60,449 nt of DNA from positions 1-60,449 of the forward strand of contig SVJP01000002.1 in the NCBI GenBank assembly GCA_015068925.1, read 5' to 3'. Below are positions 1-60,449 of this stretch, in pieces. A model generated the notes under the pieces. The model made no database searches, was not told where the DNA came from, and saw only the letters and a program-made list of their open reading frames with translations. The translations under genes were made by a program, and so were the position numbers. Positions within the stretch are counted from its first letter, which is position 1; the number at the start of each line of letters is the position of its first letter. Origin of the DNA: Oscillospiraceae bacterium. Its GTDB lineage: Bacteria; Bacillota; Clostridia; HGM11514.

Positions 1-69
1 TGCAGCTTCCAAAATGGTGCTGCCTTCGGGAACGCTGACGCTAATCCCGTTAATTGTAAGATTCACCAT
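1..69 (-). CDS. hydA: [FeFe]-hydrogenase catalytic subunit, N-terminal fragment (the gene continues left of the window)
   Basis: The reverse complement of 1..69 reads MVNLTINGISVSVPEGSTILEAA, a typical start of the 2Fe-2S domain of HydA/NuoG-like subunits. A GGAGGAG RBS lies at 78..84 (rc). The fragment sits immediately downstream of the NuoE/NuoF-like genes. It is absent from the ORF track because it has no stop in the window. Confidence 0.6.
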   Translation of the reverse strand, partial: MVNLTINGISVSVPEGSTILEAA

Positions 70-84
70 GATTCATTCTCCTCC

Positions 85-1962
85 TTACTGTTTGGAAATA
101 GCGTTAAATTTACACTTGCTCATACAAACGCCGCACTTAATACATTTATCCGTATCAATGGTATAAGGATTCTTGATTTCACCGGAAATAGCATCCACAG
201 GACAATTTCTTGCACACAGGCTACAACCCTTACATTTTTCAGGATCAATGGTGTAGGACAACAATGCTTTACAGATACCTGCAGGACATTTTTTGTCTAC
301 AACGTGAGCAACATATTCATCCCTGAAATACCGCAGAGTGCTGAGTACGGGGTTAGGTGCTGTCTGACCCAGACCGCACATTGCAGAAGTCTTAATAGCA
401 TAAGCCAATTCTTCCAGTTTGTCCAAATCTTCCAAAGTACCTTTTCCCTGGGTAATCTTTTCCAGAATTTCGTACATTCTCTTGGTACCGATACGGCAAG
501 GAGTACACTTACCGCAGGATTCATCTACAGTAAATTCTAAGAAGAATTTTGCGATGTCAACCATACAGTTGTCTTCGTCCATAACAATCAGACCACCGCT
601 GCCCATCATAGAGCCGATGTTAATCAGAGAATCGTAATCGATCGGAGTATCAATCAAGGATGCAGGAATACATCCACCGGAAGGACCACCGGTCTGTGCC
701 GCCTTAAACTTCTTACCACCGGGGATACCGCCACCGATTTCTTCAACGATTTCACGCATGGTAGTTCCCATAGGAATTTCAACCAAACCGGTATTATGAA
801 TCTTACCGCCCAGAGCAAATACCTTGGTACCTTTACTCTTTTCGGTACCCATAGAGGTATACCATTCAGGACCGTTTAAGATAATCTGACAAATATTTGC
901 ATAGGTTTCTACATTATTCAGCAGAGTGGGTTTTTCCCACAGACCCTTTACAGCAGGGAACGGAGGACGGGGACGGGGTTCACCACGATGTCCTTCAATA
1001 GAGGTCATAAGTGCTGTTTCTTCACCACAAACAAATGCACCAGCACCCAGACGAATTCCCAGATGGAAGGAAAAGTCTGTTCCCATAATATTATCACCCA
1101 GAACACCGTATTCTTCTGCCTGAGCAATTGCAATTTTTAGTCTGTTAACAGCAATGGGGTATTCTGCACGGATATAAATATAACCTTCGTCAGAACCAAT
1201 TGCATAAGCCGCAATTGCCATTGCTTCGATAACACTGTGAGGATCGCCTTCCAGCACGCTTCTGTCCATAAATGCACCGGGGTCACCTTCGTCAGCATTA
1301 CAACATACATATTTTTTGTCATTCACAGAATTTGCAGCAAATTGCCACTTCATTCCTGTGGGGAAACCGGCACCGCCACGACCTCTCAAGCCGGAATCTT
1401 TGATGACATCAATAACCTGCTGAGGTTCATATTCCTTCAATACCTTTTCCAGCGCCTTATAACCGTCCATTGCTATGTATTCATCAATACATTCAGGATC
1501 GATAGCACCACAGTTACGCAATGCGATTCTGTTCTGCTTTGCATAGAAAGGAACCTGATTCAGAGGCTTTACAGAGCCGTCCTCCAAAACGGTTTCTTCA
1601 TAAAGCAATTCTTTTACCGGTTCTCCTTGACCGATATGCTGAGCAACAATTTTTTCGATGTCTTCAACATTCACACGGCTGTAGAAAGAACCGGAAGGGT
1701 ATACAACCACAATGGGACCCAGAGCACACAGACCAAAGCAACCGGTCAAAACAACAGATACGCCCTGTTCTAAATTTTGCTTTTTCAATTCTTCTTCGAA
1801 TTTCTGTTTAATGTCCAAAGAACCGGAGGACTGACAGCCTGTACCGCCGCAGACCAGAATGTGCGCTTTCACATCATCCGGCTTTTTGGTTTTATCCTGC
1901 CGCAATGCAATTTCAGCATATTTTTTCGCGCGAATCGCATCAATTTCAGCTATGCTTTTCAT
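85..1962 (-). CDS. hydB: NuoF-like flavoprotein subunit of a bifurcating [FeFe]-hydrogenase (FMN/NADH-binding, with an N-terminal thioredoxin-like 2Fe-2S domain and C-terminal 2x[4Fe-4S])
   Basis: 625-aa ORF. It carries GLRGRGGAGFPTG and CNADEGDPGAF motifs of the NADH dehydrogenase 51-kDa family. The C-terminus has CKGCSLCARNCP and CIKCGVCMSKC ferredoxin motifs. Confidence 0.9.
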   Translation of the reverse strand: MKSIAEIDAIRAKKYAEIALRQDKTKKPDDVKAHILVCGGTGCQSSGSLDIKQKFEEELKKQNLEQGVSVVLTGCFGLCALGPIVVVYPSGSFYSRVNVEDIEKIVAQHIGQGEPVKELLYEETVLEDGSVKPLNQVPFYAKQNRIALRNCGAIDPECIDEYIAMDGYKALEKVLKEYEPQQVIDVIKDSGLRGRGGAGFPTGMKWQFAANSVNDKKYVCCNADEGDPGAFMDRSVLEGDPHSVIEAMAIAAYAIGSDEGYIYIRAEYPIAVNRLKIAIAQAEEYGVLGDNIMGTDFSFHLGIRLGAGAFVCGEETALMTSIEGHRGEPRPRPPFPAVKGLWEKPTLLNNVETYANICQIILNGPEWYTSMGTEKSKGTKVFALGGKIHNTGLVEIPMGTTMREIVEEIGGGIPGGKKFKAAQTGGPSGGCIPASLIDTPIDYDSLINIGSMMGSGGLIVMDEDNCMVDIAKFFLEFTVDESCGKCTPCRIGTKRMYEILEKITQGKGTLEDLDKLEELAYAIKTSAMCGLGQTAPNPVLSTLRYFRDEYVAHVVDKKCPAGICKALLSYTIDPEKCKGCSLCARNCPVDAISGEIKNPYTIDTDKCIKCGVCMSKCKFNAISKQ

Positions 1963-1980
1963 TGGAAAATCCCTCCCCTA

Positions 1981-2472
1981 TTACACATACTTTTTCATAA
2001 TATCGTCAACATCATGCTTTGTCAGTCTGCCGTATACTTCGTCATTGACAGTCAGCACAGGCGCCAGACCGCAAGCACCGATACATCTGGTTGCTTCCAG
2101 AGAATACTTTGCATCGGAAGTACACTGACCAACATCGATGCCCAGCTTATTCTTAAATTCTTCCAGAATATCACCGGAACCCTTTACATAGCAGGCAGTT
2201 CCCAAACAAATTGCAATATGATACTGACCCTTTGGTTCCAGCTTAAACTGGGTATAAAAGGTTACAATACCATACACTTCAGACAAAGGTATCCCTAAGC
2301 CGTCAGCAATCATAGTCTGCACTTCAATCGGCAGATAACCGTAAATTTCCTGCGCTTCGTGCAAAACAGGAATCAAGGCGCCTTTTTCATCCTTGTGGCT
2401 TTGAATTACCGCCTTCAGCTGCTCCTCCTGCTGAGGAGTTCCCTGAAACGGAATCGTCTTTTTTTCGCTCAT
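1981..2472 (-). CDS. hydC: NuoE-like [2Fe-2S] subunit of a bifurcating hydrogenase
   Basis: The ORF is 1981..2511. The likely start is the ATG at 2470..2472 (MSEKKTIPFQ), with AGGAG 10 nt upstream. The CLGTACYVKG...CIGACGLAP cysteine pattern matches the NuoE/24-kDa family. Confidence 0.85.
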   Translation of the reverse strand: MSEKKTIPFQGTPQQEEQLKAVIQSHKDEKGALIPVLHEAQEIYGYLPIEVQTMIADGLGIPLSEVYGIVTFYTQFKLEPKGQYHIAICLGTACYVKGSGDILEEFKNKLGIDVGQCTSDAKYSLEATRCIGACGLAPVLTVNDEVYGRLTKHDVDDIMKKYV

Positions 2473-2536
2473 TCGCTTACAACTCCTATACTTAAAAATT
2501 GGTACGTACAAAGGGAATACTCCCCTAACTTATACT

Positions 2537-2565
2537 ATTATATCATAATCAAATCAAAAAATCTA
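2537..2565 (-). promoter_or_regulatory. Candidate sigma-A promoter of the hydCBA operon
   Basis: On the minus strand: TAGATT, a 17-nt spacer, then TGaTATAAT (extended -10). It lies about 60 nt upstream of the hydC start and is overlapped by a 9-bp-arm palindrome at 2553..2577. Confidence 0.4.
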
Positions 2566-2668
2566 TAGTTTTTTGATAATTTTTTAACTTTTTTACAAAA
2601 AAGAAACGAAAGCGCCTCTTTTCAACCTTTTTTCCTCGAATTTTAGCAGAATTCTTTTGAAAAGCATC

Positions 2669-2697
2669 TCGACAAACGGGATAAAATAGTGTATAAT
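2669..2697 (+). promoter_or_regulatory. Candidate sigma-A promoter for the lipid kinase gene
   Basis: TCGACA (2669..2674), a 17-nt spacer, then TATAAT (2692..2697). It lies 33 nt upstream of the ATG at 2731, which has an AAGGAGG RBS. Confidence 0.5.
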
Positions 2698-2730
2698 ATA
2701 TATAACAGTAACTGCTAAGGAGGAGTTTCA

Positions 2731-3639
2731 ATGTCATCCTTTATTAACACAAAAAAAGCATTACTTCTTGTCAACCCCACTTCAGGGAAGTTAAAAGCCA
2801 AATCCAATCTGTTTGATATGGTCTCCGTTTTAAATCGGGAAAAAATTCAAACCACAGTACAAATTACCCAAGGCAAGGGGCACTCTGCCCATGCAGCAAA
2901 AGACGCCTATCACAACGGGTTTGATTTGGTCATTTGTTGTGGAGGGGACGGTACCCTTAACGAAACTATTACCGGAATGATGGAAGCTAAAGTAAAGCTG
3001 CCGCTGGGATACATTCCTGCAGGCAGTACCAATGATTTTGCAAACAGCATGGGAATTTCCGTAAATCCCATAGAAGCAACAGAACAAATTGCAAAATTGT
3101 CCCCCGTACCGGTAGACATTGGGCAATTTAATTCTAACCGTTATTTTTCTTATATTGCATCGTTTGGTATTTTTACTGCCGTTTCTTACAGCACCCCCCA
3201 AGCAACCAAAAACATTCTCGGTCATCTGGCTTATATACTGGAAGGGGTAAAGGATCTGACAAACATTCAATCTCACCATGTGGTAGTAGAAACCAAAACC
3301 CAACGATACGAGGGAGATTATATTTTCGGTGCGGTGTGCAACACTACTTCTGTTGCAGGAATTGTAAAAATTGCTTCGGATTTGGTTGCCACCAATGACG
3401 GATTATTCGAAGTTCTTTTGATAAAAATGCCGAAAAATCCGGCTGAGCTCCACAAAATCGTAATGGGATTATCTTTTTCAGATTTCAGTGATGAAATATT
3501 TGAATTTTTCAAAACAGAAGAGGTACAATTTTTTACCAATCCTGATCTTAACTGGACGTTGGATGGGGAGTTTGCCTCTGTGGAAGACGGAGCACCCGTG
3601 ATTAAAAATCTTCACCAAGCCATTTCAATTTATATATAA
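2731..3639 (+). CDS. Diacylglycerol/lipid kinase, YegS/BmrU family
   Basis: 302 aa. It has LLVNPTSGK and CCGGDGTLNE motifs of the DAGK catalytic domain. Confidence 0.85.
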   Translation: MSSFINTKKALLLVNPTSGKLKAKSNLFDMVSVLNREKIQTTVQITQGKGHSAHAAKDAYHNGFDLVICCGGDGTLNETITGMMEAKVKLPLGYIPAGSTNDFANSMGISVNPIEATEQIAKLSPVPVDIGQFNSNRYFSYIASFGIFTAVSYSTPQATKNILGHLAYILEGVKDLTNIQSHHVVVETKTQRYEGDYIFGAVCNTTSVAGIVKIASDLVATNDGLFEVLLIKMPKNPAELHKIVMGLSFSDFSDEIFEFFKTEEVQFFTNPDLNWTLDGEFASVEDGAPVIKNLHQAISIYI

Positions 3640-3648
3640 GGAGACATT

Positions 3649-4188
3649 ATGAAAGAGTTATTTCAATTATTTTGGGTATTTGTCAAAATCGGTGCCGTCA
3701 CCTTCGGGGGTGGTTATGCCATGTTGCCTATTTTACAACGTGAAATTGTAGAAAAAAGAAATTGGGCAACCGAAGCAGAGTTGTTGGATTACTATGCCAT
3801 CGGCCAATGTACTCCGGGAGTCATTGCAGTCAATGTAGCTACCTTTGTAGGATTTAAAAAGCAAGGTATCCTTGGCGGAATTTTTTCAACATTGGGGGTC
3901 ATTTCCCCCTCTATTTTGATGATTACTCTGATTACTGCCTGCCTGGAAAATTTTGCAGAATATAAGGTAGTGCAACACGCTCTATCAGGAATCCGTGTCT
4001 GTGTATGTGTACTGATTTTCCAATCCGTTTCTAAAATGTGGAAAAAAGCTGTGGTGGATAAAACCGCTCTCTTATTATTTTTGATCACTTTAGCATTGGC
4101 AGTGTTTAGCCCCTTACCTGTGGCACTGTTAGTGATTGCGGCAGGATTTGCAGGCTGGAGCATTCAAAAAGCAAAGGGAGAGGAATAA
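3649..4188 (+). CDS. chrA: Chromate transporter (CHR) family protein, short-chain half 1
   Basis: 179 aa and polytopic. The GAVTFGGGYAMLPILQREIV motif is typical of the ChrA family. It is paired with a second half-size paralog. Confidence 0.8.
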   Translation: MKELFQLFWVFVKIGAVTFGGGYAMLPILQREIVEKRNWATEAELLDYYAIGQCTPGVIAVNVATFVGFKKQGILGGIFSTLGVISPSILMITLITACLENFAEYKVVQHALSGIRVCVCVLIFQSVSKMWKKAVVDKTALLLFLITLALAVFSPLPVALLVIAAGFAGWSIQKAKGEE

Positions 4189-4191
4189 GGT

Positions 4192-4731
4192 ATGCTTTAT
4201 TTGGAACTGTTTTTGGAATTTTTTAAGATTGGCTTATTCTCTGTCGGCGGCGGTTTGGCAACCATTCCCTTTTTACAGGAATTGGCAAATAAAAAGGATT
4301 GGATTTCCATTGAAGATATCTCCAATATGATTGCCGTATCGGAATCAACCCCGGGACCTTTGGGAATTAACATGGCAAGCTTTACAGGATACTTGCAATC
4401 GGGTGTTGCAGGAGCAATCGTTGCCTCGTTATCGTTGGTGCTTCCTGCCTTGTTGATTACGATTCTCATTGCAAGAATGTTAGACCGATTCAGAAATAGC
4501 AAAACAGTGAACCGTATTTTTTACGGCTTACGCCCCGCATCTGCCGCATTGATTGCCGTAGCAGGATGGGAAGTGGCACGAATCACTTTTTTTGGAACGG
4601 AAATTTCTGATTTTCTATGGAAAAATGCGTTATTGGCAATTGCAATCTGGATTTTACTGAAGAAAACAAAATGGCATCCTGTCATTTTCATTGCCGCATC
4701 TGCGGCGATAGGAATATTATTTCAATTTTAA
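4192..4731 (+). CDS. chrA: Chromate transporter (CHR) family protein, short-chain half 2
   Basis: 179 aa. It has the GLFSVGGGLATIPFLQ motif and starts 4 nt after half 1. Confidence 0.8.
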   Translation: MLYLELFLEFFKIGLFSVGGGLATIPFLQELANKKDWISIEDISNMIAVSESTPGPLGINMASFTGYLQSGVAGAIVASLSLVLPALLITILIARMLDRFRNSKTVNRIFYGLRPASAALIAVAGWEVARITFFGTEISDFLWKNALLAIAIWILLKKTKWHPVIFIAASAAIGILFQF

Positions 4732-4743
4732 AGGAGTTAATGA

Positions 4744-5568
4744 ATGATGAGCGAATGTACACACAATTGCGAAACCTGCGGAGCGGATTGCTCCTCCCGT
4801 CAGGCAGAAAGCCTGATTGAAAAACCCCATGATTTATCCCAAATCAAAAAGGTCATCGGCGTTGTCAGCGGTAAGGGCGGTGTGGGAAAATCTATGGTAA
4901 CCTCCCTCTTGGCTGTTGCCATGCAGCGAAAAGGCTACAAATCTGCTATTTTAGATGCAGATATTACAGGACCTTCTATCCCTAAGGCATTCGGAGTGAA
5001 TACTCGTGCAAAGGGAAGCGAACAAGGATTGTATCCCAATCTGACCACCACAGGAATTGAAATCATGTCTGTCAATCTGCTACTGGAAAACGCTACCGAC
5101 CCCGTTGTATGGCGCGGTCCCGTGATTGCAGGAACGGTAAAGCAGTTCTGGACCGACGTGATTTGGGAGGATGTTGATTACATGTTTGTGGATATGCCCC
5201 CCGGAACAGGGGATGTCCCTCTGACCGTATTTCAATCTCTTCCCGTTGACGGAATTATTGTGGTAACCTCTCCTCAGGAATTGGTTGGCATGATTGTGGA
5301 AAAAGCAGTAAAAATGGCAGGCTTGATGAACATTCCCGTGCTGGGTATTGTGGAAAACATGTCCTACTTCATCTGCCCCGATTGCGGAAAACAGCATTTT
5401 ATTTACGGGCAAAGTCACATTGATGAAATTGCAGAAAAATATCAGATTCCCGCTATCGGACGTCTTCCCATCTACCCTGAACTGGCAAAGCTTTGCGATA
5501 CCGGTGACATTGAATTTGTCCACGGAGATTTGCTCCCTGAAATTGCTTCCGCATTAGAAGAAAAATAG
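4744..5568 (+). CDS. Mrp/NBP35 (ApbC-like) Fe-S cluster carrier ATPase
   Basis: 274 aa. It has a deviant Walker A (GKGGVGKS), a CPDCG motif and a Cys-rich N-terminus. Confidence 0.85.
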   Translation: MMSECTHNCETCGADCSSRQAESLIEKPHDLSQIKKVIGVVSGKGGVGKSMVTSLLAVAMQRKGYKSAILDADITGPSIPKAFGVNTRAKGSEQGLYPNLTTTGIEIMSVNLLLENATDPVVWRGPVIAGTVKQFWTDVIWEDVDYMFVDMPPGTGDVPLTVFQSLPVDGIIVVTSPQELVGMIVEKAVKMAGLMNIPVLGIVENMSYFICPDCGKQHFIYGQSHIDEIAEKYQIPAIGRLPIYPELAKLCDTGDIEFVHGDLLPEIASALEEK

Positions 5569-5579
5569 GAGAAATTCAG

Positions 5580-6581
5580 ATGAACTACCGAGAGGATAAA
5601 GCACTCAGCAAGGAATATAAACAAGAATACCTGAAGGGCTTGGAGCGTCTGATTGAAAAACGCCAAACAGAAGCAGAACAAATCCGTTATGAATCCACCA
5701 AAGGAATCTTTCAAAATCAAGAGAAATTTCGCCAAAAATTTAAAGAAATGCTTGGCTGGCCTTTGGTAGACTATGAGGATTCTTCCCTGCCTGAGGTCAC
5801 CTCCACCCTTCTTTCCGAAGAAGAAACTCATTTTGTTTATCGAATGAGCATTACATTTTTGGAAGAAGTCAAAATGACCGGTTTGTTTTTCAAAGCAAAA
5901 GCAGGAAAACAGCCATTAGTCATCGTGCAACATGGCGGATTGGGTACCCCTGAATTGATTTCCGGAGTTTACGGGAATACCAGTAATTACAACGAAATGC
6001 TTCAAAGAGTGATAAAGCATGGTGTTCACGCCTTTGCCCCTCAGCTTCTTTTGTGGCATGAGGAGTATCAGGTGGAATTTGACCGTATGGCAATTGATGC
6101 ACAATTAAAGCGGGTGGGAAGCTCTATTACCGCTATCGAAGTATACGGAATCAAAAAAATGTTAGACTATTTTGAAACACAGGAATTTGTTTCTGATTTT
6201 GGAATGGTAGGTCTTTCCTACGGCGGATTTTACACCTTGTTTACTTCTGCCATTGATACCCGCATCAAATCTGCCATCTCCTGCTCCTTCTTTAACAAAC
6301 GGGATGTGGTTCCCTGGTCAGACTGGACATGGTTCCGCTCTGCAGAACAATTTGATGATGCTGAAATTGCATGCCTGGTTTATCCCAGAAGGCTTTGCCT
6401 GCAAATGGGCAACCAAGACGAATTGTTTGACTATCAACAAACCCAAGCCTCTTTTCAAAAACTGGAAACCCTTTGTAATAATGTTGGCACCGACTGGGTT
6501 ACCTTGATGGTCTTTGAAGGAAAGCATGAATTTTGCAAGGATGATGCACCCATTGAACAATTGATAAAGGATTTGAAATAA
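5580..6581 (+). CDS. Alpha/beta hydrolase (esterase-like), specificity unknown
   Basis: 333 aa. It has a GLSYGG nucleophile elbow (GxSxG) and an overall dienelactone hydrolase/esterase-like layout. Confidence 0.6.
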   Translation: MNYREDKALSKEYKQEYLKGLERLIEKRQTEAEQIRYESTKGIFQNQEKFRQKFKEMLGWPLVDYEDSSLPEVTSTLLSEEETHFVYRMSITFLEEVKMTGLFFKAKAGKQPLVIVQHGGLGTPELISGVYGNTSNYNEMLQRVIKHGVHAFAPQLLLWHEEYQVEFDRMAIDAQLKRVGSSITAIEVYGIKKMLDYFETQEFVSDFGMVGLSYGGFYTLFTSAIDTRIKSAISCSFFNKRDVVPWSDWTWFRSAEQFDDAEIACLVYPRRLCLQMGNQDELFDYQQTQASFQKLETLCNNVGTDWVTLMVFEGKHEFCKDDAPIEQLIKDLK

Positions 6582-6582
6582 A

Positions 6583-6792
6583 GAAGCTCAGGGGTGGACG
6601 CCCCTACCGAAAATTATACAGGGTTTCAAATCAATTACAACACGAATGTGTTTTGATTTGGGATATCAACAAATTTGGCAACGTTCTTTTCATGATCACA
6701 TTATTCACGATGCAGAGGATTATGCCAAACATTTGAAATACATCGAAGAAAATCCTATAAAATGGTATAACATAATCAATAACCGATTTTAA
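6583..6792 (+). pseudogene. C-terminal remnant of an IS200/IS605-type Y1 (RayT-like) transposase
   Basis: The frame has no start codon and reads EAQGWTPLPKIIQGFKSITTRMCFDLGYQQIWQRSFHDHIIHDAEDYAKHLKYIEENPIKWYNIINNRF*. The WQRSFHDHII...YIEENP signature is the conserved C-terminus of this family. The N-terminal two thirds are absent. Confidence 0.7.
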
Positions 6793-6832
6793 CCATTTTG
6801 TAAATATTTACAGGATTGTTTGATATTAAATC

Positions 6833-6861
6833 TTGCTTTTTATTTCTTGTTGTGTTATAAT
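6833..6861 (+). promoter_or_regulatory. Candidate sigma-A promoter of asnA-asnS
   Basis: TTGCTT (6833..6838), an exact 17-nt spacer, then TATAAT (6856..6861). It lies about 40 nt upstream of the asnA ATG. Confidence 0.55.
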
Positions 6862-6901
6862 AATAAGAAGTGATTCAAAATAACGGAAAGGACGATGCGA
6901 T

Positions 6902-7909
6902 ATGCCAAAAACAATGATTCCGACAGGCTACCGGCCACCGCTGAACAATTATGATATGCAAAGAGCCATTGCCTGTATTAAAACTACCTTTCAAAAGGAG
7001 TTTTCCGAAGCGTTAAATTTAAAGCGTGTTTCTGCACCTTTGTTTGTAACCGAAGAATCGGGCTTAAACGACAATCTCAATGGCTATGAACGTCCTGTTT
7101 CCTTTGATATTCCTGCGGTAGGAAGTGATGCACAGATTGTTCATTCCCTTGCAAAGTGGAAACGGCTTGCATTAAAACGATATCATTTTTCGGTTGGCGA
7201 AGGTCTTTATACCGATATGAATGCCATTCGCAGAGACGAAGAGCTTGATAATATTCATTCGGTTTACGTTGACCAGTGGGATTGGGAAAAAATCATCACC
7301 AGTGAAAAACGCACCACCGAATATTTGAAAAAGGTTGTTCGGGCGATTGTAGATGCTATTTGCGACACCAATGACCGCCTGCTCACCAATTATCCGCAAC
7401 TAACCACCAATTTATGCCGTGAGGTTGCCTTTATTACCACGCAGGAATTGGAGGATTTATATCCGGAGCTCACCGCTTCCCAACGGGAAAATGCCTTTGT
7501 AAAGGAGCACAAAACCGCATTTATTATGCAGATTGGCGGTGCATTGAAATCAGGAAAACCCCATGATGGGCGTGCACCGGACTATGACGATTGGCAATTA
7601 AATGGTGATATTTTCTTTTGGAATGACACCTTAAATCGTGCCCTGGAAATTTCCTCTATGGGAATTCGGGTAGATGCGGAAGCCCTGGATAAGCAACTCA
7701 CCATTTCCGGATGCAACGAAAGAAGAACTCTGACCTTCCACAAAATGCTGTTAGAGAATCAACTGCCTTTAACCATTGGCGGCGGAATTGGTCAATCCAG
7801 ACTTTGTATGCTCATGTTGGGCTGTGCTCATATCGGAGAAGTCCAGTCGAGCATCTGGGACGAAACAACAATCAATGCCTGTGAACAAGCAGGAATTACA
7901 TTGTTATAA
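6902..7909 (+). CDS. asnA: Aspartate--ammonia ligase (asparagine synthetase A)
   Basis: 335 aa. Length and sequence (QRAIACIKTTFQKEF...SAPLF...GGGIGQSRLCM) match AsnA. Confidence 0.9.
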   Translation: MPKTMIPTGYRPPLNNYDMQRAIACIKTTFQKEFSEALNLKRVSAPLFVTEESGLNDNLNGYERPVSFDIPAVGSDAQIVHSLAKWKRLALKRYHFSVGEGLYTDMNAIRRDEELDNIHSVYVDQWDWEKIITSEKRTTEYLKKVVRAIVDAICDTNDRLLTNYPQLTTNLCREVAFITTQELEDLYPELTASQRENAFVKEHKTAFIMQIGGALKSGKPHDGRAPDYDDWQLNGDIFFWNDTLNRALEISSMGIRVDAEALDKQLTISGCNERRTLTFHKMLLENQLPLTIGGGIGQSRLCMLMLGCAHIGEVQSSIWDETTINACEQAGITLL

Positions 7910-7922
7910 ATACTATTTGTAA

Positions 7923-9326
7923 ATGGAGGAAGGATTTGTGAAAACAACAGTCAAATCTCTTTTTGCCAATCCGGAACAGTTTGCAGACAAAGAAATCTGT
8001 ATTTCCGGTTGGGTAAGAACGATCCGTTCATCCAATGTGTTCGGATTTATTGAAATTAACGACGGAACTTTTTTCAAAAACATTCAGGTTGTTTTTGAAA
8101 GTGAAAACTTAGAAAATTACAAAGAAATTGCTTCTATGAATGTAGGTGCCGCTTTGAATATTACGGGTGTCTTCGTACTGACTCCCGATGCCAAGCAGCC
8201 TTTTGAACTGAAAGCAACTGCAATTGACATTGAAGGCACCTCTACTCCTGATTACCCCTTGCAGAAAAAACGTCATTCTCTGGAATTTTTAAGAAGCATT
8301 GCTTATTTGCGACCCAGAACCAACACCTTTTCTGCCGTATTCAGAGTAAGAAGTTTGGCAGCTTATGCCATACACAAATTCTTTAATGAAAGAGAATTTG
8401 TGTATGTACACACTCCCATTATCACGGGCAGTGACTGTGAAGGAGCAGGTGAAATGTTCCGTGTTACCACCATGGATATGGAAAATGTTCCTATGGTGGA
8501 CGGAAAGCCTGATTTTACTCAGGACTTCTTCGGAAAGAGTGCAAACCTGACCGTAAGCGGTCAGTTAAGTGCTGAAACCTATGCAATGGCTTTCAGAAAT
8601 GTTTACACCTTTGGGCCTACCTTCCGGGCAGAAAATTCCAACACCACTCGTCATGCTGCGGAATTCTGGATGATTGAACCGGAAATTGCATTTGCTGATT
8701 TGAATGACGATATGGCATTGGCTGAAGATATGCTGAAATTTGTCATCAACTATGTTATGGAAAATGCTCCCGAAGAATTAGAATTTTTCAACAACTTTAT
8801 GGATAAAGGCTTGATTGAACGGTTACAGGGTGTTGTAAACTCTGATTTTGGCAGAGTCACCTATACCGAAGCCATTGAAATTCTGAAAAAAAATAATGAT
8901 AATTTCGAATACCCCGTTGAATGGGGCAGCGATTTACAGACAGAACACGAACGGTATCTGACAGAGGTTGTCTTTAAAAAGCCGGTCTTCGTTACCGATT
9001 ACCCCAAGGAAATCAAAGCCTTTTATATGCGTCTCAATGATGACGGAAAAACCGTTGCCGCTATGGACTGTCTGGTTCCGGGTATTGGCGAAATCATTGG
9101 CGGAAGCCAAAGAGAAGAACGGTACGATGTACTGTCTGCCCGCATGAAGGAACTGGGTCTGAATGAAGAGGATTACTGGTGGTATATGGACTTGAGAAAG
9201 TTTGGCGGCACCAAGCATGCAGGCTTTGGTCTTGGCTTTGAACGTGCGATTATGTATCTAACCGGTATGTCCAACATCCGCGACGTAATTCCTTATCCCA
9301 GAACAGTAGGAAATGCAGAATTCTAA
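7923..9326 (+). CDS. asnS: Asparagine--tRNA ligase
   Basis: 467 aa, class IIb aaRS ([29 protein letters not shown]). The real start may be the GTG at 7938, which follows GGAGGAAGGA. Confidence 0.9.
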
Positions 9327-9332
9327 AGAAAA

Positions 9333-9369
9333 GAGGTGTAGCAAAATTATTTTGTTACGCCTCCTTTTT
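9333..9369 (+). terminator. Intrinsic terminator after asnS
   Basis: GAGGTGTAGCAAAAT-T-ATTTTGTTACGCCTC forms a 15-bp stem with 2 G-U pairs, followed by CTTTTT. Confidence 0.75.
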
Positions 9370-9419
9370 GGTATGTTAAATAAAAAATGATCAGGAGTTT
9401 ATTTTGCAATGTGGTTTGT

Positions 9420-9689
9420 TCAGATAATAAAATACTCTTGAACGGATGAGAAGGATGAAACAAAAAACACCAATACAGAACTGTACTTTAATTCAATAAA
9501 CGGCAATGTGAAAGGCAAAAGAAACAATAACCATCCAGTAATTTTATTTGGTAACGTATGGATTTCTGAAACCCTTTTCTTGTTAATAAAACCTAATATC
9601 ATATTGTTCATTTTTATCATTGAAATGATAACAACCCATATCCACAACCATATTGAAGTTTGCCACTTCGCCGCAAGGCGAAACTTCAC
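9420..9689 (-). CDS. Small hydrophobic protein, possibly the C-terminal remnant of a CDP-alcohol phosphatidyltransferase
   Basis: 89-aa ORF starting at GTG, with an in-frame TAA immediately upstream. The IWLWIWVVI...HTLPNKITGWLLFLLPF...LKYS segment resembles C-terminal TM helices of the CDP-alcohol phosphatidyltransferase family (from memory, not searched). Confidence 0.35.
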   Translation of the reverse strand: MKFRLAAKWQTSIWLWIWVVIISMIKMNNMILGFINKKRVSEIHTLPNKITGWLLFLLPFTLPFIELKYSSVLVFFVSSFSSVQEYFII

Positions 9690-9740
9690 TTACTTTAGTA
9701 AACTTCACTATCAAAGATAACTTCACTTGCCATCCTTCGT

Positions 9741-9792
9741 CAAAGCAAAAACCCCAAAACGATCAAAGGTTTAGTCCTTCTTCGTCTTGGGG
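9741..9792 (-). terminator. Intrinsic terminator after rnpB
   Basis: On the minus strand: CCCCAAGACGA...TCGTTTTGGGG hairpin (9752..9792) followed by TTTTTGCTTTG. Confidence 0.6.
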
Positions 9793-9808
9793 TTGTCTTT
9801 TAAAAATT

Positions 9809-10168
9809 GTGAGCAAGCCTATAAGCCGAGTTCTGTATTTGACAGTCATCTATCTAGGCTGTACATTTCTGCACAGCTCAAGCCACGTCACGGAATCAAA
9901 TACGCCGGGCAAGCGCGCATCAAATGATGCCTTCCGTATCAGTGTTGCACCAGGTGGGGTTTACATGGCCGGACGGTCTCCCGCCCGCCGGTGAGCTCTT
10001 ACCTCGCCTTTCCATCCTTGCTTGCAATCAATTGCGTCAGCGGTTTATTTCTGTTGCACTTTCCTTAGAGTCGCCTCCACCGGGAGTTACCCGGCACCCT
10101 GCCCTATGGAGCTCGGACTTTCCTCATTCGCGCCTTACGGCACGCCCGCGACTGTCTGGCTTACTCAC
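9809..10168 (-). ncRNA. rnpB: RNase P RNA, bacterial type A
   Basis: The minus strand carries the universal P4 strands GAGGAAAGTCCGAGCTC and ACAGAACTCGGCTTATAG. It also has GGTAAGAGCTCACC and an 11-bp P1 (GTGAGTAAGCC/GGCTTGCTCAC). Length is about 360 nt. Confidence 0.9.
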
Positions 10169-10176
10169 AGTTTTTT

Positions 10177-10205
10177 ATTATAACATAGATTACTAAAAAA
10201 ATCAA
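10177..10205 (-). promoter_or_regulatory. Candidate sigma-A promoter of rnpB
   Basis: On the minus strand: TTGATT, a 17-nt spacer, then TATAAT. The -10 ends 8 nt before the predicted rnpB 5' end. Confidence 0.6.
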
Positions 10206-10207
10206 AT

Positions 10208-11722
10208 TTATTTAAATTGATACAGCTGATAGATAATCACAGCTGCCTGTGCACGGGTTGCATTTTCCTTCGGACCAAATTGTCCGTCACCCATACCGTT
10301 AATCACACCGCCCATCTGCATAGCAGAAATCGCATCTTTTGCATAATCAGCAATGTCTGCTTCGTCTATAAAGGCAATTTTCTCTGCCGTTTCAGGAATG
10401 GTCAATCCTGCAATTCCTGCAGTACGATATGCCATTGCAGCCATTTCCTGACGGGTAATCAGAGCATCGGGACGGAAGGTGTTATCATCATAACCTGCAG
10501 TAATTCCGCATTTTTTCGCACTTGCAACAGCGGTATAATACCATTGTTCTTCCGATACATCGGAAAAATCACAAGTTGCCTCCTCATCCAACAAGCCAAA
10601 TGCTCTTGTCAACATTGCAACAAACTGAGCACGGGTTACTTCCCCGTTAGGAGAAAAAACTCCTTCTGCGATACCGCTAACAACACCATCTGCTGCCAAA
10701 GCAACAATTTTTTCAGCCGCCCATGGAACAGAATCCAAATCATTAAAAGTAATGACGGGTGCTTGCGGTTGTTCCGTTCCCGGTTCCTGTGTTCCATCTG
10801 AAGCTTCCGGTTCTTGAGGTACATCATCTTTTGTATCATCCGGCTTCTGAACTACAGTATCGTCTGCCTTATCTTCTTCTGCAGAAACGGTTACTTCCAA
10901 CAAGGAGAATAATCCTTGATTGTTTTGATATCCTTCTACATTCTGCAATGTTCCGCGGAACAAGTACTTTCCGGGAGTATTGCCATCGTAAGAAGACATA
11001 TATCCTGTCCAGGTCATACCAAACTCTTTTACGGTTCCATCATCCAATCTGGCAGAAACGGTACTTGGTAACAGGGAAACAATCTCTTCTGTACCAAAAG
11101 GAACGGTGATAGGATCAATAGGAAGAATTTCCGTAATCAAGGCGTCTCCTTTTTCACCCACAATATAGGAAACTTTTTCATAATTCAAATCTGCCAATTC
11201 AACAGCAGAGCCTAAGAATATCTTTGCACCTGCAGGAAATGTTTCTTCATATGCAGGGGCAGTTTCTTTTTCTGCTACCTGCAAATTTATGTCACCTTGT
11301 CCAATTACTTCAAAGGAAATTGTAAACAAAGATAATTCACCCGATGCAACTTCAAAACCTTCTTCCAGATATTGTTCAGGGTCCATTCCAATAGTATAAC
11401 GAACCAAACCCTTATTGTTATCTATTTTATCATAAACCTTTTTCATAATACCGCTATCTGCTAAAATTTGAGACATTTCCGGTTTTTGAACACATTGTAA
11501 CACGGTAGGATTATAATAGATTTCTACATCAGATGCATAAAATTTCTTAGAGGAAATATTTTTCACGCTAACTTGCACAGAAATATTGTCTCCAACGGAA
11601 ATACTTTCTTGATCTAATGTAATCACGACTTTCCCTGTATCTTCTGCTGCAAATACACACACAGTCATAGAAAATACCAGTACAATTGCAAGAAATAAAC
11701 TAATTGCTTTTCTTTTCATCAT
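10208..11722 (-). CDS. Cell-surface protein: signal peptide, cohesin-like domain, Ig-like (Big_4-type) module, acidic linker, 3 SLH repeats
   Basis: 504 aa. The N-terminal signal peptide ends VCVFA. The cohesin-like segment reads VVITLDQESISVGDNISVQVSVKNISSKKFYASDVEIYYNPTVL...LFTISFEVIG. The C-terminus has FNDLDSVPWAAEKI, FSDVSEEQWYY and DEADIADYAKDAI SLH motifs. Confidence 0.75.
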   Translation of the reverse strand: MMKRKAISLFLAIVLVFSMTVCVFAAEDTGKVVITLDQESISVGDNISVQVSVKNISSKKFYASDVEIYYNPTVLQCVQKPEMSQILADSGIMKKVYDKIDNNKGLVRYTIGMDPEQYLEEGFEVASGELSLFTISFEVIGQGDINLQVAEKETAPAYEETFPAGAKIFLGSAVELADLNYEKVSYIVGEKGDALITEILPIDPITVPFGTEEIVSLLPSTVSARLDDGTVKEFGMTWTGYMSSYDGNTPGKYLFRGTLQNVEGYQNNQGLFSLLEVTVSAEEDKADDTVVQKPDDTKDDVPQEPEASDGTQEPGTEQPQAPVITFNDLDSVPWAAEKIVALAADGVVSGIAEGVFSPNGEVTRAQFVAMLTRAFGLLDEEATCDFSDVSEEQWYYTAVASAKKCGITAGYDDNTFRPDALITRQEMAAMAYRTAGIAGLTIPETAEKIAFIDEADIADYAKDAISAMQMGGVINGMGDGQFGPKENATRAQAAVIIYQLYQFK

Positions 11723-11748
11723 TGTTACCTCCTAATCCGTTTTGAAAC

Positions 11749-11778
11749 AAATGGCTGCCTTAAATAAGACAGCCATTT
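11749..11778 (-). terminator. Hairpin between the two SLH genes (weak terminator or attenuator)
   Basis: On the minus strand: AAATGGCTG..CAGCCATTT stem followed by GTTTC. The T-tract is poor. Confidence 0.4.
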
Positions 11779-11803
11779 TATTGTTTACTTTATAAGATTA
11801 ATC

Positions 11804-14311
11804 TTACAGTTCACACAATTTGTAGATGATAACTGCAGCCTGAGCTCTGTTTGCAGTAGCTTTAGGTGCAAAGTTTCCATCGCCCATACCGTTGATGATC
11901 TGAGCACATGCCAGCAGATTTACAGAATCTTTTGCATATCCGGAGATTTCATCAATGTCGGAGAAGTTTACGTTAACCAAAGTAGGCAGAACAACACCTG
12001 CAACTTCTGCAGCATGTTGAGCCATTACAGCCATCTGTTCACGAGTGATGGAGTCGTTAGGACCAAATGTTCCGTCACCGTAACCGGATACGATACCCAA
12101 TGCACTTGCAGTTTTAACAGTATTGTAGTACCAGTCACCTTCGTTCACATCGGTAAAGTCAGCACCTGCTTCATTGGAAGTCAGCTTCAGAGCTCTTACC
12201 AACAGACTTGCAAATTCAGCTCTGGTTACGTTGTCAGCGGGTGCATACAGAGTTGCACTCTTACCGGAAACGATACCATCTGCAGCCAGTTCGCAAATCA
12301 TACGAGTAGCCCAAGAATAATCTCCCAAGTCAGTGAAAGGAATTACCAAAGGTTCAATATCATCATCTTCTTCTCCACCCAGAGTAACAACTGTGCTGGG
12401 ATTCAAAGCGATTTGTACTTTAAAGGATGCAGCAGAGGTTGCACCGTAAGCAGTAATTTCCACAACACCGGGGTTGTTAGCAACCAGCTTGCCATCCTTG
12501 GTAATCATTCCGATGCTGGAATTGCTGGATGCCCATGTTACGCTTTCAGAAGCCTTCAACTGAACAACCTGACCGGTCAGCATTGTTTTGGTAGTACCAT
12601 TTACTACCTTGTTGCTCATGTAAATGTATACATCATTAGTTTCTACTATCGGAGGCTGCAGAGGATCAGCTCCTTCAACTGTTACTTTTGCAGTTACGGT
12701 TACATCTCCAACCTTACCGGTCAAAGTATATGTTCCTTTTGTTTTTGCATTGAAGTCCTTGGAAGCATCGTCCCAAACAATGGATTCTGTACCAACGGTA
12801 CCATCCTGATATTCAACGTTTACAGTTGCAGGGAACAGGGAAATCAGCTTCAAAGTAGAAGATGTTTTTGTTGTCTTATCTTCCAGAACATCAGTTACTT
12901 TTGCAACTACCTTTTCAATAGCTTCTTCTACAGTTACCTTAACTTCGATAGTATCAGAGTCTAAGGTTACATTTTCAGGAGCAGTGATTGTACCAACAAA
13001 GGTATATTCACCTGCTTTTGCAGCATCATAATCTGCAGAATCCCAAGTAACAAATGCAGCTACAGTTGCATCGCCAACTTTAACGTCAACAACATTAGCC
13101 AAAGTAGCAATTACATCTTCCTTGGAAGCACCTGCTTCATAAGGAACGGTTACGTCTGCAAATGTTGTTTCAACAGTACCTTCTGTTGCTTCTTCAATCT
13201 TTGCACTAATCTTCAGAGTGAAAGCACCCTTCACTTCAGCAGTGTTCAAATACTTAGCGCCTAAATCCAAAGCACCTTCAGCAGCTACATCACCGGTAGT
13301 TACACCTGCTTCGTATGTATAGGTCCAAGTTACAGGTACTTCTACTTCTTTGTCGTTTGCCAATTTAACAGTAGCAGTAGCAGGCAGCAATGCTTCTACC
13401 TGTTCAGCAGTTGCACCAAAAGGTACATTTACAGAACCAGCAACAGCTTCAGCAATTTCAACCTTATTTACTACAACCTTAGCAGAAGCGGTTTTGTCGG
13501 TTCCTTCAACAGTACCAACAAAGGTATATTCCCCGGGAATTTCTGCATCATAAGCATCACAAGCCCATGTAACAGCTGCATCAGAAACACTGTCATCATC
13601 ATACTTAACCTGAACTTTTGCAGGCAGTTCTTTTACTACATCTTCCAAAGCAGTATCAACATCTACATTAACAGGTTCAGCAGGATTGGTTACTTCGGTA
13701 ATTGTTGCTACACCAATGCGGATAGCAGGGTCAACCAATGTAATGTCAGCCAATGCTTCAGCATCGCCCAGATTTACTTTGTAACCTGCAGGGAAAGTAT
13801 CAAATGCTTCGGGAGCTTCGTCCTTTACAGCAACCTGCAAACCTGTTGCACCGGTTGCTTTAACATTAAAACGAACCTGAACAACAGTAAATGTACCGTC
13901 TGCACATGCAATGCTTTCTTCGGTAGAATCCTTATGCTTACCAAATGCATACATTACCAAACCTTTGGTGTTGTCAGCAGAAAAGCTTACTCTTGAACCA
14001 TAACCTTCTTCTTCATCTTCGTCATAGAAGTTATCGCATTCAATCAGAGCATCCTTTGCTTTCGTAGAAGCAACTTCCAGAACTTCAGGATTGAAGTAAA
14101 CTGCAACCTGAGCAGATCTGAATTCTTTTGCTGCGATATCTTCCAACTTGATAGCCAGATTAAATGTATCTCCGGCTTTTAAAGTGGTAGTATCTTTGTC
14201 AGCAACCAAAGTCAATTTCGCAGTATCTGCATCAGCAGAAACAACGAATGCGAAGCTCATTAAGGACAATGCCAGAACGAGCAAGAGTGAAATACCTTTT
14301 TTGAGTTTCAT
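11804..14311 (-). CDS. Cell-surface protein: signal peptide, cohesin-like domain, about 4 Big_4-type Ig repeats, Big_2 domain, 3 SLH repeats
   Basis: 835 aa. The signal peptide ends VVSADA. The cohesin-like segment reads LTLVADKDTTTLKAGDTFNLAIKLEDIAAKEFRSAQVAVYFNPEVL. LPA(K/T)V.V...D....V.W...Y....GEYTF.GT modules recur. The C-terminus has FTDLGDYSWA, FTDVNEGDWYY and FSDIDEISGYAKDSV SLH motifs. Confidence 0.75.
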   Translation of the reverse strand: MKLKKGISLLLVLALSLMSFAFVVSADADTAKLTLVADKDTTTLKAGDTFNLAIKLEDIAAKEFRSAQVAVYFNPEVLEVASTKAKDALIECDNFYDEDEEEGYGSRVSFSADNTKGLVMYAFGKHKDSTEESIACADGTFTVVQVRFNVKATGATGLQVAVKDEAPEAFDTFPAGYKVNLGDAEALADITLVDPAIRIGVATITEVTNPAEPVNVDVDTALEDVVKELPAKVQVKYDDDSVSDAAVTWACDAYDAEIPGEYTFVGTVEGTDKTASAKVVVNKVEIAEAVAGSVNVPFGATAEQVEALLPATATVKLANDKEVEVPVTWTYTYEAGVTTGDVAAEGALDLGAKYLNTAEVKGAFTLKISAKIEEATEGTVETTFADVTVPYEAGASKEDVIATLANVVDVKVGDATVAAFVTWDSADYDAAKAGEYTFVGTITAPENVTLDSDTIEVKVTVEEAIEKVVAKVTDVLEDKTTKTSSTLKLISLFPATVNVEYQDGTVGTESIVWDDASKDFNAKTKGTYTLTGKVGDVTVTAKVTVEGADPLQPPIVETNDVYIYMSNKVVNGTTKTMLTGQVVQLKASESVTWASSNSSIGMITKDGKLVANNPGVVEITAYGATSAASFKVQIALNPSTVVTLGGEEDDDIEPLVIPFTDLGDYSWATRMICELAADGIVSGKSATLYAPADNVTRAEFASLLVRALKLTSNEAGADFTDVNEGDWYYNTVKTASALGIVSGYGDGTFGPNDSITREQMAVMAQHAAEVAGVVLPTLVNVNFSDIDEISGYAKDSVNLLACAQIINGMGDGNFAPKATANRAQAAVIIYKLCEL

Positions 14312-14377
14312 AAATTAGTCCTCTCTTCTTTAATTTTTTATGTTAACCATTACTTTCGTAATAATATTAACCAAATA

Positions 14378-14923
14378 TTAAGTATTGAAATTATTAACAA
14401 CCAAGTTGTAATCTTCGATATCTACATAGCCGTCTCCTGTTCCGTCGGCTCTTTCATCAAAGGTAGGTTTGTTAAAGTTATTAACAACCAGGTTATAGTC
14501 TTCGATGTCTACAAAACCATCACCGGTCAAGTCACCTTTCTTACCTTCACCAAAGTTAAGAATCGCACTTGATACGGATGTTACACCGGTTCCGCCTACA
14601 TAAGCGGTAAATTTCTTCCCTGTGAATTTTTCCTGGTTGATTGCCAGGGAGAATGAAAAAGTACCATCTTCATTCACAGGAGCCTGATCCACATAAGCAA
14701 TTTTGTCATCAGACAAGTTGCTCAAGGAAGTAGAAGATTCTACCACAACGATAGTAATCTGGGCATCAGCCGCAGGATCACTCATTTTACCGGACACTAC
14801 TGCAGTTTTTGCTTCCTTATCTACATCAGGTGCGTCCAGCTGGATTGTTGCCGCAAATGCACTGCATGACAAAATCATAACAAATACAGTTGCCAAGCAA
14901 ACCGCTTTCAAAATTTTTTTCAT
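14378..14923 (-). CDS. Small secreted dockerin-containing protein (Ig-like N-domain plus a type-I-like dockerin)
   Basis: The ORF is 14378..14950. The likely start is the ATG at 14921..14923 (MKKILKAV), 8 nt after AAGGAGG. The signal peptide ends SAFA. The C-terminus carries two Ca-binding dockerin segments, GDLTGDGFVDIEDYNLVVNNFN and DGTGDGYVDIEDYNLVVNNFN. Confidence 0.8.
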   Translation of the reverse strand: MKKILKAVCLATVFVMILSCSAFAATIQLDAPDVDKEAKTAVVSGKMSDPAADAQITIVVVESSTSLSNLSDDKIAYVDQAPVNEDGTFSFSLAINQEKFTGKKFTAYVGGTGVTSVSSAILNFGEGKKGDLTGDGFVDIEDYNLVVNNFNKPTFDERADGTGDGYVDIEDYNLVVNNFNT

Positions 14924-14977
14924 ATTGTTTTCCTCCTTTTTTACTTGCAAATATGCAAAGAGTCGATATGTATTTCT

Positions 14978-15006
14978 ATTATAACACTAAAAAACAAATT
15001 TTGCAA
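14978..15006 (-). promoter_or_regulatory. Strong candidate sigma-A promoter of the dockerin/cohesin unit
   Basis: On the minus strand: TTGCAA, a 17-nt spacer, then TGtTATAAT (extended -10). It lies about 55 nt upstream of the start at 14923. Confidence 0.6.
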
Positions 15007-15047
15007 GTGTTTTATGTTAAAATTATGTTTCAATTTGAAGAAATTTT

Positions 15048-15680
15048 TTATTTTTTTAAGTCTTTGGAAAAAATCCCAAGTAAAATCCCTTGTTTGACAT
15101 TGATTTTTGCCTTTTCTTCCACAATTTGATTGCTCACACCCAAACTGTCTGCCAAATAATATGTGGCATTCTCCACAGGATAAGCAACACCTTCTACCGT
15201 TACATCCTTTGCATCACCATCTAAAGGCAGTAAAGATAAATACCATCCTTCTCTTTTTGGCAGTATCACTTCAGATGATATCAAGAACACTTCGTTATTT
15301 TCGTTTCGCAAAATTCCTTTTCCGCCTCGCTGATGGATGTATCTTAATAGGTAGAAATTGGATAAGCTGTGATCCCATCGGGAACCCACACCGCCCAAAA
15401 TCCAAAGTTCTGAGCATCCCTGTTCCAGGCAATAATCCACCGCCAAAAAGGAATCTGTTGCATCCTTTCGAACAGGATAGGTCATTTTGGGAATCTCAGG
15501 CAATCCCCCTTCAGATGAATCAAAATCTCCAATTAACATATGGGGAACCAACCCCAGAGCCTGCGCATGACGGTAACCTCCGTCCGCACATACGATTAAT
15601 GCATCCTTTTTGATGGGAAGCTGAAAATAAAATTCCGGGTGCTCTAACTCTCCGGCACAAAAAATTACAGCTTGTCTCAT
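15048..15680 (-). CDS. thiN: Thiamine diphosphokinase
   Basis: 210 aa. It has the CADGG...GDFDS motif and overlaps the rpe stop by 4 nt. Confidence 0.85.
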   Translation of the reverse strand: MRQAVIFCAGELEHPEFYFQLPIKKDALIVCADGGYRHAQALGLVPHMLIGDFDSSEGGLPEIPKMTYPVRKDATDSFLAVDYCLEQGCSELWILGGVGSRWDHSLSNFYLLRYIHQRGGKGILRNENNEVFLISSEVILPKREGWYLSLLPLDGDAKDVTVEGVAYPVENATYYLADSLGVSNQIVEEKAKINVKQGILLGIFSKDLKK

Positions 15681-16324
15681 GCCATTTTCTCCAAAAATTT
15701 TTCAACCGTTCCTTTAATATCAGTCTGTCCAAACACAGCAGACCCTGCCACAATCACATTTGCACCGGCATCTAATACGGTTTGCAAATTATTCAGTCCC
15801 ACGCCGCCGTCAACCTCCAAATCCACCTGTCGGGAGCCAATCATTGCTTTGACTCGGCGAATCTTATCCGTTACTTCAGAAATATATTTTTGTCCTCCAA
15901 AACCGGGATTCACTGACATTAGCAACACCATATCTGCATCATTTAACACATAAGAAAGACAGCTTTCATGGGTAGCAGGATTCAGTGCAATTCCTGCTTT
16001 TTTCCCGCATTCATGAATTTGTTGAATCACACGATGAGCATGCTGTGTCGCTTCTGCATGAAATGTAATCACATCTGCTCCTGCTTCTGCAAACTGCTCT
16101 ATGTACTGCTCGGGATTGGAAATCATCAGATGCACATCAAAAATCATTCCGCTTTTTTTCCGCAAATCAGAAATCACAGGAAGCCCAAAAGAAAGATTAG
16201 GCACAAAATGCCCGTCCATTACATCTAAATGCAAATATTGCGCACCGCCCTGCTCTGCCTGAGCAATTTGCTCCACCAAGGAGGAAAAATCACAAGCAAG
16301 GATAGAAGGGGATAAAATATTCAT
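15677..16324 (-). CDS. rpe: Ribulose-phosphate 3-epimerase
   Basis: The ORF extends to 16345. The likely start is MNILSPSILACDF at 16324, after AGGAG. It has HLDVMDGHFVPN and MSVNPGFGGQ motifs. Confidence 0.9.
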   Translation of the reverse strand: MNILSPSILACDFSSLVEQIAQAEQGGAQYLHLDVMDGHFVPNLSFGLPVISDLRKKSGMIFDVHLMISNPEQYIEQFAEAGADVITFHAEATQHAHRVIQQIHECGKKAGIALNPATHESCLSYVLNDADMVLLMSVNPGFGGQKYISEVTDKIRRVKAMIGSRQVDLEVDGGVGLNNLQTVLDAGANVIVAGSAVFGQTDIKGTVEKFLEKMA

Positions 16325-16335
16325 GGCCATCTCTC

Positions 16336-17196
16336 CTATTTCCATTTCTTAAATTCTTTTAATTGATGATACAGCTTTCTGTAGCTTTCCAAACGAAAGT
16401 TACTGATCATATTTTGCTCTGCCGCTTGTGCAACAGCGCAATCCGGTTCCCCAATATGATTACAACCGCGAAACCGGCAACCTTCTTCAAAAGACAAAAA
16501 CTCAGGAAAATACTGTTTCAATTCATTTTGCTCCATGCGATCCACTTCAAAGGAACCAAAGCCGGGCGTATCCATCACATATCCGCCTTCCGGTAATTCC
16601 ATTAATTCCGTATGACGAGTGGTATGACGTCCCCGTTCAATTTTACTCACAGAACCCGTTTCCAAATCTGCATCAGGCAAAATACGGTTAAGCAGACTGG
16701 ATTTTCCAACACCGGAATTTCCTGCAAAAGCAGATGTTTTGTCTTTCAGCATTTGTCCCAACCGTTCCATTCCCTCGCCCGTCTCTGCACTTACGCAACA
16801 CACCGGATATCCGCACTTCTGATAAGAATCAATCAAATCCCGGTCTGTTGTTAAATCTGTTTTATTAAAACAGATGACGGCAGGAATGGCACGTATTTCT
16901 GCTGCGACCAACATTTTATCCAACAGCACCGGATCCGGATCGGGAGAACACACCGCAGCCACAATCACAATCTGATCCAAATTGGCAACTGCAGGTCGAA
17001 TCAATTCATTTTTTCTTGGTATAATCTTTGACAGAGCCGGATTTCCGGCTCTGTCCAATTCTAATTCCACATAATCACCAACCAAGGGAGTCACACCTAA
17101 ATTCCGCAAAACTCCTCTGGCACGACACTCAATGAGCTCGTTTTCTGTTTTCACATAATAGAATCCACCGATTCCTTTTACAATCCGTCCCTGCAT
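16336..17196 (-). CDS. rsgA: Ribosome small-subunit-dependent GTPase A
   Basis: 286 aa. It has circularly permuted GTPase motifs (NKTDL, GNSGVGKSSL) and a C-terminal Zn-finger CRFRGCNHIGEPDCAV. Confidence 0.9.
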   Translation of the reverse strand: MQGRIVKGIGGFYYVKTENELIECRARGVLRNLGVTPLVGDYVELELDRAGNPALSKIIPRKNELIRPAVANLDQIVIVAAVCSPDPDPVLLDKMLVAAEIRAIPAVICFNKTDLTTDRDLIDSYQKCGYPVCCVSAETGEGMERLGQMLKDKTSAFAGNSGVGKSSLLNRILPDADLETGSVSKIERGRHTTRHTELMELPEGGYVMDTPGFGSFEVDRMEQNELKQYFPEFLSFEEGCRFRGCNHIGEPDCAVAQAAEQNMISNFRLESYRKLYHQLKEFKKWK

Positions 17197-19133
17197 TATT
17201 CTGTCACTTCTTCAGGTACCGCCACGGTTTCTGCTGTTTGCGGTTCCGGCGTAATTGCTACCGGTTCCGAAGTTGTTGTAGGTTCAACAGTCGGTTCTGC
17301 AGTTGGTTCTGCAGTCGGTTCTGCAGTCGGTTCTGCGGTTGGTTCTACGGTCGGTTCTGCTGTGGGAGCTTTCGTAGGTTCTTCTTCGCCTTCACCGCTA
17401 CTGATAACAATATTAACCGAACCACCTTCTCTCACAGAATCCTGATATTCCGGATCCTGACCGATTACCGTTCCCACCGGTTCATCAGATGGCTTTACCG
17501 TAACACTGCCTAACTTTAATCCCGCTTCTTTCAATGCATTTTTCGCTTGGGTTTGACTCATGCCGATCAAATAGGGAACAGAAATCTCTTCGTCCTTTTC
17601 TTCTCCTTTACTCACATATAAAATAATCTGAACATCTTTGTCCAATTTTGTTCCTGCTTTGGGAATTTGACGAATAATACCGTTTCTGCTTACCGAATCG
17701 TTGTATTCTTCTACCACTTCATACTCTAATCCCAATTTATTCAGAGCTTTTTTCGCGTCGGTTAATGTTTTTCCTGCAAAGCTGGGCATTTTTCCTGCTT
17801 CCTTTTCCCCATTGCTTACAATAACTTTAATTTTTATTTTTTTATTATCTTCAATCTTGGTTCCTGCTTTGGGAGACTGTGCTGCGATTACGCCTTCGTC
17901 ATATTTATCAGAAGGAATGCGATCCTCTTCCTCGATAATTTCAACTCTGTCTTCATCCTCATATTCCTCTAATACCTTTTCCAAGTCTTTCCCAATCAGA
18001 TTGGGAATTCTGGTAATACCGTCCTTAGCACCACCGCCAAAGAATCCGGGGTCAATCCAATTAATCAGAAGAACCGTCAGTACACTCACCAAAATTACTG
18101 CTGTAACAATTGCTGCAATAATTGGTTTTTTGTTTTCCTTTTTACTTTTTTTCTTGACATTTTTTCTGACTTTTTCGCGATTTTCCATATCGTCGCCTCC
18201 CTTTTCTTTTTTCGATTTGGTATATTCCGTATCCCTTTTTCTTACTTGTTCTGCATCATATTTTTTCGTAAAGGAATCCTCTTCTTCCGGTTGGGAATGT
18301 GTATGTATTCCTTGATTTTTTTGAAATTCCCGTAAGCTTCGCAACATTTCTCCCGCAGTCTGGAATCGTTGTACCTGTTCCTTGCTCATGGCCCTTAAGC
18401 AAATGTCTTCCAACGCCGCAGGAATGGATAACACGATTTCCCGAGGAGGAGTTGGCTTTTGTTGCATATGCATAATAGCAACAGAAACCGGATTTTCATG
18501 ATTAAACGGCAATCGTCCCGTCATCATTTCATACAATACAACCCCTATGGAATAAATATCTGTTTTTTCGTCCACATATCCTCCTCTTGCCTGTTCGGGA
18601 GAAATATAGTGAACTGTACCGATGGCATTTTTTCCGTCTTGTGTTTGTCCATTTTTGTTCAAATTACGTGCAATACCAAAATCCATGACCTTCAGCACAT
18701 TGTTTTCGCAAACCATAATATTTTGGGGCTTAATGTCTCTATGTACAATTCCTTTTCTGTGTGCACTGTCAATTGCCTGACAAATTTGTATGGTAAAATC
18801 CAAAGCCTGTTTCCAAGACAACACGCCATTTTGACAAATATATTCCTTTAACGTAACCCCTTCTACATATTCCATGACAATATAATGAACTCCTGCTTCG
18901 CAGCCCACATCGTAAACGGAAACAATGTTAGGATGTGTCAAACTGGCTGCTGCCTGGGCTTCTGTATTAAACCGAGCAATAAACTCTTTATCGTCACGAA
19001 ATTCATTGCGCAACACCTTAATTGCTACATAACGATTCAGCAGTGTACAACGAGCTTTATACACTTCTGCCATACCACCGCCACCAATTCTTTTAATGAC
19101 CTGATAGCGTTCTCCTAAAATTTTGCCCACCAT
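17196..19133 (-). CDS. prkC: Ser/Thr protein kinase with PASTA repeats
   Basis: 645 aa. It has a Hanks kinase core (HRDIKPQN, DFGIA), a TM segment, three PASTA-like repeats and a Pro/Thr/Glu-rich tail. Confidence 0.9.
   Translation of the reverse strand: MVGKILGERYQVIKRIGGGGMAEVYKARCTLLNRYVAIKVLRNEFRDDKEFIARFNTEAQAAASLTHPNIVSVYDVGCEAGVHYIVMEYVEGVTLKEYICQNGVLSWKQALDFTIQICQAIDSAHRKGIVHRDIKPQNIMVCENNVLKVMDFGIARNLNKNGQTQDGKNAIGTVHYISPEQARGGYVDEKTDIYSIGVVLYEMMTGRLPFNHENPVSVAIMHMQQKPTPPREIVLSIPAALEDICLRAMSKEQVQRFQTAGEMLRSLREFQKNQGIHTHSQPEEEDSFTKKYDAEQVRKRDTEYTKSKKEKGGDDMENREKVRKNVKKKSKKENKKPIIAAIVTAVILVSVLTVLLINWIDPGFFGGGAKDGITRIPNLIGKDLEKVLEEYEDEDRVEIIEEEDRIPSDKYDEGVIAAQSPKAGTKIEDNKKIKIKVIVSNGEKEAGKMPSFAGKTLTDAKKALNKLGLEYEVVEEYNDSVSRNGIIRQIPKAGTKLDKDVQIILYVSKGEEKDEEISVPYLIGMSQTQAKNALKEAGLKLGSVTVKPSDEPVGTVIGQDPEYQDSVREGGSVNIVISSGEGEEEPTKAPTAEPTVEPTAEPTAEPTAEPTAEPTVEPTTTSEPVAITPEPQTAETVAVPEEVTE
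17281..17364. repeat. Seven tandem 12-bp units (GGTTCTGCAGTC-like) encoding (EPTA/EPTV)n at the PrkC C-terminus
   Basis: Units begin at 17281, 17293, 17305, 17317, 17329, 17341 and 17353. Two adjacent units are identical. Confidence 0.9.
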
Positions 19134-19136
19134 CTT

Positions 19137-19862
19137 TTACCCCTCCTTCTTTTGAGTCGCGGCAATAATCGTAATATTATCATATCCGCCTCTTTCATTT
19201 GCCAATTCAATCAATTGATCCACTCTTTCTTCCAACGAAGAAGCTTCCCACATAACCGATGCAATCTCTTGGTCGCTCAACATTCCGGTTAATCCATCAG
19301 AACAAAGTAAAACCATATCCTCCGATGTTAACTCGCAATGAAATAAATCCACTTCTGTAATCCGTTCTGTACCTAAAGCACGGGTAATCACATTTCTCTG
19401 AGGGTGAAGTTCTGCTTCTTCCTCAGTGATTTCTCCCTGACGAAGCAATTCCATTACCAAAGAATGGTCTTCCGTTATCTGTTCCATTCCGTCCAATCCA
19501 AGCAAATATGCCCGACTATCTCCTACATTAGCAAAATAAGCCTCTTTATCAGAAATACAACAAAGAACTACAGTCGTTCCCATGGCCGCATAGGATGCAT
19601 TCTCCTTAGAACGAATGTAAATTTGCTCGTTGGCATAATGCAATGCTTGCTCCAACAACTGAGGAATAGACTCCTCTGTATGCCGACTTATGTACTCCCT
19701 AATCTTTTCAACAGCCATAGCAGAAGCAACTTCTCCTGCCTGATGACCACCCATGCCATCCGCTACAATCAACAGATGATACGGAGTCAATTCACTGACT
19801 GCATAACTGTCTTCATTCAACTCCCGCACCATACCCTGGTGGGTTTTTGCACAAATCTCCAT
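19137..19862 (-). CDS. stp: PP2C-family Ser/Thr phosphatase
   Basis: 241 aa. It has ADGMGGH and DNITII motifs and lies immediately upstream of prkC. Confidence 0.9.
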   Translation of the reverse strand: MEICAKTHQGMVRELNEDSYAVSELTPYHLLIVADGMGGHQAGEVASAMAVEKIREYISRHTEESIPQLLEQALHYANEQIYIRSKENASYAAMGTTVVLCCISDKEAYFANVGDSRAYLLGLDGMEQITEDHSLVMELLRQGEITEEEAELHPQRNVITRALGTERITEVDLFHCELTSEDMVLLCSDGLTGMLSDQEIASVMWEASSLEERVDQLIELANERGGYDNITIIAATQKKEG

Positions 19863-20890
19863 CAGTTCTCACTTCCTTTCTCTTCCAGTTTCCGCCTTCT
19901 CAACTGACCGCAGGAAGCATTGATATCACTTCCCAATTCCCGACGAACCGTTGCGGTTACGGGTGCCAGTTGTCGGCAAAACGCCTCTCCCCGTTCGCTT
20001 CGTTCAAAATTTGTTTCTTGAATGGGGTTGACAGGAATCACATTCACATGGCAAAGCATTCCCCGTAACAATTCGGAAAGCCGCTTTGCATCCTGAGGCG
20101 TATCATTCACTCCCTTAATCAGAGCATATTCAAAAATCATTCGTCTGCCCGTTTTTTCCGTATACCGCCTGCAAGCAGCAAGCAAGGTATGAATGGGATG
20201 TTTTTTGTTAATGGGCATCATGGCAGTTCGTTTCTCATCAAATGCCGCATGAAGAGATACACAAAGGGTAATCCCTAAATTCTCCTCCGCCAATCGGTCA
20301 ATTCCGTTCACCCAACCGCAGGTAGACAAGGAAATATGCCTTTGCCCGATGTTCATCCCCTCGGGTCTGTTGACCAAACGAATAAATTTGACTACATTTT
20401 CATAATTATCCATGGGTTCTCCGATTCCCATCAGTACAATATTGCTGACTTTATGCCCCGAGTCTGCCGACACCAATGCTACCTGTGCCAGCATTTCTCC
20501 GGGGGTCAACCGCCTAACCAATCCGCCTAATGTAGAGGCACAAAAAGCACAGCCCATTGCACAGCCCACTTCTGTAGAAATACAAACTGTATATCCATGA
20601 TGATAACTCATGAGTACCGTTTCAATCAGATTCCCATCATTTAATTGTATCAGATATTTGACTGTTTCGTCAATAGCTGATTCAAATTTTTCACAAATTT
20701 TTGCACCAAGGGGCGTTGCAACCCCTTTTAACTGTTTCTGCAAAGCCTTTGGGAAGTTGGTCATCTGCTCAAATTCCGTAACACCCTTAGCAATCCAGGA
20801 AAAAGCTTGCTTTGCCCGAAACTTGGGCTGACCCAGAGAAATAAAATACTCCTCCAGTTCTTCCGGAGTCAAATCCGCTAAATTATCCAT
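19862..20890 (-). CDS. rlmN: 23S rRNA/tRNA (adenine2503-C2)-methyltransferase, radical SAM
   Basis: 342 aa. It has a CAMGCAFC radical-SAM motif and a C-terminal SCGQL. Confidence 0.9.
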   Translation of the reverse strand: MDNLADLTPEELEEYFISLGQPKFRAKQAFSWIAKGVTEFEQMTNFPKALQKQLKGVATPLGAKICEKFESAIDETVKYLIQLNDGNLIETVLMSYHHGYTVCISTEVGCAMGCAFCASTLGGLVRRLTPGEMLAQVALVSADSGHKVSNIVLMGIGEPMDNYENVVKFIRLVNRPEGMNIGQRHISLSTCGWVNGIDRLAEENLGITLCVSLHAAFDEKRTAMMPINKKHPIHTLLAACRRYTEKTGRRMIFEYALIKGVNDTPQDAKRLSELLRGMLCHVNVIPVNPIQETNFERSERGEAFCRQLAPVTATVRRELGSDINASCGQLRRRKLEEKGSEN

Positions 20891-22160
20891 TGCTTTCCTC
20901 CGACATTTTTTTCAGTCTTGCAATAAAAAATCCGCCCATGCCATCCCGATGAGGCAATAAATTTCTCATTCCTACCTCTTCCTCCAAAGAAAATTCGGGA
21001 TGCTGTTCCAGAAATTTTGTTACCATGGTTTCGTTTTCTGCTTTATTTAAGGTACAGGTAGAATATAGTAACCTGCCACCCCGTTTGACATAAGCTCCTG
21101 CATTGTTTAACAATTGCTCCTGAACGGGAAGTAATTCCCTGATACGATCGGGATCCTGCCACTTGAGTTCCGGTTTTCTTCCAATCACACCCAATCCCGA
21201 GCAAGGAACATCCAACACTACTACATCAAAAGATTCCAAATATCTTTCCTCATAAACACAAGAATCCCGACAGTCTGTTTTTACTATCGTAACATCCATC
21301 CGTTCCAGATTTTTTCGTAATAACTCTGTTCTGTGAGGATGCAGCTCCCAAGCCGTAATTTCGCCTTCATGCTCCATAAGCTCCGCCAGATACATGGTTT
21401 TTCCACCGGGTGCGGCACACATATCACATACTCGCATTCCCTTCTTTACCCCTGCTTTTCGGCAAGCTTCCATAGAAGATGGCTGCATCACGGTAATCCG
21501 CCCTTCCTTCCAAGCAGACAATGCTTCTACATTGGTTCCTTTCGGAAGTAAATATCCGTCAGTAAAAGCAGATGCTTCCAATTCAGGCAGTTCTTTTTTG
21601 ATTTGCTCCACAGTTGCTTTCTTTCGGTTGATTCGCACATAACCGGAGGGCGGTTCCGAAAAGCTCTTTAACAAGGGCTCTAATTCCGATTCTCCAAACT
21701 GTTTTTTCCATTTTTTTACTAACCAAAGGGGAATCGAATATTGAATACTGAGGTAACTGTCCCTATCCTCAACAGATACAGGTACCTCGCCCTGCTCTGC
21801 AATTTTTCTCAGAACACCGTTACAGCATCCTGCTCCTTTCGGCACAATTCTTTTCGCCAGCTTAACCGTTTCATTTACGGCTGCCGAAGGCGGAATCCGA
21901 TCCATTCGCAACAATTGGTAAGCCCCCATCCGCAAAAGCCGAAGCAGGGGTAAGGGTGTTTTTTTCAAATCGCAGTATCTTCCGATTTGGTCATCCAAAA
22001 ACAACCGTTCTCTTGTCACGCCATAAACCAAAGCAGTAATCAAGCCCTTATCTTTTGGGTCTGCCACATCAAGCAATTCTTTTAAAATCAGATTGGAAAA
22101 GCCGCTCTTTTCCTCAATCTGCGTCAACCCCTGATATACAAGCTCCCGTCCTGTCATCAA
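20883..22160 (-). CDS. rsmB: 16S rRNA (cytosine967-C5)-methyltransferase
   Basis: 425 aa. It has an N-terminal NusB-like domain, DMCAAPGGKT, and the DVPCSG/YSTCT catalytic Cys motifs. Confidence 0.9.
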   Translation of the reverse strand: MMTGRELVYQGLTQIEEKSGFSNLILKELLDVADPKDKGLITALVYGVTRERLFLDDQIGRYCDLKKTPLPLLRLLRMGAYQLLRMDRIPPSAAVNETVKLAKRIVPKGAGCCNGVLRKIAEQGEVPVSVEDRDSYLSIQYSIPLWLVKKWKKQFGESELEPLLKSFSEPPSGYVRINRKKATVEQIKKELPELEASAFTDGYLLPKGTNVEALSAWKEGRITVMQPSSMEACRKAGVKKGMRVCDMCAAPGGKTMYLAELMEHEGEITAWELHPHRTELLRKNLERMDVTIVKTDCRDSCVYEERYLESFDVVVLDVPCSGLGVIGRKPELKWQDPDRIRELLPVQEQLLNNAGAYVKRGGRLLYSTCTLNKAENETMVTKFLEQHPEFSLEEEVGMRNLLPHRDGMGGFFIARLKKMSEESNG

Positions 22161-22840
22161 TCACGTCTTCCTCTCATGGACAAAAGACGTAACAATTGTG
22201 CCAAAGCCATGGCGGCGGCCGCCACATAAGTCATTGCCGCAGCGCTCAATACTTTTTTTGCTCCGCGTACTTCTTCGTCTTCTAAAATATAATTGCCCTC
22301 TAAAATGGCAATGGCACGACGGGATGCATTAAATTCCACAGGCAACGTAATAATCTGAAACAATACCGCTGCTGAGAAAAACCAAATACCAATATCCATC
22401 ATCAAGCCACTATTAAAAAACAAGCCGATAATAAACAACGGAATTGCCGCCTGACTTGCAATATTCACAACCGGTACAATGGAATTTCTTATTTTAATGG
22501 GTACATAACCTGTGGCATGCTGAATGGCATGACCTACTTCATGTGCCGCAACTCCGATTGCTGCCACAGAAGTGCTGGTACAAGTCGTATCCGATAGATT
22601 TACAATATTGGTTTTAGGATTAAAATGGTCGGTCAGGTTTCCCCTGACACGCCCTAACTGTACATGATACAGACCGTTTTTATCCAGTATCATTCTTGCT
22701 ACCTGTTCTGCTGTCATTCCGCGGCGGCTGTAAATTTTCCCATACTTTGCATAGGTAGAAGATACATTAAACTGTGCCCAAAAAGTTAAAATTAAAGCAG
22801 GCAAAACAAACATAATATAACCACTGTCAATCCACCACAT
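22157..22840 (-). CDS. Membrane zinc metallopeptidase (Zn_peptidase_2 family)
   Basis: 227 aa. It has HEVGHAIQH (HExxH) and TM segments. Its position between fmt and rsmB is common in Firmicutes. Confidence 0.8.
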   Translation of the reverse strand: MWWIDSGYIMFVLPALILTFWAQFNVSSTYAKYGKIYSRRGMTAEQVARMILDKNGLYHVQLGRVRGNLTDHFNPKTNIVNLSDTTCTSTSVAAIGVAAHEVGHAIQHATGYVPIKIRNSIVPVVNIASQAAIPLFIIGLFFNSGLMMDIGIWFFSAAVLFQIITLPVEFNASRRAIAILEGNYILEDEEVRGAKKVLSAAAMTYVAAAAMALAQLLRLLSMRGRRD

Positions 22841-22858
22841 GATAAAATCTCCTTTTCT

Positions 22859-23776
22859 TTATTTCAAAATTTCTCCCGTTTGGAAGCTGTTTCCTAACAT
22901 AAAATCATGAATACTCATCATTTTCTTCCCTTCCGGCTTAATTTGTTCTAAATATACAACACCGTCACCGCATCCCACAGGAAGCCCCTTTTGCTTCTCA
23001 TATTCGCCGATTTCTCCCGGCTTTAGTTTTCCTGTTCCGGGAATTGCTTTTCCTACTTTTACAGTTTTTTCCTGATGCAGGAAAAAGCTTAAAGGCATGG
23101 GATATAGTCCCCGAATCTGATTACAAATCTCTCTGCCTGTTTTACTCCAATCAATGTGACAGGTTTCCTTGGTAATCATGGGAGCATAGGTAAAGCTTGC
23201 ATGGTCTTGGGGGATGGGTGATAAGCGGTCAATCTGCTCCACCGTTTCTGCCAAGGCTTGCGCCCCCAACACACTTAATTTGTCGTGAATACTTCCGCCT
23301 GTATCTTCAGGTGTTATGGGAAGCTCTTTTTTTATCAGCATATCTCCCGTGTCAAGGCCTTCATCCATTTGCATGGTAGTCACCCCTGTCACAGTATCTC
23401 CCGCCATGACGCACCATTGTAAGGGTGCTGCACCTCTCCACTTCGGTAAAAGAGAAGCATGCACATTGATGCAACCGTATTTTGGATATTCCAAAAGATA
23501 TGGAGGTAAAATCTGCCCATATGCCACAACCACAATCAAATCAGGTTGTAATTCCTGTAATTGAGGTAAAAACGCTTCGTTTTTCAATGTTTCAGGCTGA
23601 AAAACGGGAATATCACGTTCCATTGCAAATTCTTTTACAGGAGGAGGCATCATTTTGTGCCCTCTACCCTTTGGCTTATCAGGCTGGGTCACCACACCGC
23701 AAAGGGTGGTATGCTCTGTCAGCCATTTCAGACATGCAATCGAAAAATCGGGAGTACCCATAAATAAAACCTTCAT
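22859..23776 (-). CDS. fmt: Methionyl-tRNA formyltransferase
   Basis: 305 aa. It has MGTPDF and INVHASLLPKWRGAAP motifs. Confidence 0.9.
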   Translation of the reverse strand: MKVLFMGTPDFSIACLKWLTEHTTLCGVVTQPDKPKGRGHKMMPPPVKEFAMERDIPVFQPETLKNEAFLPQLQELQPDLIVVVAYGQILPPYLLEYPKYGCINVHASLLPKWRGAAPLQWCVMAGDTVTGVTTMQMDEGLDTGDMLIKKELPITPEDTGGSIHDKLSVLGAQALAETVEQIDRLSPIPQDHASFTYAPMITKETCHIDWSKTGREICNQIRGLYPMPLSFFLHQEKTVKVGKAIPGTGKLKPGEIGEYEKQKGLPVGCGDGVVYLEQIKPEGKKMMSIHDFMLGNSFQTGEILK

Positions 23777-23788
23777 TGTCCGTCTCCT

Positions 23789-24244
23789 TTAATAGTGAAT
23801 TTCTCCCTGCACATGAGTGGTATACATCACCCCATCCAGATGATCAATCTCATGGCAAAAAGCACGAGCCAATAATCCTTTACCGACAATCTGAAATTCT
23901 TTTCCGTTTCTGTCTTGTGCGATAACGGTAACAGACTTGGGTCGCTCCACCGATCCTACCGCCCCGGGAAGACTTAAGCAGCCTTCGTCCGTTACTTCTG
24001 TTTCCTTGGATCGGGCAATGATTTTGGGATTGACCAGTTCTATTTTTCCTTCCCCAATATCAATTACCGCTACCCGACGTAAAATTCCCACCTGGGGTGC
24101 TGCCAGTCCCACACCGTTCTTTTCTTTCATAGTATCATACATATCATCCAATAAGGTAAAGAGCCGTTGGTCAAACTCGGTGACCTCGCGACATTTCTTT
24201 GTCAGCACTTCATCCGGTACTGTTCGAATCATTCTGATTGCCAT
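23789..24244 (-). CDS. def: Peptide deformylase
   Basis: 151 aa. It has GVGLAAPQ, EGCLS and HEIDH motifs. Confidence 0.9.
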   Translation of the reverse strand: MAIRMIRTVPDEVLTKKCREVTEFDQRLFTLLDDMYDTMKEKNGVGLAAPQVGILRRVAVIDIGEGKIELVNPKIIARSKETEVTDEGCLSLPGAVGSVERPKSVTVIAQDRNGKEFQIVGKGLLARAFCHEIDHLDGVMYTTHVQGEIHY

Positions 24245-24259
24245 ATAACAAGTTCCTTT

Positions 24260-26671
24260 CTATCTGTAAATCGACAAATATGTTTTTGTTTTTTGTTGAT
24301 ATCTGCTGTGACGGTCATAAATCTGCCACAAAAGGTCAGTAATATCCTCGCGGCACTTCACCATAATCTGCCATCGGTAATACCGATTAATTCTTGCAAC
24401 GCCGCAAGGAACGGGGTTTAATACCATTTCTACTCCGGGAGGCAAACCGCCGTCTGTAAAACTGTGATACAAATAATAGGCTTCTTTCCTTACTGCACTA
24501 TCCGAAAGGCCTGTCAGCATGAGAGTAATCAAAGAAACAAAGGGAGGATATCCCAAGGTTTTTCTCATGCGGATTTCCGATTTATAAAAGGCGGGATAAT
24601 CCTGTTTTGCCGCCATTTGAATACATTGATGCTCAGGCTGATACGTTTGCACAAGTGCAAGCCCTGCCTGCTCTCCTCTTCCCGCTCTGCCAAAAACCTG
24701 GGTCAGACGGCTGAAAGTTTCTTCGTATGCATCATAGCTTTCACCGTTTAGCATCATATCTGCCGCCAACACACCAACTAAGGTTACATTGGGAAAGTCA
24801 AGCCCCTTTGTGACCATTTGGGTGCCCAACAAAATATCCGCCTCGCCCTTTGCAAATTGTTCCAACATTTTTTGGTGAGCTGATTTTTTCACAGTCGTAT
24901 CCTGATCCATCCGCAATAATTTTGCATCAGGAAAATGCTTTGCGATTTCTTCCTCTGCTCTTTGGGTTCCCAACCCGAAGAGCTTTACATATTGACTGCC
25001 GCACTCCGGACATTTTTGCGAAACAGGCTGCATATATCCGCAATAATGACACATGAGCCGTCCGGAATGGGAGTGATATTTTAACGAAATAGAGCAATTG
25101 GGACATTCAAAGGTATAACCGCAGCTACGGCAGGATACAAAGGTGGAATGACCCCGTCGGTTGACAAACAGAATCGTTTGCTCTCCGCGCTCCAGATTTT
25201 TCTTTATTTCCCTTGCCATGCGATTGGAAAATATGGTGGTATTTCCGTTTTTTAGTTCCTCACGCATATCTTCTATCAACACTTGAGGAAGGGCATGGTG
25301 ATTGTATCGGGTTCCCATATACAACACCCGTCCCCGCAAGCGGTAAACATCCTGAACTCTTGGGGTTGCCGATGCCTGTAATAACACCCCACCCGATTGC
25401 TTAACCCGAAACAATGCCACTTCTCTGGCATCATAACGGGGTGCTTGTTCAGAAGTATAGGTATCTTCATTTTGTTCATCAATAATAATAGCACCCAATT
25501 GTTTCACCGGTGCAAACACGGCAGAACGGGCTCCAACCACAACTTTTGCCTCTCCCCGACGGATTTTTTCCCAGGAATCAAACCGTTCTCCCAAGGAAAG
25601 TCCGCTATGGAGTACTGCAACTCCATCTCCGAATCTGGCACAAAACCGACGAATGGTCTGAGGAGTCAAAGAAATTTCGGGTACCAGCATAATGGCTTGC
25701 TTGCCCTCTTCCATTACCCGTTCAATCAATTGTAAATATACTTCCGTTTTTCCGCTCCCTGTTACACCGCAAAGAAGATACTCTCCTTCGTTCCCGATTT
25801 GTTTCAATACCGATTTTTGTTCCTCGGTCAGCTCTTTTTTTGGTTCCTGCTCTGTTACCATGGGAACATTGCGGTCTACCGCACGGGTTTCCAAAGTGAC
25901 AAATCCTTTTTCTACCAAAGAATTTAAAGAGCTTCTTCCTGCATCTGCACTGTCAAGCAATTGGGGAACGTCCAACTCGCCTTCTGCCTCTAATAACTCC
26001 AAAATTCTTGCCGCCACAGGTGCTTTTGCGCCGTACTCGCTCAAATAAACGGAAATCAGCTCCGATTCCGCACATAAGGATGCGAAGGTCTGGTTTTTTT
26101 CTCTGGTAGGCAATATCTTTTTTCTGCTGATGGATACCAAGTCTTTTTTCACCAAGGCATTGACCGAAGGACGGGCATTGGTTCCCAATTGCTGATTCAG
26201 TTCCGTCACCGTGGAAATGCCTTCATTTTCCAATAAAAATTGAATCACCGCCCATTGAACGGCACTTCGGCAAGTGCTTTGTTCCAACACCACCCGATTT
26301 TCCTCTTTTAGTATCACCGTTTCTTTGTATTTTAATCCTGTACCGGGCGGAAGCATCAATCGCAATGCTTCAAAATAAGTACAAAAATACCGATTCCGAA
26401 CCCAAAAAGCCAGTTGGATTGCTTTTTCGTCACAAAGAGGTTCCTGGTCCAATAAGGCATGAATCGTTTTTAATTCCGACGGCGATTCGGGAATAACCAC
26501 TTTTACCACAAATCCCTCCGTCATACGGTTGGCATTACCAAAAGGAACGGTGACCCGCATTCCGGGTACCACTTCCATGGATTCGGGAATCAGATAGGTA
26601 AAAAATTTATCAATGGCATGAACACCTCTGGTATTTACCGCAATCTGAGCTGCCTTCACCGAACAATCCAC
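24260..26671 (-). CDS. priA: Primosomal replication-restart helicase PriA
   Basis: 803 aa. It has Walker A GVTGSGKT, a DEQN (DExx) box and a Cys-rich Zn module (CRSCGYTFECPNC...CHYCG...CPECG). Confidence 0.9.
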   Translation of the reverse strand: MDCSVKAAQIAVNTRGVHAIDKFFTYLIPESMEVVPGMRVTVPFGNANRMTEGFVVKVVIPESPSELKTIHALLDQEPLCDEKAIQLAFWVRNRYFCTYFEALRLMLPPGTGLKYKETVILKEENRVVLEQSTCRSAVQWAVIQFLLENEGISTVTELNQQLGTNARPSVNALVKKDLVSISRKKILPTREKNQTFASLCAESELISVYLSEYGAKAPVAARILELLEAEGELDVPQLLDSADAGRSSLNSLVEKGFVTLETRAVDRNVPMVTEQEPKKELTEEQKSVLKQIGNEGEYLLCGVTGSGKTEVYLQLIERVMEEGKQAIMLVPEISLTPQTIRRFCARFGDGVAVLHSGLSLGERFDSWEKIRRGEAKVVVGARSAVFAPVKQLGAIIIDEQNEDTYTSEQAPRYDAREVALFRVKQSGGVLLQASATPRVQDVYRLRGRVLYMGTRYNHHALPQVLIEDMREELKNGNTTIFSNRMAREIKKNLERGEQTILFVNRRGHSTFVSCRSCGYTFECPNCSISLKYHSHSGRLMCHYCGYMQPVSQKCPECGSQYVKLFGLGTQRAEEEIAKHFPDAKLLRMDQDTTVKKSAHQKMLEQFAKGEADILLGTQMVTKGLDFPNVTLVGVLAADMMLNGESYDAYEETFSRLTQVFGRAGRGEQAGLALVQTYQPEHQCIQMAAKQDYPAFYKSEIRMRKTLGYPPFVSLITLMLTGLSDSAVRKEAYYLYHSFTDGGLPPGVEMVLNPVPCGVARINRYYRWQIMVKCREDITDLLWQIYDRHSRYQQKTKTYLSIYR

Positions 26672-27846
26672 TCCTTTGCCATGGTCAGAATTTCATCTGC
26701 CAAAGCAGTTTTTTCCAATTTGGGGAACCGTTTCACAGAACCATCCTTGGAAAATACGGTGACCACATTGGTATCCGTTCCAAAACCGGCTCCCTCTACC
26801 TTCAGATTATTTGCCACAATCATATGAAGCCCTTTTCGTTCCATTTTTTCTTTGGCACGCTGCTCCAAGTCTTCTGTTTCCATTGCAAATCCTACCAATA
26901 CGGCAGAAAGCTTCATTTGCCCCAGTTCTTGTAAGATATCAGGATTTTTTTCTAACTGTATCTCGGGAAGCTGATTCTTTTTAAGCTTTTGGTCGGCAAC
27001 ATGGGCAGGACGAAAATCCGCCACCGCCGCACTTTTGATGATCAAATCCATTTTTGGAGCAGATTGGATAACCGCATCTCTCATCTGGCAGGCTGATTCC
27101 ACCTGTTCCACCCTTACACCATAAGGAGCAGGCAATGAAACAGGTCCTGAAACCAAGGTTACTTCGGCACCTCTTCTTGCTGCCGCCCGGGCAATGGCAT
27201 ATCCCATTTTTCCTGTAGAATGGTTGGTTAAAAATCTGACCGGGTCAACTGCCTCACGGGTGGGACCTGCAGTCACCAACACCGATTTTCCTGCTAAATC
27301 CTGAGGGGTGCAAAGACGGACAATATCCTCGAAAATTCGCTCCGTTTCTGCCAATCGTCCCCGACCTGTGTCACCACAGGCAAGAAACCCTTCATCGGGC
27401 ATGGTAAAATGATATCCAAGCTCTGACAATTGAGCAATATTCCTTTGCGTAATGGGGTTTTCAAACATGTTGGTATTCATAGCAGGAGCAATGAGCACCG
27501 GTGCCTTTGTTGCCATCACCGTTGTGGTTACAAAATCATCCGCTATTCCTGCATTGATTTTTCCGATTACATTTGCGGTTGCAGGCACCAAAACAAGCAC
27601 ATCTGCCCGTTTTGCCCAGGAGATATGCTCCACTTCCCAATCCTTATTCTGCTCAAACATACCGCAAACGGTTTTTTGCCCCGTCAGGGTACTTAAGGTC
27701 AAAGGAGTAATAAACTCCTGCGCAGAGCTGGTCATCATACAAAAGCACTGCGCACCTGCTTTTTTCAGCATACGAACAAGATCGCACACCTTATAGGCTG
27801 CAATCCCGCCGCATACACCGATTACAATTTGCTTTTCCTGGAGCAT
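26656..27846 (-). CDS. coaBC: Bifunctional phosphopantothenoylcysteine decarboxylase / phosphopantothenate--cysteine ligase
   Basis: The ORF extends to 27912. The likely start is the ATG at 27844..27846 (MLQEKQIVIGVCGGIAAYK), after GGAGGAG. That start avoids overlap with rpoZ. Confidence 0.9.
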   Translation of the reverse strand: MLQEKQIVIGVCGGIAAYKVCDLVRMLKKAGAQCFCMMTSSAQEFITPLTLSTLTGQKTVCGMFEQNKDWEVEHISWAKRADVLVLVPATANVIGKINAGIADDFVTTTVMATKAPVLIAPAMNTNMFENPITQRNIAQLSELGYHFTMPDEGFLACGDTGRGRLAETERIFEDIVRLCTPQDLAGKSVLVTAGPTREAVDPVRFLTNHSTGKMGYAIARAAARRGAEVTLVSGPVSLPAPYGVRVEQVESACQMRDAVIQSAPKMDLIIKSAAVADFRPAHVADQKLKKNQLPEIQLEKNPDILQELGQMKLSAVLVGFAMETEDLEQRAKEKMERKGLHMIVANNLKVEGAGFGTDTNVVTVFSKDGSVKRFPKLEKTALADEILTMAKEWIVR

Positions 27847-27850
27847 TCTC

Positions 27851-28120
27851 TCACTCCTCCGTTGCTTCCTCCACAGCTTGTTCCGAAACCTCTGTTTCCG
27901 ATTCCTCTGCATTTTCAGAAGCTTTGATTACTTTTACTTTATCATGGTATAATTCATAAACCGCTTCGGTTACTTCCTTTTTGCTGTCACACTTTACCAA
28001 AACCTCCGCTCCCTGAGACAACTCACGGGCTCTTTTTGCAACTGCAATGACAAGAGAGTAACGACTGTCTGTCCGTTTCATCAATTCTCCGATTGGGGGA
28101 TACATCATCATAATAATCAC
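27851..28120 (-). CDS. rpoZ: DNA-directed RNA polymerase subunit omega
   Basis: About 85 aa. It has SRYSLVIAVAKRAREL and sits in the conserved gmk-rpoZ-coaBC context. The exact start among the N-terminal Met codons is uncertain. Confidence 0.85.
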   Translation of the reverse strand: MIIMMMYPPIGELMKRTDSRYSLVIAVAKRARELSQGAEVLVKCDSKKEVTEAVYELYHDKVKVIKASENAEESETEVSEQAVEEATEE

Positions 28121-28197
28121 TTATCCTTTCACTCTTTGTTTTTCGTAAAATAAATCAAATTCCTACAGAAATTTGCTCCTTACTTATTCCCTATTCC

Positions 28198-28809
28198 TTA
28201 TTCTTTTATCTTCCAGATTTGTTCCAAATCTTCAATTCTTCGTGGGCGGCTCATTTTTTCTGCACGGACAATTCGTTCCAAATCATTGACCGCCTCTTCC
28301 AATTGGTCATTTTCCAAAACATAATCATAATGACTCATCAAGGGCAGTTCTTCCATAGCACGGCTCAACCGCTTTTGTACCACTTCCTCCGTTTCGGTCT
28401 GCCGACCTCTGAGACGGTCTGCCAATACATCGGGATCCGGGGGCAATACAAACACATAAGTACCGCCTGCGAATCGACTCTGCACGTTTAGTGCACCCTG
28501 CACTTCAATTTCTAAAATCACGTCTCGCCCCTCGTTCAAAGCCTGTTCTACATACTTTTTCGGGGTTCCGTAAAAATTCTCGCAATATTGCGCCCATTCC
28601 AATAATTCATTATTCTCAATCATCCCTTTAAATTCCTCTTTTGAATAAAAGAAATAATGAACACCGTCCTGTTCTCCGGGGCGGGGACTTCTGGTGGTGG
28701 CGGAAACGGACAAAAACACCTCCGGATGACGCTTACAATATTCTGCACAAATGGTTCCTTTTCCTGCACCGGAAGGACCGGAAACTACAATCAAAAGACC
28801 TTTACTCAT
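28198..28809 (-). CDS. gmk: Guanylate kinase
   Basis: The ORF extends to 28896. The likely start is [19 protein letters not shown] at 28809, overlapping the remA stop by 8 nt. Confidence 0.9.
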
Positions 28810-29074
28810 CCTCATCTTCCTCCTCAAGCAACAATTCTTCCTTGGAGGATAAACGATTTGCAACCGTTTCAGGCTGTACAGCCGATAAAATAACATGGTC
28901 GCTGTCCATCACAATGACCGCTCTTGTTCTTCTACCGTAGGTGGCATCAATCAAAGTGCCCCGATCTCTTGCTTCCTGCACCATTCTCTTGATGGGAGCA
29001 GATTCCGGACTGACAATTGCTACCAGGCGACTTGCAGAAACCATATTTCCGAATCCGATGTTAATTAACTTCAT
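28802..29074 (-). CDS. remA: RemA/YlzA (DUF370) family regulator
   Basis: 90 aa. [30 protein letters not shown]...[19 protein letters not shown] is the family signature. It has an acidic tail. Confidence 0.85.
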
Positions 29075-29085
29075 ATGTAAAACTC

Positions 29086-29964
29086 CTATTCAATATTCTG
29101 AATCTGTTCTCTGATTTTTTCAAATTCACTCTTCACATCAATCACAATCTTTGAAATTTCCAGATTGTTTGCCTTAGAACCGATGGTGTTGATTTCACGG
29201 TTCATTTCCTGCATAATAAAATCCAGTTTTTTTCCAACCGCACCGCCTGCATGTAAGGTATCGGAAAAGCTTTGCATATGACTATCCAAACGAACCAATT
29301 CCTCATCAATGGCAGTTTTTTCCGAAAAAATTGCAACTTCGGTTAACAGTCTCTGAGGATCCGGCTCCGCTGCTGACAATGCTTCTTCTATCTTTTGACG
29401 AAGTCGTTGTTCGTACTGCTCGGTTGCTTCCGGTTCACGACGCTTGATTTCGGAAACCAACTCTTGGACTCCCAAAAGCTTTTCTTCCAAATCGGCTTTC
29501 AGGCATTCTCCTTCTGTCTGGCGCATTTTCAAAAAGCCTGCCATCATCTGCTCCAGACAGGAAGACAGCAATTCCCATACCTTTTCTTCGTCTTCTTCCG
29601 TTTCTTCCGAAACAAACAATTCGGGATTTCGTGCTGCTATTTCCAAAGATACTTCTCCCGCAAGAGAAAAAGATTCTTTTAATTTTGTCAATGCCGCAAG
29701 ATAACTTTTGGCATATCCTTCATTTAACAAAACCTGTTTTCCGTCGCCGTCTTTCCGCTCAATGCTGATATACAAATCTGCTTTTCCGCGATTTAAAGAT
29801 TTTTTTATCATGTCACGCACTTTATCCTCCAAATAGGAATAAAGGCGAGGCAAACGAACCGACAAATCCAGATAGCGATGATTTACACTTTTCAGCTCTG
29901 TACGAATATAAAATCCATCCGATTCCTGCTCCCAACGGCTAAACCCCGTCATACTTTTTATCAT
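29086..29964 (-). CDS. yicC: YicC-family stress-induced protein
   Basis: 292 aa. It starts MTGFSR, has SVNHRYLD, and has the C-terminal [10 protein letters not shown]...[15 protein letters not shown] signature. Confidence 0.85.
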
Positions 29965-30087
29965 GGCAAACTTCTCCTATTCTAATGGTATATATACTAT
30001 TGTACATCAAAAGATTTCTTTTTGTCAATAAAATTTGCTTTTTTCGTTAAAATAGTGTATAATAATAAGAGAATGGAGGATAAAATT

Positions 30088-31830
30088 ATGGCAATGGACG
30101 GAATTGCGGTGCGTTGTACCGCCTTTGAATTGAATCAAATACTGAAAAATGCCCGTGTAGATAAAGTATATCAACCTGAACTGGATGAAATTGTGATAGG
30201 ATTTCGAACCGACCACGACAATGTACGATTGGTATTAAGTGCTAGCGCAAATCATGCTCGGGTTCATCTGACCACACAGAAAAAAGAAAATCCCATGCAG
30301 GCACCCCTGTTTTGTATGTTGTTACGAAAGCATCTGACTCCTGCCAGATTGATTCGCGTTACTCAACAGGATTTTGAACGGATTCTTGTGTTTGAATTTG
30401 CCTGCACCACAGAATTGGGGGATCCGGTAAAAAAATACTTAATTGCAGAACTGATGGGACGGCATAGTAATCTGATTTTTACAGAAGAAAACGGTCGAAT
30501 TATTGACAGTGTCAAGCATATTGATGTGAATGTGAGCAGTGTCAGACAAATTCTGCCCGGTTTGGAATACAAAGGAGCACCTTCTCAAAACAAAAAAAAT
30601 CCCCTATTGACAGAGGAATCGGAGATTGCACAATTAATTCAGGAAAATCCGGATCAAAAGCTGGAAAAATTATTGCTGCAAACCTATACGGGGCTATCTC
30701 CCCTTGCTTGCCGTGAAATTGCATACCGCGTGGCAGGAGACTGGGATGCGGATACTTCTCGTTTACCACATGATACCGTCAGCAAAATTGTAAGCTTTTT
30801 TGCTGATATCCGAGACAACCGTTTTGTTCCTTCCTTGGTTATGGAAGGGGAAAAAAGCATTGAATTTTCTGCATTTAATCCTACTCAGTACGGAGAAAAA
30901 GTAATCTACCCCGAAAGCTTCAGTCTTACCCTGGAACGGTATTTTACCAACCGGGATGTAGACAGCCGCCAGCATCAGAGAGCCGCGGCAATGGACAAGG
31001 TTATTTCCAACCTGATTGAACGGACGGCAAAAAAATGCAATATTTACCGTCAAACCATCAAGGATGCAGAGAAAAAAGAACTGCAAAAACAATACGGTGA
31101 TTTGATTATGGCAAACCTGTATCGGATTCAGACGGGAGATACTGCTTTGGTGACTCAAAATTTCTATTCCGAAACGGGAGAAGAAGTAACCATCACTTTA
31201 GACCCTCAAAAAGGGGCTGCACAGAATGCACAACGGTACTACACCCGTTATACCAAGCAAAAAACCGCAGAAAAAATGGCAAAAGAACAATTACAATCTG
31301 CCATAGAGGAACTGGAATACTTGGAATCGGTGAAGCAGTTTTTGGAAACGGCAAAAACTCCCTCCGAGCTTTCCGATATTCGAGATGAGCTTCATGCCCA
31401 GGGTTACTTATCTCACGGCTCCAAAGGAAAAAAGAAAAAAAGTCAAAAAGTACAACCCCGCGTTTTTGTTTCCTCAGACGGATTTACCATTTATGTAGGA
31501 AAAAATAATATTCAGAATGACGCCATCACCTTTCAACTGTCCCGAAGCTGTGACATCTGGCTTCATACCAAAAACATCCCCGGTTCTCATACCCTGATTG
31601 TACGGGGAGGGGCAGAAGAAATCCCCGACCGCACTTTAGAAGAAGCGGCAATGCTTTGCGCTTATCACTCCAAAGCAAAAAACGGAGTCAAGGTGCCTGT
31701 GGATTACACAGAATGTAAATTCGTAAAAAAAATTTCAGGTGCAAAACCGGGAATGGTGATTTATGATAATTTCAGTACTGCTTATGTGACTCCTGACCCA
31801 AAATTAGCAGAGCAATTAGAACAAAAATAA
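30088..31830 (+). CDS. rqcH: Ribosome quality control factor RqcH (NFACT / FbpA family)
   Basis: The ORF starts at 30022. The likely start is the ATG at 30088 (MAMDGIAVR), 7 nt after GGAGGA. It has an NFACT-N domain, a coiled coil, and a C-terminal NFACT-R (WLHTKNIPGSH). Confidence 0.85.
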   Translation: MAMDGIAVRCTAFELNQILKNARVDKVYQPELDEIVIGFRTDHDNVRLVLSASANHARVHLTTQKKENPMQAPLFCMLLRKHLTPARLIRVTQQDFERILVFEFACTTELGDPVKKYLIAELMGRHSNLIFTEENGRIIDSVKHIDVNVSSVRQILPGLEYKGAPSQNKKNPLLTEESEIAQLIQENPDQKLEKLLLQTYTGLSPLACREIAYRVAGDWDADTSRLPHDTVSKIVSFFADIRDNRFVPSLVMEGEKSIEFSAFNPTQYGEKVIYPESFSLTLERYFTNRDVDSRQHQRAAAMDKVISNLIERTAKKCNIYRQTIKDAEKKELQKQYGDLIMANLYRIQTGDTALVTQNFYSETGEEVTITLDPQKGAAQNAQRYYTRYTKQKTAEKMAKEQLQSAIEELEYLESVKQFLETAKTPSELSDIRDELHAQGYLSHGSKGKKKKSQKVQPRVFVSSDGFTIYVGKNNIQNDAITFQLSRSCDIWLHTKNIPGSHTLIVRGGAEEIPDRTLEEAAMLCAYHSKAKNGVKVPVDYTECKFVKKISGAKPGMVIYDNFSTAYVTPDPKLAEQLEQK

Positions 31831-31834
31831 AACC

Positions 31835-31903
31835 GGCTCCCATCTGACCGAAACAACATTGAAAAAGAAAAGCTGTTTCGGACATCGGGGAGCCTGTTGT
31901 TTG
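31835..31903. terminator. Long hairpin between convergent rqcH and the aminotransferase gene
   Basis: GGCTCCC...CCGAAACA / TGTTTCGG...GGGGAGCC is a composite stem, followed by TGTTGTTTGT. Confidence 0.6.
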
Positions 31904-33031
31904 TCATAATAATGCTTTTATCCCCTTCATTGCCTGCTCCATTTCCTGCTCAGAAGTAAAATCACTAACAGAAATTCTGACCAAACCTCCCCGTAAGGTG
32001 CCTAATGTTTTGTGAGCCAAAGGGGCACAATGAAGTCCTCCCCGTGCTGCAATCCCGAACTTCTCATCCAACAAGGTACAAAAGCTTGCGCTGTCATAAT
32101 TTTCCGCACGAAATGCCGCCACGCCTCCGTATTCTGCTTCCACTTGCGGATATAACCTTACTCCGTTACATTTCCTTACTTCTTTTCTGAACATCAAAAT
32201 CAATTCCTGTTCATGCTTTAAAATAGCAGAAATTCCTCGGGACAACACATAAGAAATCCCATGATACAATCCCCAGATTTGGGGGGCGGCAAGAGTACCG
32301 CTTTCCAATCGGTCAGGAAGGATTTCAGGCTGGTCAAATTCTGCCGATAAGCTTCCCGTTCCGCCTTCTGTTAAGGGTTGCAAACAGATTTCTTCTCCAA
32401 TGCAAAGCCCGCCCGTCCCTTGAGGACCATACAAACCCTTATGCCCTGCAAAGGCAATCATGGAACAAGGAGTTAACGAAAGAGGCAATACTCCACCGCT
32501 TTGTGCTCCATCTATCAAGCAAAAAATCCCTGATGCTTTTGCCAACTCCTGAATTTCCTCAATCGGACTGATACTGCCGCATACATTGGACATATGGTTG
32601 ATTACAATTAATTTTGTTTTGGGTGTCATGGCTCGCTTTACGGCCTGTGCCGTAACCACACCTGTTGCATCCGCTCCGGCAACAGAATACGTAATCAACC
32701 CCTGTTTTGTTAAGCGGTGAACCGGTCGCAACACAGAATTGTGCTCCATAGAACCAATCACTACATGATCCCCCGACGATAAGCATCCTTTGATTGCCAA
32801 ATTCAATGCTTCCGTGGTGTTTTTTGTAAAAATCACCTGTTCCGGTGTGGGAACGGAAAACAATTTTGCTACCAATTCCCGACACAAAAAAACCCGTTCC
32901 GCTGCCTCGGATGCCAAACGGTATCCTCCTCTTCCGGGATTTCCTCCATACAACTTCATGCTCTCCGTCACAGCATTGTAAACAGATTCCGGTTTTTTTA
33001 AAGTAGTAGCACTGTTATCTAAATAAATCAT
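31904..33031 (-). CDS. Class-V aminotransferase / cysteine desulfurase family protein
   Basis: The ORF extends to 33088. The likely start is MIYLDNSATT at 33031, after AAGGAG. It has HKGLYGPQGTG around the PLP lysine. Confidence 0.8.
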   Translation of the reverse strand: MIYLDNSATTLKKPESVYNAVTESMKLYGGNPGRGGYRLASEAAERVFLCRELVAKLFSVPTPEQVIFTKNTTEALNLAIKGCLSSGDHVVIGSMEHNSVLRPVHRLTKQGLITYSVAGADATGVVTAQAVKRAMTPKTKLIVINHMSNVCGSISPIEEIQELAKASGIFCLIDGAQSGGVLPLSLTPCSMIAFAGHKGLYGPQGTGGLCIGEEICLQPLTEGGTGSLSAEFDQPEILPDRLESGTLAAPQIWGLYHGISYVLSRGISAILKHEQELILMFRKEVRKCNGVRLYPQVEAEYGGVAAFRAENYDSASFCTLLDEKFGIAARGGLHCAPLAHKTLGTLRGGLVRISVSDFTSEQEMEQAMKGIKALL

Positions 33032-33135
33032 TTGATCATCTCCTTCATCCAAATATATTCTTTTCGGCTTGTCTGTATTCGATGTCATAACCGGGACAAC
33101 CGATTCATAAAATAGGACAAAAGGGGGAATGTATT

Positions 33136-35016
33136 ATGAAACGCTCTATTGTTTTGTTTTTACTCTGTGTCTGCTTAATCATCGCAGCCATGCTGTTACC
33201 GGCAGATTGGTTTTTATGGAACAACACACCACAACATTGGGCAGATGAGGAGATGAAACAACTTCAACAAATGGGCGTAACACTCCCCTTTTCCAGAGGA
33301 CAATGGGACGACCCTGTTACAAGAGGGGAATTTTGCGCTTTCCTTGTTAATGCCTTTTCGTCCGATACAGGAGAGGAAATTCAACTGTTTTCAGATGTTC
33401 CTGCCGAGGATCCCTATTTTTCCGTTGTGAATGCCGCCTGCCGAAGCGGTTGGGTGTCACAGGCAGAGTTCTTTCGACCCAATGATTTCCTGACCCGACA
33501 AGAATTATTGCTTGTTTGCAACAATCTCATACCGTTAGAAACAGATTCCTCTTTACAATCGGTGGCAACTGACGTAGAAGAAGAAATGAAAGCTCTGGTT
33601 TCTGCCGCTGTTCAATCAGGAATTTTCACATTATACGAAGATAACACCTTCCGTCCCACAGATTCTGTCACAAAAGCATCTGCCGCATCTGTCATCTGCC
33701 GCATTTTAACCGCAAAAAAAAATAACGATGGAATTCGCCGTGCATTACTTCTGGATTATCTTCACGCCTTTGCAGACGGAAAAGATGCATCCCACCTTTG
33801 TACAGACCAAGAAAAGGAACGGCAGCAGTATCGTTCCAAAACCGTTCTTCCGTTTTTCAAAGACAAAAAAATCAGCAAAACCATCAAAGAACTGGTTCTT
33901 ACTCTGACAACAGAAGGTGGTAACGCTGATTTTATTCTTTGTTACCCTGACCGCGAAATCAAAAGTACACTTTCTTTTACCACAAAACAAACAGAACAGG
34001 GATTTCTGATTTCCGATACCAAATTTCGTCTGCTTGCCTCAGAACCCATCCGATTGGTATGGGAATATGCTTCTCGTCCCGATATGGAATACAGTAATGA
34101 AAACAAAGCCAACGTGGTATCCCCCACTTGGTTCAAACTGATCAACGAAAAGGATATAGAAGTATTTCCCCGTGATATGGAAATCACGGAAAATTTATAT
34201 TTATCCGATTATTACAGCCATGATTTTTTTCAAAAAGCAAAAAAAGGAAAGCAACAAGTCTGGGCACTTTGCTCTAACGGCTTTGAACCCGAACAAACCA
34301 GACAGGTGCTGGCCGACCAAGCCCTACGAAAGAAATTAATCGAAACCTTATTGACCAAAGCAATCGACTACCATTTAGACGGTATCAATCTGGATTTTGA
34401 AAATATGTACCGTGAAGATAAAGACATTTTTTCTCAATTTGTACAAGAATGTAGCTTATATGCCAAAGAGGGTGGATTGATTCTCTCTGCCGACATTACC
34501 AAAATAGAAGAAAGCAGTAGCTTTTATTCCATGTGCTATGACAGAGAGGCATTAAGCCGATGCACCGATTATCTCATGCTTATGGCATACGATCAACACC
34601 CAAAGGGGAGCAATATTGCAGGTCCTGTTGCAGCTCTTGACTGGACAGAAGATGCTTTAATCGGTGTATTGGAACAAGTTCCTGCTTCTCAAATGCTTCT
34701 TGGCGTGCCTTTCTATACCCGAATCTGGGAAACCAATGAAGGCGTCGTGGTCAATGCCCCTGCCGCTTCCATGTCGCAGGTACAGGAGTTAATGAAAGAA
34801 AAAAGTCTGACCACCGTATGGAACGAAACCGAAAAACTCCACTATGCAGAATATCAGGAGGGAAACAGCTTATATAAAATCTGGATAGAGGATACTGACT
34901 CCTGTTCTGCCCGTATGGATCTCATCGAACAATACGGTCTGAGTGGCATTGCCTGCTGGAGTGGAGGATATGAAACCCCTGAAATTTGGAATTTAATAGA
35001 GAAAAGGTTAAAATAG
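33136..35016 (+). CDS. Secreted GH18 (YaaH/YdhD-like) glycosyl hydrolase with N-terminal SLH-like repeats
   Basis: 626 aa. It has a signal/TM segment, SLH-like segments (HWADEEM, FSDVPAEDPYF) and a GH18 core with DGINLDFE (a DGxxxDxE variant). Confidence 0.7.
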   Translation: MKRSIVLFLLCVCLIIAAMLLPADWFLWNNTPQHWADEEMKQLQQMGVTLPFSRGQWDDPVTRGEFCAFLVNAFSSDTGEEIQLFSDVPAEDPYFSVVNAACRSGWVSQAEFFRPNDFLTRQELLLVCNNLIPLETDSSLQSVATDVEEEMKALVSAAVQSGIFTLYEDNTFRPTDSVTKASAASVICRILTAKKNNDGIRRALLLDYLHAFADGKDASHLCTDQEKERQQYRSKTVLPFFKDKKISKTIKELVLTLTTEGGNADFILCYPDREIKSTLSFTTKQTEQGFLISDTKFRLLASEPIRLVWEYASRPDMEYSNENKANVVSPTWFKLINEKDIEVFPRDMEITENLYLSDYYSHDFFQKAKKGKQQVWALCSNGFEPEQTRQVLADQALRKKLIETLLTKAIDYHLDGINLDFENMYREDKDIFSQFVQECSLYAKEGGLILSADITKIEESSSFYSMCYDREALSRCTDYLMLMAYDQHPKGSNIAGPVAALDWTEDALIGVLEQVPASQMLLGVPFYTRIWETNEGVVVNAPAASMSQVQELMKEKSLTTVWNETEKLHYAEYQEGNSLYKIWIEDTDSCSARMDLIEQYGLSGIACWSGGYETPEIWNLIEKRLK

Positions 35017-35104
35017 CCCCATGACAACCGCAAAATTGCCCCCTTTACAAATCATCTAATTTATTATACAATTAAAGTAACAAAAAATAAAAGGAGGACT
35101 ACTG

Positions 35105-36349
35105 ATGAGTAATTCTTATGAAATTGCAAAAGAACGGTATGCCGCTCTTGGCGTGGATACCGAAGCAGTCTTGGAAAAACTGCAAATATTGCCCGTTTCC
35201 CTTCATTGCTGGCAGGGAGATGATGTGGGAGGATTTGACAGAGTAGGAGATTTGACCGGAGGAATTCAGGTAACAGGAAATTATCCCGGAAAAGCCAACA
35301 CGCCGGCTCAACTTCGCCAGGACCTGGAGGAAGCACTTCGTTTGCTTCCCGGTACCTACAAGGTAAATCTTCATGCAAGCTACTGTGAATTAAACAGAGA
35401 AGCCGTAGACCGTGACAAACTGGAACCCAAACATTTTCAAAATTGGGTAAACTGGGCGAAAGAGCAAAACATTGGTCTGGACTTTAATCCCACCTATTTT
35501 TCACATCCCAAAAGTGATGACGGCTTTACCTTAAGCCACAAGGACGAATCCATCCGTAAATTCTGGGTGGAACACGGAAAAGCTTGCCGTAATATCGGGG
35601 AATATTTCGGAAAAGAACTGGATCAGACCTGTGTGATTAACTTCTGGATTCCCGACGGTTATAAGGATGTTCCTGCTGACCGCGTGGCACCTCGTGCAAG
35701 ATTAAAGAAGTCCCTGGACGAAATTTTTGAACGTCAGATTGACCCCAAATATGTACAGGATGCGGTAGAAAGTAAGGTATTTGGAATCGGTTCTGAAAGC
35801 TATGTAGTCGGTTCTCATGAATTTTATTTGGGATATGCTGTTGCCAACAACAAGGTTCTTACCTTAGACAACGGTCACTTCCATCCTACAGAAGGAATTG
35901 CAGACAAGATTTCTTCCGTTCTGCAGTTTACCGACAAGCTATTGCTTCATGTAAGCCGTCCTGTTCGTTGGGACAGTGACCATGTGGTTCTCTTTAATGA
36001 TGATACCATGGCAATTGCTCAGGAATTGATTCGTAACAACCTGATTGACCGCACTTATGTTGCTTTGGACTTCTTTGACGGAAGCATCAACAGAATCGCT
36101 GCATGGGTCATCGGTGCAAGAAATACACAAAAGGCATTACTGTATGCAATGCTGGAACCCTATGCAACTCTGCAGCAGGCAGAAGAAGACGGAGATTACA
36201 CCACCCGCCTGGCAATTCAGGAAGAAATGAAGTTCATGCCTTACCAGGCTGTCTGGGATGAATACTGCAGAAGAAACAACACTCCCGTAGGCTTAAATTG
36301 GCTGACCGAAGTGAAGAATTACGAAAAGAATATTCTGGCAAACAGATAA
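35105..36349 (+). CDS. rhaA: L-rhamnose isomerase
   Basis: 414 aa. The N-terminus ...[37 protein letters not shown] is co-linear with E. coli RhaA. Confidence 0.85.
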
Positions 36350-36419
36350 TCCCCTTCCGAGAGATGGCAAAAAGCTCGGAATACAAAAAGAGGTTATAAA
36401 ACAACGAAAAATCCCATTT

Positions 36420-36465
36420 CTGATATGCACCCCAAAAGTTAGACACTTTTGGAGGTGCATATCAG
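36420..36465. other. Near-perfect 20-bp inverted repeat (long hairpin) downstream of rhaA
   Basis: CTGATATGCACCCCAAAAGT-TAGAC-ACTTTTGGAGGTGCATATCAG, with one bulged base. No T-tract follows. Confidence 0.8.
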
Positions 36466-36704
36466 TATGTAGTTGTTCCGGACAGCTTTTCTTTGCTTTG
36501 ATTGTTAAATGAAAAATTCATCATCCATCTCTGCATTTTTTATTTGCGACAGACCGGCTTTTTCAACGGTCTGGGAGTAGCAAAACAATTTTTTCTTTGT
36601 AATAGTAACTAAAATTGGTACATTTCGTTTGTGTAATATGACAGGATAAGATTGCCTGTCTATTTTTTTAAAAGAGAGAAACCCTAATATTGAGGTGAAT
36701 GAAC

Positions 36705-37031
36705 ATGGCAATGATTAGCGGATTATTTCATCAGGAGCAGGATTTGGAACGAGCGGTGGATTTACTGGAACAATCAGGATTTTCTCATCTTTTTATTTCC
36801 GAAAACAATCCTCAGGCTTTGCCTGTTCCGGGTAGTTTTTTGGTGACCAATTTACAAAGAGAACCCAATACGGAAAGTAATTTCGGCGTAAATCCCGGTT
36901 TGCCCCTTCCCTTTTTTCGTCCTGTTCCGGAAAACGCGAAGCGATTAACCGTTCAGGTAAAGCAGGAAGAAAAAACACATGCCTTAACCTTGCTTAAAAG
37001 AACAAAAGCAAAGGAAATCCGAACCCATTAA
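36705..37031 (+). CDS. Small hypothetical protein (YflT/general-stress-like N-terminus?)
   Basis: The ORF starts at 36699. The ATG at 36705 lies 7 nt after GAGGTG. The gene is followed by a strong bidirectional terminator. Confidence 0.5.
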   Translation: MAMISGLFHQEQDLERAVDLLEQSGFSHLFISENNPQALPVPGSFLVTNLQREPNTESNFGVNPGLPLPFFRPVPENAKRLTVQVKQEEKTHALTLLKRTKAKEIRTH

Positions 37032-37034
37032 AAC

Positions 37035-37068
37035 ACCAACCGTCGAAAAAGTCGACGGTTGGTATTTT
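37035..37068. terminator. Bidirectional intrinsic terminator
   Basis: ACCAACCGTCGA-AAAAG-TCGACGGTTGGT forms a 12-bp stem, flanked by AAAAC upstream and ATTTT downstream. It lies between convergent genes. Confidence 0.8.
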
Positions 37069-37879
37069 AATGGCAAAAAGAACATTCTTCACAGAATCGC
37101 ACTTTTTTTCCAAATACATTGATCATGGTATTCAGCAATTCTTTATTTGTAATCTCCTGCTTCCGATGAACAATAATTTCATGGGGAGAAAGGGTTATCA
37201 AACGACTGAGAAGCAAATCCTCCCGACTCAACGAATCAAAAGAAACCGCAACCTCTTCCGATACCACAAGACGATATTCCCCGTCAAAAATACCGTAATC
37301 TCCCGACTCGGTCAATTTCACATGAACCTGTTCTATCAGACAAGGCTGAATTTCTGTCAGACAAGTGAGCATTCCGATAAATTCCCGATATTCTCGGTCA
37401 ATCAAATAATCCTCAGCTGCTTTATCTACCGTATGCTCCAATTCCCGAAGGTACTCTTCCATGCGAAACCGAACAAATCCATCCAGATGAATCACGTTGT
37501 TTTTCTTTAAAAATTCATTCAGCCGTTGTTCCAAAAGCTCCTGCCAGGATCTTCTTTTTTGATAGCTTTCTGCAATCATATCAATCTCTTTTTGCTCTGC
37601 CTCGGTAAAATAAAAATATCGTTTTTTTACTAATCTTTGTATCAAATAAGGTTGATAAACGGTTACAATTTTTTCAGCAAGAGTCCTGCTCAACTGTTCC
37701 CGTTCCGATTCTTGTATGGTAACGTCTGCAAACTGCAGGTCCCCCCTTCGATACAACTTTGCAGACGGAAAACTCCATTTACCCGTCTTTACAGACGGTA
37801 TTCCAATGGATACAACCAATCCTTCACTTCCCTTCCGGGGAAATACTTCCTCCAAAATCATATAATTGTCCCGATACAC
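37067..37879 (-). CDS. ytxC: Sporulation protein YtxC-like
   Basis: 270 aa. The segment HLDGFVRFRMEEYLRELEHTVDKAAEDYLIDREYREFIGML matches my recollection of the YtxC family signature. The start is uncertain because the ORF overlaps the upstream gene by 56 nt. Confidence 0.6.
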   Translation of the reverse strand: MYRDNYMILEEVFPRKGSEGLVVSIGIPSVKTGKWSFPSAKLYRRGDLQFADVTIQESEREQLSRTLAEKIVTVYQPYLIQRLVKKRYFYFTEAEQKEIDMIAESYQKRRSWQELLEQRLNEFLKKNNVIHLDGFVRFRMEEYLRELEHTVDKAAEDYLIDREYREFIGMLTCLTEIQPCLIEQVHVKLTESGDYGIFDGEYRLVVSEEVAVSFDSLSREDLLLSRLITLSPHEIIVHRKQEITNKELLNTMINVFGKKVRFCEECSFCH

Positions 37880-38522
37880 TTAATAGGGTTGCCCCATGCT
37901 TTTCAAAAAATGCAAGGAAAGAATTAGGCAATTGAGAGCCTGATACCGCAAACAAATTCGGACGGATTTTTGATACACAGCCTCCGATGAACCCATGGTC
38001 AAAGCCCGGTAATAAAATCTCCTCGGGGGAAAGATACAGACAATCAAAACCGCCGCTTTCTGCCGCTTTTGCAATGCTTTTGTCCGAAGTAATCAAAGCA
38101 TTTTCGCTCACTCCCACCACCGAACAGGCAGCATACCCTTGAGAAACGTTGCAGATAGAAACATTTCTCTTTTCAAGCTCTTCCCTGATTCTTCCGTCCA
38201 GAGCTTTTTCCAGACAAAAAGCAGTATTTCCTACCTTCGCTACATTATATGCAATCCTCGACGGGTAGTGCCCGTCCGATTGGGTTTTTCCCGAAAGAAC
38301 CGTAACATCCGTCTCCTTTAAGCATGCTTGATAATATTCATAAAGGTCAGGTGTCACAATCACCGTTTTTTCATCCGGTGCAAAGCATTGCAAATCCGCA
38401 TGATATCGCTCGGGAAGAGGAAAATTTTTCTGTTCTTTTGTAAAAATCGGTTGACACTCCTCACTCTCCAACAATGCCAAAAACGGTTTTGGAGCAAGAG
38501 GGGAAATGATCACATACTTCAT
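37824..38522 (-). CDS. Hypothetical protein (conserved Clostridia-type, function unknown)
   Basis: The ORF extends to 38546. The likely start is MKYVIISP at 38522, 5 nt after GGAGG. I recognised no confident domain. See the findings for a speculative pentein-like motif. Confidence 0.6.
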   Translation of the reverse strand: MKYVIISPLAPKPFLALLESEECQPIFTKEQKNFPLPERYHADLQCFAPDEKTVIVTPDLYEYYQACLKETDVTVLSGKTQSDGHYPSRIAYNVAKVGNTAFCLEKALDGRIREELEKRNVSICNVSQGYAACSVVGVSENALITSDKSIAKAAESGGFDCLYLSPEEILLPGFDHGFIGGCVSKIRPNLFAVSGSQLPNSFLAFFEKHGATLLSVSGQLYDFGGSISPEGK

Positions 38523-38531
38523 AATATCCTC

Positions 38532-38557
38532 CAAAAAGGGCACCAAAAAGGTGCCCT
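38532..38557 (-). terminator. Intrinsic terminator of the 1371-aa LRR gene
   Basis: On the minus strand: AGGGCACC-TTTTT-GGTGCCCT followed by TTTTTGG. It starts 9 nt after the stop codon. Confidence 0.8.
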
Positions 38558-38565
38558 AAGCGTGT

Positions 38566-41500
38566 TTATTCTACCGCGAAGGTATCAGCCTCGGTCAAAG
38601 GCATCATATCTTGCCAAAGGAAGGTTTTTATCACATCGCCCGATTGGATTGTACAAGAAAGAGCAATGTCTACCCCTGTATCATTTTGTGCCTCTATGGT
38701 TGCTTTTTTCATTCCGGTTCCTTTTAGCTTGCCCTCTTTGTCATAAACAGAAGAATAAATGATGCAAGCCACATCCTCGCCCGTATGATTTCCTGCAACA
38801 GAATTGACAATCCATTTTCCGTCTACCTGACTGTAATTCAAAATTTTGCTATAATAGTCTGCCTCTCCGCTTAAACTGGTAATATAGGCATAGCCGTCGT
38901 TGTTTCCCAATGAAATTTCCGTTTGGTCACAGCTTGCCGTTACGTACAGCTGTTTGGTATTTTCCAGGAAAAGCATATCCTTTCGTTCAACGGTAAAAGA
39001 AACCTGCTCTGTCTGTCCTGCAGACAAATGCAACACCCTTTCTTCCAATACCTGTTGTCCGTCCTTTAATTGAACGGTAACATCAGAAGCGGTCTGATAG
39101 CCTATGTTGGAAATATCCGCTGTAATCACAGAATCGTTGGCAGAAACATGTTCTACTGCCACGTCCGCATTCCCTACAAACAAGGAAACTTGGTTGTTTT
39201 TGGTATCATATTCTTCGCCCTCTTGTTGAGAAACTGTTACTTTGATGTTCTGCGGGGTAAAGTTGGAGGGCTTTTTATACACAATGGTAAACTCTGCTGA
39301 TTGTCCGGGAAGAAGAGGTTCGGTTATTTTCTGCTCGGTATTTCCTTCAATTTTTACCGTATAGGCATTCACCGTCAATTCACCGCTGTTTTTCACCGAG
39401 CCGTACACGGTCATGGTTTCCTCATCTACCGTCACATCAGAAAGAGCCAAATCATAAGAAGGAATCACAGAAATCATGTATAAATCCGTCTTTGTAATTT
39501 CGCCGTCTTTGACAATTCCGTTGTTAAAGACCACATCCATAGAGCCGTTTTCATTCAGTAAGCCGGAAGGGTATTTTGCCTGATTTTCAAGCTCCGTTAC
39601 CTGAATTTCGTCACTCCAAACACCGTCCTGCAATAAACAGGTGTAAATTTCGGTGCCCTTCTCTACCGTCTTTTCCCACCAGATAGCAGTATCTCCCTGA
39701 TTGTTGCTGTCCATAACAAATCGGTCATGAAGTCCCGGTTTTGCCTCTGAGAATACAGATTGCAGCTTAGAACCGTCAGCAGCACAAGATTGAATATTCC
39801 CTTCGCTGTAATAATAAAGCAAATTATTTTCAAAAACAGGATTGCTGTCTAACACCTCATTATTCGTCAATTGCCTTTCGGAAAAACCGGAAATTAAGCG
39901 GATATCACGGTCATCCACCGTTCCCAAATCATTGTCGTCATCTGTCACATAAGCAACCGTAAACTGACCGTCCAAAATACCTGCATTTAAGTTTGTAACC
40001 GCAGTTAAATCTGATTTGATTGCTTTGGGAGTTGTCCATGCACTTCCGTTAAAATCAGCCTGCATCAAAGTGTTTTCGCCTGTTACTCCCATAATGTCGC
40101 TTTCGCTGTTAACAGACCACACCGCACTTGCTCCCGTCTTGGTGGCACAAATAACGGGTTGGGTGTCAAGCACCGTGTTATTGGTCAAAGTTTTGGGAGC
40201 ATCAAAGCCGTTGCCGTTCCATTTTGCAACGCAGATTTCTCCCAATGCCCCGATTTTCTCTAAGGTCATGGTGTCAGATAATTTACTTGTTTCGTTTTGC
40301 CAAACCAGATAACCGTCACGGAAACAGGGATAAAAGTCTGCCGTTCCGTCATCATCCACCGCTTTTACCTCAGACCATTGTTTGGTGGAATCATTGTACA
40401 CGGAATACACAAGCATGGTTCTGTCAATGTCGGCTCGTTTCGGGTTATCCCATTGGAGCACCATCACCTTTTTTCCCTCAATTTCACAAATTTGAGGTGC
40501 CGCCTCCGTGTAAATATTATCTGCAATTTTTGCAAGATTTTTGTTGGTATATTCTGCCGCACCGTATCCTTGAATGGGATAGGTGGTAAGCCATAAAGTG
40601 GGTTGTTCTAAATAGTCACGGCTTTCGTTTTCATACACCTTTTCGCTGTCAATAGAGCTCATGAGGCTGTGCTGTTCTATGGATTGCAAAGAAATAGCAT
40701 CATCCTTAATCAACCCCTTGTTACTTCCTGTTTCGTAAATGAGAAAATCTCCCTGGGCGATTTTCTTCTGAGCTACCGTTTTGCCGAATACCTTTACTTT
40801 AAAGCTTGCTTCTCCTTCTCCCCATGCTTTCAGATAATCCTTTCCGATTCCAGATTTAATATTGAGACTTCCTTCTCCGCTTGCCCCTAAGGTTGCTACC
40901 TTAGCAACACCAATTCCGCCTCCTATTTCCGCCATGATTTTTGCCGTTAAATAGGCTTCAAATTCAGGAGTAAAGGTTTCGGGATTAATATTAATCATTT
41001 TTCCTTCCAATTCTGCACCAACACCACCGCCAAATTCATAATAGCAAGGAACAACCCAAATAAACACCTGTCCCTGATAGGTATATTTGAACTCTGCATT
41101 AAAGGTTAAGCACCCTTCGGAAAATCTCCAACCGGAATCTGTTTTTATCATTTCGGCATATCCGGAAACATCTAAAGAGGTATCCATTCCCTTTGAAACA
41201 TTAAACTTTACTTTTTCCGCTTTAAAATTCGGATATTTTGCCTTCATTCGTTGATTGATTGTTTTATTATGCTTTGCACCCTGATATTCCTGCAATGATT
41301 TCTTTGAAGATTCTTTGATTTCTGCTTTCCAGTCAGCAAAGGAAAATCCTTTGAACCGACCGGTGGTTTTATCAATATTACTGTCGCTGATACCAAACGC
41401 AATATTAATCTTGTTGTCATGTTCATACTCAAATGTGACAGGAATAAAATCCATATCAAAACCAAATTCCTTGTTTTCAAAAATCGGAACACCGTCAGGA

Positions 41501-42681
41501 ATTGTAAAACTGAATTTCTTGCCTAATTTGAAAGACAGATTCTTTTCATCAGGAAACAAATCGCCGTCCGCAAAAGAAGAAATTTTCAACTTGGTCTTTT
41601 TCGCAGTGGATTTTCCTGTTTTGCTGTCCGTTGCAAGCAAATAAATTGTATCGCTAGCGTCAAAAATCTTTCCCGGTTGTACTTTTGTGGTACCATTTAC
41701 CGTTAGCTCTTTTACCTTTCCTCTTCCTTGTGTCAGGTACAATTTTACATTTTCGTTTCCGTTGAAATCTACTTCTGCCTTAATACTGACTTCAACATTG
41801 CTATCCTTTGCAATGGTAATTGCCTTGGAAAACAAATCATAATTGCTGCCGTCATGGGTAATGGTGGCTGAGGTGATAATGGGGGCATCATCAGAGGTGG
41901 AATTGGTGCTTCCTTGTGTGCCTGTAATGGCAAAATGAATGGTTGCATTTTTTAAACCGCTATTGTAATCACCAATTGAAATCTGTTCCCACTGACTTTT
42001 GGAACCGGTATAATACACATCGGTTAAGCTGTTACAACGAGAAAACGCAAAAGCCCCAATGGTTGTTACACTGTTGGGGATGGTAATGCTTGTTAAGCTG
42101 TAACAAGCATCAAACGCATAATCCCCAATGCTTGTCACACTGTTGGGGATGGTAATGCTTGTTAAGCTGGAACAATAATAAAACGCATATTCCCCAATGC
42201 TTGTCACACTGTTGGGAATGGTGATGTTCGTTAAGCTGTTACAAGAATAAAACGCATATTCCCCAATGCTTGTCACACTGTTGGGGATGGTAATACTTGT
42301 TAAGCTGTCACAATCAAAAAACGCCCGCTCCCCAATACTTGTCACACTGTTGGGGATGGTAATGCTTGTTAATCTGTCACAATCACCAAACGCACTATAC
42401 CCAATGGTTGTCACACTGTTGGGAATGGTGATGTTCGTTAAGCTGTCACAACGATAAAACGCATATTCCCCAATGGTTGTCACCGGATAACCGCCCAAAG
42501 TTGACGGAATGGTAATAGCACCGCTTGCAGAAGTGTTACAATCTGTAATGGTTGCTTGTCCTCCGGAAACAGTATAAGTATAAATCCCTTCTTTGTAGTA
42601 TGCTACACCATGAACCACGGTTACGGGGAGCATGGCAAAGACCAACACCATACAAAGTAGTAAACTCACTGATTTTTTCAT
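38566..42681 (-). CDS. Giant secreted protein: signal peptide, seven 23-aa BspA-type LRRs, large uncharacterised Gly-rich beta region, propeller-like repeats, CARDB-like domains
   Basis: 1371 aa. The signal peptide ends VVHG. ITIPNSVTSIGEYAFxxCxSLTS recurs 7 times (aa about 56-221). CARDB-like segments include VYGSVKNSGELTVNAYTV and ADISNIGYQTASDVTV. I saw no LPXTG, SLH or choline-binding anchor. Confidence 0.8.
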   Translation of the reverse strand: MKKSVSLLLCMVLVFAMLPVTVVHGVAYYKEGIYTYTVSGGQATITDCNTSASGAITIPSTLGGYPVTTIGEYAFYRCDSLTNITIPNSVTTIGYSAFGDCDRLTSITIPNSVTSIGERAFFDCDSLTSITIPNSVTSIGEYAFYSCNSLTNITIPNSVTSIGEYAFYYCSSLTSITIPNSVTSIGDYAFDACYSLTSITIPNSVTTIGAFAFSRCNSLTDVYYTGSKSQWEQISIGDYNSGLKNATIHFAITGTQGSTNSTSDDAPIITSATITHDGSNYDLFSKAITIAKDSNVEVSIKAEVDFNGNENVKLYLTQGRGKVKELTVNGTTKVQPGKIFDASDTIYLLATDSKTGKSTAKKTKLKISSFADGDLFPDEKNLSFKLGKKFSFTIPDGVPIFENKEFGFDMDFIPVTFEYEHDNKINIAFGISDSNIDKTTGRFKGFSFADWKAEIKESSKKSLQEYQGAKHNKTINQRMKAKYPNFKAEKVKFNVSKGMDTSLDVSGYAEMIKTDSGWRFSEGCLTFNAEFKYTYQGQVFIWVVPCYYEFGGGVGAELEGKMININPETFTPEFEAYLTAKIMAEIGGGIGVAKVATLGASGEGSLNIKSGIGKDYLKAWGEGEASFKVKVFGKTVAQKKIAQGDFLIYETGSNKGLIKDDAISLQSIEQHSLMSSIDSEKVYENESRDYLEQPTLWLTTYPIQGYGAAEYTNKNLAKIADNIYTEAAPQICEIEGKKVMVLQWDNPKRADIDRTMLVYSVYNDSTKQWSEVKAVDDDGTADFYPCFRDGYLVWQNETSKLSDTMTLEKIGALGEICVAKWNGNGFDAPKTLTNNTVLDTQPVICATKTGASAVWSVNSESDIMGVTGENTLMQADFNGSAWTTPKAIKSDLTAVTNLNAGILDGQFTVAYVTDDDNDLGTVDDRDIRLISGFSERQLTNNEVLDSNPVFENNLLYYYSEGNIQSCAADGSKLQSVFSEAKPGLHDRFVMDSNNQGDTAIWWEKTVEKGTEIYTCLLQDGVWSDEIQVTELENQAKYPSGLLNENGSMDVVFNNGIVKDGEITKTDLYMISVIPSYDLALSDVTVDEETMTVYGSVKNSGELTVNAYTVKIEGNTEQKITEPLLPGQSAEFTIVYKKPSNFTPQNIKVTVSQQEGEEYDTKNNQVSLFVGNADVAVEHVSANDSVITADISNIGYQTASDVTVQLKDGQQVLEERVLHLSAGQTEQVSFTVERKDMLFLENTKQLYVTASCDQTEISLGNNDGYAYITSLSGEADYYSKILNYSQVDGKWIVNSVAGNHTGEDVACIIYSSVYDKEGKLKGTGMKKATIEAQNDTGVDIALSCTIQSGDVIKTFLWQDMMPLTEADTFAVE
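42019..42516. repeat. Tandem 69-bp coding repeats (LRR array) in the 1371-aa gene
   Basis: GTCACACTGTTGGGGATGGTAATGCTTGTTAAGCT-type units recur every 69 nt on the plus strand. Confidence 0.85.
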
Positions 42682-42695
42682 AAAAATTCCTCCTC

Positions 42696-42851
42696 AAAAT
42701 AAAAAATGCGCCAGTCGGAACTGACGCATGAAAAACGCAAGCTCCGGCTTTCTGTTGCGACACAGCTCACACCAATACAGGGATATGACAAGCTAAGCAT
42801 ACGTTTTTACCACGTACACCCTGTATGGGAATAATATTAAGCTATGTCGCA
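42696..42851 (-). promoter_or_regulatory. Structured 5' leader RNA with intrinsic terminator, copy A (candidate riboswitch or attenuator)
   Basis: On the minus strand: P1 is GCGACATAGCT (42840..42850) / AGCTGTGTCGC (42757..42767). P2 is ATACAGGG/CCCTGTAT. An inner hairpin TACGT..ACGTA surrounds GGTAAAAACG. GCGTTTTTCATGCG is conserved. The terminator ATGCGTCAG-TTCCGA-CTGGCGCAT (42706..42729) is followed by T6. Copy A is homologous to 56417..56578. Confidence 0.65.
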
Positions 42852-42856
42852 CTTCT

Positions 42857-42885
42857 ATTGTACCATAGTTTGGAAGATTTGTAAA
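42857..42885 (-). promoter_or_regulatory. Sigma-A promoter of the LRR gene, copy A
   Basis: On the minus strand: TTTACA, a 17-nt spacer, then TGgTACAAT, preceded by an A-tract. The architecture and flanks are identical to 56382..56410. Confidence 0.65.
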
Positions 42886-42955
42886 CAATTTTTTTCGCCG
42901 CTGAAACGGTTTTAAATTCCTCTATCCTTGCATACATTACAAAGAGGTGAAAGGC

Positions 42956-43963
42956 ATGAAAAAGGCATATTTAGGATTGGTGTTACTGGTTATTTCCGCA
43001 ATCGGGGTCTTCTTTTGGTATCAAAAAGCGGATCGGGCGGTGGCAAGCGATACCATTAACTGGGTGGATTTTACCGTGACGGCAGAGGCGATGCAATGCG
43101 CCGCTGACTGGGAAATCAAGCACCGTGAGTTGGACTGGATTGCGTTACTTTCTCGGGCGGCAGTGCTTTACGGAGGAGATTTCAAAAAATATGAACAGGA
43201 GGATTTGGATGAGATTGCTCAAAAAGCCTTGGAAGGAACCGCCCCGAGAGACCAGACGGGAAAGGAACTGACCAAATATTATGATTACTATTACGAAGCC
43301 TATTCTGCGGTACTTGGGGAATTTTTGGGAGAGTACACCGTAAACGGAGAAGAACATTTTGGCATCAAAGCCTTTTGCCCCATTGCCAAGGGATACGATT
43401 TTTCCCACTACGACGATTTCGGAACAGGCAGAAATTACGGCTTTGACCGAAAACATTTAGGCCATGACCTGTTGGGCAGCATCGGCACTCCCATTGTGGC
43501 GGTGGAAAGCGGTGTGGTAGAAGCATTGGGCTGGAATCAATACGGCGGATGGCGAGTCGGCATCCGAAGCTTTGACCAAAAGCGATATTATTATTACGCC
43601 CACATGAGAAAAAATCATCCCTATCATTATCAGTTAAAAGAAGGAGATGTTGTGGTGGCAGGAGAGGTGATAGGCTATCTCGGCATGACAGGATACAGCA
43701 CCAAGGAAAACGTGAATAACATTAACGTCCCCCATCTTCATTGGGGAATGCAGCTGATTTTTGACGAATCACAAAAAGATGCCATCAGTGAAATCTGGAT
43801 TGACTGTTATCAGATTACAAAATTTTTAAAGCAAAACCGTTCGAACGTATATCAGGACCCTGCATCTTTGGACTATTTTCCCTCCGACCCTTTTTATGAA
43901 CAAAACTTAGAAGGAAAGGAACTGAAAAACAAAAAAGAGGTTTTGATTATCAACGATAAATAG
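42956..43963 (+). CDS. M23-family metallopeptidase (peptidoglycan endopeptidase-like)
   Basis: The ORF starts at the GTG at 42947. The ATG at 42956 lies 6 nt after GAGGTG. It has an N-terminal TM, HLGHDL, and the C-terminal motif PHLHWGM. Confidence 0.85.
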   Translation: MKKAYLGLVLLVISAIGVFFWYQKADRAVASDTINWVDFTVTAEAMQCAADWEIKHRELDWIALLSRAAVLYGGDFKKYEQEDLDEIAQKALEGTAPRDQTGKELTKYYDYYYEAYSAVLGEFLGEYTVNGEEHFGIKAFCPIAKGYDFSHYDDFGTGRNYGFDRKHLGHDLLGSIGTPIVAVESGVVEALGWNQYGGWRVGIRSFDQKRYYYYAHMRKNHPYHYQLKEGDVVVAGEVIGYLGMTGYSTKENVNNINVPHLHWGMQLIFDESQKDAISEIWIDCYQITKFLKQNRSNVYQDPASLDYFPSDPFYEQNLEGKELKNKKEVLIINDK

Positions 43964-43974
43964 GGGGTGAGAAG

Positions 43975-44832
43975 TTGTTTTTAACCATAAAACTAAAATC
44001 AGCCATTGCCATTCTTTTGGTGGGTATGCTCATGATAACGGGAGGAATTTTTCTGTACCGTCCAAGCCGTTCCGCCTTTTCTGAGCAACAGGAAATAGAA
44101 TTGCCGATTTTGATGTATCATCATATTTTAAAGGATTCTTCCCGTTGGGGCAACTATGTAATCGGTCCCTCAGAGCTGGAACAGGATTTGATTTACCTGA
44201 AAGAAAACGGCTATGAAACGGTCACGGCAGAGGATGTAATTCAGTTTGTATATCAGGGAACGCCGCTCCCCGAAAAACCCGTTATGCTGACCTTTGACGA
44301 TGGTTATTACAGTAATTTTGTCTATGCCCAACCTTTGTTGAAGCAATACGGAATGAAGGGAGTGTTGTTCATTATCGGTCAATATACCGATGATTACAGT
44401 CAAACAGGAGAGGAAAATCCAAACTACTCCCACGTTACCTGGGAGCATTGCCGCGAAATGATAAAAGACGGAACCTTAGAGTTGCAAAACCACACCTATA
44501 ATATGCACAGCTTTACCGCAAAACGACAGGGAAGCGGAAAGCAAAAGGGAGAAACCCTGTGGCAATATCACAATGCGTTATCAAAAGATTTAAAAAAATT
44601 ACAAGATAAATTTCGGCAAGAAACAGGAAAAACTCCTCGTGCTTTTGCTTACCCGTTTGGGATTGTCAGCCCCGAATCGGTGGAAGTATTAAAGGAACTG
44701 GGGTTTTTGGCTGCCTTTACCAGTAACGAAGGAATCAATCAGATTTCTCAAGGGAACACCGAGGATTTATACCATTTAAAACGAATCCTGCGACCCTCGG
44801 GCACATCAGCACAGAATCTTTTAGAACAATAA
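43975..44832 (+). CDS. Polysaccharide deacetylase (NodB homology / CE4) family protein
   Basis: 285 aa with a TTG start after GGGGGTGAG. It has an N-terminal TM and LTFDDGYYS and H..H motifs. Confidence 0.85.
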   Translation: MFLTIKLKSAIAILLVGMLMITGGIFLYRPSRSAFSEQQEIELPILMYHHILKDSSRWGNYVIGPSELEQDLIYLKENGYETVTAEDVIQFVYQGTPLPEKPVMLTFDDGYYSNFVYAQPLLKQYGMKGVLFIIGQYTDDYSQTGEENPNYSHVTWEHCREMIKDGTLELQNHTYNMHSFTAKRQGSGKQKGETLWQYHNALSKDLKKLQDKFRQETGKTPRAFAYPFGIVSPESVEVLKELGFLAAFTSNEGINQISQGNTEDLYHLKRILRPSGTSAQNLLEQ

Positions 44833-44856
44833 AAAGCTCCCCTGCAATCGGGGAGC
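44831..44856 (-). terminator. Intrinsic terminator after the GH130 gene (between convergent genes)
   Basis: GCTCCCC-TGCAATC-GGGGAGC stem (44836..44856), with a T-run on the minus strand (A5 at 44831..44835). Confidence 0.65.
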
Positions 44857-44868
44857 CTGAAAAGTTAT

Positions 44869-45852
44869 TTATTTGGTTACCAATGCCAATAAGTCATTCA
44901 CATGAGCAGTTGCCATACATTCAAAGGTATCCGATGCACCGTAGTACATCTTCACTTCTCCGTCAGGCTCTAACACCATTCCTCCGGGGAACAGTACATT
45001 CTGGCGGAAGCCTTCCTTGGTTTCCCAATGATTTTCAGGATAAATCAAGGGTTTGTCATACATTCCCAATACCTTGGAGGGGTCATTCAAATCCAACAGC
45101 ATAATGCCTGTGGAATAAATTTTCTGCCATTTTTCTTCCCAACCGTTTTTGCCTAATGTAGGGTCAACATCCACGGCATGGAATAAGGTCAGCCATCCCT
45201 TTTCCGTTTTGATGGGAGGTGCTGCAGGACCGATTTTACTGTTGGCAAAGGGAACATGCTCCACACCCAATACCATTTTGGATTTGCCCCAGAACACCAA
45301 ATCAGGAGATTCAGACATCCATACATCCATCCCCGGTGTCAGCCATCCTCTGCCGTCAACAGGCATGGGACGCTCCAGTCTCACATAATTTCCGTTGATT
45401 TTTTCGGGGAACAACACCATGTTACGGTTGTCAGGTACAGACAGGCTCAACACTTCAAAATGTTTAAAATCCTCTGTTACCGCAATACCGCCCCGAACAC
45501 CATGCTGACTGTCTACCGCAAAGCAAACATAAGCTTTGTCGTCAATCACCGTGATTCTGGGGTCATAGGCACGGATAATGTCTTCATTCTTCAGCTCTTC
45601 CATCACAGGCTCAGGCTGAGGCTCCCAATGGATTCCGTCATCGCTGTAAGCCACTCTTAAATCGGTAACACCGGGACGAATAATTTCATTTTCATAATCG
45701 CCGTAATCGTTACGGAACATCATCACATAACGACCCTTCCATTTTGCAACCCCTGCATTAAAGGTCAATGCAACCCCGGGAGCAGAGGTAGTATGAGGGG
45801 TCATAACCGGAGTTTCCAGTTTGGTAATACATTCATGTGTTTGGTAATTCAT
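44869..45852 (-). CDS. GH130 family beta-mannoside phosphorylase/glycosidase
   Basis: The ORF extends to 45945. The likely start is MNYQTHEC at 45852. FNAGV..W.G.Y...FR, DPRITVIDD and YYGASD are motifs typical of GH130. Confidence 0.8.
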   Translation of the reverse strand: MNYQTHECITKLETPVMTPHTTSAPGVALTFNAGVAKWKGRYVMMFRNDYGDYENEIIRPGVTDLRVAYSDDGIHWEPQPEPVMEELKNEDIIRAYDPRITVIDDKAYVCFAVDSQHGVRGGIAVTEDFKHFEVLSLSVPDNRNMVLFPEKINGNYVRLERPMPVDGRGWLTPGMDVWMSESPDLVFWGKSKMVLGVEHVPFANSKIGPAAPPIKTEKGWLTLFHAVDVDPTLGKNGWEEKWQKIYSTGIMLLDLNDPSKVLGMYDKPLIYPENHWETKEGFRQNVLFPGGMVLEPDGEVKMYYGASDTFECMATAHVNDLLALVTK

Positions 45853-45886
45853 TCCTATCATCCTTTCAGAAATTTCCTTTTCTCCC

Positions 45887-45915
45887 AGTATACCACAGAC
45901 AACAGGAAAAGTCAA
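45887..45915 (-). promoter_or_regulatory. Candidate sigma-A promoter of the GH130 gene
   Basis: On the minus strand: TTGACT, a 17-nt spacer, then TGgTATACT. Confidence 0.6.
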
Positions 45916-45923
45916 CGATTTAC

Positions 45924-45958
45924 AAAAAAGAAGACCTTTGCACAAGGCAAAAATCTTC
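45924..45958 (-). terminator. Intrinsic terminator after the 50-aa ORF
   Basis: On the minus strand: GAAGATTTTTGC-CTTGT-GCAAAGGTCTTC forms a 12-bp stem with 2 G-U pairs, followed by TTTTTTG. Confidence 0.7.
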
Positions 45959-46010
45959 TTTTCTTCCTGTTTTACTCGTGCCTCATCCTGCTCGGGGAAT
46001 AGGCTTTTGA

Positions 46011-46163
46011 TTATAAATCATCCGCGTCCTGAACAGGGACCTCATTTTTATTCACAGGCTTTCCCGTATAACTTCCCTGAGGGTCGGAACGTTTCATTTT
46101 GGGAGAAACATAAGAATCAATCACCGATTGAGTTTTGGGATCGGGTCGTAATATTTTTTTCAT
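46011..46163 (-). CDS. Small hypothetical protein (50 aa)
   Basis: The ORF extends to 46217. The ATG at 46163 (MKKILRPDPK...PVQDADDL) lies 5 nt after GAGGTGAG. The gene has its own terminator. Confidence 0.5.
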   Translation of the reverse strand: MKKILRPDPKTQSVIDSYVSPKMKRSDPQGSYTGKPVNKNEVPVQDADDL

Positions 46164-46204
46164 TTTGCTCACCTCACCATTAGTATGAGGTGAACTTTTT
46201 ACTT

Positions 46205-46906
46205 TTATGCAAACCATAAATTTGCTTCAAAGCATTTTTTTCCTTCATTTTTTTGACCGCAAACATACCACATGGTTCCTTCTCGTCCTGTAAACAAAGA
46301 AATGGCTTCCTGATATTTGCACTCTCTGTGATACCGAATCAACAATGACGAAAGAGGTGTTTCCATGGGTGTGCAATTGCAGGCAATATCAGCATACTCC
46401 GCATTGTTCAGATGTTTATTCTGGTCAATCATGGAATAGGCTGCCAAAACTGCACCTGCAGGAGCTACCGTCATTTTCTGAATCCGATGCTTTGGCGGTA
46501 CGGTTTCATCCGCCTCAAACAAGGTGGCAAAACGGGGATCGTAATCTCGTAAAATTTTATTTTCCTTGGTATCCACCAAAATCCAATTGGTATCAATCAC
46601 TCCCTGCAATTCCCCATTTTTCCAAAATTCTGTGGTTCGATAAAAGCAGGCACGATGAGGAGCAAAGGGCTGAGTTCTTATGGTCACCACATCATAAGGA
46701 TGAAGCTGATGATACATGGTCGCCTTCACATCATTGATTAAAAACGCGGTATTGGTTTGATGATGCAGGTCTAAGGTGATTCCCATTTCATCGCTGTGTT
46801 CACGGCTGATTTGCTGTGCCTGACGAAGGAGGGCACTATATTTCATGCAACCTCTGAAATCGCACTCTACACCGGACACCGTAATTTCTTTTTCATAAAT
46901 TTTCAT
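46205..46906 (-). CDS. Acyl-[acyl-carrier-protein] thioesterase
   Basis: 233 aa with a double hot-dog layout. The N-terminus MKIYEKEITVSGVECDFRGCMKYSALL is typical of the FatA/B-like bacterial acyl-ACP thioesterase family. Confidence 0.75.
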   Translation of the reverse strand: MKIYEKEITVSGVECDFRGCMKYSALLRQAQQISREHSDEMGITLDLHHQTNTAFLINDVKATMYHQLHPYDVVTIRTQPFAPHRACFYRTTEFWKNGELQGVIDTNWILVDTKENKILRDYDPRFATLFEADETVPPKHRIQKMTVAPAGAVLAAYSMIDQNKHLNNAEYADIACNCTPMETPLSSLLIRYHRECKYQEAISLFTGREGTMWYVCGQKNEGKKCFEANLWFA

Positions 46907-46916
46907 CTTGTTCTCC

Positions 46917-49900
46917 TTAGAAAAAGCTCATTTGACTGGATTCATCCATACCATCCAGACATCCTTGGTTTCGCAAGGTTTCGATCACTGTTTTATTGAG
47001 CTTTGCTCTGGTTTGCAAATCTTCAATGGAGAAGAAGGGTTCTTCTTCCCGAGCTGCGACAATGGCTTTTGCCGCATTATCACCCAAACCGCTTAATGCG
47101 TTCAGAGAGGGTCGGATTTTTCCTTCTCCCATAGGCTTGAACCGAACACCGTCTGATTCCTCTAAGCTAATGGGCAAGAAGGTCAGACCTCTTGCATACA
47201 TTTCAATGCACAACTCCAAAATGGTAATCATTTCTTTTTCTTTTTGTGTAGGATTGGGAAGCTGCTCCAACTCCTGTTTTTTCGCTTTTGCCACTTCAGG
47301 ACCTTTGCACATAAATTCAGCATCAAAGTTATCCGCACGAATGGAAAAATAAGTGGAATAATATTCTTCCGGATAATTTACTTTAAAGTATGCCACACGG
47401 AATCCCATAGTAACATACGCCGCCGCATGGGCTTTGGGGAACATATACTGAATTTTTTTACAAGAATCAATATACCAATCCTCAACGCCATGTTCCCGCA
47501 TCATGGCTTCCTGTTCTCCTGTCAAGCCTTTTCCTTTTCTGACACTTTCCATAATCTTAAAAGAAGCAAGATTGGGAAGACCTTTTCGAATCAAGAATCC
47601 CATAATATCGTCACGGGTACAAATAACATCCATCAGAGTTAACCCGTCGTTAACAATCAAATCCTGGGCATTTCCTACCCATACATCAGTTCCGTGAGAC
47701 AATCCTGAAATTCGGACTAATTCTGCAAAAGTGGTAGGTTTTGTATCAACCAACATTTGACGAACAAATTTGGTACCAAATTCAGGAACACCATAAGTTC
47801 CGACCGTAGAGCCGATTTGCTCGGGAGTAACACCCAGCGCCTCCGTTCCCGTAAATAAACTCATAGTCTTTTTATCATCTAACTGAATGGTAGTGGCATC
47901 CACACCTGTCAAATCCTCCAGCATTCTGATTACGGTAGGATCGTCGTGCCCTAAAATGTCCAGCTTCAACAGGTTCTGGTCAATGGAATGATATTCAAAA
48001 TGGGTAGTAATAATATCCGATTCACGGTCGTCTGCAGGATGCTGAACGGGGCAAAAATAATGAATATCCGAATCCTTGGGAACAACAATAATTCCTCCCG
48101 GATGCTGACCGGTAGTACGCTTTACCCCCGTACACCCCAACGCAAGACGTTCTTTTTCGGCATTGTTCAGATTTCTGCCTGTTTTTTCAATATATTTTAA
48201 TACATAACCAAAAGCGGTTTTTTCCGCTACTGTACCAATGGTTCCTGCACGGAACACAAATCCTTCTCCAAACAGTTCCTCGGTATATTTATGAGCAACA
48301 GGCTGATAATCTCCTGAAAAATTCAAGTCAATATCAGGTTCCTTATCCGCATTAAAGCCTAAGAAGGTTTCAAAGGGTATGTCATGCCCGTCTTTGGTCA
48401 TAACCGGTGCTCCGCATTTGGGACACGCCTTATCAGGCATATCACAACCCGAACCGTAAGAACCGTCTGTGATAAATTCCGCATGTTTACAATCGGGGCA
48501 AACATAGTGAGGTACCAGAGAGTTTACCTCGGTAATCCCTGCCATAAATGCAACCAGGGAAGATCCAACAGACCCTCTGGATCCTACCAAGTAACCGTCT
48601 GAATTGGATTTTGCCACCAACTTTTGAGCAATCATATACATAACTGCATATCCGTTGTTGACAATTGGGGTCAGTTCCCTTTCCATACGTGTTGCCACAA
48701 TTTCAGGAAGAGGATCTCCGTAAATCCGCTTTGCCTTTTCGTAACACATTTCTGTTAACTCTTCCGGTGCACGATCCATTTTTGGCGGAAAAGTTTCCTT
48801 TGGAGTAGGGCGGATTTTTTCAATCATATCCGCAATCTTGTTTGGATTGGTAATGACAATTTCTTTTGCGGTTTCTTCGGGCAGATACGAAAATTCTGCC
48901 AACATTTCTTCGGTGGTTCTGAAGTAAAGGGGTGCCTGATTGCAGGCATCGTCAAAACCCTGCGCTGTCATCAGCACCTCACGGAATACCGCATCCTCGG
49001 GATTTAAGAAATGGACGTCACCCGTTGCTACAACAAGCTTATGATATTTTTCGCCAAGACGTATAATTTCGCGATTTAATTCCTTCAACGCTTCTTCATT
49101 GGGGACTGTCCCGTTTCGTACCATAAACTGATTATTTCCAAGAGGCTGTACTTCATAATAGTCATAAAAATCTGCCAAAGCTTCTATTTCCTGAGCAGGT
49201 CTTTTCTGCAACAATGCCTGATATAATTCACCTGCTTCGCAGGCAGATCCGATGATCAGCCCCTCTTTATGCTGCAAATATATGCTCTTGGGAATTCTGG
49301 GTGTTCTGTAAAAATAGTTCAAATGTGCTTCTGACACCAATTCGTATAAATTTTTCAACCCTATCAAATTCTGCACTAAAATAATGGCATGATAGGCTTT
49401 GGATTTCCGCACATCCGCCTTTGCAGTCAACACGGTGTTTAATTCCTTAATACCGGAAACAGAATATTCTTTTTCAATGATTTCAAAGCACTTGATTAAA
49501 ATTCCGGCGGCAGCACCTGCATCGTCACAAGCACGATGATGATTTTCTAAGGATACGCCTAAATGCTTTGCTACAATATTTAATTTATGCTTACTAAGCT
49601 CAGGGAACATGGCACGGGATAATTCCAGAGTATCCAACACCGTATTTTCAATCGGAATATTTTGCTTTCTGCATGCTTCTCTGATAAAGGACATATCAAA
49701 AGACGCGTTATGAGCAACAAATACGCCATCCCCTGCAAATTGCATAAATCGAGGAAGAATTTGGGTAATATCAGGGGCATCCTCCACCATGGCATCAGTA
49801 ATCCCTGTTAATTCAATAATATTGGCAGGAATCGGTTTTCCGGGGTTGACAAACTCCGAGAATGTATCCACAATCTTTCCGTTTTGAACTTTAACGGCAC

Positions 49901-51071
49901 CAATTTCCATAATTTCCTCGGTGACAGGGGAAAGACCTGTTGTTTCCAGGTCAAATACAATAAATGTATCGGAAAGGGTTGCATCCTTCACACCTGAAAC
50001 AATATCTAAGGTATCATTTACCAGATAAGCTTCTACACCGTAAATAATTTTAATGTCACTGTCTCCTGCTGCTTTAAATGCCAGAGGAAAACTTTGAAGT
50101 ACACCATGGTCAGTAATGGCAATGGCTTTGTGCCCCCATTTTATGGCAGTCTTTACCAAATCCTTCGCAGGAGCCAATGCATCCATGGCACTCATTTGCG
50201 TATGTACATGAAGTTCCACGCGTTTTTCGGGCGCTTCATCCTTCTTGCTTGTCTTTTCTCCAAGCATAATATTTTTTATCATAATCACGGTCTCGTGATC
50301 ATATTTATCTTCACTCAACTCCCCTTTGACTATAATTCGTTCGCCCGGCTTTAATCCGTCATCCAGGGATTTTTCAAAGTTTTTGTCACAAATCAGCTTA
50401 CAGGTAATAGAAAACGTTAAATCCGTAATGGCAACAGAATAAATGAGCATACCACGCTTGGTTTCACGCTTGTCAACTTTAAAAATATCACCCTCCGCAA
50501 TAACATTGCCATATTCCTGACCCAACTCAATCAATGGCATAGGTTTCCCTTTAAAGGGTTTTCCATAAATAGCTTCTCCCGCTTTTTTTCCTTTTGCCAC
50601 AGCCGCTTTCGCTTCGGCTACATATTCTTGCAATTTATCCGCTTGCTCCTGCTCAAATTCTGCTATTTTTTCTTTTTCGTCTACTTCTTCAGGTACTTGA
50701 AATTGCTCAGCTTCCGTTAATATCGCGCCCCATTGCACATCCGGAACAGGAGCTTCCTGTACATGGTTTGACTCCGAAACAGAAGGAGACGGCAACTGAT
50801 CTGCCTCATCAAGATACGCATCCCATGCCGGATCGGAAGGTTCTTCTGCTTTTGGAAAATGTACCGTCAATTTCATGCCGTTAAGCTTCAACAGAGTGGT
50901 AATTTGCATTTCCAAGGTTTTAATCGTAGCCAAATCCACCGGTTGGGAACAATCCACAACCAGCTCCATACATCTGTTATTTAAATCAATTTTACTTTCG
51001 GGCAATAACCTTCCTTCAGCCAATGCATCCGGAAAAGGAATTCCAGAAAACCACTGTAGTATTTCTTTCAT
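46917..51071 (-). CDS. polC: DNA polymerase III alpha subunit, PolC type
   Basis: 1384 aa. It has a PHP domain (HVHTQMS), an inserted DnaQ-like exonuclease (FDLETTGLS, HNASFDMSF) and a Zn module (CPDC...CPKCG). Confidence 0.95.
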   Translation of the reverse strand: MKEILQWFSGIPFPDALAEGRLLPESKIDLNNRCMELVVDCSQPVDLATIKTLEMQITTLLKLNGMKLTVHFPKAEEPSDPAWDAYLDEADQLPSPSVSESNHVQEAPVPDVQWGAILTEAEQFQVPEEVDEKEKIAEFEQEQADKLQEYVAEAKAAVAKGKKAGEAIYGKPFKGKPMPLIELGQEYGNVIAEGDIFKVDKRETKRGMLIYSVAITDLTFSITCKLICDKNFEKSLDDGLKPGERIIVKGELSEDKYDHETVIMIKNIMLGEKTSKKDEAPEKRVELHVHTQMSAMDALAPAKDLVKTAIKWGHKAIAITDHGVLQSFPLAFKAAGDSDIKIIYGVEAYLVNDTLDIVSGVKDATLSDTFIVFDLETTGLSPVTEEIMEIGAVKVQNGKIVDTFSEFVNPGKPIPANIIELTGITDAMVEDAPDITQILPRFMQFAGDGVFVAHNASFDMSFIREACRKQNIPIENTVLDTLELSRAMFPELSKHKLNIVAKHLGVSLENHHRACDDAGAAAGILIKCFEIIEKEYSVSGIKELNTVLTAKADVRKSKAYHAIILVQNLIGLKNLYELVSEAHLNYFYRTPRIPKSIYLQHKEGLIIGSACEAGELYQALLQKRPAQEIEALADFYDYYEVQPLGNNQFMVRNGTVPNEEALKELNREIIRLGEKYHKLVVATGDVHFLNPEDAVFREVLMTAQGFDDACNQAPLYFRTTEEMLAEFSYLPEETAKEIVITNPNKIADMIEKIRPTPKETFPPKMDRAPEELTEMCYEKAKRIYGDPLPEIVATRMERELTPIVNNGYAVMYMIAQKLVAKSNSDGYLVGSRGSVGSSLVAFMAGITEVNSLVPHYVCPDCKHAEFITDGSYGSGCDMPDKACPKCGAPVMTKDGHDIPFETFLGFNADKEPDIDLNFSGDYQPVAHKYTEELFGEGFVFRAGTIGTVAEKTAFGYVLKYIEKTGRNLNNAEKERLALGCTGVKRTTGQHPGGIIVVPKDSDIHYFCPVQHPADDRESDIITTHFEYHSIDQNLLKLDILGHDDPTVIRMLEDLTGVDATTIQLDDKKTMSLFTGTEALGVTPEQIGSTVGTYGVPEFGTKFVRQMLVDTKPTTFAELVRISGLSHGTDVWVGNAQDLIVNDGLTLMDVICTRDDIMGFLIRKGLPNLASFKIMESVRKGKGLTGEQEAMMREHGVEDWYIDSCKKIQYMFPKAHAAAYVTMGFRVAYFKVNYPEEYYSTYFSIRADNFDAEFMCKGPEVAKAKKQELEQLPNPTQKEKEMITILELCIEMYARGLTFLPISLEESDGVRFKPMGEGKIRPSLNALSGLGDNAAKAIVAAREEEPFFSIEDLQTRAKLNKTVIETLRNQGCLDGMDESSQMSFF

Positions 51072-51072
51072 G

Positions 51073-52116
51073 TTAATCTCCTAATTGTTCTATTTCCGCT
51101 AACAAGGCACTGACTGCCTCTGTTTCCGGTACTTTTCGTAAAATCTCTCCTTTTTTAAACAGCAGGACACAGCCCTTTCCGCCTGCCAGACCGATATCTG
51201 CCTCTTTCGCTTCACCGGGGCCGTTTACCGCACAGCCCATCACCGCAACCTTAATGGTTTTTTCGCAGGTTTCCAATGCTTTAGTGACTTGTTCCGCAAT
51301 AGGAATCAAATTGACATTACATCTTGCACAGGTAGGACAAGAAACAACAGTAACCCCTGACTTCCGCAATCCTGCGGCTTTTAACAGTTCCTTCGCACAA
51401 CGCACCTCCTCCACAGGGTCTGCAGTCAAGGAAACCCGAATGGTATCTCCGATTCCATCCAATAAAAGTGCACCGATTCCCATGGCAGATTTAATGATAC
51501 CACCATAAGAGGTTCCTGCCTCTGTGACTCCCAAATGAAGAGGATAATCACACATTTTGCTCATCAGACGATAGGCAGCTACCGTATCGGCAACAGTAGA
51601 AGACTTTAAGGAAATCACAATATCCGAAAAATCACATTGTTCCAATAATTTGACATGCCCCATTGCACTCTCCACCATTGCCTCAGGGCAAGGGTGTCCG
51701 TATTTTTCCAACAATACAGCCTCCAACGAGCCGCCATTTACGCCGATGCGAATGGGGATATTTTTCGTTTTTGCCATGTCTGCAACTGCCTTTACCCGTT
51801 CTATGGCACCAATATTCCCCGGATTAATCCGAACCTTATCAATTCCTCGTTCCATACAAGTAAGCGCAAGTCGATAATCAAAATGAATATCTGCCACCAA
51901 TGGTACGGTCGTTTGTTCTTTGATTTTGTCAATACATTCCGCCGATTCCATATCCGGCACCGCCAAACGGACGATTTCGCATCCTGCTTGTTCCAAGGCA
52001 CGAATCTGTGCTACAGTTGCGGTAATATCCTTTGTTTTTGTATTGGTCATTGACTGAATGGTGACAGGTGCACCTCCACCCAATTTTAACGTTCCTACTG
52101 TTACTTGCTTTGTCAT
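51073..52116 (-). CDS. ispG: 4-hydroxy-3-methylbut-2-en-1-yl diphosphate synthase
   Basis: The ORF extends to 52131. The likely start is MTKQVTVG at 52116, 7 nt after GGGGAG. It has SCPTCARC...GCAVNGPGE motifs. Confidence 0.9.
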   Translation of the reverse strand: MTKQVTVGTLKLGGGAPVTIQSMTNTKTKDITATVAQIRALEQAGCEIVRLAVPDMESAECIDKIKEQTTVPLVADIHFDYRLALTCMERGIDKVRINPGNIGAIERVKAVADMAKTKNIPIRIGVNGGSLEAVLLEKYGHPCPEAMVESAMGHVKLLEQCDFSDIVISLKSSTVADTVAAYRLMSKMCDYPLHLGVTEAGTSYGGIIKSAMGIGALLLDGIGDTIRVSLTADPVEEVRCAKELLKAAGLRKSGVTVVSCPTCARCNVNLIPIAEQVTKALETCEKTIKVAVMGCAVNGPGEAKEADIGLAGGKGCVLLFKKGEILRKVPETEAVSALLAEIEQLGD

Positions 52117-52131
52117 AAAGTATCTCCCCAT

Positions 52132-53181
52132 TTATGAAAATAGTTTTACAATATCCTGATATGTGACGACTATCATCAAAAGCAGTAATAGTCCCATGCC
52201 GATTGCATGAACAAAACCTTCTTTTTCAGGCGGAATGGGCTTTCTGCGAATCAACTCAATTAACAGAAAGAATACCCGTCCTCCATCCAATGCTGGGAAA
52301 GGAAGCAGATTAAACACTCCCAGATTGACCGCAATCAATGCCGCCAGGGAGAGCAAACTTAAGATGCCTGCCTGAGCCGATTTTCCAATTTCATTTACAA
52401 TGCCCACAGGCCCCGACATATCAGAAAGTGCCACCTGTCCGCGGAAGATGCTGATAAAGGAATAAAGAACCATTCGGACCGTCAAAAAACAATTGAAAAA
52501 GGCGCGTTTCAATATCGTAAAAAATGTATTTTTTTCTTGTTGCATGGTATAACCGAATAAATACCGTTCTGTGGTTACAGGATTTCCCTCATCATCTATT
52601 CCTTCCACCGTTTCCAATCGGGGAGCAATGGTTTTGGTTAATTTTTTACCATCTCGTTTTAAGGTTACTTCCATTTCACCGTAATTGGCTTTCATCATTT
52701 CAAATTGCAAATCTGCAGGAATGTGAACTCGGTTTCCGTTAATGGCAACAATTTCGTCACCCACTAAAAATCCTGCCTCTTCTGCTGCGGAGTTTGGTAA
52801 CACCTCTGCCACCGTGTTGGTGGTAACTACATCTCCCGTGTTTGCACACAGGATGATGTATAAAATAAATCCCAATAAAATATTCATAAAGGCACCGCCT
52901 ACCATTACCAGCAGTCTTGCCCCAACGCTTTTATTACATAACGCTCCCTCGTTTTCCGATTCTTCGTCCTCGCCTTCCATACTGCAATATCCGCCAATGG
53001 GCAGCAGTCTGAGAGAATATCGGGTTCCTCCCTTGGTGAAGGAAAAGAGCTTTGGCCCCATACCAATGGCAAATTCATGAACCGTCACGCCCACCGCCTT
53101 TGCCGCCATCAGGTGACCTGCTTCGTGAACTGCAATCAGGATGCCAAACACCAAAATTGCCGCAATTATTGTTACAATCAT
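52132..53181 (-). CDS. rseP: RIP site-2 metalloprotease RseP/RasP
   Basis: 349 aa. It has HEAGHLMAAK (HExxH), a PDZ domain, and a C-terminal NLLPFPALDGG. Confidence 0.9.
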   Translation of the reverse strand: MIVTIIAAILVFGILIAVHEAGHLMAAKAVGVTVHEFAIGMGPKLFSFTKGGTRYSLRLLPIGGYCSMEGEDEESENEGALCNKSVGARLLVMVGGAFMNILLGFILYIILCANTGDVVTTNTVAEVLPNSAAEEAGFLVGDEIVAINGNRVHIPADLQFEMMKANYGEMEVTLKRDGKKLTKTIAPRLETVEGIDDEGNPVTTERYLFGYTMQQEKNTFFTILKRAFFNCFLTVRMVLYSFISIFRGQVALSDMSGPVGIVNEIGKSAQAGILSLLSLAALIAVNLGVFNLLPFPALDGGRVFFLLIELIRRKPIPPEKEGFVHAIGMGLLLLLMIVVTYQDIVKLFS

Positions 53182-53200
53182 AATCTTTCGCCTTTCCGAT

Positions 53201-54346
53201 TTAAATAAAATTTCGGGCGGTTTCTCTTGCCCATTTGTCCGCTTTAAAAATCTCCTCTAAGGAAGGAACTGCTATGAGATGATTCTGCTTCATAACCGCT
53301 TCCACCAATTCTGCAATTTCCAAAAATGCAATGTTACCTTTTAAAAATGCATCTACTGCAATCTCATTTGCACCGTTCATCACGCAAGGCATGGTACCGC
53401 CCGCATTTCCTGCTTCAAAAGCCAATGCCAGACAACGGAAGGTGTCCACATCTGGTTTTGCAAAGGTCAGTTGGTTCCACTTTGTAAAATCCACCGCTTC
53501 CGAGCAAGAGGGAAGCCGTTTGGGATAGGTCAATGCCAGCTGAATGGGCAGTTTCATATCCGCCGTTCCAAGCTGAGCCAAAATGGAATTGTCGGTAAAC
53601 TGTACCATAGAATGAATAATACTTTGACGGTGCACCAAAACCTCAATTTGCTCCAGCTCCGCACCAAACAACCATTTCGCCTCTAACACTTCCAGTCCTT
53701 TATTCATAAGAGTGGCAGAATCAATGGTAATTTTACTACCCATACTCCAGTTAGGGTGCTTTAAGGCATCTTTTGCCGTCACCGAGGTCAGCTCTTCTTT
53801 TGTTTTGCCGAAAAAAGGACCCCCTGATGCGGTCAGTAATATTTTCTGCAAGTACTCTTTATTGCCTTCTAAGCATTGAAAGATAGCAGAATGTTCACTG
53901 TCTACAGGCAAAATCGCAACACCGTATTTTTTTGCTTCTTCCATGACAAGCTGCCCTGCCGTAACCAAAGTTTCTTTGTTGGCAAGAGCAATGGTTTTTC
54001 CTGCACGAATTGCCGCAAGAGTGGGACGTAAACCCACGCTGCCCATCATAGAAGTCACTACCGTATCTGTATCGGGAAAAATTGCCGCCTCCAACAATCC
54101 GTCCATTCCACATACCAAACGGGTATCGGTATCAGCCACCCGTGTTTTTAAATCACGATAAGCTGATTCGTCGTAAACTGCACACAAAGCAGGACGCAGC
54201 TGACGGATTTGCTGTTCTAATAAATTCACATTTTTATTAGCAGCCAAAACAGACACCGACAAATTTTCTATTTGATTGACCACTTCTATGGTTTGCGTTC
54301 CGATAGAACCGGTCGAGCCTAAAATTGCAATGTTCTTTTGTTCCAA
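53201..54346 (-). CDS. dxr: 1-deoxy-D-xylulose 5-phosphate reductoisomerase
   Basis: 381 aa. It has ILGSTGSIG, LANKE and DSEHSAIFQ motifs. Confidence 0.95.
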   Translation of the reverse strand: MEQKNIAILGSTGSIGTQTIEVVNQIENLSVSVLAANKNVNLLEQQIRQLRPALCAVYDESAYRDLKTRVADTDTRLVCGMDGLLEAAIFPDTDTVVTSMMGSVGLRPTLAAIRAGKTIALANKETLVTAGQLVMEEAKKYGVAILPVDSEHSAIFQCLEGNKEYLQKILLTASGGPFFGKTKEELTSVTAKDALKHPNWSMGSKITIDSATLMNKGLEVLEAKWLFGAELEQIEVLVHRQSIIHSMVQFTDNSILAQLGTADMKLPIQLALTYPKRLPSCSEAVDFTKWNQLTFAKPDVDTFRCLALAFEAGNAGGTMPCVMNGANEIAVDAFLKGNIAFLEIAELVEAVMKQNHLIAVPSLEEIFKADKWARETARNFI

Positions 54347-54356
54347 AAAGAATTCC

Positions 54357-55154
54357 TCATTTCGTAAAAATAGTAAAATAAGTGATAAAAAGGCTTACCA
54401 TAGGAGCAGTAAATAAAATACTGTCAAAACGGTCTATCACACCGCCGTGACCCGGCATCAAATGACCAAAATCCTTGATGCCGCGTTCCCGTTTGATTTT
54501 AGAGGCTGTCAAATCACCAAACTGCGCCACAATTCCCAAACAAATTCCCAAAAACGCCAACGGAATCAGAGAAACCGTAAAATAACGATTTAAAACAAAT
54601 CCATATATCAAAGCCGAAAGAGCTGTACCCGTCATTCCGCCAACAGCCCCTGCAATCGTCTTATTCGGACTGATGACAGGGCAAAGTTTTCGTTTTCCAA
54701 AGGCACAACCCACAAAGTATGCAAAGGTATCAGTCAGCCAAGCACCTCCTAAAATCAGCCAAATTGCATAGGCACCAAACTCTGTTTCTCTGACAGAAAC
54801 CAAACAAGAAAGAGCACAGGGCACATAAATCTGGAAAACCAGAAAATTAGTCACATCAGAAAAAGACAACTGTTGAGGACGGAACACCATAACCGCAATC
54901 CCGAACAGGGCATAGAAAAACAATACCGTAACAATAGAATTCACAGAAGGCAAAAAGGGAATCAAAAATCCTAACAACATTCCCACCCATGTCAATTCCT
55001 TATGCACTTGATATTCAAATGCACGATACAATTCAAACAGTCCGATAGCACCGATGATTCCTACCGCTATTTTTAAAATCCACATATTACCGCATAATAA
55101 CACCGCAAACAACAGCACCAACGCCACCGCGGCAGATAAAATTCTTGTTTTCAT
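54357..55154 (-). CDS. cdsA: Phosphatidate cytidylyltransferase
   Basis: 265 aa and polytopic. It has the C-terminal signature SKIKRERGIKDFGHLMPGHGGVIDRFDS. Confidence 0.9.
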   Translation of the reverse strand: MKTRILSAAVALVLLFAVLLCGNMWILKIAVGIIGAIGLFELYRAFEYQVHKELTWVGMLLGFLIPFLPSVNSIVTVLFFYALFGIAVMVFRPQQLSFSDVTNFLVFQIYVPCALSCLVSVRETEFGAYAIWLILGGAWLTDTFAYFVGCAFGKRKLCPVISPNKTIAGAVGGMTGTALSALIYGFVLNRYFTVSLIPLAFLGICLGIVAQFGDLTASKIKRERGIKDFGHLMPGHGGVIDRFDSILFTAPMVSLFITYFTIFTK

Positions 55155-55165
55155 AACATCCTCCG

Positions 55166-55912
55166 TTATTTATGACCGCCGAACCGACGGTCTCTTTTCT
55201 GATAATCTGCAATCATGCGGTCAATATCCCTCGGTGAAAAATCAGGCCAGTTCACATCAGAATACCAAAATTCCGAATAAGCCGCCTGCCACAACATAAA
55301 ATTACTTAACCGAAGCTCTCCGCTGGGACGGATAATAATATCAGGATCGGGAACATGAGCAGTATACATCAATTTGGACAAAGATTCTTCCGTAATTTCT
55401 TCGGGATGCAATTCTCCTGCCTGCACCTTCTTTGCCAAAACCTTTGTTGCATTGGTAATTTCCTCCCGACCGCCGTAATTGACTGCCAGATTTAAAATTA
55501 AGCCCGTTTTATCTTTGGAAATGGCTTCGGCATATCCTACCTTCTCACGGATTCGTTCAGGAAGTCCTGCAATGTTCCCCACTACCCGAATCACGGAATT
55601 TCTGCCTGCGAGATTTTTATCCGCATTGGCAAGATAATCATAAAGCAAATCCATCAACGCATCGACTTCCTCTTTGGGACGGGACCAGTTTTCAGTTGAA
55701 AAAGCATAAGCGGTAATGGACTCCACCCCAATGGATTCGCAATACTCTACAATCTTTTTTAAGGTTTCTGCGCCTGCCTTATGACCGGCAGAACGAGGCA
55801 ACCCCCTTCTCTTTGCCCAACGGCCGTTTCCGTCCATAATAATACCAATATGCCGAGGAATCCGTTCTTTGTCAAAAGAAACCTCTTCCTTGCTTTTTTT
55901 TCGGAAAAACAT
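55166..55912 (-). CDS. uppS: Undecaprenyl diphosphate synthase (isoprenyl transferase)
   Basis: 248 aa. It has HIGIIMDGNGRWA and RTSGE-like (RPSGELRLSNF) motifs. Confidence 0.95.
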   Translation of the reverse strand: MFFRKKSKEEVSFDKERIPRHIGIIMDGNGRWAKRRGLPRSAGHKAGAETLKKIVEYCESIGVESITAYAFSTENWSRPKEEVDALMDLLYDYLANADKNLAGRNSVIRVVGNIAGLPERIREKVGYAEAISKDKTGLILNLAVNYGGREEITNATKVLAKKVQAGELHPEEITEESLSKLMYTAHVPDPDIIIRPSGELRLSNFMLWQAAYSEFWYSDVNWPDFSPRDIDRMIADYQKRDRRFGGHK

Positions 55913-56039
55913 ATGTAAATTCCTCCCCGTAATCCTATGTATGGCGGACTCTGCTCCTTTATGACAGCAGAATCCCTTCTTTTGTAAAAAAGCTTACCTT
56001 ATAATCATACCACAAAAAGACTTTTTTGTCTATCCATTT

Positions 56040-56195
56040 TTACGAAATATCCGACTGATTTTTTGTCTGTTGCTCCTTTTGTTCAAAATAAGCACATTGT
56101 TCTTTCATACTTAACGTATTGACCATAATTTGTTCTAAATTGCATTTTCCGTTGACCTGATGAATACAGTTGCTGACGCAGTTGATGTTTGTCAT
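56040..56195 (-). CDS. Small Cys-rich protein (51 aa), not in the ORF track
   Basis: The reverse complement reads MTNINCVSNCIHQVNGKCNLEQIMVNTLSMKEQCAYFEQKEQQTKNQSDIS*. The ATG at 56193..56195 lies 5 nt after GGGAGGG. The ORF is below the 60-aa cutoff of the supplied track. Confidence 0.55.
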   Translation of the reverse strand: MTNINCVSNCIHQVNGKCNLEQIMVNTLSMKEQCAYFEQKEQQTKNQSDIS

Positions 56196-56231
56196 GGTTT
56201 CCCTCCCTTTTGGTTAATTATTTGTAAAAAT

Positions 56232-56274
56232 CAAAAAAATATGCAGACAGACCGTTTTCTCCCGTCTGTCTGCA
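56232..56274 (-). terminator. Terminator-like hairpin on the minus strand with no upstream minus-strand gene
   Basis: TGCAGACAGAC (56242..56252) / GTCTGTCTGCA (56264..56274) forms an 11-bp perfect stem. On the minus strand it is followed by TATTTTTTTGATTTTT. Confidence 0.55.
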
Positions 56275-56381
56275 GTTATCATAACAACCGTCTGGTTGGA
56301 AAAGAGGAATGCCCCGATGTTCGGGTACAGCTTTATAGTATGAAACAAAAAGAGAAATGTGAAAGAGAAAAGAAAAAATTG

Positions 56382-56410
56382 TTTACAAATCCTGTAAAGT
56401 ATGGTACAAT
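56382..56410 (+). promoter_or_regulatory. Sigma-A promoter of the LRR operon, copy B
   Basis: TTTACA (56382..56387), a 17-nt spacer, then TGgTACAAT (-10 at 56405..56410), preceded by AAAAAATTG. It matches copy A at 42857..42885. Confidence 0.65.
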
Positions 56411-56416
56411 AAAGTT

Positions 56417-56578
56417 GCGACATAGTTTGAATATTTAGATTTATAAAAGTTTGCGGTTTGGTAAAAACGCACGCTTTACTTTGTCATACCTTTTATAAAT
56501 CTAAAATGGAATGAACTATGTCGCAGTAGTAGGTCAAAGCTGCGTTTTTCATGCGCAGCACTCGCTGCGCATTTTTTA
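56417..56578 (+). promoter_or_regulatory. Structured 5' leader RNA with intrinsic terminator, copy B (candidate riboswitch or attenuator)
   Basis: P1 is 56417..56427 / 56514..56524 (11 bp). P2 is 56434..56449 / 56490..56505 (16 bp). An inner hairpin TGCG..CGCA surrounds GGTAAAAACG. TTGTCATA and GCGTTTTTCATGCG are conserved. The terminator ATGCGCAGC-ACTC-GCTGCGCAT (56551..56572) is followed by T6. Confidence 0.65.
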
Positions 56579-56656
56579 TTTCACAAAAAGGAGGGTCAGG
56601 GAAATTTTCCATAAAAATGCCGGCAGAAAACAAATAACAGAAAGAAGGAAATTAAA

Positions 56657-57919
56657 TTGAAAAAATTAAGTTGTATGTTGCTTTGTCTGGTGCTTAGTGT
56701 CACCATGCTTTCAACCGTAGCAATCACCGCAGGAGCAGAAGAATTTACCGAAGGAATTTATACCTATACCGTAGAAAACGGAGAAGCAACCATTATCAAA
56801 TGTGACGAATCAGTAAGTGGTGAACTTGTCATTCCCTCAACCTTGGGTGGATATCCGGTGACTACCATTGGCAATTATGCATTTTCTAATTGTTCAAGTT
56901 TAACAAGCATTACCATCCCTGACAGTGTTACTACCATTTTCGCTTTTGCATTTCTCGGTTGTTCAAGTTTGACAAGCATCACTATCCCTGACAGCGTGAC
57001 AAGCATTGGGGCTTATTCATTTCCCAATTGTTCAAGTTTGACAAGCATCACCATCCCTGACAGTGTTACTTACATTGGCGAACATGCATTTCACGGTTGT
57101 TCAAGTTTGACAAGCATCACCATCCCTGACAGTGTTACTTACATTGGTGCTGGCGCATTTCAAAATACGGCTTATTATAACGATTCAAGCAATTGGGAAA
57201 ACGAGCTTTTATATATTGGAAATCATCTGATTGAGGCAAAAAAAATGATTACATCTGCAACATTAAAAAATGGAACTAAAACCATAGCAGCCTTTGCATT
57301 TTACAATTGTTCAAGTTTGACAAACATCATCATCCCTGACAGCGTGACAAGCATTGGGGGTTATTCATTTTCTGATTGTTCAAGTTTAACAAGCATTACC
57401 ATCCCTGACAGTGTGACAAGCATTGGAGAGTATATGTTTTTTAATTGTCAGAATTTGAAAGATATCTATTTTGCAGGTTCACAAGAACAATGGGAAAACG
57501 CTGTCGGTCAAGCGAATCTTGAGTTAAATGAAAATGCAACAATTCATTTTAACAGCACCGGAAATCATACACCTGAAATTTCCGTCCTGGTGAACAATCA
57601 AGCAATTTCCTTTGACCAACCGCCTGTGATTGAAAATGACAGAACTTTGGTTCCCCTTCGTGCCATCTTCGAAGCACTGGGGGCAGAAGTGCTGTGGGAT
57701 GGAGAAACCTCCACCGTCACCGCAACACGGGGAGATATTACCATTTCTCTCCAGATCGGAAGCAATCAGCTTTATAAAAACGGGGAAGCCATCACCATTG
57801 ATGTTCCTGCTCAAATTATCAATGACAGAACCATGGTGCCCGTCAGAGCCATTGCAGAAAGCTTTAACTGCCGAGTTGGTTGGGACAGTGACACAAAAAC
57901 CGTTACCATCACCGAATAA
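56657..57919 (+). CDS. Secreted BspA-type LRR protein with a C-terminal copper-amine-oxidase-N-like (stalk) domain
   Basis: 420 aa with a TTG start after AGAAGGA. The signal peptide ends ITAGA. There are 23-aa LRRs (CSSLTSITIPDSVT.IG..AF). The C-terminus has two DRTLVPLRAI/DRTMVPVRAI half-repeats of the Cu_amine_oxidN1 type. Confidence 0.8.
   Translation: MKKLSCMLLCLVLSVTMLSTVAITAGAEEFTEGIYTYTVENGEATIIKCDESVSGELVIPSTLGGYPVTTIGNYAFSNCSSLTSITIPDSVTTIFAFAFLGCSSLTSITIPDSVTSIGAYSFPNCSSLTSITIPDSVTYIGEHAFHGCSSLTSITIPDSVTYIGAGAFQNTAYYNDSSNWENELLYIGNHLIEAKKMITSATLKNGTKTIAAFAFYNCSSLTNIIIPDSVTSIGGYSFSDCSSLTSITIPDSVTSIGEYMFFNCQNLKDIYFAGSQEQWENAVGQANLELNENATIHFNSTGNHTPEISVLVNNQAISFDQPPVIENDRTLVPLRAIFEALGAEVLWDGETSTVTATRGDITISLQIGSNQLYKNGEAITIDVPAQIINDRTMVPVRAIAESFNCRVGWDSDTKTVTITE
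56825..57460. repeat. 69-bp coding LRR repeats, including a perfect 51-nt duplicate
   Basis: 57028..57078 is identical to 57097..57147 (offset 69 nt). Related units lie on both sides. Confidence 0.85.
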
Positions 57920-57970
57920 TAAAGAACAAAATCGTAGAGCGTAACGACTCGGCACGCTGAAAATAAAACC

Positions 57971-57999
57971 GGGGATGTAAAAATTCATTTTACATCCCC
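57971..57999. other. Intercistronic hairpin between the two LRR genes
   Basis: GGGGATGTAAAA-ATTCA-TTTTACATCCCC forms a 12-bp stem. No T-tract follows on the plus strand. The GGAGG RBS of the next gene lies 16 nt downstream. Confidence 0.6.
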
Positions 58000-58024
58000 A
58001 AACCAATTTGAACGGAGGTTTTTT

Positions 58025-60449
58025 ATGAAAAAAATAATCTGTCTCATCTTATGCATGGGAATGCTGTTTTCCATGCTGACAGCAACCGTAAGCGCACAAG
58101 AATTTACCGAAGGAATTTATACTTATACTGTGAAAAACGGGGAAGCCATTTTTACCGGTTATAGCGGAAGCGATAATACCTATCTTGTAATTGATGAAAC
58201 CACAATACCATCCCGTTTAGGAGGATATCCGGTAACAACTATTGATAATTATGCCTTCTCGTTTATTTATATAACAGAAATTACAATTCCTGACAGTGTA
58301 ACAACCATTAACGACAATGCATTTGCTCATTGTAGTGAATTAGAAAAAATAATAATACCAAACAGTGTAACCTCTATCGGTGATAATGTCTTTGCTGGAT
58401 GTCTCAGTTTAACAGAAATTATAGTAGATCCAAATAATCCAACTTACTGTTCTATAGATGGTAACTTATTTACTAAAGACAAAACATTCATATTAAAATA
58501 TGCTAATGGAAAACCTGCTTCTTCCTATACTATTCCAAATGGTATAGGTATTATTGACACAGAGGCATTTTCTGATTCTCACTCTTTAAAAGAAATTATA
58601 CTTCCAGATAGTATTTTTTTTATTCAATTTATGGCATTTCCATATTCTTTTCAATTCACAGATATATACTATTCCGGTACAGAAGAACAATGGGAAGAAA
58701 TTGAAATTGGTAACTTTAATGATAATTTAACTACTGCAACCATCCATTTTAATTCTTCCGACGGACAGGAGCAATCAATCACTCCCGCAGTACCCGAACA
58801 AGCACAACCCAATTATTTACCGATCAAGGGTACTTTCGGTTCTTCCTCCGAACAATTTGTGGGACAGGGTGAATTCGACTATAACGACAATGACTTTTCT
58901 CAAAGCGCCTATACCTACAATCACCATCTTTCAAAAATGTCTCTCCGGCTTGCCATGTCCGCCTTTGCGGTAAAAGATACCGGATATGAAACGCAGTATT
59001 ACAATGCAAAAACCTTATTGGAGGGCTTAAATTTTAAAGAGGTAAGCTGGAATGAAAACTACACCGAAAAGCCTTCCATCAATTCCATCGGTGTCATTGC
59101 AGGGAATAAAAAAGTAACCTTCGGAAATGAAGATTACACCCTGATTGCTGTTACCATCCGCGGAGGCGGCTACGAAGCGGAATGGGGCGGTAATTTTAAT
59201 GTAGGAGACGGGGAACATCACGAAGGATTCCGCATAGCACGAGATCATGTTCTCACCTTTTTAACCGACTATATTTCTGAAAAAAACATTCAAGGAAATG
59301 TAAAGATTTGGATCACGGGATATAGCAGAGCAGCAGCAACCGCCAATTTAACCGCGGCATATTTGGATACACACCAATATATTTTCGGTGCAAAAACCAG
59401 CGTATTACCAAAAGATATTTATGCCTACTGTTTTGAAACACCGGCAGGAGTGAAAAATCCTCCCGAAGACCAAACCTACCACAACATTTTCAGCATTGTA
59501 AACCGCAACGATTTTGTTCCGATGGTGGCAATGGAAAAATGGGGTTACGGACGATACGGTCTTACCTACTATTTGCCTTCCCCCGAAACCAACACCAATT
59601 ACAATGAACTGGAAGGAAAAATGCACAACTATTATAACAAATATGTCACAAATGAATACCAAACCCATAGAGCAAGAACAATCGGACAATATTCTGATTT
59701 TAAACTTTCATGGTCAGCCGAGGAAGTCTATCCTTATTTTGGCTTTTATTTAAAAGAAGTCGGTACAGAAAATAATGAAAATATGGGTGTTTTCCTGCAA
59801 AAATTGATTGACACACTGGCTGATACCTTTGAAAATCCTTCTAAATATACCAAAGATCAGCAGGAAGCAATGATCTATATCGGAGAAAAGCTAATCGGTG
59901 AGAAAAAATTTGAAGAATTTTTGACCGTGTTAACAAGCCAACTGACATCCAGATTAAGTGTGGGATCACTTTCCAATGAAGTTCTCAGTTCTGCTCTTGA
60001 TAAATTAGGACTGGAAGAAAATCATAATATTTTATATGATGCAACAAAAGCTGCCTTCAAGGATGTAGGTGTTACCATTAACGAAAACACTTTAAGCAAG
60101 GTGGTTACCCTGTTGCTCTCCTTAGTTCCTGACCATAATCTGGAAACACTAATTGGAAATATTGATATTATTCCCGTGGGACACTTCCCCGAATTGTGTT
60201 TGGCGTGGCTGGATGCAACAGACGAAACAATGTACACAGATAAAAACAAAAATTTCATTAAACCGCAAGAAAAGTCTATTTCCGTCCTGGTCAACAACCA
60301 AGCACTTTCTTTTGATCAACCTCCTGTGATTGAAAATGACAGAACTTTGGTTCCCCTTCGTGCCATCTTCGAAGCACTGGGGGCAGAAGTGCTGTGGGAT
60401 GGAGAAACCTCCACCGTCACCGCAACACGGGGAGATATTACCATTTCTC
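58025..60449 (+). CDS. Secreted LRR / class-3-lipase fusion protein with a C-terminal Cu_amine_oxidN1-like domain (3' end outside the window)
   Basis: I translated this by hand and found it open from the ATG at 58025 to the window end. It starts MKKIICLILCMGMLFSMLTATVSAQEFTEGIYTYTVKNGEA. It has LRRs, HEGFRIARDHV...IWITGYSRAAATANL (GxSxA nucleophile elbow), NRNDFVPMV (lipase_3 Asp motif), then ISVLVNNQALSFDQPPVIENDRTLVPLRAI. Confidence 0.75.
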   Translation, partial: MKKIICLILCMGMLFSMLTATVSAQEFTEGIYTYTVKNGEAIFTGYSGSDNTYLVIDETTIPSRLGGYPVTTIDNYAFSFIYITEITIPDSVTTINDNAFAHCSELEKIIIPNSVTSIGDNVFAGCLSLTEIIVDPNNPTYCSIDGNLFTKDKTFILKYANGKPASSYTIPNGIGIIDTEAFSDSHSLKEIILPDSIFFIQFMAFPYSFQFTDIYYSGTEEQWEEIEIGNFNDNLTTATIHFNSSDGQEQSITPAVPEQAQPNYLPIKGTFGSSSEQFVGQGEFDYNDNDFSQSAYTYNHHLSKMSLRLAMSAFAVKDTGYETQYYNAKTLLEGLNFKEVSWNENYTEKPSINSIGVIAGNKKVTFGNEDYTLIAVTIRGGGYEAEWGGNFNVGDGEHHEGFRIARDHVLTFLTDYISEKNIQGNVKIWITGYSRAAATANLTAAYLDTHQYIFGAKTSVLPKDIYAYCFETPAGVKNPPEDQTYHNIFSIVNRNDFVPMVAMEKWGYGRYGLTYYLPSPETNTNYNELEGKMHNYYNKYVTNEYQTHRARTIGQYSDFKLSWSAEEVYPYFGFYLKEVGTENNENMGVFLQKLIDTLADTFENPSKYTKDQQEAMIYIGEKLIGEKKFEEFLTVLTSQLTSRLSVGSLSNEVLSSALDKLGLEENHNILYDATKAAFKDVGVTINENTLSKVVTLLLSLVPDHNLETLIGNIDIIPVGHFPELCLAWLDATDETMYTDKNKNFIKPQEKSISVLVNNQALSFDQPPVIENDRTLVPLRAIFEALGAEVLWDGETSTVTATRGDITIS

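Follow-up and report, generated by a model that had tools for sequence, protein, structure and literature searches.

Leaders that set a terminator against a competing antiterminator are known from several regulatory systems. Riboswitches with such platforms, especially c-di-GMP-I and c-di-GMP-II, combine a structured 5' leader, an intrinsic terminator and a competing antiterminator, occur in multiple copies per genome and act on secreted and surface targets of mixed function; in Clostridia, c-di-GMP riboswitches precede surface-protein genes. In the PyrR-dependent pyr attenuators of Bacillus, three tiers of helices exclude each other, and sequestration of the 5' strand of the antiterminator permits termination. 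Attenuators of the trp type (1:2, 2:3, 3:4) decide terminator formation through successive overlapping helices, and T-box leaders start with an irregular 5' hairpin of ~100 nt, which is followed by an antiterminator and a terminator. SreA and EutX/Rli55 are small RNAs derived from riboswitches.

The leader described here resembles each of these systems in the respects named, including the last, because its terminated form could accumulate and act in trans, as tandem units hint. Unlike the c-di-GMP riboswitches, it has no Rfam aptamer match, carries its promoter within the conserved module so that the RNA starts at the first helix, P1, and adds both an extra tier (pairing of segments X and Y against helix P3) and a hairpin formed with a mimic of P1. 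In contrast to the PyrR attenuators, it lacks an Rfam match to the PyrR-binding loop, precedes genes unrelated to pyrimidine metabolism, and holds the anti-antiterminator strand itself in a fourth helix, P3. It differs from trp-type attenuators in that no conserved leader-peptide open reading frame (ORF) or ribosome-binding site (RBS) was seen in our reading of the aligned leaders, and from T-box leaders in that it has neither an Rfam match nor the T-box sequence and does not precede aminoacyl-tRNA or amino-acid genes. The kind of mechanism is known; the RNA family, its four-tier design and its target set appear to be new.

The window, that is, the whole stretch of DNA that was analysed (60,449 nt of contig SVJP01000002.1 from Oscillospiraceae bacterium assembly GCA_015068925.1), holds two copies of this leader, and a search with our covariance model R1 found no third. 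Copy A lies on the minus strand and has the following parts, those of the leader being named in the RNA sense.

42857..42885, minus strand: promoter, with -35 box TTTACA (42885-42880), 17-nt spacer, TG (42865-42864) and -10 box TACAAT (42862-42857)
42840..42850, minus strand: P1 5' strand GCGACAUAGCU, paired with 42767-42757 in the predicted fold
42819..42829, minus strand: P2 5' strand CCCAUACAGGG, paired with 42782-42772 (CCCUGUAUUGG) in the predicted fold
42798..42818, minus strand: P3 hairpin of the predicted fold, with the conserved loop (U)GGUAAAA(A)
42789..42808, minus strand: segment X AAAAACGUAUGCUUAGCUUG, running from the middle of the P3 loop through the P3 3' arm into the 3' bulge
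42783..42790, minus strand: conserved unpaired UGUCAUAU in the 3' bulge between P3 and P2, partly fixed by the search pattern
42757..42767, minus strand: P1 3' strand AGCUGUGUCGC, whose CUGU (42765-42762) alternatively pairs with ACAG (42755-42752)
42752..42755, minus strand: P1 mimic ACAG, a repeat of the P1 5' strand, forming the hairpin CUGU-GUCGCA-ACAG (P1alt)
42731..42751, minus strand: segment Y AAAGCCGGAGCUUGCGUUUUU, which pairs with X (anti-antiterminator) or, through 42745-42736, with 42726-42717 (antiterminator)
42696..42729, minus strand: intrinsic terminator, with stem 42729-42720 / 42715-42706 and loop UCCG, followed by the T-tract
42689..42695, minus strand: RBS GAGGAGG of the 1371-aa gene, abutting the T-tract, with the ATG at 42681
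38566..42681, minus strand: controlled gene, encoding a 1371-aa secreted protein with N-terminal BspA-type LRR_5 repeats and a CARDB domain
38533..38556, minus strand: gene-end terminator hairpin GGGCACC-UUUUU-GGUGCCC with T-tract, read directly from the sequence and absent from the terminator-scan output

The promoter was the top promoter match within 38300-43100 (10/12, with TG), and transcription is predicted to start at G42850 or at most 1 nt away, giving a leader of ~150 nt. Its terminator reads ATGCGTCAGT-TCCG-ACTGGCGCAT at 42729-42706 followed by TTTTTATTTT as DNA, and AUGCGUCAGU-UCCG-ACUGGCGCAU followed by UUUUUAUUUU as RNA. In copy A, X has two alternative partners, the P3 5' arm and Y, the X:Y duplex reaching -18.2 kcal/mol, and UGUCAUAU is complementary to the junction GAUGUGA, so that a further helix, P2alt, is possible. 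The earlier note had described copy A as a self-contained unit of promoter (TTTACA-17-TG-TACAAT, 42885..42857), structured leader, coding sequence and terminator. The promoter, the leader with its terminator, the GAGGAGG RBS and the ATG at 42681 were all found where that note had placed them, and the gene does end in a terminator of its own (hairpin 38556-38533). The claim of self-containment stands only in part, because the next gene on the same strand has its ATG at 38521, just 12 nt past the gene-end T-tract, and the unit is therefore not fully insulated. That account of the leader did not include the switching parts, namely the anti-antiterminator X:Y, the antiterminator and the P1-mimic hairpin.

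Copy B lies on the plus strand.

56382..56410, plus strand: promoter, with TTTACA (56382-56387), 17-nt spacer, TG (56402-56403) and TACAAT (56405-56410)
56417..56578, plus strand: leader, scoring 100.5 bits with the covariance model
56417-56427 / 56514-56524, plus strand: P1
56434-56449 / 56490-56505, plus strand: P2
56452-56471, plus strand: P3
56463-56483, plus strand: segment X
56526-56529, plus strand: P1 mimic GUAG
56530-56549, plus strand: segment Y
56539-56544 with 56554-56559, plus strand: antiterminator GCUGCG:CGCAGC
56551-56572, plus strand: terminator, followed by the T-tract
56657..57919, plus strand: controlled gene, encoding a 420-aa secreted protein with LRR_5 and copper amine oxidase N-terminal-like domains

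The gene behind copy B is a paralogue of the copy A gene over its first ~270 residues and starts with TTG at 56657, 79 nt past the T-tract. Aligned with each other, the copies match from the A-tract and the -35 box to the terminator T-tract; the earlier note had likewise placed the end of the conserved element at the terminator. Identity is 81% in the promoter, 69% in the leader and 62-69% over the initial 300 nt of coding sequence. The two leaders are predicted to adopt a common fold, a long hairpin plus terminator, more stably than shuffled sequence (z = -4.2 for copy A and -6.3 for copy B), which, together with the family-wide covariation of P1, P2 and P3, bears out the shared fold that had been proposed for them. 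With R1 they score 116 and 100 bits, which places them among the more divergent members of the family described below.

The earlier note had also raised the possibility that the similarity belongs to a larger duplicated segment including coding sequence, a simple recent duplication. The duplicated segment does include coding sequence (62-69% identity, homologous BspA-type LRR domains at the start of both proteins), but the duplication is not recent, and the leader is an independent module. The two copies therefore stem from an old duplication of the whole unit, coding sequence included. Because the downstream genes are paralogous, the pair in the window is by itself no proof of constraint on the leader, and the functional case comes from the wider family. 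That the leader has no function of its own and is a mere remnant of gene duplication could be read from this paralogy and from a leader hardly better conserved (69%) than the first 300 nt of the genes; yet P2 differs fully between the copies (CCAUACAGGG/CCCUGUAUUGG in copy A, UUUAGAUUUAUAAAAG/CUUUUAUAAAUCUAAA in copy B), and although unrelated in sequence, its two strands are complementary in each. The leader also stands before unrelated genes in about 70 other species and is absent from 79 of 80 loci with LRR homologues. Such a remnant is scarcely credible, and family-level covariation has already refuted it.

The family was collected by a pattern scan (GGTAAAAACG-N6-20-TGTCATA-N35-65-CGTTTTT) of one genome per species (185,579 species, 596 Gb). 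The pattern has 24 fixed bases, for which we estimate ~2 chance matches in 596 Gb. It returned 74 loci, far more than chance would give, of which 73 align across the entire element; the remaining one, a Prevotella locus (L035), is a chance match and was excluded. All 73 members come from distinct metagenome-assembled genomes of gut Clostridia, animal or human, which may explain their absence from surveys of isolate genomes, and their labels include Eubacteriales, Oscillospiraceae, Acutalibacteraceae, Candidatus Coproplasma and Faecousia. The leader family spans about 70 uncultured gut Clostridia species. The covariance model R1, built from the 73 pattern-found sequences, scores 83-170 bits on them, and searches with covariance models and BLAST added five more divergent members that are invisible to the pattern. 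Two extra units were found at locus L059, which has three tandem promoter-leader-terminator units before one gene; L044 has two tandem units, each with its own promoter; and a second unit at L021 (L021-2) was recovered by pattern-independent search. Two units lie in human-faecal contigs deposited in GenBank as unverified 'Bacteriophage sp.'. An origin from phages or plasmids was considered and rejected, since neither the IMG/VR viral contigs nor the plasmids searched contained a match and one of the 'Bacteriophage sp.' contigs, L158, carries ordinary bacterial genes.

To what extent the leader follows LRR genes can be judged from 80 metagenome loci that were selected solely for coding an LRR homologue. 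Among these, 79 had no leader, and the only match, a weak one, came from a highly diverged unit, L155, that precedes an LRR lipoprotein gene, so that a role as a general feature of LRR_5 genes was rejected. Together with the unrelated genes downstream in other species, this identifies the leader as an independent module, which is therefore specific to a clade and not to LRR genes.

Across the family, the promoter and the RNA are joined at a fixed distance. Of 71 members, 64 have exactly 6 nt between the end of the -10 box and the first G of P1, 61 carry TG ahead of the -10 box and 60 use a 17-nt spacer; the fixed gap implies that the RNA starts with P1. P1 has 11 bp; over the 73 members it is 98% paired and contains 5 pairs with compensatory change. 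It is separated from P2 by an internal loop with UUUAAUAUU opposite (GAU)GUG. P2 is hypervariable yet always complementary, its native strands giving -13.2 kcal/mol against -3.7 when one strand is taken from another member. Next come P3 (8 bp, rich in G-U pairs, 90.5% paired, 3 compensatory pairs), which is closed by the loop UUUGGUAAAAA, and a 3' bulge of 13-15 nt between P3 and P2, UUUGCUUGUCAUAU. Directly after P1, the P1 mimic repeats 4 nt of the P1 5' strand, ACAG in most members, and the resulting P1alt is 98% paired, has compensatory changes in each of its 4 pairs and persists in the divergent members. The terminator stem reaches the same 98% pairing across the 73 members and has 5 compensatory pairs. 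Conservation of the primary sequence is high throughout the family and extends to the terminator stem.

Duplex energies agree with these assignments. Native strands exceeded shuffled ones for P1 (-15.0 against -3.2 kcal/mol), P2 (-13.2 against -3.2), P3 (-10.1 against -3.8), X:Y (-17.2 against -6.7), the antiterminator formed by Y and the terminator 5' arm (-14.1 against -8.0) and the terminator (-16.9 against -5.5), and segment combinations not proposed as partners gave duplex energies no better than shuffled. An antiterminator made instead from the P3 5' arm and the terminator 5' arm was rejected on these grounds (-5.6 against -4.6 kcal/mol). Among possible tertiary pairings of the P3 loop (L3), J1/2, J2/1 and J3/2, only J3/2 with J2/1 rose above shuffled; this is P2alt, UCAUAUC with GAUGUGA (-6.1 against -2.7 kcal/mol), for which alignment A2 contains no covariation.

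Four of these helices form a chain of exclusions: P3 excludes X:Y, X:Y excludes the antiterminator, and the antiterminator excludes the terminator, with all of these helices covarying. In the family, X extends from the five A's of the P3 loop across the entire P3 3' arm into the bulge, and X:Y is a duplex of 15-19 bp in every sequence variant (93% paired). The antiterminator, in which Y pairs with the 5' arm and the loop of the terminator, is 92.5% paired with 4 compensatory pairs and reads GAAACUGCG:CGUAGUUUC in most members and GGAGCUUGCG:CGUCAGUUCC in copy A; its covariation extends to bases of the terminator loop, which otherwise have no reason to covary. The motifs AAAAACG, CGUUUUU and UGUCAUA were fixed by the search pattern, so their invariance in alignment A2 is no evidence. 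Members found independently of the pattern keep the alternative pairing through compensatory changes, as in L059-1 (AAAAAGUG:CACUUUUU) and L158 (AAAAGUGCA:UGCAUUUUU), and L155 does so with entirely different sequences, GUAUCUC:GGAGAUAC for X:Y and GGAGAUAC:GUGUCUUC for the antiterminator; the segments of two divergent members were assigned by eye. The promoter, the helices, their mutual exclusivity, their covariation and the linkage to genes are demonstrated computationally. The helix covariation in 73 members, the fixed distance from the -10 box to P1 and the covarying antiterminator also support the earlier proposal that transcription rather than translation is controlled.

The element has the layout of an attenuator: the leader lies between a promoter and an ORF on the same strand, a GC-rich hairpin with a U-tract forms its 3' end, and a conserved alternative helix sequesters part of the terminator. 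In our view it probably acts in cis as a transcription attenuator that forms one module with a strong sigma-A-type promoter of its own, terminates by default and is switched on by an effector. The RNA would begin with P1 and fold into the long irregular hairpin P1-P2-P3, after which X could pair with the P3 5' arm or with the linker segment Y, Y with X or with the terminator 5' arm and loop, and the terminator 5' arm with Y or with its own 3' arm. A closed P3 would leave Y free to form the antiterminator, and polymerase would continue into the gene, which has its RBS 0-30 nt past the T-tract. Capture of X by Y would let the terminator form and release an RNA of ~150 nt. Y would leave the polymerase before the terminator arm, and the single-stranded P3 loop and bulge could serve as its toeholds. 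A putative effector, either a small ligand or a protein, may bind the P3 loop and the 3' bulge, in a contact region including the loop UGGUAAAAA and the bulge UGUCAUAU, and turn the gene on by keeping P3 closed or by hiding the toeholds.

The direction of the switch, and the existence and identity of an effector, are what we infer from this arrangement and its energies. The P3 hairpin (-10.7 kcal/mol) is weaker than X:Y (-17.2) in 97% of members and the antiterminator (-13.2) is weaker than the terminator (-16.2) in 89%; since the later helices are more stable than those they displace, and Y is made before the terminator arm, termination would be the default. The chief obstacle to this reading lies in the energies of the nested folds: P1-P2-P3 reaches -40.5 kcal/mol against -27.0 for the fold with X:Y, which means that X:Y needs either a pseudoknot with P1 and P2 intact or an occupied 5' third. 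By a rough length estimate, tethers of 5 nt and 8 nt could span such a pseudoknot.

The same helices could operate with reverse polarity, read-through being the default and an effector stabilising either a junction of X:Y, P2alt and P1alt or the X:Y pseudoknot, which would free the terminator and turn the gene off. P1alt and the complementarity of P2alt mean that a full alternative fold of the 3' two-thirds is kept, which is the basis of this reading: X:Y and P1alt covary, P2alt is complementary, and the three alternative helices within this part would make a compact three-way junction of a kind that often binds ligands. The 5' hairpin is moreover very stable and is transcribed first, the antiterminator forming once it has folded on this reading, and the minimum-free-energy folds of L059-1 and L021-2 already contain the antiterminator. 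Nevertheless, the nested alternative fold is ~13 kcal/mol less stable, a gap too large for ligand binding alone, and the greater stability of X:Y, relative to P3 as well as to the antiterminator, speaks for a terminated ground state. We regard an OFF switch as rather unlikely.

For the attenuator that is switched on, the position of the genes is informative. An ORF with an RBS starts 14-45 nt past the T-tract in 59 of 72 members, and the other 13 units have no ORF within 45 nt. Among 61 downstream proteins scanned against Pfam, 11 have LRR_5 repeats, 3 a zinc ribbon, 2 an HTH and 2 a GIY-YIG domain, AMP-binding, PPDK_N, Mrr and others occur once each, and most have no Pfam match; many, in our reading, have lipoprotein-type signal peptides at the N-terminus. 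In the 73 loci of 8 kb, a protein family of the LRR type occurs in 27 and a serine recombinase in 8, and several units have tRNA genes next to them. The controlled genes resemble variable surface and accessory genes, some of which lie in islands. BspA-type LRR proteins are adhesins in other bacteria. Such heterogeneity is unusual for a metabolite riboswitch and was counted against the attenuator; it fits a global signal better than a single metabolite. No conserved regulator gene was found near the leader in the 73 8-kb loci, and L155, which lacks the conserved loop and junction sequences, weakens the case for a conserved ligand pocket. More tentatively, and at somewhat less than even chances, we propose that the family is a new riboswitch class or a protein-dependent antitermination regulon, in which a global signal (for instance a second messenger, or a cue of gut or host origin) would act through the four-tier chain to switch on adhesin-like LRR proteins, lipoproteins and accessory genes, and in which the released RNAs of ~150 nt might act in trans.

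Action in trans could also be the whole function. The element would then be a free-standing gene for a small RNA of ~150 nt, for example a sponge or decoy, and read-through would be incidental or secondary. Such genes typically have a fixed junction between promoter and RNA, as seen here; the tandem units with their own promoters (three at L059, two at L044) and the 13/72 units with no ORF within 45 nt fit a free-standing small RNA, and the high conservation of primary sequence, terminator stem included, points in the same direction. On the other hand, the 59/72 units with an RBS and start 14-45 nt past the T-tract leave no space for a second promoter, the RBS of copy A abuts the T-tract, and a covarying antiterminator would be purposeless. 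Several of the gaps hold IS-type transposase genes, which suggests secondary insertions. We find a small-RNA gene of this kind distinctly unlikely, and a role in trans may coexist with the cis-acting role.

A divergent member of a described family (T-box, c-di-GMP riboswitch, PyrR site or another Rfam leader) would share the layout of a long 5' hairpin followed by antiterminator and terminator, and the association with surface-protein genes recalls the c-di-GMP riboswitches of Clostridia. However, at the gathering threshold of Rfam 15 the window matched only RNase P, and the leaders of 15 typical loci matched nothing. At E <= 10 the two window copies gave only unrelated matches far below threshold (plant microRNA precursors, a Burkholderia sRNA and RAGATH-33), and neither copy matched the c-di-GMP-I (GEMM-I) or c-di-GMP-II models. 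The T-box model (RF00230) had no match at E <= 10 either, and the antiterminator loop UUUUUCGGUG lacks the T-box sequence. Membership in a described family is accordingly very improbable. Two further ideas were tried and rejected. A T-box-like pairing of UGGU with the 3' end of tRNA fails because GG is absent in L059-3 and L155, and a leader peptide, AUG-UUG-GUA-AAA-ACG-UAG, which can be read in some members, is not conserved and has no RBS. No description of the leader was found in the literature full texts searched, and the first 200 of the 408 supplementary files of Fremin and Bhatt 2021 (PMC8040213) contained no match to leader strings.

The family would be a well-supported orphan candidate among riboregulators, and because its covarying alternative helices form an unusually complete set, it can be tested directly by mutation. 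If the proposed attenuator is correct, one shared RNA switch governs much of the variable surface proteome, including BspA-type LRR proteins and many uncharacterised lipoproteins, in a large group of uncultured gut Clostridia, and the family would give a handle on the timing of surface change in these bacteria.

The following features flank the two copies of the leader unit (promoter, structured leader RNA and intrinsic terminator) in the window, copy A preceding the 1371-aa LRR gene and copy B preceding its 420-aa paralog:

38521 (start), minus strand: next gene (MKYVIISPLAPK...), just downstream of the terminator at 38533-38556
42947-43963, plus strand: divergent gene upstream of copy A, with GTG as the start listed by the ORF tool
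~56040-56195, minus strand: small 51-aa gene, called in public assemblies (L075/L076)
56588-56640, plus strand: copy B spacer region, with an RBS-like AAGGAGGG at the position equivalent to copy A's RBS

The RBS and ATG of the gene starting at 38521 lie only 12 nt past the terminator of the 1371-aa gene, and the gene has no obvious promoter. It may depend on read-through of this terminator, and hence indirectly on the leader. On the other side of copy A, the divergent gene looks by eye like one for a candidate M23-type peptidase; it probably starts at an ATG near 42956, which has the RBS AGAGGTG, rather than at the listed GTG.

At copy B, the RBS-like AAGGAGGG lacks a start codon at the right spacing, and the 79-nt spacer holds a 6-codon mini-ORF (ATG CCG GCA GAA AAC AAA TAA); the whole looks like an insertion added to what is left of the ancestral start region. 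The 51-aa gene has uppS on one side and copy B on the other and runs divergently to the copy B promoter; its product, as read from the window sequence, is Cys-rich.

Two loci from other contigs carry the unit in tandem:

L059, 1484-2140, minus strand: three promoter-leader-terminator units in tandem
L044, 685-1074, minus strand: a pair of units in tandem, each with its own promoter

The units of L059 are of different subtypes, each followed by an identical RBS-ATG stub (ATTGAGGAGATATGGCAAAACAT), and one small secreted-protein gene comes after them. Downstream of the L044 pair there is only a truncated IS200-like transposase ORF, an intact gene being absent.

Other structured RNAs were also detected:

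window 9806-10167, minus strand: bacterial class A RNase P RNA, full length, 278 bits
L021, 1566-1652, minus strand: SAM-I riboswitch, 64.7 bits

L021 holds a SAM-I riboswitch and two leader units in one locus.

The unit is also present in two contigs labelled 'UNVERIFIED: Bacteriophage sp.' in GenBank, L158 (MT835845.1) and L159 (MT837627.1). Since L158 carries ClpB-like, ComEC/MBL-like and YicC-like bacterial genes besides its unit, it looks like bacterial DNA within a virome data set.

tRNA genes share 8-kb loci with leader units:

L009, 3791-3863: tRNA gene
L011, 840-911: tRNA gene
L012, 4631-4720: tRNA gene
L021, 1782-1865: tRNA gene

The tRNA-to-unit distance is ~0.1-0.5 kb in L009, L012 and L021. 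Of the 73 loci, 8 contain serine recombinase genes; together with the tRNA genes, this means that some leader units may reside inside integrated islands.

Follow-up and report, generated by a model that had tools for sequence, protein, structure and literature searches.

The window, by which we mean the whole 60,449-nt stretch of DNA analyzed, contains two copies of a block composed of a promoter, a leader of ~150 nt, and an intrinsic terminator. Copy B lies at 56373 to 56578 on the plus strand and copy A at 42893 to 42701 on the minus strand, and each precedes a gene encoding a BspA-type leucine-rich repeat (LRR) protein. The conserved sensor domain of these leaders (P1, P2, and P3) is structured and supported by covariation, and their expression platform is predicted to be mutually exclusive with part of that sensor, since the core:linker pairing overlaps the 3′ strand of P3. 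On the strength of RNA-level covariation, mutually exclusive helices, and a position directly before genes, we think it likely that the leader is a cis-acting attenuator that switches conformation and thereby either terminates transcription or allows read-through into the gene. An earlier note on this DNA had proposed a new riboswitch or attenuator; the lack of an Rfam match, the existence of homologs, and the covariation among them support that proposal, and a new riboswitch-like regulator is a credible reading of the sequences.

Both copies were located where the earlier note had placed them, ahead of two LRR units (Table 1). As it had described, the two promoters share an A-tract, a −35 element (TTTACA), a 17-nt spacer, and TGgTACAAT. 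An 18-nt promoter block is identical in copies A and B, and both this block and a shared 15-mer have two exact occurrences. The shared blocks GGTAAAAACG, TTGTCATA, and TGCGTTTTTCATGCG were also found in both copies, with GGTAAAAACG occurring 3 times versus 0.19 times expected. Folding energies were low relative to shuffled sequences (z = −5.9 for copy B and −4.4 for copy A), and none of 200 shuffles was as low. The ATG of gene A, at 42681, is 19 nt past the T-run of copy A, and its ribosome binding site (RBS) is directly 3′ of the terminator U-run. A third LRR gene, starting at 58026, has no leader. An exact look-up of the LRR protein of gene B returned no record.

Table 1. Features of the two leader copies and the genes that follow them
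Feature	Position	Strand	Remarks
Copy B promoter, A-tract included	56373–56410	+	Score 10/12 with TG
Copy B −35, TTTACA	56382–56387	+	Spacer of 17 nt
Copy B extended −10, TGgTACAAT	56402–56410	+	
Copy B leader	56414–56578	+	
Copy B P1 5′ arm, UGCGACAUAGUUU	56416–56428	+	MFE fold; begins ~6 nt past −10 element
Copy B P2 5′ arm	56435–56449	+	MFE fold, family covariation
Copy B P3 hairpin	56450–56479	+	Loop GGUAA at 56460–56464
Copy B 3′ bulge, UUUGUCAUAC, containing UUGUCAUA	56480–56489	+	Conserved; no predicted pairing partner
Copy B P2 3′ arm	56490–56504	+	MFE fold, family covariation
Copy B P1 3′ arm, AACUAUGUCGCA	56514–56525	+	5′ half alternatively pairs with 56526–56530
Copy B post-P1 segment, GUAGU	56526–56530	+	Mimics P1 5′ strand; small hairpin competing with P1
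Copy B linker, GGUCAAAGCUGCGUUUUU	56532–56549	+	Predicted to pair with core (anti-antiterminator) or terminator 5′ arm (antiterminator)
Copy B terminator: AUGCGCAGC, loop ACUC, GCUGCGCAU, U-run	56551–56577	+	Stem 56551–56572
Controlled gene B	56657–57919	+	420 aa, TTG start; signal peptide, BspA-type LRR_5, Cu_amine_oxidN1
Copy A promoter	42857–42893	−	Promoter itself 42885–42857; A-tract, −35, and extended −10 as in copy B
Copy A leader	42701–42853	−	Covariance model score 118 bits
Copy A P1	42838–42851 with 42756–42769	−	
Copy A P2	42819–42829 with 42772–42782	−	
Copy A P3 plus core	42792–42818	−	
Copy A bulge	42783–42791	−	
Copy A linker	42731–42748	−	
Copy A terminator stem	42706–42729	−	U-run to 42701
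Controlled gene A	38566–42681	−	1371 aa; signal peptide, LRR_5, CARDB

Searches turned up another 21 copies, some of them partial: 4 from three Clostridia metagenome-assembled genomes (MAGs), 16 from metagenome contigs, and 1 (L069) reached through a protein. The distribution is narrow, with matches to the strict pattern in only 3 of 185,579 GTDB species representatives, and the leader recurs in other uncultured gut Clostridia. Every copy with upstream sequence has its own near-consensus sigma-70-type promoter, set at a constant distance from P1, and every complete copy ends in a strong terminator. All 21 copies are co-oriented with the downstream open reading frame (ORF), and in 15 of them an RBS-linked start codon lies 0 to 45 nt past the U-run; the exceptions L003 and L004 have a second hairpin or terminator and 208 to 263 nt before the next gene. 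Exported proteins (LRR_5, Flg_new, GLUG, and Cu_amine_oxidN1 proteins and lipoproteins) are encoded downstream in 12 to 14 of the 21 cases, and other downstream genes encode a PEP-synthase-like enzyme, DUF6946, and small cytoplasmic proteins. Because this set is heterogeneous, it indicates no ligand.

Several search routes yielded no further copies. Matches from two pattern scans of viral contigs (L006 to L033) were chance matches within coding regions. A Bacteroidaceae match from the genome scan (L002) was also due to chance, and BLAST searches of plasmid and phage collections gave zero matches. The route through LRR homologs was dominated by repeat similarity, and the two homologs of most similar architecture (P0014 and P0007) are preceded by a plain promoter and no leader. 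The operon around UppS homologs of 72 to 78% identity is conserved, with neither an LRR gene nor a leader within 10 kb, and contigs carrying the window's own UppS sequence reproduced copy B identically and nothing else.

Covariation was assessed in an alignment of 21 sequences from at least 6 lineages. For P1, P2, and the terminator together, 91.9% of cells were paired, compared to 73.2% in shuffles and 33 to 45% with slid partners; 21 pairs had changed on both sides, and none of 500 shuffles reached the observed score. G·U pairs greatly outnumbered A·C mismatches (47:4), and the pairing therefore operates at the RNA level and is strand specific. The earlier note had proposed a search for homologs and covariation outside this genome; homologs were found in Clostridia MAGs and gut metagenomes, and P1, P2, and the terminator covary strongly among them.

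Across the family, the sensor is one long irregular hairpin that begins at about the transcription start site and consists of P1 (12 to 19 bp), an asymmetric internal loop, P2 (8 to 16 bp of any sequence), and P3 (8 to 12 bp), with the conserved 3′ bulge UUGUCAUA between P3 and P2. P1 was 96% paired, with 6 pairs showing double changes, and the compensatory change that had been noticed between the two window copies is present (GTT/AAC in B and GCT/AGC in A). P2 was 93 to 100% paired, with double changes in 9 of 10 pairs and a sequence that is free to vary; the two window copies have completely different P2 sequences at the same position, in agreement with the earlier note. The inner hairpin, P3, is present in both copies as that note had reported; its stem is longer than described, at 8 to 12 bp, and is closed by a GGUAA(A) loop. 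The A-run and CG of GGTAAAAACG form part of its 3′ arm. Individual P3 folds ranged from −8 to −13.5 kcal/mol, and pairing is kept through G-C to A-U changes (at position 11, GC in 3 sequences and AU in 18). Conservation of the bulge is partly forced, as this block was included in the retrieval patterns, and the bulge is also present in L069, the copy found via a protein. The invariance of GGUAAAAACG, GCUU, and UGUCAUA is likewise partly an effect of ascertainment, these blocks having been in the retrieval patterns too.

Downstream of the sensor, both window copies contain the GC-rich hairpin and T-run noticed earlier, in the form of an intrinsic terminator whose G+C-rich stem-loop runs straight into a U-run. 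In the family, its 9-bp stem was 97.8% paired, with 5 pairs showing double changes, and it covaries visibly (CAUGCG/CGCAUU versus GGUGCG/CGCACC). The linker can instead pair with the 5′ arm and loop of the terminator, an antiterminator that RNAalifold selected unprompted. This helix of 11 to 13 bp (−8 to −18 kcal/mol) was 87% paired in the alignment, with 6 pairs showing double changes and none of 500 shuffles equaling it, and it was the minimum free energy (MFE) structure of the tail in 6 sequences. In copy B it pairs GCUGCG with CGCAGC (−12.3 kcal/mol), and in copy A it pairs CGGAGCUUGCG with CGUCAGUUCCG (−14.0 kcal/mol). Overall, the antiterminator and terminator states are within about 4 kcal/mol of each other. 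A third helix, the small hairpin that competes with P1, was 89.5% paired, with double changes in all 5 of its pairs and no shuffle among 500 as good. The antiterminator had gone unnoticed in the earlier note, and it complements the alternative pairing proposed there in a fuller relay.

That alternative pairing, AAAAACGYA with UGCGUUUUU, is present in all copies and competes with P3, as proposed; it is invariant, and so it shows zero covariation. Its full strands are the core, which is the P3 3′ strand AAAAACGYAGGCUU, and the linker partner ..CUGCGUUUUU; in copy B, the P3 3′ strand AAACGCACGCUUUAC doubles as the 5′ strand of this core:linker (anti-antiterminator) pairing. The duplex was predicted in 21 of 21 sequences at −12 to −20 kcal/mol (−17.3 kcal/mol in copy B) and was 94% paired. 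Alignment-based covariation is lacking because the first 10 bp are invariant, and for most sequences the variable second segment did not outperform shuffles (P values of 0.006 to 0.55). Cognate pairs were only slightly more stable than noncognate pairs (−17.5 versus −15.1 kcal/mol). In a degenerate paralogue (L003, 6907 to 7041), both strands have been replaced (AAAAAUGUAAACUCC and GGAGUUUACGUUUUU), and the cognate duplex there has a predicted energy of −18.8 kcal/mol, compared to −2.7 to −14.5 kcal/mol with other linkers. Topologically, the core:linker pairing is a pseudoknot. The full helix appears strained when P1 and P2 are closed, the connection to P1 being about 7 to 13 nt. The thermodynamic ground state usually contains the terminator alongside the sensor fold, and control must therefore be kinetic.

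From these helices we infer the following order of events, together with its polarity and the kind of effector involved. Five strands would form a relay behind a strong, constitutive-looking promoter: the linker could pair with either the P3 3′ strand (the core) or the terminator 5′ arm and loop, the P3 3′ strand would have the P3 5′ strand as its alternative partner, and the terminator 5′ arm would have the terminator 3′ arm. When the effector is absent, the U5 of the linker would invade the A-rich loop of P3 and capture the core strand; P1 would open, and the post-P1 mimic would catch the P1 3′ strand; the terminator would then form and the gene would be OFF. A small molecule, or perhaps a protein, would act as the effector by binding the conserved loop and bulge and locking P1, P2, and P3 in place. 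The linker would thereby be left free to form the antiterminator, and RNA polymerase would read through, turning the gene ON. Read-through is thus probably activated by the effector, with the modeled polarity leaning only slightly toward an ON switch over an OFF switch; a small molecule and a protein or other effector are equally compatible with the data.

The same strands might also work with reversed polarity, a reading that we regard as possible rather than probable. With the linker left free by the folded sensor, the antiterminator would form first during transcription and leave the gene ON by default. The effector would stabilize a long-range pseudoknot in which the linker (CUGCGUUUUU) pairs with AAAAACGYAG of the P3 loop and 3′ strand; the antiterminator strand would thereby be withdrawn, and termination would turn the gene OFF. 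The antiterminator strands are indeed transcribed before the 3′ arm of the terminator and form a helix of nearly equal stability, the MFE structure accommodates the terminator as well as the sensor fold, and the invariant segment of the core:linker pairing comprises exactly the 10 bp that could form with P1 and P2 intact. Pseudoknots lining a ligand pocket typically show invariant pairing of that kind. However, the covarying competitor hairpin implies that P1 opens in some state, which this model does not require, and P3, with its 8 to 12 bp, would need to melt partially in the bound state. Accessory surface proteins behind a strong promoter would also, we infer, more naturally be OFF by default. 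Alternatively, the leader might sense nothing, with its 5′ hairpin stabilizing the mRNA and a leaky terminator setting a fixed low level of expression. P1 does start a few nucleotides from the predicted transcription start, a hairpin near the start of a transcript is a classic arrangement against 5′ exonucleases, and the gene context suggests no ligand. We nonetheless consider this unlikely: high conservation of the linker and of the unpaired blocks extends even to old paralogues whose P2 has been wholly replaced, and a leader that does not switch would hardly account for the maintenance of three mutually exclusive helix sets.

Two further explanations would place the function of the block outside the control of the adjacent gene. 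It is improbable that the leader is a stand-alone gene for a trans-acting sRNA whose position before other genes is incidental. The individual promoters and strong terminators would suit such a gene, as would the great diversity of the downstream genes and the arrangement of L003 and L004, where a second hairpin or terminator and a long spacer are likely followed by a separate promoter for the next gene. This independent-unit arrangement fits those two loci only, whereas most copies have an RBS abutting the terminator; the RBS and start codon of the 15 closely linked genes are too near the U-run for another promoter, all copies share the orientation of the gene, and a conserved, covarying antiterminator would be purposeless in a pure sRNA. 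The terminated leader could act in trans as a secondary role. It is very improbable that the block is repetitive or mobile DNA, either a MITE-like inverted repeat or a duplicated promoter cassette, with no function at the RNA level. The presence of several copies per genome or metagenome, the resemblance of the P1 arms to terminal inverted repeats, and the absence of LRR-plus-leader units at the syntenic site of related genomes are features that such an element might show. An excess of G·U over A·C of this size, compensatory changes in four helices, a fixed position relative to promoter and start codon, a single strand orientation relative to the gene, and the lack of matches in plasmid, phage, and viral collections all argue against it. 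A switching attenuator in cis remains the reading that we favor.

If confirmed, the leader would represent a new class of cis-regulatory RNA that is specific to uncultured gut Clostridia, a poorly studied group, and that acts either as a protein-controlled attenuator or as an orphan riboswitch. It would link surface, LRR, and lipoprotein genes that have no other known regulation and that are the likeliest mediators of adhesion to host or particles. Its near-total sequence constraint outside P2, arising from overlapping alternative helices, would make it a clean natural example of a multistate RNA relay, and the effector could reveal the signaling input for surface remodeling in these Clostridia; the narrow distribution limits its importance. 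More speculatively, we offer the tentative suggestion that this is an unfamiliar riboswitch class that responds to a global signal, such as a cyclic dinucleotide or another second messenger of envelope or lifestyle. An unusual five-strand relay, running from sensor hairpin through anti-antiterminator and antiterminator to terminator, would then turn ON genes for adhesin-like and LRR proteins and lipoproteins that make up a scattered regulon in these Clostridia.

Comparison with known RNAs was made against Rfam 15, whose 4227 covariance models include purine, c-di-GMP-I/II, ydaO, T-box, ykkC, raiA, and Gut-1. The earlier note had judged by eye that the leader fits none of the purine, c-di-GMP-I/II, ydaO, and T-box consensus sequences, and a scan of the window at gathering thresholds agreed, matching only RNase P, elsewhere. 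In E-value mode, both copies returned only miRNA families and tsr26, junk far below the gathering thresholds. There was no Rfam match at the leader of 19 homologous loci and none for 5 of them at an E value of ≤1. Searches of the literature by sequence strings and keywords found no description of the motif, and the main texts of PMC5737381 (Weinberg 2017), PMC8632094 (Brewer 2021), PMC11109978 (Narunsky 2024), and PMC8040213 (Fremin & Bhatt 2021) present no motif linked to genes for LRR proteins, lipoproteins, or surface proteins; PMC8040213 additionally lists thousands of unnamed candidates in supplementary tables. The leader resembles the orphan riboswitch candidates of structured-RNA catalogues in being a covariation-supported intergenic motif of gut or uncultured bacteria with no assigned ligand.

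Among attenuators, those of the classical trp type use alternative helices 1:2, 2:3, and 3:4. The leader is similar in that its helices overlap and exclude each other and the fate of an upstream strand would decide between antiterminator and terminator. It differs in that no leader-peptide ORF or RBS is conserved across the aligned leaders, in which AUG triplets are only sporadic, and ribosome stalling therefore cannot be the input. Like the LicT/SacY RAT, PyrR, ANTAR/EutV, HutP, and TRAP leaders, it combines a conserved loop and bulge, a possible protein site, with an overlapping terminator. Nearly identical leaders spread in the manner of a regulon would be in keeping with control by a dedicated RNA-binding regulator, as in protein-dependent antitermination. 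No linked regulator gene recurs in the neighborhoods examined. On visual inspection, neither the GGUAA loop nor the antiterminator loop (UUUUUCRKUG) seemed to fit the ANTAR hexaloop pair, the RAT consensus, or the TRAP/HutP triplet repeats, and comparison by eye with K-turn, RAT, ANTAR, and leader-peptide elements gave no convincing match. A T-box leader was set aside, as there is no Rfam T-box match and the downstream genes are not related to aminoacyl-tRNAs or amino acids.

The leader shares most with the transcriptional riboswitches of Firmicutes, such as c-di-GMP-II: a sigma-A-type promoter is followed by a 5′ leader whose conserved sensor is closed by P1, and an intrinsic terminator is opposed to an antiterminator. 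It matches neither c-di-GMP-I, c-di-GMP-II, nor the other Rfam riboswitch models in sequence or structure. Its sensor, a single long hairpin bearing a loop and a bulge, is neither a junction nor the pseudoknot/kink-turn fold of c-di-GMP-II, and its relay would insert an extra core:linker step between sensor and antiterminator compared to known Firmicutes riboswitches. In Clostridioides difficile, a c-di-GMP-II ON switch precedes the adhesin genes CD2831 and CD3246 (PMC11477304). By analogy of arrangement, this switch is the nearest functional counterpart of the leader described here, which likewise occurs in several copies per genome before diverse surface and adhesin-type genes.

The leader that precedes two leucine-rich repeat-type (LRR) surface-protein genes is a real feature, shared with other genomes and backed by covariation. 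Its parts, 5′ to 3′, are P1, P2, the P3 hairpin (loop GGUAA), a 3′ bulge, a linker, and a terminator. In pairwise alignment of the minus-strand block (copy A) with the plus-strand block (copy B), the promoters were identical, as the earlier note had claimed, and the blocks GGTAAAAACG, TTGTCATA, and TGCGTTTTTCATGCG recurred in both leaders. The compensatory change previously described in P1 was seen at one pair, and P2 was indeed unrelated between the copies while occupying the same position. The shared blocks were over-represented within the window, and both leaders folded far better than shuffled sequences (z = -5.9 and -4.4).

Features of the two leader copies and of other elements in the window and in retrieved loci (L-numbers)
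Feature	Position	Strand	Remarks
Copy A promoter	42885-42857	-	Same as that of copy B
Copy A leader	42853-42701	-	
Copy A terminator	42729-42706	-	Followed by T-run
Copy B promoter, -35	56382-56387	+	TTTACA, with A-tract and 17-nt spacer
Copy B promoter, extended -10	56402-56410	+	TGgTACAAT
Copy B leader	56414-56578	+	
Copy B terminator stem	56551-56572	+	Followed by T-run
Segment between the leaders	42854-56413		13.5 kb
51-aa Cys-rich ORF	56040-56195	-	Upstream of uppS; adjoins copy B promoter
Hairpin between LRR-B and third LRR gene	57969-58001		14 bp
Third BspA-type LRR gene	58026 (start)	+	Directly after LRR-B
Bacterial RNase P class A RNA	9806-10167	-	278 bits
12-nt repeat	17278-17385		Seven head-to-tail copies
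Degenerate leader paralogue	L003, 6907-7041	-	22 bits with R1
Gut-1 RNA (RF01706)	L004, 5167-5250	+	51.3 bits, just over gathering threshold
PEP-synthase-like homologues	L061-L068, about 3001-5198		61% identity

The earlier note had proposed a candidate new riboswitch or attenuator, and an Rfam 15 scan of the window, which returned RNase P alone and not at the leaders, agreed with it in giving no significant match. In E-value mode, copies A and B yielded just far-subthreshold matches to miRNAs and tsr26, attributable to the long AU-rich hairpin. Rfam gave no match at the leader in 19 homologous loci and, for 5 of these, no match whatever at an E value of ≤1. Searching the literature by keyword and by sequence string turned up no account of the leader, and the main text of four large candidate structured-RNA catalogues gave none either. 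Neither Rfam nor the literature searched contains the leader.

Homologues exist outside this genome. A three-block exact pattern, scanned against 185,579 GTDB species representatives, matched 5 loci; 4 were genuine, from three Clostridia metagenome-assembled genomes (MAGs), and the fifth was a chance match in a coding region. With a core-only pattern, 16 metagenome contigs were retrieved, all of them true homologues. Another copy (L069), found without a DNA pattern, precedes the gene for a protein that shares 77% identity with the product of the L040 gene; this copy has GCUC for GCUU but keeps the other conserved blocks. Because the retrieval patterns included GGTAAAAACG, GCTT, and TGTCATA, the invariance of these blocks is partly ascertainment; CGTTTTTC was invariant in the metagenome scan although not required there. 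Every copy whose upstream sequence is present has its own sigma-70-type promoter, and P1 starts a few nucleotides past the expected transcription start. MAG titles and the closest named UppS relatives (Ruminococcaceae/Oscillospiraceae, about 63% identity) suggest that the hosts are uncultured Clostridia. Viral, plasmid, and phage collections contained no leader copies, and the distribution is narrow.

A covariance model (R1) was built from 21 full-length sequences and used to realign the same 21 (alignment A5). Pairing was statistically supported beyond this genome: for P1, P2, P3, and the terminator together, 0 of 500 shuffles reached the observed score, 91.9% of cells were paired (versus 73.2% in shuffles and 33 to 45% with slid partners), and 21 pairs had changed on both sides. 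P1 was 96% paired (6 pairs with changes on both sides), P2 was 93 to 100% paired (9 of 10 such pairs) with essentially free sequence, and the terminator was 97.8% paired, CAUGCG/CGCAUU alternating with GGUGCG/CGCACC. G·U pairs outnumbered A·C pairs 47 to 4, which places the pairing in the RNA of this strand. P3 was misaligned in A5; folding sequence by sequence gave an 8- to 12-bp hairpin (-8 to -13.5 kcal/mol) with loop GGUAA(A) whose pairing survives G-C/A-U and C-G/U·G/A-U changes. In our model, the sensor is a single long irregular hairpin made up of P1, an asymmetric internal loop, P2, P3, and a conserved ~14-nt 3′ bulge containing UUGUCAUA.

Paralogues from the same metagenome were nearly identical throughout save for J12 length and P2, which was completely different. 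Seven JAEIGA01 copies (L038, L039, L042, L043, L044, L046, and L049) had near-identical P1, P3, core, linker, antiterminator, and terminator sequences, entirely different P2 sequences, and unrelated downstream genes. Such identity around a replaced P2 points to old copies under strong constraint rather than recent duplicates; the JAEIGA01 pattern could stem from extreme constraint on everything but P2 or from a process diversifying P2.

Three alternative helices are predicted. Unguided RNAalifold paired the linker, the segment 5′ of the terminator, with the terminator 5′ arm and loop instead of forming the terminator. On A5 this antiterminator was 87% paired, with 6 doubly changed pairs and no equal among 500 shuffles. 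Before the terminator 3′ arm is available it comprises 11 to 13 bp (-8 to -18 kcal/mol); it is the minimum free energy (MFE) structure of the tail in L001, L003, L004, L005, L040, and L045, and the antiterminator state lies on average about 4 kcal/mol above the MFE. In a second helix, the 4 to 5 nt after P1, which mimic the P1 5′ strand, can pair with the upper half of its 3′ arm; all 5 pairs covary, the helix is 89.5% paired, and 0 of 500 shuffles equal this, implying a state with P1 open.

The remaining helix extends the pairing of inner hairpin and preterminator segment put forward in the earlier note, and joins the core strand (the 3′ strand of P3), AAAAACGYAG(GCUU..), to the linker (..)CUGCGUUUUU. 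It stood as to presence (21 of 21 sequences, 94% paired, -12 to -20 kcal/mol) and not as to covariation, because its first 10 bp are invariant. The variable extension was no better than shuffles in most sequences, and cognate pairs were barely ahead of noncognate ones. The best support comes from the degenerate paralogue in L003, ahead of a small membrane protein, where new sequences have taken the place of core and linker strands alike and their complementarity is kept. This paralogue retains P1 and the CGUUUUUUAUGCG...CGCAUUUUUU platform (the terminator-side control part) and lacks P2, the GGU of the loop, and the UUGUCAUA bulge. Since core:linker pairing uses the P3 3′ strand and the antiterminator 5′ strand, it excludes both helices, and we model it as an anti-antiterminator.

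These data are compatible with a five-strand relay that would run from P3 5′ strand/core through core/linker and linker/terminator 5′ arm to terminator 5′ arm/3′ arm, with P1 either closed or caught by its mimic. P1-P2-P3 with the antiterminator would give read-through; the core:linker state, probably with P1 open, together with the terminator would give termination. Sensor fold and terminator are thermodynamically able to coexist and the antiterminator strands are transcribed first, so the decision must be kinetic; the outcome would be set by whether the core captures the linker before the terminator 5′ arm emerges. Ribosome-mediated attenuation is excluded, as there is no conserved leader ORF. 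As to polarity, we lean slightly toward effector-dependent read-through, in which a small molecule or protein would bind the loop and bulge and lock the hairpin. The main rival is the reverse, an effector stabilizing a loop-linker pseudoknot and thereby causing termination. Read-through is preferred because the A-rich P3 loop and linker U5 look like a strand-invasion toehold, because the OFF state acquires a defined structure through the covarying P1-open hairpin, and because the conserved loop and bulge form a natural site for a hairpin-locking effector. The leader is best filed as a new RNA of the riboswitch/attenuator kind and a candidate for effector control.

The genes after copies A and B encode BspA-type LRR proteins with signal peptides (1371 aa, LRR_5 and CARDB; 420 aa, LRR_5 and Cu_amine_oxidN1). 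In copy A, the ribosome binding site and ATG lie 19 nt past the U-run, which leaves read-through of the terminator as the only way to transcribe this gene. The third LRR gene has no leader; it runs past the window end, and its 3′ part is a 97% identical repeat (D4) of the LRR-B Cu_amine_oxidN1 region. The hairpin preceding it scores as a terminator on the minus strand only. Close architectural homologues of the LRR genes were without the leader, and the syntenic uppS locus in related genomes had neither LRR genes nor leader; the leader is thus not a general LRR-gene feature.

Those related genomes have DUF6873/YtxC directly adjoining the operon of the 51-aa ORF and uppS. The segment between the window's leaders (M23 peptidase, deacetylase, GH130, thioesterase, polC ... 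uppS, 51-aa ORF) is flipped relative to YtxC/DUF6873 (compare L055 and L056), and the leader and LRR 5′ regions of the two copies are inverted repeats. Absence of the units from those genomes, with the flipped segment, suggests that LRR-leader units were inserted in the window's lineage and that the intervening segment may have been inverted. The 51-aa ORF, for which L052, L053, and L055 also have a gene call in the same position, is a conserved small protein. Elsewhere in the window, the 12-nt repeat (GTCGGTTCTGCA-like) is probably a coding repeat.

Across loci, downstream ORFs encode LRR_5 proteins with CARDB, Cu_amine_oxidN1, or Big_2 domains, Flg_new and GLUG repeat lipoproteins, a Cu_amine_oxidN1 protein, several small lipoproteins and membrane proteins, a PEP-synthase-like (PPDK_N) enzyme (L040, L045, and L069), DUF6946, and small cytoplasmic proteins; products of about 12 to 14 of the 21 genes are exported. 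More distant PEP-synthase-like homologues in L061-L068 have no leader and are directly followed by a RelA_SpoT (small alarmone synthetase) gene. The leader of L003 and that of L004 are set apart from the next gene by a second hairpin or terminator and >200 nt; in L004 the next unit is a gerA operon, which probably has its own promoter. The Gut-1 RNA lies downstream of that operon, on the same contig as the leader copy.

Interest in the leader is lowered by its narrow distribution and the absence of any clue to a ligand, and heightened by the putative multistate relay and the tie to surface proteins in uncultured gut Clostridia. By analogy, its scattered, surface-biased regulon would resemble the gene sets of c-di-GMP riboswitches in Clostridioides difficile (PMC11477304).
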